IMG/VR virus record: IMGVR_UViG_3300049437_000095
Span: 1-30,130 of that record
Reading direction: 5' to 3' (one strand)
DNA length: 30,130 nucleotides
From: a virus
Lineage: Duplodnaviria; Caudoviricetes
Each line of letters opens with the position of its first letter. Within the stretch, counting starts at the first letter, position 1. Below, piece after piece: positions 1-30,130 of this stretch. Below the pieces are notes generated by a model, which was not told where the DNA came from, made no database searches, and saw nothing but the letters and a program-made list of their open reading frames with translations. The translations under genes and the position numbers were made by a program.

Positions 1-1
1 A

Positions 2-736
2 GCTCTCTTGGATCGAATCATCTCTGCGAGTTCAAACGAGGGCGATCTGGTTGCCGATTTCTTCTGCGGATGCGGAACGACGATTGCGTCAGCCGAGAGA
101 CTTAATCGTAGTTGGATCGGTGTGGACATTTCACACCTCGCGATTCGGCTCATCGTCGATCGATTGACAAAGCCGTACCCAGACAAGGCGAAGCAGCAGA
201 GAATTCGTGAGTCGATCGAGATCTCCGGCCTACCGAAAGACATAGCCTCAGCAAAGGAGCTTGCCCGAGGTACGGAGGGCGGCCGGCTTGCTTTTCAGGA
301 CTGGGTGATTGAAGTTCTGCTCGGGGGGGTTTCAAACACGAAGAAGACCGCTGATGGAGGTTTCGACGGCTATATGACCTTCAGCATCTCAGAGAAGGTG
401 AGGGAGCTTGTCCTGATCGAGGTGAAGTCGGGAAACGTAAACGTGAAGAACATTCGCGAGTTCATTGAAGTCGTCGAGGCTCGAAAAGCTGCAATCGGTG
501 TATTCGTGTGCTTCGATGAACAGGTCACGAAGCCCATGCTTCACGAGGCGAAGAAGCAGGGCTACTACGACGAAGCTACCTGGGGGCAGTCTTTCGATAA
601 AATCCAGATTATTACCGTGGAGGATCTACTGGCTGGCGAAGGGCTGAGAGCTCCGGAATCTACCCGGACAACTTTCAAGGCTGCTAAATTGAAGCCTACA
701 AAATCGAGCCCAGGTAACTCACTGTTCGATAAATAG
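2..736 (+). CDS. DNA methyltransferase (N4/N6 type) fused to a C-terminal Mrr-like PD-(D/E)xK endonuclease domain; 5'-truncated by the window edge
   Basis: Frame is open from base 2 (A-L-L-D-R-I-I). SAM-binding motif DFFCGCGTT followed by WIGVDIS. C-terminal DGGFDG...LIEVKSG nuclease motif. Confidence 0.85.
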   Translation, partial: ALLDRIISASSNEGDLVADFFCGCGTTIASAERLNRSWIGVDISHLAIRLIVDRLTKPYPDKAKQQRIRESIEISGLPKDIASAKELARGTEGGRLAFQDWVIEVLLGGVSNTKKTADGGFDGYMTFSISEKVRELVLIEVKSGNVNVKNIREFIEVVEARKAAIGVFVCFDEQVTKPMLHEAKKQGYYDEATWGQSFDKIQIITVEDLLAGEGLRAPESTRTTFKAAKLKPTKSSPGNSLFDK

Positions 737-782
737 GGATCTCCCCAATAATCATACAAGCATCCCCGCCACCGTACATCAA

Positions 783-1028
783 ATGAATCCCCAGGAGAAA
801 TCCATGCATCATACGGTAGTTACGATCGACCTGAGTAATCTCGAAAAGATGTTCGCCGAACTTTGGGCTCACACCTTGGCTGTATACGAAATCTCATCCA
901 AGACATACTCGGATGCCACTGGAATTCCGCTAGACGAAGTACAGAAGAAATTCGACGAACGGTATACCGAAATTTTGGCACAAATCAATCAAAGGTTCGA
1001 TCTGGAGTCTGAGATTCGTCCGGAGTGA
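783..1028 (+). CDS. hypothetical protein (81 aa)
   Basis: ATG ORF directly downstream of the MTase with natural helical composition; no recognisable motif. Confidence 0.55.
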   Translation: MNPQEKSMHHTVVTIDLSNLEKMFAELWAHTLAVYEISSKTYSDATGIPLDEVQKKFDERYTEILAQINQRFDLESEIRPE

Positions 1029-1029
1029 A

Positions 1030-1301
1030 TCACGATACCCGCATCGTCCCACTAAGCCGAGGGGACGAAAATCTTCTCGGAGTACGACGGTATCACGTCG
1101 TGTGTCAGGGTTGATACCCTTGGCTAATGGGTTTGATCTGGGGCATCCACGACAATTCACAGGCAACTGTGGAATTGTAGACAAGCAACGGGTCGATCCC
1201 GCAACATTCCGACGGTGTAACGTTCACCGCCAGAAGCGTGGTAGCAACGCCACGATAAATATGGCCAGCCCACTAACGGTCTGGTGCGCATCGGACCTTT
1301 T
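1030..1301 (+). ncRNA. putative structured RNA / long structured leader
   Basis: Hairpins at 1044-1068, 1084-1101, 1107-1120, 1152-1178 (GCAA tetraloop), 1213-1229, 1237-1254 and 1278-1297 (followed by TTTT); complementary loop segments. Confidence 0.35.
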
Positions 1302-1315
1302 CGTGGAGTAATCCA

Positions 1316-1408
1316 ATGAAGAGGTTTGAAACCAAGGTCGAGGTGAAGATTGATGTGGCGAAAGTCCTATGGGCAATCGCCGCCATCATTGCCATCGCCC
1401 TACGTTAG
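1316..1408 (+). CDS. 30-aa membrane peptide MKRFETKVEVKIDVAKVLWAIAAIIAIALR (type I toxin-like); below the ORF track cutoff
   Basis: GGAG RBS upstream of ATG 1316; TAG at 1406-1408; charged N-half and hydrophobic C-half; hairpin immediately downstream. Confidence 0.6.
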   Translation: MKRFETKVEVKIDVAKVLWAIAAIIAIALR

Positions 1409-1410
1409 CC

Positions 1411-1446
1411 GGAGTCGGGTGGGTTTCGACTCACCCCCTCCGCTTT
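1411..1446 (+). terminator. hairpin (possible terminator) after the 30-aa ORF
   Basis: GGGTGGGT-TTCG-ACTCACCC stem with outer GGAG/CTCC pairing; only a short T run follows. Confidence 0.45.
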
Positions 1447-1505
1447 GAAAAATGGTACACAACAATTCTCAGCGGAACCATCTTATTGGAAAATTGGGAG
1501 GAACC

Positions 1506-1736
1506 ATGGAAACACCGAAATCGATCCGCCAGTGGATCAAGATGACACGAACAACAACAAGCATTGCGTGGGACTACAAGGAAAAGAAGCTGCACGTGCT
1601 CATCGTCAGGCACTCGCCTGAGACGGTTAGCGTCTTCTACAATTTCGATGGCGGGTCAGAGTATCAGACAATCTGCAGCCGGGCATCGAACGACTGGGCG
1701 TCGACTCATTGGAGGAAGTTCGTTGAGCGAAATTGA
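1506..1736 (+). CDS. hypothetical protein (76 aa, METPKSIRQW...)
   Basis: GGAGG RBS just upstream of ATG 1506, which is a better start than 1452. Confidence 0.5.
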   Translation: METPKSIRQWIKMTRTTTSIAWDYKEKKLHVLIVRHSPETVSVFYNFDGGSEYQTICSRASNDWASTHWRKFVERN

Positions 1737-1772
1737 CCATTCGACAACCACATATTCTCAGGAGCCCTCTTT

Positions 1773-2411
1773 ATGCAGTGTCCACATTGTTTGGTAGCGT
1801 TCTTCGTGAATTGGAGCGGCTTCGCTTTGGGGAACGACACTCAGTTTACCTTCCAAGAGAGACACACGCTGTGTCCGACTTGCAGACAACTGATAATTCA
1901 GATCACGAGGAGCGATCTGTCAAACCCAAAATTAATAAGGGCGTTGGATCTGGTCTACCCGAAAGGTATTTCCCGAACTCCGATATCACCGGAGGTACCT
2001 TTGGAGTTTGCTCAAGACTACAAAGAGGCTTGTTTGGTGTTGCCAGATAGCGCCAAAGCGAGCGCTGCTTTGAGCCGGCGATGTTTGCAACACTTACTCA
2101 GAGCAAAGGCCGGCGTTAAACCGAGCAACCTCAACAGGGAAATCCAGGATCTGATTGAATCAAAGCAGTTGCCTTCCACACTCTCCGAACCGGTGGATGC
2201 CATCAGAAACATTGGGAATTTCGCTGCTCATCCGATGAAGAGTACAAACACAGGGGAGATACTGGAGGTTGAACCAGGTGAGGCTGAGTGGCTGTTGGAC
2301 ATACTGGAAGGGCTATTTGACTTCTACTTCGTTCAACCAGCTTTGCTGAATAGGAAGAAAGACGAACTGAACAAGAAACTCGCAAGTGCGGGAAAACCGC
2401 CGATGAAATAA
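1773..2411 (+). CDS. DUF4145 (HEPN-like) domain protein with N-terminal zinc ribbon
   Basis: CPHC...CPTC; ASAALSRRCLQHLLR; IRNIGNFAAH (R-x-x-GN-x-A-A-H) signature. Confidence 0.85.
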   Translation: MQCPHCLVAFFVNWSGFALGNDTQFTFQERHTLCPTCRQLIIQITRSDLSNPKLIRALDLVYPKGISRTPISPEVPLEFAQDYKEACLVLPDSAKASAALSRRCLQHLLRAKAGVKPSNLNREIQDLIESKQLPSTLSEPVDAIRNIGNFAAHPMKSTNTGEILEVEPGEAEWLLDILEGLFDFYFVQPALLNRKKDELNKKLASAGKPPMK

Positions 2412-2437
2412 TCTCGACAGTTTATTCCCGTGCCGAT

Positions 2438-3472
2438 CTAAGGTTGTGGAATAGGAATTTGTTGAGGAGGGATGGGAATTTGGACTTGACGGATGTAACG
2501 TTTCCCCCGGCTATTCATGATCACTTTAAAAGCACCGGAACGTTGGAATGTTTGCAACAAGCAAAAATAAATACCCATAACCCCATTATAAAGCACGACG
2601 TCGTCATCGAGCTTTTTCACTCGCATCAAACCCTTCAAATTCTTGTCGATTTCGATGAGTCCAATCTTTCTGCCATGAGACTTTAAGAGTTTGTGGTTTG
2701 CAAAGAAATTTACAACCCGCCTAGCCCTATTCACTCTGTCTCTTTTTTTCCCCAAGCCCTTGAACATGTATTCCACAAGCCAGTTCCGGACCATGGTCTT
2801 TGAAAGCGCGATCGCATTCTTGCAATCCTGATAGAGTGATGGGCCATACATGGGTAGAATGGGAATCCAAGCCGGCAGCTTGTTCGGATTTGCGGCGAGC
2901 TCTTTTTGTGCAACTTCAAATTGGTCGATAATCGCCTGCGCTGCCGATTGGTACACGCCCCCATCTTTTCGCAAAACCATTTGTGGATCTATTGGACCAA
3001 GCTCGGCGCTGGTTGCCAAATAGATTTCATCGCCTGCAAGCGCCAACATTGTAGCGGCACTCTTGGCGACGCATGGAATAAATATCCGAATATCATTGAA
3101 TTTTTGCCTCAGAATCGCAACGATGGATTCGGTTGCGTCGAGCGATCCACCAGGGCTATGCAAGATCAAATCAAGTGGTCCATCCGGCAGCGTCCGAGTC
3201 GCCTCAACAATTCCGTCTTTATCAGACAGGGTAATTGAAATTTCGTTTCCAGCAACGGCGGCCTTTCTGCCGTCAAAAAAGTCGACTGCGTATATGAGAA
3301 GCGGCCGATTGGTATGCTGAACGAACTGCTGGATATACTTGTCGGTGATCGCATCAAGATTGAGATGGACCACGCTTTTACCGGATTGTTTGGCCTCCTC
3401 CTGGGCTACCCTTATCGCCTCGTTGAATTCCTCAAGGATCTTGCCAAACGAATTTTCCGCAACATCGGGCAA
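2438..3472 (-). CDS. SDH-family ClpP-fold serine protease
   Basis: DLILHSPGGS; AKSAATMLAL (Ser), ELGPIDPQ (Asp), KSHGRKI (His). Confidence 0.85.
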   Translation of the reverse strand: MPDVAENSFGKILEEFNEAIRVAQEEAKQSGKSVVHLNLDAITDKYIQQFVQHTNRPLLIYAVDFFDGRKAAVAGNEISITLSDKDGIVEATRTLPDGPLDLILHSPGGSLDATESIVAILRQKFNDIRIFIPCVAKSAATMLALAGDEIYLATSAELGPIDPQMVLRKDGGVYQSAAQAIIDQFEVAQKELAANPNKLPAWIPILPMYGPSLYQDCKNAIALSKTMVRNWLVEYMFKGLGKKRDRVNRARRVVNFFANHKLLKSHGRKIGLIEIDKNLKGLMRVKKLDDDVVLYNGVMGIYFCLLQTFQRSGAFKVIMNSRGKRYIRQVQIPIPPQQIPIPQP

Positions 3473-3473
3473 A

Positions 3474-3662
3474 TCACACCTCCAATTCGATTGTCACCTC
3501 ATTTGATGTTGTCGGCCTTGGTTCCACCGATTGCATCGCCTTAGCGTATTGTTCGGCGGAAATGCCAAATAGACCGAGAGCATCTTTGATCTTCTGATTC
3601 GAAGCCAGGAACTCCTTGATCTCCTTCTTCATGATCGGGCTTTCGGTGGCAGGGTTTTTCAT
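3474..3662 (-). CDS. small hypothetical protein (62 aa) coupled to the SDH protease
   Basis: GGAGAAGGA RBS upstream; ends 1 nt before the protease start, and its last codons provide GGAGG for the protease. Confidence 0.7.
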   Translation of the reverse strand: MKNPATESPIMKKEIKEFLASNQKIKDALGLFGISAEQYAKAMQSVEPRPTTSNEVTIELEV

Positions 3663-3864
3663 GGTGATTTATCCTTCTCCTAGTTTGCAAAAAAATCTAC
3701 GGGGGTGAGTTCTTAAGAACAATAGCGTACATGCCCGCGCGCCCTTCGTCAGGTCGGCGAAAATTAAAATCTCTTTGAAAAAAATGTTCTCCGAAATATA
3801 ATAACGGCCACCGTTGGAAGATAGTGCCGCCGCGCTTTCGAGTGACTGGGGAAATTGGTAAGTA

Positions 3865-3893
3865 ATGATACGGATTTCATGGGTCGCTGTCAA
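3865..3893 (-). promoter_or_regulatory. sigma70-type promoter TTGACA-17-TATCAT
   Basis: -35 at 3893-3888, -10 at 3870-3865, exact 17-nt spacer. Confidence 0.7.
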
Positions 3894-3962
3894 GTAGACC
3901 TAAACCAAATATTCAACAGTGTCCGCTTATCCCTTCATTTTAAATGGTCTAATCGCGCCCTA

Positions 3963-3991
3963 AGTATATATAAATATTTTGAGGTTGTCAA
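3963..3991 (-). promoter_or_regulatory. sigma70-type promoter TTGACA-17-TATACT
   Basis: -35 at 3991-3986, -10 at 3968-3963, exact 17-nt AT-rich spacer. Confidence 0.75.
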
Positions 3992-4036
3992 GGGATCTCG
4001 TGGGGAGCATCAATTCCATGCATTCGCGCGTAACCC

Positions 4037-4402
4037 TCACAGGCATCCCCTCAATATCTCTGCGAGAATCGTCGCCCCTCCCCCAATTGCTATCCACATC
4101 GCGTTCTTCGTCAATTGCCCCAGAGGCCGCTTTCCACCAAGCAGATCGGTCAGATCCTGATGCAGTGACCGGAGCGCGATCTCCTTTTTCAATGCGGCTT
4201 TCTCGTCGGATGACGGCATCGATATGATCCGCAAGCGAAACGCCTCGATCTCATCGCGGTATTCCTTCAGCCTCGCCTCGTCCACCGTTTCAACTTTCAT
4301 TGCCGACTGAATCGGCTTCAGGTCCGGTTTGATTGGATTGGTCTGAAGATCATTGATGCTCGGAATTGGTCTCTCGCTCACCGGGTCCTCGTTGTCAGGC
4401 AT
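4037..4402 (-). CDS. hypothetical membrane-anchored protein (121 aa), last gene of the late operon, possibly lysis accessory
   Basis: AAGGGGAG RBS before ATG 4402; overlaps the DUF5675 stop; coiled-coil plus C-terminal hydrophobic segment. Confidence 0.65.
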   Translation of the reverse strand: MPDNEDPVSERPIPSINDLQTNPIKPDLKPIQSAMKVETVDEARLKEYRDEIEAFRLRIISMPSSDEKAALKKEIALRSLHQDLTDLLGGKRPLGQLTKNAMWIAIGGGATILAEILRGCL

Positions 4403-4838
4403 GGTAGTGCTCCCCTTTCGTGATGTTGATCCACACTTCCTGACCACTCTTTATCGCCAGCTCGATCTTTCCGATGAGAACGGGCATGAGCTTCAATCCC
4501 CCGGAGATCGTGATGTTGTCACCCTTCCGGACTGCGAACTTCCCGACCAGTGGACATCCCTCGGTGTGTTCAACCGTTACTCCGCTGTGGATACGCACAC
4601 CTGTGAATGCCGGCACGTTGAGGATCTCCGGTAATACTCGCTTGAACTTCGGCGACTCTGATAGGATGACCCGGTATCGGCCGTACGGAATGGCAGTTTG
4701 CTTCGGGATCTTCACCTTGAAGATATCGCCCTCCCTCGTGGTGTCTTCGAGCATGACGGAGAAGTACTGATTGTCGATGAAGAAGTCGCTCTGCGTGCAG
4801 ATGGGCGTGAAGGTATGTCGAACGGTCAGAAGATCCAT
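4395..4838 (-). CDS. DUF5675 family protein (putative endolysin, L,D-transpeptidase-like His/Cys motif)
   Basis: MLED...TAIPYGRY...SPKF...LNVPAFTGVRIHSG...TEGCPLVG pattern. Confidence 0.8.
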   Translation of the reverse strand: MDLLTVRHTFTPICTQSDFFIDNQYFSVMLEDTTREGDIFKVKIPKQTAIPYGRYRVILSESPKFKRVLPEILNVPAFTGVRIHSGVTVEHTEGCPLVGKFAVRKGDNITISGGLKLMPVLIGKIELAIKSGQEVWINITKGEHYHA

Positions 4839-4852
4839 GTTCAGATTGTCGT

Positions 4853-5176
4853 CTATGCAGGTTTTGCTTCGTTCAACGCGGTTGTCAGATGATACCACTT
4901 ACTACCCGAAACGCGATCGGCAGATCGGAGCTTCTCAAGCCCATCTTTGATGAAATCGAGTTCTGCTTTTTCGATCTCCATCGTGCCGGGTCCAGGCTGC
5001 TCCTCGATCTTCTTCTTGACGGAGTATGCAATCGTGGTTTCCGCATTCGTTCGTTGTGGAGTGTTCTCCACGATCAAGTCCATGAGCTGGAGAACGACGT
5101 TCTTCTCGACGATGGTGTTTCTGTCGACATCCTTCACGGGCATAGTTTCATCAGGTACTGCCAAGGTATACTTCAT
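4853..5176 (-). CDS. hypothetical phage protein, possibly tail fibre chaperone
   Basis: AGGAGA RBS; small helical protein directly after the fibre gene. Confidence 0.6.
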   Translation of the reverse strand: MKYTLAVPDETMPVKDVDRNTIVEKNVVLQLMDLIVENTPQRTNAETTIAYSVKKKIEEQPGPGTMEIEKAELDFIKDGLEKLRSADRVSGSKWYHLTTALNEAKPA

Positions 5177-5197
5177 GCTTTCTCCTGTGATTGGTGG

Positions 5198-7231
5198 TTA
5201 TGTAAGGGCTACGGTCTTCTTCCACGCGCCGTTGTAGACGTAGATTTGGTTGTTCGTGCTATCGTAAACGACGGCGACGGTCCCGGTGTGTGCTGCCGGC
5301 GTCCCCGACGGAGCTCCGGCACACGACGGGATGTACAAGAAACCTTCTGTCGCATTCGTCGCCAGTGCCGCCGATCCGATGACAAGCCCGCCGATGATCC
5401 TGGCTCCCGCCCTTGCCGTGATCGTTGCGTTCGTTCCCGCTGTCGGCGCACCTCCGATCTCCAGCGTGAATGCCAAAGAAACCGTGGATGCCCCCACAAA
5501 CGAATACGTCGGGGGCTGAATCCTGAAAGCACGCTGAAGCGCGAGAGCGCCAGTCGCATGCTGAAGTGTGCGCGCAAGATTGAAGTTCACATCAGTTGTT
5601 TCTGTGCTCGCCGTTTGCGATGTGTGGGCGGCGGCAGTGAACAGCCATCCTCCGGCGACGCCTGAGCTTCTCACCCCCTGAGTGAATGTGAAGCCATGCC
5701 GCCCGTCGTATATTCTGAATGCTTCAGCCCATGAAGCCCCACCGTAAAGAGAAAACACAAGGTCGTCGCCGATCGCCACTCCCGGCACACTCATACCGAT
5801 TGCGCATGCCTTCGATGGCGTCGAGTCCTTCCAAAGCTGAATATCTGTGAATCCGGTTGCTCCGGGCAGACACACCATTTCGTCATAGCAGCTCACTCCG
5901 TGATTCGTACTGGTGTGCGTTGCTCCACCAAACGTCCCCTGTCCCGTTGTGCTTATCCCGCCCACTCCGTCAAAGTCTAAAAGATACCCCGCTCGAGGCG
6001 ACGTGCCACCAAGTCCGAGGCGATAATTTAATACCCAATCCCCATCTGCCTCGATTATGTTTGTGTCTCCAAGCGTCCCGGTCCAGAAATGGAAACCCGC
6101 TGCACTTGCGTAGAACGCCCACCTGTCTCCTGCTGTCGCAGAGGCGAGATTCGTGACGGTCCGCTTGAAAATGTTGAGTGAACTGTTCGGCCCGCAGACG
6201 CTGATGTTTCCCTCGTAACCGAGCGCGGGATTTGTCAGTCCCGAAACGGCGAGACTCGATACAATGGTTTCTCCTTTGATGAATGTCCGGACGGACGGCG
6301 CCGTCTCTCCGAATCCCACCCTATCGTTTGCGTGATCGTAAAGAGACGAGGCTCCCAGGTATATCTTTCCCTTGGTAGCGTGCGACGTGGAATACAAATA
6401 CAAATTCCCTCCGCTCGACGTGCTACCCGTTATCGACGGCGATCTGAGACCTCCACCCGCCAGAAATTCTGCGACGGCGACATATCCTCCGCCATCGTTG
6501 TATCGGTATCGCAGTCCGGTTGTAGAATCAGGCATGTCAATTCTGAAACTTGTTCCATCTGGATCATAATAAATGTCCAGGTATCCACCCGAATCGACGA
6601 ACACGGAATTGAAAACGGTGTCGGCGCTTGCCCCGTACTTCTGCGAGAAGGTGGTCCAATCCGTTCCATCCAGGTATCCGCTTATCCCGGACGCTGCTTT
6701 TGGGATCGATATCGTATTCACCGCCCTGCTCAGCGGACTGCTGAATGTCAGCGCGGCCTCCTTTGCGTTCCATGTCGCTGCTGAAGCGATGCGTCCGTCT
6801 GCCAGCGTTCCGGTCCATCCCAGCGCGAAGGTGTGAGCGGTCCCGCTGCTGGTGATTGTCAGCGTGACGTTTGTATCGTCAGTCTTGGCAAAGGTCTGCG
6901 GATCTGTCGTTAGCCCGTTCAATGAGGTCAGACCGCTTCCACCGCCGCCGGTTGAAGAAATAATGATGCTGCTTCCGGAGTGTTCGATCGTGACATTTGT
7001 TCCTGCCACAACTTGCTTCCATTCGTAACCTTCGCCAATCTTGTTCATTCCGAGAAGCTCATTGTCATGCCCGGTCGTGTTCATTATAGGAGCAGACTCC
7101 AATTGCGAGATCCGGTAGTCGAGGCCGTTCTGCCCCACCGCCACCTCGAGCATTCCAATCCGAATTTCGGCCTCCTTCAGGTCGAAGCTGTTGGATCCAT
7201 TGAGAAGCCGATGTCGATCCAGCTCGTTCAC
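5198..7231 (-). CDS. tail fibre / receptor-binding protein (677 aa)
   Basis: G/S/T-rich; fibre motifs SGYLDGTDWTTF, RVGFGETAP and C-terminal GFLYIPSCAGAPSGTP...YDSTNNQIYVYNGAW; position at the end of the tail module. Confidence 0.8.
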   Translation of the reverse strand: MNELDRHRLLNGSNSFDLKEAEIRIGMLEVAVGQNGLDYRISQLESAPIMNTTGHDNELLGMNKIGEGYEWKQVVAGTNVTIEHSGSSIIISSTGGGGSGLTSLNGLTTDPQTFAKTDDTNVTLTITSSGTAHTFALGWTGTLADGRIASAATWNAKEAALTFSSPLSRAVNTISIPKAASGISGYLDGTDWTTFSQKYGASADTVFNSVFVDSGGYLDIYYDPDGTSFRIDMPDSTTGLRYRYNDGGGYVAVAEFLAGGGLRSPSITGSTSSGGNLYLYSTSHATKGKIYLGASSLYDHANDRVGFGETAPSVRTFIKGETIVSSLAVSGLTNPALGYEGNISVCGPNSSLNIFKRTVTNLASATAGDRWAFYASAAGFHFWTGTLGDTNIIEADGDWVLNYRLGLGGTSPRAGYLLDFDGVGGISTTGQGTFGGATHTSTNHGVSCYDEMVCLPGATGFTDIQLWKDSTPSKACAIGMSVPGVAIGDDLVFSLYGGASWAEAFRIYDGRHGFTFTQGVRSSGVAGGWLFTAAAHTSQTASTETTDVNFNLARTLQHATGALALQRAFRIQPPTYSFVGASTVSLAFTLEIGGAPTAGTNATITARAGARIIGGLVIGSAALATNATEGFLYIPSCAGAPSGTPAAHTGTVAVVYDSTNNQIYVYNGAWKKTVALT

Positions 7232-7232
7232 G

Positions 7233-8105
7233 TTATGGATAGACCCTGATCATCAGGACCTGATCAGCCATCACAGTGTCGGACGCGGCATCAGTATCAC
7301 CCCGGAAGGTATAGAGATTGATGACCGTCGTCGAAATCCGGACGCCAACGAGGATCCCGTGTCCGTACGACGCATGCTGGCAAGGGTGCGGCATGATGAC
7401 CGTCTTATTTGCCGCAAAGATCGCAGCGCTCGCCGTGAGTGTGTACGTCCCCGTTCCAGTGCGTGCGAATGTGTACGTGATTGGTGACCCGTAATAGTTG
7501 TCGGTTACCGTGACTGCGACCGGAGCTCCTGTGCCCGCCTGGTTGAGAAGGAAGATAATTTCCTGATACTGCAGCTTTGCCGGCGTGACGGACTGCGCCC
7601 CGAGCTTTGCGGCCGTGATTCCGGCGTCCGGGACCTCCAGCTCGTTGCCTGCATTCAGGTTGATCGATGTGCCGTCAACAATCTTCCCTGATCCGGATCC
7701 GAGAAGCGCTCCCGCCCGGATGCCATTCGCTTTGACTCGCAGGAATTTCGATCCGGTCGCCGCTGAAACCTCCAGCGTCACATTGTCCACCACGTTCGCG
7801 TTCAACTTCGCGCCGGTGGTGCCGTCGTCCTTTTGCCGGATCTGCTTCGCGCCGGTTGCCGCTGTCGTCTCGAGCGTGGAGTTGTCAACAACCCGGTCCG
7901 CTCCGGATCCTCCGGTCAGGTTCGCTCCCTTGATCACGTCGTTCTTGTGAGTCCCGTTTGCGTTGTGTTCTGCGCCGACGGCAGCATCGATCTTGAGGAA
8001 GTTGCCGTTGAGTCCTGTGTTGTCAACCGACTGGCTTCCCGCACCGGGGTTCTCACCGTCCGTCCAGGTCCCCAACCCCAAATTTGTCGTAGCTACGCGT
8101 GACAT
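7233..8105 (-). CDS. tail fibre-like protein (290 aa) with internal repeats
   Basis: AAGGAG RBS before ATG 8105 (MSRVATTNLGL...); NFLKIDAA N-terminal fibre motif; VVDNxTLE repeats; ITAAKL motifs. Confidence 0.75.
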   Translation of the reverse strand: MSRVATTNLGLGTWTDGENPGAGSQSVDNTGLNGNFLKIDAAVGAEHNANGTHKNDVIKGANLTGGSGADRVVDNSTLETTAATGAKQIRQKDDGTTGAKLNANVVDNVTLEVSAATGSKFLRVKANGIRAGALLGSGSGKIVDGTSINLNAGNELEVPDAGITAAKLGAQSVTPAKLQYQEIIFLLNQAGTGAPVAVTVTDNYYGSPITYTFARTGTGTYTLTASAAIFAANKTVIMPHPCQHASYGHGILVGVRISTTVINLYTFRGDTDAASDTVMADQVLMIRVYP

Positions 8106-8116
8106 TCTGATTCTCC

Positions 8117-8836
8117 TTAGAGTTGATTTCCAAAATTCTGTGCATATCCGAATCCATAACCGGATAGAATTGGCCATGATGCGAGATTCTCCTTCCCCTG
8201 GAACGGAAGCATGAACTTCTTGTAACCAGGCTTTTTCCCGATCCGTGACAAGCGGATGCTCGAGTTGAAGTACACGTTGTATTGAAACCCAGGAGCGTCC
8301 CTCCGAGGAATAAGGATCAGTCGGTCGGTGGCTTTCGCGGAGAGAAAATTCCGCATCTCTGCGATCGTATCGGGCTTCACGTATTGGGAGTAATCCAGCA
8401 GACACTGATAGCTCCACCCGCGGAACTTTGATTCTTTTCGCCGCGGCCAGACAGCATGGACGAGATTATCCGGGTCAAATGTCTCGGTCAATTCCAGACA
8501 TCGTGGGAGATCTACCACATATCCGTCGATCGTAAACGCCTGGTTATTAGTCGGGGTACCTCCGATCCATTCGTCGACTGTGATTGTGTCCGACGTATCG
8601 TCGATGGATGTAACCTTTGCGTACACCGGCTTGTTCGGCTGGCCCGAAGTAACTGAGAAGCTACGAATGAGATTCCCGACCTGCAGACCGGCCGCAATGA
8701 GCGCCGGACTTCCAGACTCGACGACGCTCGTCGCCGTAAAGGTTGTCGAGCCGGCACTCGTATAGAGATTGGTCCCCACGAGCAGCAACCGAGGAAGACC
8801 CTCACCGGAGATGTGTCGTATTGCGGGTAGTATCAT
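8117..8836 (-). CDS. minor tail protein, possibly distal-tail (Dit)-like C-terminal half
   Basis: TGATG overlap with the upstream gene; tail-module position. Confidence 0.6.
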   Translation of the reverse strand: MILPAIRHISGEGLPRLLLVGTNLYTSAGSTTFTATSVVESGSPALIAAGLQVGNLIRSFSVTSGQPNKPVYAKVTSIDDTSDTITVDEWIGGTPTNNQAFTIDGYVVDLPRCLELTETFDPDNLVHAVWPRRKESKFRGWSYQCLLDYSQYVKPDTIAEMRNFLSAKATDRLILIPRRDAPGFQYNVYFNSSIRLSRIGKKPGYKKFMLPFQGKENLASWPILSGYGFGYAQNFGNQL

Positions 8837-10638
8837 CACGCCACCAGTTTCACAAGTTCAACCTTCGTTCTCTCCTGCGTGAGATTCCGCCTCGCCTTTC
8901 GTATCACATAGGATCCGGAATTCAGAATGGAAAGGCTGCCTTTGAGGTTGAATTTTAGTTCATCACCGGGACGATATCCTGTGCCCTTGAGCGACAAGAC
9001 GCCCTTCTTCTTCGCAACCATCAGATCGAGGAACTGATTCTGGATGTAGAGATAGTTCTCACGATCGATGTGCCCCTCTCGACCGAAGAAACACCAGGTG
9101 TCGAAGTAGCTCTCGTCCTTGATTTGTTCCTTGTGCCCGATTTCGTGGAATCTCAGTTTGGGGATCGCATCGAAGATCCTGCCACTCGGCTTGTTGTCTC
9201 CATTTGCGACATCGAGAATTGGAGCATCCCAGACACCCTCCGACTCGTCGAATCGGAACCACGCGCGCGCGGCCTGTCCGGATGGCGGAGGAGTCCGGGA
9301 CAGATCACGATCGGGAGCTCTCCACGTGTCCAGCCATTGGACGTAGTCAGATCCTGGAACGGTCGTCACATAGTAGAAATTACCTTCGCTCTCCTCTTTG
9401 CGATAGATCCTTCTGCCCGTAATATGCGGATCGTCGAACGCGTCCAAGGCCAGCAACACCAGGCACTCATCGACACCATGGGAGAAGCTTCGCACGTCCA
9501 CATAGATGATCTCGCTTGGCCCGGTTTCAAAGTTCTCACCATACTCGGCGGTAACGACGTACTGAAGATTACCGAGGTGGATCGCCTGGCCTTCGATGGC
9601 GCTCCCTGCATGGATGTAGTACAGAAATCCGGAGGGCGGGATGACGTAGAATGTGGAGAGCAGATAGTCATATTTCTCATCGTCAAACGGCGAGATCTCG
9701 ATCTCTTCGTCATCAAGCACGTCGTCTGTGATAGTCGTAACGACGCCCGTGTACGCGGCCCCCCGGCGCCGCATGGAGAACTTCTGCGATTCCTGATCGA
9801 TGAAGATCTGGGCGTTGTATTTCAAGGAGAACGCTTCCAGAAGCTCCCCTACCGTGGTCTTCTTGTCGAGTTCGCGGAACCTCCCGCGGTTCGTGATTCC
9901 GGCGTACTCTTCGCGAGCGACCCATCCACCTTCCGTGTCATTATCTCTCGAGGTGGTCCCGTCCAGGGTGAAGTCGTCGTTATTGATCACCGTGACCGTC
10001 AGATGGGCGAGATCGATCTCCTGATAGTTCGTTATCCCGAACACAACGACGCGGGTTCCAGTGGTGAATCCATGGGCGGGGATCCGCATCCGAATCGGAG
10101 TTTCATTTCGCGTCTCGATGCTCAGACGGAAATTGTCCGCCCACCCCCGCAATATCCGGTCCGCATAGAACGTCTCGATGTTGAAATCGTTCGGCACAAA
10201 CAGATCACGGAAGATGTCCTTCAGAATGTGATCATTCAGGAATTTGCTCAAGCTTCTGTACACGAACTGGACATAATCCTGATCATCGATGTACATGCTT
10301 TTTGCCCGGTCCCAGAATACCTTGTCGACGGAGAACACATCCAGCGTACACCACTCCTGAGTGAACTCTTCCTTGACCGAAGGATTGTCTACGAACCCCC
10401 GCCAGACCCTCGATCCATCTTCTATTGTGATCATGTGGAGTTGCGTCGACGGATAGGAAGCAAAATGCGTCGTGAAGAATCCGCTCAGGTTTGAGAGCCG
10501 AAGCGATACATCGTCATACGCCCTCTTGAATCCCTCCCACTCTTTTTCCTCTGTAAGGATAACATCCGATTCGTCATCGAGATATCCGGTGATATCGATG
10601 CCATCGCCCTCCGGATGTGCGCGGAGCATGATTCTCAT
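8836..10638 (-). CDS. tail tip/baseplate hub-like protein (600 aa) with an E1-FCCH-like inserted domain
   Basis: Follows the tape measure with an ATGA overlap; IDITGY...LRLSN...WRGFVD hub-like N-terminus; PAHGFTTGTRVVVFGI...FTLDG...GGWV insertion. Confidence 0.65.
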   Translation of the reverse strand: MRIMLRAHPEGDGIDITGYLDDESDVILTEEKEWEGFKRAYDDVSLRLSNLSGFFTTHFASYPSTQLHMITIEDGSRVWRGFVDNPSVKEEFTQEWCTLDVFSVDKVFWDRAKSMYIDDQDYVQFVYRSLSKFLNDHILKDIFRDLFVPNDFNIETFYADRILRGWADNFRLSIETRNETPIRMRIPAHGFTTGTRVVVFGITNYQEIDLAHLTVTVINNDDFTLDGTTSRDNDTEGGWVAREEYAGITNRGRFRELDKKTTVGELLEAFSLKYNAQIFIDQESQKFSMRRRGAAYTGVVTTITDDVLDDEEIEISPFDDEKYDYLLSTFYVIPPSGFLYYIHAGSAIEGQAIHLGNLQYVVTAEYGENFETGPSEIIYVDVRSFSHGVDECLVLLALDAFDDPHITGRRIYRKEESEGNFYYVTTVPGSDYVQWLDTWRAPDRDLSRTPPPSGQAARAWFRFDESEGVWDAPILDVANGDNKPSGRIFDAIPKLRFHEIGHKEQIKDESYFDTWCFFGREGHIDRENYLYIQNQFLDLMVAKKKGVLSLKGTGYRPGDELKFNLKGSLSILNSGSYVIRKARRNLTQERTKVELVKLVA

Positions 10639-12362
10639 CCGAGCTTCTTCCTTTCCCAGTTGCGATAACCTGGCATTTCAACCCGAAGGAACGCCTGCCC
10701 GTTGGAGATGTCAATCTTCCCGGATACCCTCAACGATCCCACTCCTGCGATCGCCGGGACCGCACCAACCATCCCGCCGTTCATATAGCCCCGGGTCGTC
10801 GCGCTTTGCAGCTGCGCCCGAAGTCCCATCAGCTGGTCCTTGTATCGATCGACGATCGGCTTCTCGAAGACGATTTCCCCTCCGTGCACAACCCCGGCGA
10901 CCCTGTGCCGCGGCATGTTTCCTGTGTACCCACCGCCGGCGAACCCCATTCCGAAGACAGCCAACAGTGATGACACGATCTGCAATCCACCCGTATCGCT
11001 GTCCATTCTTCCGGCATCCATCGCTTTGACCGTCCGCGATATCTGAAGAACGATCTGAAGTGCCGCGATCATCTTCGCAACGAACGTATCTCCGGATCGG
11101 CTGAAGGCGTTATGAAGGGCATTCCCGACCTGGGCGACGGATGTAATCATGTCATCCATTTGCTTGAGCTCTTTATCGGCAATGCGGTCCTGTTCATCAG
11201 ACCTGATCTTCGCTATCTCGAGCTCATGGCGCTGACGTTCCATTCCGATCAGGCTTTCGGAGGCATTGACGTTTGAGAGTTCAACCATTCGCGTTTGATG
11301 CAGCGCGTTCTCCTCGGCCATCTTACGATCAAACTCCTCCTGAGCCATGCCGATCTTGATGTCCTTCTCCAGCTCGTTCTGGCGCTTGATGTTTTCCTGG
11401 ATTTCCTTCCTTGCTCGCTGGTCTGCCTCGACGTTGCCGGCGCCGATCCGATTTGCGAGATCCTTCAGGTCTTTCTCCTGCTGTGCCTGGTCCTTCCGTG
11501 CATCCTCCGGTGACTTCGGCCCCTTCGCAGTGATCACATTCGGAACCGCGCCTAGCTCCGTCGCTGTCTGCCTGATCTTGTCCTGCAGCCCGGTGATCGC
11601 CTTGTCCAGCTGTGAAGCCGTCATTGTAAAGAGATCGTTCCCCGTCAGGCCCGCGGCCGCAGCCTGCTCCGGAGAGATGTTGATTGCCTCTCCCGAACCG
11701 AGGGCCTCTTTCATCCGTTTGTACAGGGCGAGCCTGGTCTCCTGCATGTTCTTCTGGGCGGTGAGCCTGGACCGCTCTGCATCGATCTGATCCTGCGTCA
11801 TCTCCTTCATGTTGCCAGAGATGGTCGTCAGCATATCGTTGTACTTCTTCAGCCCATCATCGGCCGCCTTCCTGGACTTCTTATCGCTTTCCATGAAGAA
11901 CGTGAGGAGTCCAGCACCGAGTCCGACGACAATACCGATCGGACCGGCGAGGCTTCCAATTCGCGTGAACAAAGCCCCGAGTGTCCCGCCGAGGCCGGCG
12001 CCAGCTCGACTCACTGAGAACAGGGCAAACTCGGTTGCGTTCGCGCCGGCGACCGCTGTCAGCAATGCGGTCTGGAGTTTCTTCGTCTTCTCGCTTGCAC
12101 CGTCGCTCCCACTGCTGACGAGAGCAAGGGCGCTTGCGATACCAAGCACCGCCTGTGTGCTCTCCCGTGCGATACGATCCTGAAGCCGTTGCTCCTGGAA
12201 GAACTTCCGGAATGCCGACCTCCCTTCGTCGGCCTGTGACTGCAGGTCACGAAAGTCCTTCTTCGCGGTCTTGGCATAGCTCGACACAGACGCAAGGGCC
12301 TTTTGAGCTTCCTCGGTGTGATAGAGCAGTTTTGCGGAAAGTTCGCCTACAGACTCAGCCAT
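10635..12362 (-). CDS. tail tape measure protein (575 aa)
   Basis: MAESVGELSAKL start; Ala/Gly hydrophobic stretches; coiled coil; C-terminal FAGGGYTG...AGVVHGGE motif; follows the chaperones. Confidence 0.85.
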   Translation of the reverse strand: MAESVGELSAKLLYHTEEAQKALASVSSYAKTAKKDFRDLQSQADEGRSAFRKFFQEQRLQDRIARESTQAVLGIASALALVSSGSDGASEKTKKLQTALLTAVAGANATEFALFSVSRAGAGLGGTLGALFTRIGSLAGPIGIVVGLGAGLLTFFMESDKKSRKAADDGLKKYNDMLTTISGNMKEMTQDQIDAERSRLTAQKNMQETRLALYKRMKEALGSGEAINISPEQAAAAGLTGNDLFTMTASQLDKAITGLQDKIRQTATELGAVPNVITAKGPKSPEDARKDQAQQEKDLKDLANRIGAGNVEADQRARKEIQENIKRQNELEKDIKIGMAQEEFDRKMAEENALHQTRMVELSNVNASESLIGMERQRHELEIAKIRSDEQDRIADKELKQMDDMITSVAQVGNALHNAFSRSGDTFVAKMIAALQIVLQISRTVKAMDAGRMDSDTGGLQIVSSLLAVFGMGFAGGGYTGNMPRHRVAGVVHGGEIVFEKPIVDRYKDQLMGLRAQLQSATTRGYMNGGMVGAVPAIAGVGSLRVSGKIDISNGQAFLRVEMPGYRNWERKKLG

Positions 12363-12678
12363 CAGATTCGTTCTCTTCAGGATTGCGACATTTCATGCAG
12401 ATGCCATCTTCCAGATACTCACGCTGATATCGTTTGCCACAGTACTCGCACTTTGGATTCTCTCGTTGTTCTCGCCGGATCTTGACCAGCATCCAGCGAT
12501 ACACTTTCTCCGGGCTCAGCTTCCGGATCAGCTCTGCCCTGGTGAGGTCGCCGTCGGAGAGTCGAAAAAGGATTTCGTCATAGTGGAAATGTTCTCCCTC
12601 AGGTTCTCCGTCGTCATGCTCGATCCCGAGTTCGCGTCCGTACCCGTCAAGACGTTCATCCATCCGACGGAGTAGGTA
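12355..12678 (-). CDS. tail assembly chaperone T segment (reached by -1 frameshift), with C-terminal CxxC...CxxC
   Basis: The -1 frame is open from the T7 slippery run (12684-12678) to the stop overlapping the tape measure start. Confidence 0.7.
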   Translation of the reverse strand, partial: YLLRRMDERLDGYGRELGIEHDDGEPEGEHFHYDEILFRLSDGDLTRAELIRKLSPEKVYRWMLVKIRREQRENPKCEYCGKRYQREYLEDGICMKCRNPEENESDG

Positions 12679-13013
12679 AAAAAATCGACCATTGCCCTCG
12701 CAATCTCGGACTTCGTCATCGATCGGAAGGGATCGTTCGGGTCCACTCCGTTTTTCCGCATGAGAACCCGAGCCCGAGCCCGCTTGAGGAGTGATCCGCC
12801 TTCTGGCCGGAGGATGATCTTCACGAGCTCACCGGCGACACCCCTGCTCATGAGGTCGTCGATGAAGCGGCCATACTGCGTGGCATCGCTGACTCGCTTC
12901 CAGAAATCACCGACAAGAGCCCGGGCCCGCTCGCTCTCTTCCCATGTCAGTTCTCGTTGAATCCACGTGGTTCCCTTGACGTTGTACGTCGTGTAGTCAT
13001 GCATTTGCATCAT
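12528..13013 (-). CDS. tail assembly chaperone G
   Basis: Lies between tail tube and tape measure; contains GAT TTT TTT slippery site. Confidence 0.75.
   Translation of the reverse strand: MMQMHDYTTYNVKGTTWIQRELTWEESERARALVGDFWKRVSDATQYGRFIDDLMSRGVAGELVKIILRPEGGSLLKRARARVLMRKNGVDPNDPFRSMTKSEIARAMVDFFTYSVGWMNVLTGTDANSGSSMTTENLRENISTMTKSFFDSPTATSPGQS
12678..12684 (-). other. programmed -1 ribosomal frameshift heptamer T TTT TTT
   Basis: XXXYYYZ in the correct phase; joins the G frame to the T frame giving about 219 aa. Confidence 0.7.
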
Positions 13014-14191
13014 ATCCCGAAGTACCCTCTTTCTGCCGTGAAGTGCCGACTGATGATTGTCCCGATGTCCGAGGGAAGCCCACCGGATCCAAAATCGTAG
13101 ACCCGCACACCGCCGATATCGACCTGTCCTCGCTCCCCGAGTGATGAGGATGCGCCCAACCGGAGGCTCAGCGCGTTGCTGATGCTACCGATCGTCGCCA
13201 GGCTTGCCGGAGCCCCGCTTGCGACACCGTTGACATAGGCCTGACCGTTGCCGTCACGATCGGCGACAAATGCTGCATGCACCCAGACGTTTTGAAGCGC
13301 CGTGCTGTTCGCGGACGGCATGCTCGCGCCGTTTGTCCCATCGTTCAACCTGAGGGTGATCCCGTTTCCAGTATTGCGGTAGACCGCAAGACCTGTATTG
13401 CTCGTGGTGCCGAACGGGTTGTTCGCTTTCGCCAGGACATCGATCTGGTTTCCGTTCGCTCCCTGCGCCCGGAGCCACACTTCGACCATGAAGTCGTTTG
13501 AAGCCATATTCAGGACGTTCCCCAGGTCTGCGTCATCATTCGAACCGTCGAACCGGAGAAATGCTTCGGGCGACGTCCCGGTCTGCCAAATGGCAGCATA
13601 ATCAGCGCTCAATGTCCCGTGCCGGGCGAATCCGGAAGCATCGAGGATCTTCGTCGTCGCCTGATTCCACTTCATCCGCGGGGCAAGCCAGAGCATCAGC
13701 TGCTCTGTCCGGATCTCCCTCGCAGTTTCGATCAGATAGTACAGCGGCGAGTCGAATCCCAGCGCATCGCTTCGATCGAGTGATGTGATCTCCAACGGGA
13801 GAAGCTGCTCTCCAGGCTTCCTCTCATCCTCGAATCCGGGGGTAATCCGAATCACATCGAATGCGTAGTAGTGAAAGATGTTCGCCTGGTGCATGCCGGA
13901 ATACCTGGCCGAGTGGACCTTCTCATCCGCAGTCGCAAGGAGAGTGATTTCATCGATCGACTTCTGCATGAGGAAGGTCCGCCCGGAGACTTCTCGGCCG
14001 ATCTCGTGCTTATCCACCACCTGACCGCGCTCATCCTTCTGCGTGAGCGTGTCGCGCTTGTCTGAGACGAGCGTGCCCTTGATCCATCCGACATTGAGAA
14101 AGTCGCTGCCGGCGACCGGCTCAACCTCTCTGATCTCGAATTTCCCGAGCCCTTTCCTGCCGATTCGGACCCGGTATTTGCCGAGTGACAT
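13010..14191 (-). CDS. tail-tube paralog with C-terminal LamG/concanavalin-A-like domain (393 aa)
   Basis: N-terminal ~140 aa align with 14207-14782 (LGK.R.RI..KG.G, GW..GT.VSDK.D, KDE.G.V.D, IDEI.LL..AD.K, ITPGFE...KPGE); C-terminal DASGFARHGTL, FDGSND, FMVEVW, WVHAAF, YVNG, IGGVRVY motifs. Confidence 0.8.
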   Translation of the reverse strand: MSLGKYRVRIGRKGLGKFEIREVEPVAGSDFLNVGWIKGTLVSDKRDTLTQKDERGQVVDKHEIGREVSGRTFLMQKSIDEITLLATADEKVHSARYSGMHQANIFHYYAFDVIRITPGFEDERKPGEQLLPLEITSLDRSDALGFDSPLYYLIETAREIRTEQLMLWLAPRMKWNQATTKILDASGFARHGTLSADYAAIWQTGTSPEAFLRFDGSNDDADLGNVLNMASNDFMVEVWLRAQGANGNQIDVLAKANNPFGTTSNTGLAVYRNTGNGITLRLNDGTNGASMPSANSTALQNVWVHAAFVADRDGNGQAYVNGVASGAPASLATIGSISNALSLRLGASSSLGERGQVDIGGVRVYDFGSGGLPSDIGTIISRHFTAERGYFGI

Positions 14192-14206
14192 AGTTCGCCT
14201 CGATTC

Positions 14207-14782
14207 TTAGAGAATGTTCGATATCAGGGTCGTGAGCGTGCCGGCCGTTTCAGTCGGAGCTCCGGATCCCGGCGCAGCTCCCTCGATGAGCACATAGTAC
14301 GGGTTGACGGTCGGATCGATGTTGTAGGCAACAGGAGCCCGCGTGACAGTCGTGGCCGCCTTGATCGCAAGAGCTGTGATCGCGATCTCGATGTTCCGCT
14401 CACCCGGCTTGTGGTCCAGCTCGAATCCCGGCGTGATCTTGCAGAGGGGGATGTTCAATTCCTGCACATTGCCGTTCTTCAGCTTGACGTAGTAGTAGGC
14501 CTCGTAGTATTTCCCGTCAGCGTTCTTAAGCAGATTGATCTCATCGATCGTTGTCTGCTTCAGGATGCTCTTGAGTGTGACGTCTTCCCCGCTCGATGCG
14601 TGATCGATGACGAGTCCCTGCTCATCCTTGCTCGTCACCATGTCATGCTTATCGCTGACGGTGGTCCCGCCGAGCCAGCCAGCTTCGGAAAACGCTGCAG
14701 TTGCCGACGGATCCAGCTCGCGGAGCTTAAGGAGTCCGCCGCCTTTGACATTTATTCGTTTACGGTCTTTGCCGAGTGCCAT
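14207..14782 (-). CDS. major tail (tube) protein
   Basis: 191 aa, beta-rich, immediately downstream of the tail terminator; GAAGGGA RBS. Confidence 0.7.
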   Translation of the reverse strand: MALGKDRKRINVKGGGLLKLRELDPSATAAFSEAGWLGGTTVSDKHDMVTSKDEQGLVIDHASSGEDVTLKSILKQTTIDEINLLKNADGKYYEAYYYVKLKNGNVQELNIPLCKITPGFELDHKPGERNIEIAITALAIKAATTVTRAPVAYNIDPTVNPYYVLIEGAAPGSGAPTETAGTLTTLISNIL

Positions 14783-14796
14783 GACAATGTTCCCTT

Positions 14797-15255
14797 CTAT
14801 GTGTCAGAATCATGATGATAAAGCACGGTCAGCAAGACCGTGATGTAACCTACATTCGCTTCGTAATCGAGATCCGGCTCGATGCTCGTGATCTTCAGGG
14901 ACTTCGCTTCCGTGTCAGAGATGAGGGTGTCATCGTTCAGGAGGCATTCCTCAACATCCTCAGAAAGCGAGTCTGCCAGATCTCCGAGGGCGCCATCATC
15001 CGCGGTGTCCATCTTCGCCCGGATGTACCCGACAACGGCGAAGGTGACGTTGACTTCGTACAGAGCTTCCTCCTCAGATGTCGGGCGCTTCGATGTCGGG
15101 CCGAGGAGCACCGACAACTCCGGCGTCGAGGTGACCTTCCCGATATCCTTCAGCTTCTTCGAGACCTTGGCCACGGTGTTTTGATATCCGTTCGAGACTT
15201 TGATCTCGCCGAGCCGTGTGACCAGGTGGTCCCGTATGTCGCGGCGGAATGACAT
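14797..15255 (-). CDS. tail terminator-like protein
   Basis: RRDIRDHLVTRL...NGY N-terminus; acidic; canonical position. Confidence 0.7.
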   Translation of the reverse strand: MSFRRDIRDHLVTRLGEIKVSNGYQNTVAKVSKKLKDIGKVTSTPELSVLLGPTSKRPTSEEEALYEVNVTFAVVGYIRAKMDTADDGALGDLADSLSEDVEECLLNDDTLISDTEAKSLKITSIEPDLDYEANVGYITVLLTVLYHHDSDT

Positions 15256-15881
15256 CAGTTCCTCGCCACCCCCTTCATGAGGTTCTGAATCCGGAGTTTG
15301 AAGATCCTGTTCACGCCATCATGGGTGATTGGATCGGCTATCATCGGCCGCATGAATGGCCGGGCCGGGCGACGGATCGTTTTCCTCATCTTGCCCTTCA
15401 GGAAGAGGGCAAACCACATGTCCCGGGCTTCCGTTGACGTGTCACCACGCGTCTTCCACATCGCATAGAAGAACTTCGTCTGCCGCTCGGTGATGCGGAA
15501 ATCTCCCCCGAACTCGTGCGAGCGGGCATACGGCACGCTCGTGGCGATTTCACCCTGGAAGAGATTGCCAGACTGAGAGATCGTGTGCCTTCCCTCATTC
15601 ATCACACTCGACTTACTCCCCTGAATCTGTCCCATCAGCGATCGGGCGAGTCTGCCCGTGCGGATTGTCAGCATCGATGCATTGATCGGTGTCCAGCGTG
15701 AGGCCTGTGCACCGCCGGTCATGATCATGTGCCGCGATACCGCTGACTGCCCCATGAAATTCAATGCGTCACCCATCGCCTGCGCAATGGTGACCGGAAG
15801 AAGCTCAATCAGCTCATCGGGGAGATTGTTCAGTGAGGCAGGACTGACGTCGACATTGATTCTGACTGGAGCATCGCTCAC
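15255..15881 (-). CDS. HK97 gp10-like / virion morphogenesis neck protein
   Basis: RTGRLARS, VPYARSHEFG, PARPFMRP motifs. Confidence 0.8.
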   Translation of the reverse strand: MSDAPVRINVDVSPASLNNLPDELIELLPVTIAQAMGDALNFMGQSAVSRHMIMTGGAQASRWTPINASMLTIRTGRLARSLMGQIQGSKSSVMNEGRHTISQSGNLFQGEIATSVPYARSHEFGGDFRITERQTKFFYAMWKTRGDTSTEARDMWFALFLKGKMRKTIRRPARPFMRPMIADPITHDGVNRIFKLRIQNLMKGVARN

Positions 15882-16495
15882 GGCGACCTCCAGCGATATC
15901 TGGAAAGTGTGGCTTTGTGCTCCTTTGTCAGGCGGAAGAACGATGTCGAGTCATTCGTCCCGCTCGCACCCATGCCTTTGCTACCCTGCCCGAGCCGGCC
16001 GGATCCCCGGTTGCTCTCTTTGTGGATCTCGCTGACAGCTTCAACCAGTACACGCTCTATGTCCCCGGGGATTGATGAGTAGCCCGCCTTGTACGCGATG
16101 CGAATGTTCTGAAATCCAGCAGGGAAAACGTTGTCGCACAGGACAATGCTAAAGGGAGCATCGGGACGAACGACGACGTAATCCATGTCTGCGACGAGAG
16201 TCTGCCAGGGTGACTTCAGATCGATCCGGTATTGCAGATCGGTCGCCGCAGGAGTGGCCAGGGAGATGATCGGCCGCTTCCTCAGCTGCAGCGCATAGTC
16301 TCCGTCCCCGTCATAGACCTCGGTGAAAGTCTGGGCTTTGACAGGTCCCCCGATGAAACTCTCGATCGCCGACGAGATGCTGTTGATCCACCGCTGCAGG
16401 AAATCATCCTGTGCGTCGTCTCCGTCCTCGATGTTCAGATATTCCTTGACAGCAACGAGTGAGAGAATCGCGTATGTGGCTGCACTGATGGACAT
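15878..16495 (-). CDS. head-tail connector (gp6-like adaptor)
   Basis: VKEYLNI...DDFLQRWI...IESFIG; NIRIAYKAGYSSIPGDI; C-terminal LSRYR. Confidence 0.85.
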   Translation of the reverse strand: MSISAATYAILSLVAVKEYLNIEDGDDAQDDFLQRWINSISSAIESFIGGPVKAQTFTEVYDGDGDYALQLRKRPIISLATPAATDLQYRIDLKSPWQTLVADMDYVVVRPDAPFSIVLCDNVFPAGFQNIRIAYKAGYSSIPGDIERVLVEAVSEIHKESNRGSGRLGQGSKGMGASGTNDSTSFFRLTKEHKATLSRYRWRSP

Positions 16496-16710
16496 CACTT
16501 CACCATGAGTTGACCGGGATGCATCATCTTGTTTGGACCGCTGCCTGGTGAGAACCGAAGATCACCGCACCAGGGGCACACTTCAACCATAATGCCATGA
16601 ACCGTTTTCCGGACTTCCTCGAGCGTCTTCGCGTTGGCATCGCTCAATCTCCTGCCGTCGTACGGGATGAACTCGCACTGATGACCGTCAAGATCACTGG
16701 ACCGGAGCAT
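16495..16710 (-). CDS. small hypothetical phage protein (CPWC motif)
   Basis: Overlaps both neighbours; GGAGGG RBS region; C-terminal NKMM motif often seen in small post-capsid proteins. Confidence 0.55.
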   Translation of the reverse strand: MLRSSDLDGHQCEFIPYDGRRLSDANAKTLEEVRKTVHGIMVEVCPWCGDLRFSPGSGPNKMMHPGQLMVK

Positions 16711-17134
16711 CGGTACCCTCTGCCGGAGGTTCGTCCGACACTTCTACCTTTCCGCCATCCGGGATAGTTGCGCTCGCATCGGCATCGCCTGCCGTCACGG
16801 TTGCACCATCGGGAACGATTGTTTCGGCTCCCGGATCCGCATCAGTTGATGGCGGGTCGACCGGAGGTTCAACCGGCGGAGCCTGAACAGGCTGCGGTCT
16901 CTTCAGCTCGAAAACGATCGTGCCCTTCTCCACTCCGACTGAGCAGAGATGGACTTCCGCCTGGAGATCAATCGCGCAACCGGCGCCGGCGAGCCCTGCG
17001 ATGTTATTCATCGCCTCCTTCACAGCCTGCACATCGGCCCGAAGGTCGTCGCCATACTTCTGTTCGTTGAACTCAGAAGTCGAAATCCTGCCCTTTACCT
17101 CCGAAGCGTTTCCTGACTCTTTGAATTGAATCAT
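16694..17134 (-). CDS. hypothetical protein with acidic Pro-rich tail
   Basis: AAGGAAGGA RBS; in-operon spacing. Confidence 0.65.
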   Translation of the reverse strand: MIQFKESGNASEVKGRISTSEFNEQKYGDDLRADVQAVKEAMNNIAGLAGAGCAIDLQAEVHLCSVGVEKGTIVFELKRPQPVQAPPVEPPVDPPSTDADPGAETIVPDGATVTAGDADASATIPDGGKVEVSDEPPAEGTDAPVQ

Positions 17135-17150
17135 GTCATCCTTCCTTTAC

Positions 17151-17480
17151 TCAAAAGCCCCAGATTCTCCGGGGGATGGTGTTGGCGCTCGACTTCGTCC
17201 GGATGTATCTCGGCGAAGCTCCATAGAGCGTCCATGTCTCGTTCGCCTTGACCGGAATCATCTGCGACCGGGTAGTGTCGTCATGGAAAGCGATCCAGAG
17301 CGTGTCCGTGCCGGCCGTGGTATCGTTCCGGACGACGATGTTGTGGATACCGCTCCGGATGGCAATGCTGTCGAATGTCGTCGTGGATCGCCCGGCACTC
17401 GACGAAATGAAGTGCCCCTGGGCAGTCGCAGTTACTGACATTGCCAAGAAGCAGATGATCACGCAGAAGATGGTTCTCAT
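17151..17480 (-). CDS. signal-peptide protein (109 aa), small beta-sandwich, possible head spike/decoration
   Basis: MRTIFCVIICFLAMSVTATA|Q; GGAAGGGA RBS; second gene after the capsid gene. Confidence 0.7.
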   Translation of the reverse strand: MRTIFCVIICFLAMSVTATAQGHFISSSAGRSTTTFDSIAIRSGIHNIVVRNDTTAGTDTLWIAFHDDTTRSQMIPVKANETWTLYGASPRYIRTKSSANTIPRRIWGF

Positions 17481-17499
17481 GTGGTATCCCTTCCAAACC

Positions 17500-17937
17500 C
17501 TATTTCACAAATCTGATGGTTGCAGTCATCTTCTGCGTGGGAGTTGTCGTATTTCCAGACGAGGCACAGACTGTCCGGAACCTGACATCAATGTATATCC
17601 CGGGGATCTTCTCCGTGGTTGCATCGCGAAGCACCCATTCGGAGTTGGTCGCAGAGGTTGTGGCATTCGTGATCGTAAGGCTATCCTTGACCGTCCAGGT
17701 GCTTGTTCCTTTCACCCGGGTTTCGACATACGTCTTGCCGCTGAAACTATCGGGTGCGGAGATCTGCAGTGCGATGGACCGGTAGGCACCAATCTTGTCG
17801 GGCGCGGTATAGTTGTAGGTCGAGTCATTGGCGTAGTTTGCGTCCTTCAACGTGGACGCTCCCTGTGCGCATGCCATCGATGCGATGAATACGACGAACA
17901 ACGTCAGGAGGATGAATTTCTGAAAGAGCGTTTTCAT
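17500..17937 (-). CDS. signal-peptide protein (145 aa), possible capsid decoration protein
   Basis: MKTLFQKFILLTLFVVFIASMACA|Q; GAAGGA RBS; Thr-rich beta protein directly after the capsid gene. Confidence 0.7.
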   Translation of the reverse strand: MKTLFQKFILLTLFVVFIASMACAQGASTLKDANYANDSTYNYTAPDKIGAYRSIALQISAPDSFSGKTYVETRVKGTSTWTVKDSLTITNATTSATNSEWVLRDATTEKIPGIYIDVRFRTVCASSGNTTTPTQKMTATIRFVK

Positions 17938-17970
17938 GATATTGTGTTCCTTCTCTTGTCGTTTCAAATC

Positions 17971-17994
17971 GGGCCGGGAGGTTAAGCCCGGCCC
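17971..17994 (-). terminator. GC hairpin downstream of the major capsid gene
   Basis: GGGCCGGG-8 nt-CCCGGCCC perfect 8-bp stem; weak U tract, so a partial terminator or stabiliser. Confidence 0.5.
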
Positions 17995-18026
17995 TGTGAT
18001 AGTTCATTCATGGTCTGCGGTACAGA

Positions 18027-19262
18027 TCAGGCCGCTTTCGTCTTCAGGATCGCAATGTTTCCGGGGATCGAAACCACGATACCCCAGCGGGTGTCGATCA
18101 CCAGACCGAGCGACCGTTTCTCCGCGAGGTTGATATTGTTCACGGTACCTTCCGTGAGCACCTGGGAAGTGATCTCCTGGCGCATGCCGTAGTCAACCCA
18201 CTTCAGGTTGCCGAACGCAATCAACGGCGTTGCGGCCTGAGCCGCACCGGTTGCAGCCGTGATCTGTTCATCCAGGACCACGGGGAAGCCGAGCAACATG
18301 CGGGACTTCGCATCCCACGGGTTGACGATGATCGGACGACCCTGATCATCGACCATGGACCCGATCTTCCCGAAGGTCGTGCGATGCATGTACCACTTCG
18401 GCGTTCCACCCGGTCCCGCGAGCTGGCCGTCGCTCAGCGACGTAGCCACCGCGACGAGCTCCTTGTACAGGACATCGTCGAAGTTCGTCGAGGACATGGG
18501 CGTGATCTGGGGGGTGGTCGATCCGAAGATCCCGGTGAACGACTGACCGACAAAGAGCTCCTTGCTCTTGCGGGCATTGAGACCTTCCACGAACAACGCA
18601 ATCAGCTTATCGTAAAGGCCGACGTTGTTGTCCTGGAACACTTCTTTCGACATCACCTGAATGCCGGCGAAAGCCTTTGCGATCAACTGGGGCTTTCCGA
18701 ACTTCGAAGCTGCCTCGGTGATCTGTGCACCTTCATCCACCTGATAGATCAGGGGTTTCGTGGTGACACTGCGCAGGTCGAGCTCGTTGGCCGTCAGCTC
18801 GTGGTAGTCGCAGTCGTTGATGGCGCCATAGTTCTCCATCGCGACCTTGAGGTCAGTGGAAAACTCGGTCGGAACGAGATTCCCGCCGTCCGCGGCCGAT
18901 CCTTCGGACAGAGCCTTCACCGTGACTTCATCACCCAGCTGCTGGGCGCGGAAGAAGCGGATGGTCTTTATTTCCTTCGGGGCTTTCTCGACGGCAAGGG
19001 TGCCTCCACGGACATCGAGTACTGCGGCCTTCAAACGAGCGTGTTTCTCTCCCGCACTCTCGTTTGCCTTCGGACGGTACTTGTCCGCCGGGTCATCGCC
19101 GTCGCCGGGGATCTTGGCCGGAATCGGAGGATCCTGAACGGTATCCAGTTTCAGGTCCTTCTTCAGCTGGTCAACGGCCTTCTGCGCCTGTTCCTCGAGG
19201 GCAGCAGTGAACTGCTCTTCGGTCAGGACGAGATTGCCGTTTGCATCTTTCGTGAACTTCAT
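18027..19262 (-). CDS. major capsid protein, HK97 family
   Basis: ADGGNLVPTEF, VDEGAQI, WYMH, DDQGRPI, LLGFPVV, IAFGNL motifs; N-terminal delta-like domain; GAAAGGA RBS. Confidence 0.95.
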   Translation of the reverse strand: MKFTKDANGNLVLTEEQFTAALEEQAQKAVDQLKKDLKLDTVQDPPIPAKIPGDGDDPADKYRPKANESAGEKHARLKAAVLDVRGGTLAVEKAPKEIKTIRFFRAQQLGDEVTVKALSEGSAADGGNLVPTEFSTDLKVAMENYGAINDCDYHELTANELDLRSVTTKPLIYQVDEGAQITEAASKFGKPQLIAKAFAGIQVMSKEVFQDNNVGLYDKLIALFVEGLNARKSKELFVGQSFTGIFGSTTPQITPMSSTNFDDVLYKELVAVATSLSDGQLAGPGGTPKWYMHRTTFGKIGSMVDDQGRPIIVNPWDAKSRMLLGFPVVLDEQITAATGAAQAATPLIAFGNLKWVDYGMRQEITSQVLTEGTVNNINLAEKRSLGLVIDTRWGIVVSIPGNIAILKTKAA

Positions 19263-19297
19263 GACTCAGTTCCTTTCAAGTCGGCAGTGTTGATAGA

Positions 19298-20368
19298 TCA
19301 GTTGATTTTGCCTTTCAGCCGGCTAACAGCTCCAGTTGCCACTTTGGCCATGAGATCGGAGGCGTCAAATTCTACCTTCTTCTCCTCGGCCGGGCTTCCT
19401 GCTGTCTCCACCGCCGTTGTTGTTTCAGTTCCTTGTGTCTGTTCCGGTGCCGCTGGTTCGGGATCGGCGGGAGGAGGATCCGGTGCACCTTCTTCCCCCG
19501 CAGCGGGAGGATCGGCCGGAGGATCCTCTATCGAGAGATCCTTCACCAACGCTTGCAACAATGTCTTGATTTCCGCGAGCTCGCATGCCATCGGTGAGGC
19601 GCACGACGTGACGGCATCCTTGACACGCTTCTCGAGTTCGCCGTCAGGCAGACTGATTGAATCGCGCCCAACGAGTTCACCGAAAAGGAATTTTCCCCTG
19701 TCGGTTGCGATCGTCCCGTCATCCATCGCTTTTCTGAACATCGCACGCTTTGTGGCGTCCATGTTCATCGGTACTCCGACCTGGGAGTACTCGTGGCACC
19801 CCCACTCTGCGTGATACATGACTCGGTCGTCTTTGTCAAAGTCCTTGATGTTGACGATGTCGAATTTCCCATTGATCAGCTTGAGCAGGCTGTCGATCGT
19901 GATCCACTCCCATGTCGCCAGATCCCATCCAATTGAATATGAGTTCAGATAGTCCTTCGCCGCAAGGCGGAAGATATCGCCGGCAAATGCGTACTCCTCG
20001 ACGGCGTATTGTGTTTTCACCAGTACCCCCTCACGCTTCTTCTTCAGCCAGAGATTCTTGCCGATCGGGAGATCCGTCGGACCATAGGCTCTGTGATTGT
20101 AGAATACCCCCCTGTTCTTCTGCAGAGGTTCATCGTCCACTCCGAACGGATTCATCACGTCCCGGATGTAATCGATGCGGGGAGTCGAGATCAGGTGGAC
20201 GATCGACTTCTCAGTCTCATCGACGGTCTTTGTCTCAACAGTGAAGTCCGAGGCGAGGGTGATCGAATCCTCCGTGCTCTTGACAATCCTCACCCGCGCG
20301 AGGTTCGGAAACTGTGAGTAATACTTTCGGGCTGCCTCGATTGCCTTTTTCCGCTCTTCCGGTGTCAT
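19298..20368 (-). CDS. prohead protease, HK97 family, with acidic Pro-rich C-terminal extension
   Basis: FYNH...LPIGK (His), YSIGW (Ser), EYSQVGVPMN. Confidence 0.88.
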   Translation of the reverse strand: MTPEERKKAIEAARKYYSQFPNLARVRIVKSTEDSITLASDFTVETKTVDETEKSIVHLISTPRIDYIRDVMNPFGVDDEPLQKNRGVFYNHRAYGPTDLPIGKNLWLKKKREGVLVKTQYAVEEYAFAGDIFRLAAKDYLNSYSIGWDLATWEWITIDSLLKLINGKFDIVNIKDFDKDDRVMYHAEWGCHEYSQVGVPMNMDATKRAMFRKAMDDGTIATDRGKFLFGELVGRDSISLPDGELEKRVKDAVTSCASPMACELAEIKTLLQALVKDLSIEDPPADPPAAGEEGAPDPPPADPEPAAPEQTQGTETTTAVETAGSPAEEKKVEFDASDLMAKVATGAVSRLKGKIN

Positions 20369-20380
20369 CCTTGGATTCCT

Positions 20381-22459
20381 TTACTCTGTTGACTTGGGTT
20401 GATACACTACCGTGCACCTGCAATTGATCGTGTTTCCGGGTTTCCCCTGGGGGTCTCCGGGGATATCCAGCATATCGCCGTCGATAAGTTTGAATTTTGC
20501 TTTCAGGTCCACCTGCTGTCCGTCGACGGAAGCGTGCGTATCACGGACCACAGAGTCCCTTTGGCTCAACCAGGTCTTGCCGTCAAACTGCCCGGACTGA
20601 ACGGCCGCAATGGTGTTCCCGGTGTTCAGACTGTAGTTCGAATTCGTGCGAGCGATCCTGACGGCCCGGAAATCCGTCGTGTTATTGAAGAACTCCGATA
20701 CCCGGCCAGCTATGCCATCGATCGTCAGTTGCTCCCGGATGGCCTTGTCCACCACCGCCTTCAGCTCATCGTGAAGCGTCTGCGGGATGGTCTTCGTCTT
20801 TGACGTGAGCTTGCCAATCGCCTCAACGACCTCTGTGCTGTTCGGAGTGAAGACAATCCCATCAATCGAATACTGCCTCTTGAACCGTTCAAACGATTCC
20901 TTGACCATCGCCATGACTTCGGCCTTGATCATGGGATCGAGTTTCCTCAGCCAATCGTCAACATTAAACAGGAAGTCATTACTGTCGAGATCCTTCTGTA
21001 GGGACTTCTTTGAGTTGACCTTCTCGACGACTTCTTTCTGAATTCTCCTGAAGTAGGCCTTCAATTTCACTGACATCCTCCGTTCCCACTTCAATCTCAC
21101 ACGCTCGTGGGCTTTCCAGAAGTCCTTCTTCTCAGTCTCGCTCATCACCTTTGTTCTGCCGAAGGGCATCACTTTCGGTTCATCTGCCGGAGTGACATCA
21201 ACGGAGTCATCAACACCGACCTGCGACAGCGGAACCAGCCCGAACGTCATCAACGGCTCGTCACCACCCACCCACTCGTCCTTGCCATCGCGCCGGCGTA
21301 TCTCGTTGATCGACGTCGTCCCCATGCGCAAATCGGACTCGTCCATCTCAGACTGCAGGCGGATATCCTTCGGGATGACGGACACATGCTGGATGAACAT
21401 CCGCTCGTCGAACTCAGTCTTTGCCAGGTCGAGCGTGAGTTGGGCATCGATAATGGTGAGCTCCGGCTCGATCGTTTCTTTCATGAAGTTGTAGTCGAGC
21501 GTCTCGAGTGTCGCCCGGGCCTGGATGTTCTCCTCGAGCATGAGCTTCGAATCCGGCACTCCGAACACGGACTGGATCTTCTTGTAATTGATGCCGGCCG
21601 ATTCGAGATAGTCGAGCTCCTTCTGATTCACGATGTTCTCGTACTTCGCTCCACCCTCGAGATACCCCGTCTTTCCCGGCTTCCTCTGGAACTTCTCCAG
21701 CCACCGCTGCTCGAACTCTTTTCGGACTTCAGGGCTCAGCTCGTCCGGGAATGTTACGATCCCGGCTGGCGCCGCGTCGTTCTTGAAGAAATCCCGTTGA
21801 TGCTGAGCGATGAACTCAGCGATATCAACCTCGACCGCAGCTTTCATCAGAAGCGATCCGCCGTAGAAGTAGATGTCGTTGGGGTTCGGATGCTTCAGCT
21901 GAACGATATCGTTCTCAGGGATCTCCTGCCTGTTCCCCATCCCCCAGTCGATGATGTACGACTTGATGAGGCCTTCTCCTGCTTTCAGGCTCCCAGGGAC
22001 GATCCGGATTCGTTCGGACGGGAGCGGCCAGAGCTGACGCGGGATATTCAAGCGATCCCGGGCGATCCACCAATACGCATTTCCAGTGAGATCCTTGAAG
22101 GCCTGCGTCAGGTACCAGAGCTCAATCCGGGACATGTAGGGATTCGGATTCTCGAGGAGCTGCACCAGGGGATGATCCATCGGGGCTTCATCGATCACGT
22201 CGTACGATCGCCGGATCTTCACCCTGAAGACTCCGGTTTCAGCGGCCTTCGAGACTTCCTTTGCCCGCACGTGGATACACGCGAAGACCAAGCTCCTGAA
22301 GGCCTTCATCATCTCCCGGGCATCACCCTGTGCGTCAGTCAATCCCTGTCGCCCGATCCGGCCGGATCCCACACCGCCGACATGCGCGATGACCGCCTCC
22401 GGCGAGATCAGCTTTGCCAGTTCCTTCCGGAAGGTCCGTATGGTGTCGCGGAACATCAT
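20381..22459 (-). CDS. portal protein (HK97-like) fused to a MuF/SPP1 gp7-like minor head domain
   Basis: VFACI, HPL..LL..PNPYMS, LTGNAYW, LWPLP, FFKNDAAP, VFGVP, SINEIR; C-terminal RIART, KTWLSQRD..VR.TH..VDG, PGD...INCRC. Confidence 0.93.
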   Translation of the reverse strand: MMFRDTIRTFRKELAKLISPEAVIAHVGGVGSGRIGRQGLTDAQGDAREMMKAFRSLVFACIHVRAKEVSKAAETGVFRVKIRRSYDVIDEAPMDHPLVQLLENPNPYMSRIELWYLTQAFKDLTGNAYWWIARDRLNIPRQLWPLPSERIRIVPGSLKAGEGLIKSYIIDWGMGNRQEIPENDIVQLKHPNPNDIYFYGGSLLMKAAVEVDIAEFIAQHQRDFFKNDAAPAGIVTFPDELSPEVRKEFEQRWLEKFQRKPGKTGYLEGGAKYENIVNQKELDYLESAGINYKKIQSVFGVPDSKLMLEENIQARATLETLDYNFMKETIEPELTIIDAQLTLDLAKTEFDERMFIQHVSVIPKDIRLQSEMDESDLRMGTTSINEIRRRDGKDEWVGGDEPLMTFGLVPLSQVGVDDSVDVTPADEPKVMPFGRTKVMSETEKKDFWKAHERVRLKWERRMSVKLKAYFRRIQKEVVEKVNSKKSLQKDLDSNDFLFNVDDWLRKLDPMIKAEVMAMVKESFERFKRQYSIDGIVFTPNSTEVVEAIGKLTSKTKTIPQTLHDELKAVVDKAIREQLTIDGIAGRVSEFFNNTTDFRAVRIARTNSNYSLNTGNTIAAVQSGQFDGKTWLSQRDSVVRDTHASVDGQQVDLKAKFKLIDGDMLDIPGDPQGKPGNTINCRCTVVYQPKSTE

Positions 22460-22944
22460 GCCAGGCCAAGCCTCGTCCGTTCATCGTTGATCTGAGCAAC
22501 GAGCCTGTCCGGGACTGACTTCCCCTGCAGCTCGCGGAGTGTCCTCTGCACGTACAGATGCGCCAGACGCCGTTGCCCGGGTGGTGCGTCGTAGGATTCA
22601 GCACCCGAAGCAGGCAGATATGCGCCGCGTTTGAACTTCATCAGGATCTCCGTCGTCGATGCCCGGGGGAATTTCGCAGAGTCCAGATAGACATCTACCG
22701 TTGGGTAGTTCGGAGCATACGCGCACTCCACCGCGGCCGGGGACTCCAGGAGTGCGAGCAACTCCGCATCCGTCTTCTTCACCCCCGTTACTGGGGAAAA
22801 GTCGTCAGGATCCTTTCCCGTGTCAGCCGCCTGAACCAGGATAATCCTTTTGATCCTGCGGCTCGTCAGGTCGAAGCGGAGAATGTAACCGCTTGTCCCT
22901 GTGGCGATGACGGTTCCGGTAAGTGCCGATGCTCCGAATGCCAT
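22456..22944 (-). CDS. hypothetical phage protein (162 aa)
   Basis: GAAAGG RBS; overlaps the portal start. Confidence 0.7.
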   Translation of the reverse strand: MAFGASALTGTVIATGTSGYILRFDLTSRRIKRIILVQAADTGKDPDDFSPVTGVKKTDAELLALLESPAAVECAYAPNYPTVDVYLDSAKFPRASTTEILMKFKRGAYLPASGAESYDAPPGQRRLAHLYVQRTLRELQGKSVPDRLVAQINDERTRLGLA

Positions 22945-23016
22945 GAAACAAACCTTTCGTTTAATTCAGCGGGCTGTGAGTTCACCCGCCGTTGTTTTCT
23001 CGTACCGTTCAGCGCA

Positions 23017-23106
23017 TCACGACAGAATCCGAACGGCCCCGCGCTTTCTCATCCGGCCTATGTCTTTCCGCTCACTCGGCTTAGGATGTCCGAACCGGAC
23101 AGACAT
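23017..23106 (-). CDS. possible 29-aa basic peptide MSVRFGHPKPSERKDIGRMRKRGAVRILS
   Basis: AAGGAG 7 nt upstream of the ATG; the ATG lies inside a 7-bp stem. Confidence 0.3.
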   Translation of the reverse strand: MSVRFGHPKPSERKDIGRMRKRGAVRILS

Positions 23107-23150
23107 CCCGACACTCCTTTTCCGTTACTTGCGCGAGTCATCTGTGGAGA

Positions 23151-23534
23151 TTATTTCTTTGATGAATTGAAGCTATCAGCACCGAGTCCGATGTAGAACA
23201 CGGCGAGCCAGCTTCCGAGCGTCACCGGGTATAGGCCACCGTTGCCCACCTGCGAATAGATGGCCCAGATGGACGCGACACCCGCGATCGTCGTACCAAT
23301 GGTGAGACCGATATTCGTGAAGAACCAACTGCCGAAGCTGTTCTGCACCGAGTCCTCTTTCCATTTCTTCGCCCAATGGACAAGGACACCGAGGGCGTAG
23401 GGTACAAAGAGAATTATCGGGAACATTGCCGACGGAGCTTCGTCTCCCTGCGCGAGGGCCATGGTGACCATGAAAGCAGTGATGATGAGCAGCAGCAGAA
23501 GCCGAATGGGCGTTGACAGCGAAAGACGTTTCAT
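23151..23534 (-). CDS. holin-like membrane protein with N-terminal signal peptide
   Basis: AAGGAG RBS; MKRL...TMALA|Q followed by three hydrophobic segments (LGVLVHWAKK..., ...GLGADSFN). Confidence 0.65.
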   Translation of the reverse strand: MKRLSLSTPIRLLLLLIITAFMVTMALAQGDEAPSAMFPIILFVPYALGVLVHWAKKWKEDSVQNSFGSWFFTNIGLTIGTTIAGVASIWAIYSQVGNGGLYPVTLGSWLAVFYIGLGADSFNSSKK

Positions 23535-23555
23535 CGAAATCTCCTTTGTGATTGG

Positions 23556-23792
23556 TTAATGTATGCGTGTAACAATCTTTTCGACAATTGCCCAGATGAC
23601 GGCGACAGCTCCCCCGATTCCCACGAGGGCGTAGAGGCCCTTCTCCAGTCGACGCAGGCGCTTCTCGTGATCCAGTCCCCGATCGTCAGCCGCCTTCGTA
23701 TCTTCCTCCCGCATCCGAAACAGTGTCTTCATCTGTTCTTCGATCCGGGCGACAGATTCACCGATCTGTTGAAGTGTCATTCCGTGTTCCAT
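23556..23792 (-). CDS. XhlA/holin-like coiled-coil protein with one C-terminal TM
   Basis: VARIEE, DHEKRLRRLEK, followed by a hydrophobic segment; AAGGA RBS. Confidence 0.7.
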   Translation of the reverse strand: MEHGMTLQQIGESVARIEEQMKTLFRMREEDTKAADDRGLDHEKRLRRLEKGLYALVGIGGAVAVIWAIVEKIVTRIH

Positions 23793-23819
23793 GGGGGTTC
23801 CTTATTAACGGATTGATCG

Positions 23820-26800
23820 TCAGTGCTTTGGTTCGTATTTGATATCGTCCACCGAAATACCCACCGCTCCGATGTAGCTCGTGTTCACCGGCGTGATATT
23901 CCCGAGCGTGAACACTCCCATTCCGTGATTACAGACGGTTCCGAGCGTCGGGAGACTCCACGTTGCGGTGAGCTTCAATACGTCGTCGACGTAGAAGAGG
24001 AAGCTGCTCGCCGTTGTGACGATCTTCAGGTCGTATTCGCCCCCGAGCGTCGGGAGGGAAACCCCTACCCGGCTCACCGTGGTTGAGTCACACCATTCCG
24101 CGAACAGGCTGTCCGTGTTGACGAACATCGAGTCACGACCACCCCAGGCGAATCCCACTCTTGGCACGTATGCCGGCAGTGTGTCCACGGCGTTCGATAT
24201 CGGCCCCCTGAACTTGCCTACAAAGAATTTGTTTGAATCCCTCGATGTCGGCATGATGAAATTCACAAATTCGAGCGTGTCCGGTTCCCTCATCAAGAAG
24301 CCGGCGCGTAGCGCTCCTGATGCACCTGTCGACATCCACCCTCCGGATATGAGCCCTGGTCCGACTTGTGGCGCGATCGCTATTCGTCCGCGGCGTCCGG
24401 CATCCCTGGGGTAGACCGGGGGCGGATTTCCGAAATAGATCGCCGGGTTCGCTCCGCCCATTCTGTTTCCTGTAATTCCGAAGGGATCATCTATCCCGGT
24501 GAACTGTGTGGCGTCGTTTGTGTTGCTGTTGATGCCCTTGATGAATCGAGCAATGTATCCCTGCCGTTCGTACACGGTGACGGATCCTCCTGCCGGCGCC
24601 TTCATCCCGGTCGTGTCGACGAAGGTCACGGTTCCATCTCCGTTGTTCACCGCAAATGTCCCCGCCGTCCCCGTTGCGTACATGGCGTCAAACGGAAGAA
24701 CGGACTTGTTCAGCTCTCCGGCGATGTTCTCGCTGGTGACGCTGTTCGGTCCTAGGCTGATGATGCCGTCTGAAATGTCGAAGGCTCCTCCTCCGCGCAC
24801 GCTCCCAAACGTGGTATTGGTTGCTCTCCGGACCGATCCCGTGAATGTCCCGCCGCTCAAAGTCCACGAAAAGGCCTCACCGTCTGCGAGGTACGCTTGG
24901 GATGAAGAAAGCGTCCCGTCTGATGCCAGGCCCAGCGTGAAAATGGACGATACCACCTGCCCGGCGTCTGTGATGAATCCCCCTGAGAACTGTCTCCACT
25001 TCCCAGCGGCCGGCGTTCCTGTTTGTGCCGATGTCCGGATATTCCAATCGACATAATCCGCTGCCGTCATCGTTCCTACCACCCCGTTCCTCTTCACAAG
25101 GAAGGCGAGAGGCTGAGACTGTCCTCCTGTTGTGTCGGCCGGCACGTATACCCTGATGGCGTTCGATATCGTTGCTACTCCGCCGTCCCCGTTTGTCATC
25201 GTGACGTTCCGGTATCCCGTCGCGGCCGCTCCGTCAACAACGATGGATGCTGCCCACCTTGTGCTGTCCGCCGTGAATACTCCGGCGACAAATGAGATTC
25301 CAGACGGCGAAAATGCCAGGCTCACCAGGGATCCGCTCTTGAAGTGATTACCCTGGACCTGTACCGAGACGGTCTGTCCCCTCCGGACGCTGTCCGGTAC
25401 AAAGATCGTGATTGCAGGAGCGTCGGTGATGGCCAGCCCACCGACCAGCGTGTCCCTCTGTCCGTCCGCGTTCGTCACGTATACGGTCCGATTGCCTGTC
25501 GCTGCAGCGCCGCTCACCGTCAGGCTCGTTGTCAGCTGTGTCGTGCTGTTGAAGGTCGTAGCGTTCACGGTGATCCCGGTCCCCGAGAACGTAATGGCTG
25601 CCCCGGCCTGGAATCCTGAACCCGCCCATACCACTGAAAAATTGCCGGCCCCCTGTCCGACCTTGTTTGGACTGCCGCTTGAAAGTTCCGGCTTTGCAAT
25701 CGATGCCGTCACCGTAAACGACACGGTATTTGACGAGATGCCCGCGTTCTGAACGTTGACCGTCTTTGTTCCGGCCGTCGCTATGTCTGATGCCAGAATC
25801 GCCGCTCGAAGGTTCCCCGAATTGATGAACGTCGTCACCTTGTATGTGCCGTTGAAAATGACGCTGTCTCCCGCGTGGAAGTTCAGCCCATACACGTCGA
25901 GATTGAATCCGGCGCCTCCCGCCGTGGCGGTCGATGGCGTCGTGCTGTTGATCTGTCTCTGTGTCGTGTCCGTGAAGGAAATCAAGGCATTCTTCACGTA
26001 CTCATACATCCTGTGTGGTCTCGTGTACGTGGAAGGCAGGCTTCCCTCTCCCATGTCCCAGGCTCCGAAGTTCACCGATTCTGCAAGGGCCACTTGCACA
26101 AATCTCCGGATCGATATGCTGTCGGCAAAGACGAGGACGCTGTCCGGTACGTTGTACGGTGTCGTGTCCGTCTGGATGATCTCCGGATGATACATCTCGA
26201 TGTATGCTGCGTATCCCGCCAGGCTGTCATGCTTGACTGTCCCCAGCTGTTCCGCCCTCTGGATGTAGCGCGGATACATCTGGTAGAAATTCTCATCTCC
26301 CTGGACCGAAGGCGCCGTACTCCACCGCTGTCGAATGCTCCATACTCCGTTTGTCGGATCCGCGGCGTTCCCACTCGAGCTTCTATACAGCGCTCCGTTG
26401 AAATCGTAGAAGGCGTTAAGTTTGTACGTCGGCCAGCCCAGCGTCTTTGCCTTCTTGATGAATTTGTGGACCGATGGCAGGAGGTCATTGATCACCGGCC
26501 GCAGGTTGTACGACGGAATGTTCCCGGCGCTGTCGTATGTGGTCGGACACGACGTGTGCCACACGAGGTTCTGCCATGTTCCGGCCTGGTCGTAACTTCC
26601 CAGGTTGTAGTAATCGATGCAGGTGTCCATCCCTCCGCCCTGGAAGGCGTTGAAAAGTCCGTCTGAATAAATGAAGGCCGTAATCAAACAGCGCTTTGTC
26701 GGATCGTTGTATCTCGTAAACGTGTTCATCGTGTCCTTGAGGATCCGGACGAATCTCTGCATGTTCGCTACGTTCAGTCCGCTCTCGAGGTCGATGTCGA

Positions 26801-28220
26801 ATCCGTCGTAGTGATAATTCTGCATGAACAGTTTGATGTTGTGGCACAGGTTCTGCGTTGCCACCAGGTCGTTTTGTGCTGTTGCGAATTCCGTGTTCGT
26901 GGATCCGCCTGCCAGAAACAAGATCTGCTTTCCTCGAGCATGGAGGTAATCGTTCAGCAGCGTGGTCCTTCCCGAGGCTCCGAGCATGCTGCCAAGGTTC
27001 AGCGTTCCGTCCGCCGATACGGATCCGCCGAATGCGATGTAGACGTCCGCGAGGTTCCAATCGAACGTCGCCACATTTATCATGCCTCCATTCGTTCCTC
27101 CGAGGCCGCTCATGTTCAGCTGTCCGCCATACAGGTAGTACCAAATCTGCCGGCTACCGTAGGTAATTCCCCCGCCCCCTCCTCCTCCACCCCCGGTGGA
27201 TGGCGCATTGATCGTGATGCTCTTGCTTCCCGTTGCTGGATCGTTTGCCGTGGCTCCGCTATCGTCTGCCGTCTCTGCCCTGAACGTGTGCGACCCGGCA
27301 GTGTGCCATGTGTAGTATTTCGTGAATGCCAGCGACGTCCCGGTGAGGCCCACCGCCTCTGTGTCGAGTACTCCGTCGTAATACAGGCGGACGTAATTCA
27401 GGCCGGCTCCAGGCGGGCCGTCCGATGCCGTCACGGTAATTCCCACCGGCGTTCCCGTGTCCCCTTGTGCCGGCACCGTCACGGTAATGCTGGGAGGCGA
27501 GTTCAATTGCGCTCCGATCGTTGCCGTGTAGAAATCGTCCCACCTGGTGTTCGTGCTGTCGTTCGCTCCCAGGCTTGCGTAGAATCCACTTGTTAGCTGG
27601 TTGACCAGGACGGTGTTCGTGTCCGTTGCCACCCCGAGGCTGTCCCTGGTCCCGCTCACCCTCCACCGGTGGACCGATGCCTGGAAAGGATAAAAGCTCA
27701 GCATTCTTATGACGAGCGTGTCTCCGGTCTGGAATGTGGTAGCTCCTGTCGGCAATGAAAAGGCCGCGTACCCTACTGAGCCTACGCTGGTGATCATGGC
27801 CCGGTAGTACATACGGATCTGGTGTGCTGTCCCGCTCAGGTTCCCGCGGAATGTAAAGCCTCCGCTCAGCTGTGCCGGTGTCTTTGTCGGGGTAAGCGTG
27901 AGCAATATTGGCGCCCGGCCCGAAAGCCATGTCCCTGGGTTTGCCACCCTCAGACGGAATTCCGTCAGGCTTGTCATCTGGCTGTCCCAAAGGCTGTAAT
28001 TCATCCCGGACGTCGTGAGGCTGGCCGTTGCTGAATTGCTGGTGATCCTCATCGGCGCCGCTGCTCCAAGAGCCACCCACTTCCTTTGCCCTGTTAGCGC
28101 GGTCGTGTCCGCCCTGTTGAAGTCATCGCGGATCTGTCCGATCGCGTTGCTCGTTACGATTGCTGCCACCAAAACGAACAAAAGGCCGAGAACGGCCAGG
28201 CATCCTTTTTGTCTCATCAT
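23820..28220 (-). CDS. secreted-type multidomain protein (1466 aa): signal peptide, Ig-like domain, GH18 glycoside hydrolase, three IPT/TIG-like domains, fibre-like C-terminal region
   Basis: MMRQKGCLAVLGLLFVLVAAIVTSNAIG|Q; DGFDIDLE (DxxDxDxE) at 26807-26784; LAGGS; GSYD; IPT-like repeats (V.G.NF, G.R.V.VTN.DG); RATNTTFGSVRGGGAFDISDGIIS fibre motif. Confidence 0.85.
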   Translation of the reverse strand: MMRQKGCLAVLGLLFVLVAAIVTSNAIGQIRDDFNRADTTALTGQRKWVALGAAAPMRITSNSATASLTTSGMNYSLWDSQMTSLTEFRLRVANPGTWLSGRAPILLTLTPTKTPAQLSGGFTFRGNLSGTAHQIRMYYRAMITSVGSVGYAAFSLPTGATTFQTGDTLVIRMLSFYPFQASVHRWRVSGTRDSLGVATDTNTVLVNQLTSGFYASLGANDSTNTRWDDFYTATIGAQLNSPPSITVTVPAQGDTGTPVGITVTASDGPPGAGLNYVRLYYDGVLDTEAVGLTGTSLAFTKYYTWHTAGSHTFRAETADDSGATANDPATGSKSITINAPSTGGGGGGGGGITYGSRQIWYYLYGGQLNMSGLGGTNGGMINVATFDWNLADVYIAFGGSVSADGTLNLGSMLGASGRTTLLNDYLHARGKQILFLAGGSTNTEFATAQNDLVATQNLCHNIKLFMQNYHYDGFDIDLESGLNVANMQRFVRILKDTMNTFTRYNDPTKRCLITAFIYSDGLFNAFQGGGMDTCIDYYNLGSYDQAGTWQNLVWHTSCPTTYDSAGNIPSYNLRPVINDLLPSVHKFIKKAKTLGWPTYKLNAFYDFNGALYRSSSGNAADPTNGVWSIRQRWSTAPSVQGDENFYQMYPRYIQRAEQLGTVKHDSLAGYAAYIEMYHPEIIQTDTTPYNVPDSVLVFADSISIRRFVQVALAESVNFGAWDMGEGSLPSTYTRPHRMYEYVKNALISFTDTTQRQINSTTPSTATAGGAGFNLDVYGLNFHAGDSVIFNGTYKVTTFINSGNLRAAILASDIATAGTKTVNVQNAGISSNTVSFTVTASIAKPELSSGSPNKVGQGAGNFSVVWAGSGFQAGAAITFSGTGITVNATTFNSTTQLTTSLTVSGAAATGNRTVYVTNADGQRDTLVGGLAITDAPAITIFVPDSVRRGQTVSVQVQGNHFKSGSLVSLAFSPSGISFVAGVFTADSTRWAASIVVDGAAATGYRNVTMTNGDGGVATISNAIRVYVPADTTGGQSQPLAFLVKRNGVVGTMTAADYVDWNIRTSAQTGTPAAGKWRQFSGGFITDAGQVVSSIFTLGLASDGTLSSSQAYLADGEAFSWTLSGGTFTGSVRRATNTTFGSVRGGGAFDISDGIISLGPNSVTSENIAGELNKSVLPFDAMYATGTAGTFAVNNGDGTVTFVDTTGMKAPAGGSVTVYERQGYIARFIKGINSNTNDATQFTGIDDPFGITGNRMGGANPAIYFGNPPPVYPRDAGRRGRIAIAPQVGPGLISGGWMSTGASGALRAGFLMREPDTLEFVNFIMPTSRDSNKFFVGKFRGPISNAVDTLPAYVPRVGFAWGGRDSMFVNTDSLFAEWCDSTTVSRVGVSLPTLGGEYDLKIVTTASSFLFYVDDVLKLTATWSLPTLGTVCNHGMGVFTLGNITPVNTSYIGAVGISVDDIKYEPKH

Positions 28221-28224
28221 GTGT

Positions 28225-29229
28225 TTATCTCACCAGGCCTGTGACTGTTATGGGATCGTCTTCCGTTGAGTAAAACTGGACGATGACGCTGTCCGTCTTT
28301 GCCGTAACCACCGGCATCGCTATTGGCGTTGCCGTCCCTCCGATTGCCGATGCCACCTTCATGCTGCTCGTTACCCCCGGAACGTATACCGCTACCCTCT
28401 GTGTGGTTCCTGCCGGCACCGTCGCTGTGAACGTGTAGACCGGCGTCAAGCTCGTATTAATCGACCAGGCGGATCCGCTCCAATATGCCGAGCCCGGCGT
28501 CGCTCCTGGCACGAGCTCGTTCGGCGCCGACGTTCCGTTTCCCACCGGAATGCCGTTCGTTGTCCACGTCGATCTCCCGGACCCCCCTCGAGGTACCCCG
28601 AGTATTCCACCCGTGAGATCGGCCGTGTTGTGCGTATGATTCAGAAGGGCTCGAAGCGTGAGGTCGTACTTTGTGGCCACCTCCGTTGAGTCTCCGACGA
28701 GCGTTAACGCACCAAGCGTCCCGGAGGCGTTCACTCCCCACGTCGCTGTCACAGGAGTCGACTTATCGACTTTCAGCGAGATATCGAATTGTGTCGCGAA
28801 GTAGAGCAGCGTATCAGCGACGAGTGTGAGGTTGTGCCCGTTGATCGACCATGTGAGTATCGCGTTGCTGATCAGCTGCACGCTGTCCCTGATCTGCGGG
28901 AATCCGGAAACGTTGATCGTGAATGTCGTGTCACCTGTGCCCGATCCGCCGCCTCCGCCAGTTCCGACGCTGTCGAGGTTGGACTCTGACCCGTTCCCGT
29001 AGATCATGTAGCACTTACCCGGACCAGGTATCCAGAGAATGGCGGTGTTCGCGATCGGGGCAGGTTTCGTTGCACTGTAGACCAGGACCACCTTTGTTGC
29101 TCGAAGCATTCTGCCGGCGACAATCGTGTCGCGCCGGATGTAGCTGCCCTGCGAGCATGCCTCGCTCGTCAAGAGCAGTGACATCAACGCGAGGATGAAT
29201 AGGGCGGTCATTCCCCCGAATCGTTTCAT
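28225..29229 (-). CDS. signal-peptide-bearing tail-fibre-like protein (334 aa)
   Basis: MKRFGGMTALFILALMSLLLTSEACS|Q; Gly hinge; NHTHNTADLTGGILGVPRGGSG fibre motif. Confidence 0.75.
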   Translation of the reverse strand: MKRFGGMTALFILALMSLLLTSEACSQGSYIRRDTIVAGRMLRATKVVLVYSATKPAPIANTAILWIPGPGKCYMIYGNGSESNLDSVGTGGGGGSGTGDTTFTINVSGFPQIRDSVQLISNAILTWSINGHNLTLVADTLLYFATQFDISLKVDKSTPVTATWGVNASGTLGALTLVGDSTEVATKYDLTLRALLNHTHNTADLTGGILGVPRGGSGRSTWTTNGIPVGNGTSAPNELVPGATPGSAYWSGSAWSINTSLTPVYTFTATVPAGTTQRVAVYVPGVTSSMKVASAIGGTATPIAMPVVTAKTDSVIVQFYSTEDDPITVTGLVR

Positions 29230-29654
29230 GCGAACTCCTCTGCTGTGTAGTACACATCCGTATCGTCTTCGTCCGGGTACGCTTGGAAACCGGTTCCGTC
29301 GGCCGCTGCGATGTACCGGACGCCGATGTCCTGCCCATCCTTCCTCCCCCAGACATCGAGAGAATGGTTGTCGTCGTCGAAGGCCTGCGGGTAGTTGATG
29401 AACTGACCCGCCGCGTTGACCCGGACCTTTCGTGAGAAATGTTTAAGCGTCGACGAGAGTGGCAATGCGTCGGTCGAAGTGTCAGCGATGTAGTTCTCGT
29501 TGCCATCGACATCGTTGTCATTTGCCAGCAGTTCAGTTGCGGAACCGAGGAGAAGGAGTTTTGTGGATTCTGCCAGGGCGGCAAAATCAGGATTGAGGTC
29601 AGCCTCAGCAATCATGTCTGAGACCAGTAGATCAGAACTGCGGACGTTGCCCAT
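29226..29654 (-). CDS. acidic hypothetical protein (142 aa), first gene of the late operon
   Basis: GGGGAAGA RBS; ATGA overlap with the next gene. Confidence 0.7.
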   Translation of the reverse strand: MGNVRSSDLLVSDMIAEADLNPDFAALAESTKLLLLGSATELLANDNDVDGNENYIADTSTDALPLSSTLKHFSRKVRVNAAGQFINYPQAFDDDNHSLDVWGRKDGQDIGVRYIAAADGTGFQAYPDEDDTDVYYTAEEFA

Positions 29655-29670
29655 TCTTCCCCGTTGTTAA

Positions 29671-29706
29671 ATAAAAAAGGCCTGTCTGACTGCCGGCAGA
29701 CAGGCC
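29671..29706 (-). terminator. intrinsic terminator directly upstream of the first structural-operon gene
   Basis: GGCCTGTCTG-8 nt-CAGACAGGCC perfect 10-bp stem followed by TTTTTTAT on the minus strand. Confidence 0.85.
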
Positions 29707-29758
29707 CTTCACCTAACCACACATCCCGCTTCAAGGAGGATATGCTATGACGGGCAAG

Positions 29759-29786
29759 AATATATGAGATTCACAATGACGCGCAA
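29759..29786 (-). promoter_or_regulatory. putative promoter TTGCGC-16-TATATT
   Basis: -35 at 29786-29781, -10 at 29764-29759; upstream A-tract. Confidence 0.5.
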
Positions 29787-29941
29787 TGCAATTTTTTACA
29801 CTTAGTGACAAATTCACTGTCGCGGTTGGGAGAATCTGAGGGAAGGAAAGAGAGAGCCGTGGTTCGCTCAGAACGATTGTCTTGGCACCATCAGTTCTGC
29901 GAGTCAGAACAACTAAACGGGGGATCTCAGGATGAAGGGCA

Positions 29942-30130
29942 TTAAGCTGAATTATGAGGCTTATGGAAAGTCACAATCTGGCTCACAATGAGAAACGCGA
30001 TAACCGAAAATAGAACGTCCTTTAATCTGAATGCACCGAAAATAATTGAATCGCGCAGGAACGGTATACTCCCAAGCACTAGATTCTGGAGCAAAAAGAT
30101 GACTCCCCACACAATCATGCACATTCCAAC
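29942..30130 (-). CDS. C-terminal part of a membrane protein, truncated by the window edge
   Basis: Frame open to the edge; two hydrophobic segments; more AT-rich than the structural genes. Confidence 0.55.
   Translation of the reverse strand, partial: VGMCMIVWGVIFLLQNLVLGSIPFLRDSIIFGAFRLKDVLFSVIAFLIVSQIVTFHKPHNSA

What the first reader, a model, noticed from the sequence alone, without database searches (positions are those of the whole stretch)
17151..29229. Phage structural operon with five Sec-signal, Q-rule proteins: possible extracytoplasmic virion decoration system
Seen: five genes embedded in, and tightly spaced with, the morphogenesis operon start with a basic n-region and a hydrophobic h-region, and end ATA|Q (17480), ACA|Q (17937), ALA|Q (23534), AIG|Q (28220) and ACS|Q (29229). 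The core parts (portal, capsid, tube, TMP, the two distal fibres) have none. Known: Gln at +1 after signal peptidase I cleavage, cyclised to pyroglutamate, is the Bacteroidetes Q-rule, and tailed virions normally assemble entirely in the cytoplasm. Inference: decoration and fibre subunits are exported to the periplasm, processed by host SPase I and glutaminyl cyclase, and docked onto particles at or after lysis. The alternative is that they act on the host envelope during late infection.
Basis: partly seen in the sequence, partly recalled or inferred. Interest (0 to 1): 0.9.

Follow-up and report, generated by a model that had tools for sequence, protein, structure and literature searches.

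The report
Exported, sugar-tagged phage head proteins
Five late genes of this tailed prophage start with host-type secretion leaders, and the one beside the capsid gene belongs to a large unnamed family that keeps its leader and the host's sugar-attachment motif, so these proteins are likely exported and glycosylated outside the cytoplasm and would then probably coat the particle at lysis, a route I found in no paper on tailed phages.

Summary
Observation confirmed: exactly 5 of 29 late genes carry a Sec-type leader with Gln at +1 (my own rule; SignalP was not available). The five are not alike. 23151-23534 is a 3-TM membrane protein beside a holin-like gene; 23820-28220 is a GH18/Ig chimera; 28225-29229 is only weakly fibre-like; 17151-17480 is an orphan.

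The strong case is 17500-17937, a single jelly-roll. Searched with mature parts only, its family has 264 clusters: 137 of the best 150 pass the leader rule and 130 have Gln +1. In 11 of 11 loci with context it lies within one gene of the capsid gene, across unrelated heads including a satellite-like element.

It is 3.7-fold enriched in the four soluble proteins (35 vs 9.3), not in the other 25 (22 vs 24), and forms the family's most conserved columns.

Best reading (0.55): exported, host-glycosylated accessories that dock on particles at lysis. Docking is untested. The nearest fold, PBSX XepA, is exported but absent from virions. Leader-bearing virion proteins of Cellulophaga phi10:1 exist but are motif-poor. 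The scan noted this pattern before on other DNA.

The parts
17500..17937 (-). S145: 24-aa leader (ACA|Q) plus a 121-aa eight-strand single jelly-roll, first gene after the major capsid protein. Founding member of an unnamed exported head-module family with about three conserved D-S/T sites; candidate glycosylated capsid accessory
   Evidence: pLDDT 66; XepA Z 10.9
17151..17480 (-). S109: 20-aa leader (ATA|Q) plus an 89-aa all-beta orphan with 4 O-glycosylation motifs (0.5 expected). A terminator-like hairpin lies at its 3' end (17174-17158)
   Evidence: model too poor to use (pLDDT 43); no relatives found; not a member of the S145 family
23151..23534 (-). S127: leader (ALA|Q) followed by three hydrophobic helices; integral membrane protein, probably part of a lysis/export cassette; not a decoration
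23556..23792 (-). 78-aa coiled coil with C-terminal TM, holin-like (no leader)
   Evidence: phrog_689 holin E 0.006, phrog_5225 E 1.5e-6; TM
23820..28220 (-). S1466: leader (AIG|Q), beta domain, Ig (Big_7), GH18 with intact DxxDxDxE motif at 472-479, probable IPT-like Ig repeats, C-terminal region of unknown fold (fibre/lectin-like by eye only); 22 O-glycosylation motifs (6.5 expected); 6 Cys in the mature chain
28225..29229 (-). S334: leader (ACS|Q), Gly/Thr-rich, weakly fibre-like; 7 motifs (1.5 expected)
   Evidence: Atlas 0.91 to a viral hypothetical cluster; E 0.07 to minor tail proteins
18027..19262 (-). HK97-fold major capsid protein, leaderless
19298..22459 (-). prohead protease (19298-20368) and portal-MuF fusion (20381-22459), leaderless
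4395..16498 (-). leaderless neck, two tube paralogues (one with LamG), chaperones, tape measure, distal tail/fibre-type genes and DUF5675; internal control with no motif enrichment
29675..29710 (-). 14-pair hairpin with U-tract just upstream of the first operon gene (29226-29654); either the terminator of the upstream gene or a late-operon attenuator
   Evidence: overall hairpin count is at chance level: 17 vs 13.9

Best explanation
The late operon of this siphovirus-like prophage encodes four soluble proteins with Sec-type leaders ending at Gln and an excess of D-S/T-hydrophobic motifs; they are likely exported by the host, likely cleaved, pyroglutamylated and O-glycosylated in the periplasm, and at least the jelly-roll protein encoded beside the capsid gene would probably bind finished particles when lysis mixes periplasm and cytoplasm. 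Shown: the leaders, their conservation, the motif excess and its conservation, the gene order, a predicted jelly-roll fold and an intact GH18 motif. Inferred: Sec export and SPase I cleavage (about 0.93); glycosylation by the host's general Bacteroidota O-glycosylation system (about 0.8); docking on the capsid as a dispensable outer coat (about 0.55-0.6). The likely purpose of the detour is to obtain the host glycan, which is available only beyond the inner membrane, giving a stabilised, host-like particle surface. S1466 and S334 would be glycan-binding or glycan-trimming appendages or co-released helpers (less certain). S127 stays in the membrane with the holin-like protein.
For: 1) Leaders on 5 of 29 genes, none on core parts. 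2) A profile of mature parts only found 264 clusters at E<=0.001 among 1.84 billion representatives. Of the best 150, 137 pass the leader rule and 130 have Gln +1. Of the 13 failures, by eye 8 show the end of a leader at small-residue|Q, 3 are N-terminal fragments, 1 is a 4999-aa repeat protein and 1 (P0076) shows no leader. 3) Motif D[ST][AILVMT]: 35 observed vs 9.3 expected in the four soluble chains (Poisson p 1e-10), 22 vs 24.1 in the other 25. E-, N- and G-S/T and reversed controls gave ratios of 0.7-1.2. Family: 397 vs 104.6, and 143 of 149 have three or more extended motifs (related sequences, not independent). D-T (92/97%) and D-S (99/74%) are among the most conserved columns. The motif is glycosylated only on non-cytoplasmic proteins (PMC12871550, PMC8729774, passages). 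4) Gene order, 11 of 11 loci with context: directly after the capsid gene in 6, one small gene away in 3, directly before a protease-capsid fusion in 2. The capsids are about 21-46% identical across head types, including lambda-like heads and an integrase-primase-capsid element where I saw no portal. 5) Single jelly-roll fold. 6) Precedent: Cellulophaga phi10:1 gp091-094 and phi18:3 gp087 are annotated as virion proteins by MS/MS and carry leader+Gln. 7) The nearest named capsid relatives are in Bacteroidota and Ignavibacteria MAGs; 16 of 33 leader-bearing proteins of the Bacteroidota MAG have Gln +1.
Against: No virion, expression or binding data. The top fold match, XepA, is reported exported but absent from mature PBSX particles (PMC6834076 passages), and its Z 10.9 is tied with an unrelated jelly-roll (YPM 10.2), so the fold is generic. 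The MS-detected phi10:1 proteins are motif-poor (5 vs 10.9): glycosylation is not a general feature of leader-bearing virion proteins, and motif richness could mark periplasmic residents instead. In the host proxy, leader-bearing proteins are enriched only 1.6-1.75-fold and leaderless ones 1.29-fold, so the host contrast is modest. I tested the motif after seeing the invariant Asp. The gene is accessory: absent from L001 (capsid 48% identical) and present in only 2 of 30 capsid loci. Sitting beside the capsid gene may only secure high expression. The family weakly matches a 591-aa host protein (L159, E 7e-5). S109, S334 and S1466 have no full-length relatives to test. The actual host is unknown and no terminase is in the window, so the element may be defective or cut short.
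Confidence: 0.55

Rival explanations
1. Late envelope-acting proteins (XepA-like). They are exported and glycosylated but work in the periplasm or at the surface of the infected cell (helping lysis, masking receptors, blocking superinfection or re-adsorption to debris) and never join the particle; the gene sits by the capsid gene for high late expression.
For: XepA is the best fold match and is exported yet absent from particles. Three of the five genes lie in a cassette with a holin-like gene and a 3-TM protein. Glycoproteins of this system are mostly periplasmic or membrane residents. The known virion-borne leader proteins are motif-poor.
Against: XepA lies in a lysis cassette, whereas S145 relatives stay in the head module in 11 of 11 loci, on either side of the capsid gene, and are kept by a satellite-like element where I identified only a capsid and a neck-like gene. 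S145 has no membrane anchor or lipobox.
Confidence: 0.28
2. Lysogenic-conversion cargo (morons) captured from the host secretome and expressed in the lysogen to alter the cell surface or degrade GlcNAc polymers.
For: S1466 has a host-like GH18 plus Ig architecture (best PDB match 3co4, E 9e-8). Q-rule cargo genes in P. gingivalis phages were read this way (PMC10367356). S109, S334 and S1466 are orphans.
Against: All five are co-oriented and tightly spaced with late genes. The promoter scan found no consensus promoter in front of any of them (weak test). S145 is a phage-linked family, not a host family.
Confidence: 0.09
3. The leaders are uncleaved anchors or are bypassed (internal starts), so the proteins are membrane-tethered assembly aids or ordinary cytoplasmic decorations.
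For: SignalP was not run. One database calls S334 from Met7.
Against: Conserved small-residue|Q junction in 130 of 150 relatives. Even from Met7 the h-region and junction remain. Selection for a periplasm-only motif would be pointless in the cytoplasm.
Confidence: 0.04
4. Exported S145 polymerises by itself (filament or surface lattice, like other jelly-roll appendage subunits) or decorates membrane vesicles that carry particles.
For: Ena appendage subunits appear among the fold matches (Z 8.2-8.7).
Against: Those Z values are at the level of common folds, and nothing else points this way.
Confidence: 0.04

Closest known systems
PBSX XepA and SPbeta YomS (PDB 6i56, 6i5o; PMC6834076, passages read)
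   Same: Late phage jelly-roll proteins; XepA is exported; authors propose transient capsid-vertex binding. S145 model aligns at Z 10.9, rmsd 2.3 over 101 residues (YomS Z 8.2).
   Different: No sequence match (no Pfam hit; 14% identity). XepA has two domains, lies in the lysis cassette of a monoderm host and is reported absent from particles. S145 has a cleavable-type leader, Gln +1, glycosylation motifs and head-module position; its oligomer state is untested.
Leader-bearing virion proteins of Cellulophaga phages phi10:1 (gp091-094, KC821618) and phi18:3 (gp087, KC821620)
   Same: Leader plus Gln +1, in late operons of tailed Bacteroidota phages; annotated from virion MS/MS (GenBank notes; the source paper was not read).
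   Different: Tail-module fibre/lyase types, motif-poor (5 vs 10.9; 1 vs 3.0), no S145-family match in the fetched regions; the records do not remark on export.
Q-rule proteins of Porphyromonas gingivalis Nixviridae phages (PMC10367356, passages read)
   Same: Phage genes with SPI leaders obeying the Q-rule (five genes of unknown function).
   Different: Read as outer-membrane-modifying cargo; no link to capsid, fold or glycosylation in the passages seen.
Capsid decoration/cement proteins (lambda gpD, T4 Hoc/Soc, BPP-1 cement; recalled, partly via PMC6834076) and HFTV1 turrets (PMC12494034, passages)
   Same: Small accessory genes beside the capsid gene, often dispensable, some with jelly-roll folds or glycan-acting heads.
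   Different: Made and bound in the cytoplasm with no leader (recalled; the HFTV1 text has no mention of signal peptides); no Pfam/PHROG match to any of them.
General protein O-glycosylation and Q-rule of Bacteroidota (PMC12871550, PMC8729774, PMC5837995; passages read)
   Same: Acceptor motif D-S/T-A/I/L/V/M/T and Gln +1 on exported proteins; I. album Q-value 77%.
   Different: Described for host proteins only; 'phage' does not occur in the two glycosylation papers' main text.
Glycosylated mycobacteriophage virions (Freeman 2023, seen only as cited in PMC12619734)
   Same: Glycans on tailed-phage particles.
   Different: Capsid and tail-tube C-termini are modified (by phage-encoded enzymes, recalled); no export. 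No glycosyltransferase was found in this window.

Membership tests
Bacteroidota Sec/SPI Q-rule substrate | n/h/c leader with small residues at -3/-1 and Gln at +1 | tested here: met
   own rule and by eye, 5 of 5; 130 of 150 relatives; SignalP not available
Bacteroidota Sec/SPI Q-rule substrate | cleavage and pyroglutamate shown; host has glutaminyl cyclase | not testable with these tools
   host genome not held; proxy MAG follows the Q-rule (16 of 33)
Bacteroidota O-glycoprotein | D-S/T-hydrophobic motifs in an exported chain | tested here: met
   35 vs 9.3; 397 vs 104.6
Bacteroidota O-glycoprotein | glycan present on Ser/Thr | not testable with these tools
   needs glycoproteomics
XepA/YomS | single jelly-roll domain fold | tested here: met
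   Z 10.9, rmsd 2.3, 101 aligned; tied with YPM; model pLDDT 66
XepA/YomS | sequence profile match | tested here: not met
   no PDB sequence hit up to E 10; no relevant Pfam hit for 16 members (this Pfam copy may predate the XepA model)
XepA/YomS | homopentamer | not tested
Capsid decoration protein | encoded in the head module beside the capsid gene | tested here: met
   11 of 11 loci
Capsid decoration protein | binds the capsid surface and is present in virions | not testable with these tools
   no structure or proteome; complex prediction unavailable
Capsid decoration protein | cytoplasmic, leaderless synthesis (as in the known families, recalled) | tested here: not met
   leader conserved across the family
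GH18 glycoside hydrolase (S1466 domain) | Pfam PF00704 above cut-off and DxxDxDxE motif | tested here: met
   46.8 bits vs 29.6 cut-off; motif at 472-479
Phage tail fibre (S334, S1466 C-terminus) | profile or structure match to trimeric fibres | tested here: inconclusive
   no Pfam/PHROG hit; Atlas 0.91 to an unnamed viral cluster, TM <=0.33; tblastn E 0.07 for S334, none for S1466 C-terminus
Holin (S127) | small multi-TM protein in a lysis cassette | tested here: inconclusive
   3 TM, beside a weak holin hit, but no family match

The most novel reading that the evidence does not exclude
Tailed phages of Ignavibacteria-like Bacteroidota have a dedicated, widespread capsid-coat family (264 or more clusters) that is routed through Sec to be pyroglutamylated and O-glycosylated at three conserved sites by the host, then docks on finished heads at lysis. 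This would give virions a host-glycan coat by a two-compartment assembly pathway, portable between unrelated head modules and even to satellites.
Probability: 0.5. Interest if true: 0.9.

Novelty: categorically new. Interest (0 to 1): 0.75.

Why it matters
Tailed-phage particles are taken to be built wholly in the cytoplasm. A virion part that matures in the periplasm, picks up the host's own O-glycan and joins at lysis would add a second compartment to Caudoviricetes assembly and a way to make glyco-coated particles without phage glycosyltransferases. This family makes the question directly testable: a 121-aa soluble domain, three conserved Ser/Thr acceptors, a predicted N-terminus and a known partner gene. 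It also offers small natural substrates for finding the still unknown Bacteroidota oligosaccharyltransferase (unknown per PMC12871550). If the envelope-acting rival is right, it is still a new exported late-protein family, of moderate interest.

Tried and rejected
- Viral-contig scans with the capsid, S145, portal, A1 and A3 found no relatives; only the narrower alignment A6 did (4 loci).
- tblastn of S145, S109 and the S1466 C-terminus against cultured phages: no match.
- S109: no match in 201 genomes or in 172 fetched loci; its single-sequence model (pLDDT 43) was not used for a fold search; it is not an S145 paralogue.
- Pfam, PHROG and PDB-sequence searches name no family for S145.
- Weak genome hits to the S145 profile were left out of the 11-locus count. 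G390/L159 was looked at and is a 591-aa host protein. G258, G022 and G382 and G536 and G036 were not examined; only L159 of these scored again.
- Context is unknown for most of the 264 clusters, and only 150 were listed.
- Promoter and terminator counts are at chance level (4 vs 7.2; 17 vs 13.9).
- 'All five are decorations' was rejected because S127 has three TM helices.
- 'Export always serves glycosylation' was rejected because the phi10:1 proteins are motif-poor.
- Paper searches listed no paper describing Sec-exported or host-O-glycosylated virion parts of tailed phages. I saw listings and abstract starts; passages only for PMC10367356, PMC5837995, PMC6834076, PMC12494034, PMC12871550, PMC8729774, PMC12619734 and PMC12014285 (nothing relevant in the last). 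The library lacks most subscription papers, and no supplements were opened; those of PMC10367356 and the Cellulophaga proteomes may bear on novelty.


Full report
Setting. The window is a single virus record. The same capsid and S145 proteins also occur on a 238,355-base contig, so it is probably a prophage cut from a host contig. From 29654 down to about 4037 the minus strand holds one late operon: a six-gene front cassette, portal-MuF, protease, HK97 capsid, two small genes, connectors, two tube paralogues, chaperones, tape measure, distal tail genes and DUF5675. No terminase was found among 33 proteins; the relative L001 has one directly before the portal. The nearest named capsid relatives lie in a 'Bacteroidota bacterium' MAG (48%) and an Ignavibacteria MAG (28%). 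The true host is not known.

Observation. The five leaders are real. On 220 kb of the Bacteroidota MAG the rule flagged 33 of 158 ORFs, 16 with Gln, fitting the Q-rule, which also holds in Ignavibacterium album (77%; PMC5837995 passages). SignalP was not available.

The five are different things. S127 (23151-23534) has three TM helices after the leader and sits beside a holin-like 78-aa gene, so it is a membrane protein. S1466 has an Ig domain, a GH18 domain above the Pfam cut-off with an intact catalytic motif, and ends of unknown fold. S334 resembles an unnamed viral cluster (Atlas 0.91) and very weakly minor tail proteins (E 0.07); its HxH fibre-like motif is my recollection, not a database result. 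S109 is an all-beta orphan.

S145 defines a family. Starting from mature parts only, so that the leader could not bias the search, I collected 24 distinct members: 24 have a hydrophobic leader and 21 have Gln +1. A 16-sequence mature profile then found 264 clusters at E<=0.001 and 139 at 1e-10 among 1.84 billion representatives. Of the 150 listed, 137 pass the rule (run with a looser -3 set) and 130 have Gln. Of 13 failures, 8 show a truncated or weak leader ending small-residue|Q, 3 are fragments, one is a 4999-aa repeat protein and one lacks a visible leader.

Gene context is known for 11 loci, with L024/L025 counted once. The gene is directly after the capsid gene in six (window, L023, L024/5, L119, L155, L147/149), one small gene away in three (L148/151, L166, L169), and between portal and protease-capsid fusion in two (L167, L168), which also have a paralogue after the terminase. 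These capsids are about 21-46% identical across head types and include lambda-like heads and an integrase-excisionase-primase element with a capsid and a neck-like gene, where I saw no portal. The gene is accessory: L001 lacks it, and only 2 of 30 capsid loci fetched have it nearby. Weak hits left out of the count are listed under Tried and rejected.

Fold. AlphaFold2 on four sequences gives an eight-strand sandwich (pLDDT 66, pTM 0.59). The best match among 48,161 chains is PBSX XepA (Z 10.9, rmsd 2.3, 101 residues), tied with YPM (10.2), with YomS at 8.2. Foldseek adds lambda gpJ domains and small uncharacterised Caudovirales proteins. It is a generic single jelly-roll. XepA is reported exported during development and absent from mature particles, though its authors propose transient vertex binding (PMC6834076 passages). 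This cuts both ways.

The second signature. The invariant Asp in the alignment lies in D-S/T-hydrophobic, the acceptor of the Bacteroidota general O-glycosylation system, which acts only beyond the cytoplasm (PMC12871550, PMC8729774 passages). The four soluble chains carry 35 such motifs against 9.3 from shuffles (p 1e-10); the other 25 chains carry 22 against 24.1; four control patterns give 0.7-1.2. In the family: 397 against 104.6, three or more extended motifs in 143 of 149, and D-T and D-S among the most conserved columns (related sequences, so not independent). Four leader-bearing proteins of related prophages gave 12 against 3.9 and five leaderless tail proteins 11 against 14.5 (hand-picked). 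Against: the host proxy shows only 1.6-1.75-fold in leader-bearing and 1.29-fold in leaderless ORFs, and the test was chosen after seeing the alignment.

Precedent. Following the scan's earlier notes, I checked Cellulophaga phages. phi10:1 gp091-094 and phi18:3 gp087 are annotated from virion MS/MS and carry leader+Gln (5 of 17 and 1 of 10 genes tested had leaders). So leader-bearing proteins do turn up in purified tailed virions, though co-purification is not excluded. They are motif-poor (5 vs 10.9), so export need not serve glycosylation. Q-rule genes were also noted in P. gingivalis phages and read as envelope cargo (PMC10367356 passages).

Mechanism. Most likely: late transcription; Sec export; SPase I cleavage and pyroGlu formation; host O-glycosylation; accumulation in the periplasm; lysis brings the proteins to finished particles, where S145 oligomers (perhaps with S109, which ends before a terminator-like hairpin) dock as an optional coat. 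Export and modification are inferred from two independent sequence signatures. Docking is inferred only from gene order, fold and precedent (0.55). The main rival is XepA-like action in the envelope (0.28), then lysogen cargo (0.09). Binding and expression could not be tested.

Novelty. Nine paper searches listed no description of Sec-exported or host-glycosylated virion parts of tailed phages; the library is incomplete. The scan itself recorded the leader and motif pattern on other genomes, mostly for fibres (30 notes), and nothing like S145 by sequence. Those notes are not evidence. What this locus adds is a defined, widespread head-module family in which leader, Gln and three acceptor motifs are the conserved features. 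It works like a decoration protein but fails the leaderless criterion of known ones, and shares a fold, but no sequence, with XepA.

Noticed in passing
window 22456-30130: No terminase in the record. The usual place before the portal holds a 162-aa unknown and the export/lysis cassette. The element may be cut short, rearranged, defective or helper-dependent.
   Followed up: partly
L149:6588-14388 (G306): Satellite-like element: integrase, excisionase, neck1-like gene, primase-helicase, capsid protein and an S145-family gene; I saw no portal or tail.
   Followed up: partly
window 13010-14782: Two tandem tail-tube paralogues (43% over 138 aa), the second fused to a LamG domain; same pair in L025, single copy in L001.
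   Followed up: no
L001:19911-21059; L154:883-2059: Related prophages carry other leader+Gln, motif-rich genes at the tail end (a fibre-like 382-aa protein, phrog_24159 E 7e-5; 126-aa and 269-aa proteins).
   Followed up: partly
L167:2809-3264; L168:1324-1758: Second, diverged S145 paralogue between terminase and head-tail joining gene, with a leader but no Gln +1 and four motifs.
   Followed up: partly
P0057: Tandem duplication of the S145 domain behind one leader (275 aa).
   Followed up: no
L120-L146: Many genomes of the class hold short, similar capsid-adaptor clusters interrupted by host-like genes; possibly a domesticated or decayed element.
   Followed up: no
window 2438-3472 and 8-2411: SDH/ClpP-like protease, DUF4145 protein and a methylase-Mrr fusion beyond the tail genes; likely cargo or defence genes at the prophage edge.
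   Followed up: no
window 29675-29790: Strong 14-pair hairpin with U-tract about 20 bases before the first late gene, with an AT-rich stretch upstream; could be a lambda tR'-like attenuator (by eye).
   Followed up: no
L159:1195-2970 (G390): A 591-aa host protein has an N-terminal domain weakly matching the S145 profile (E about 1e-4); possible host origin of the family.
   Followed up: partly
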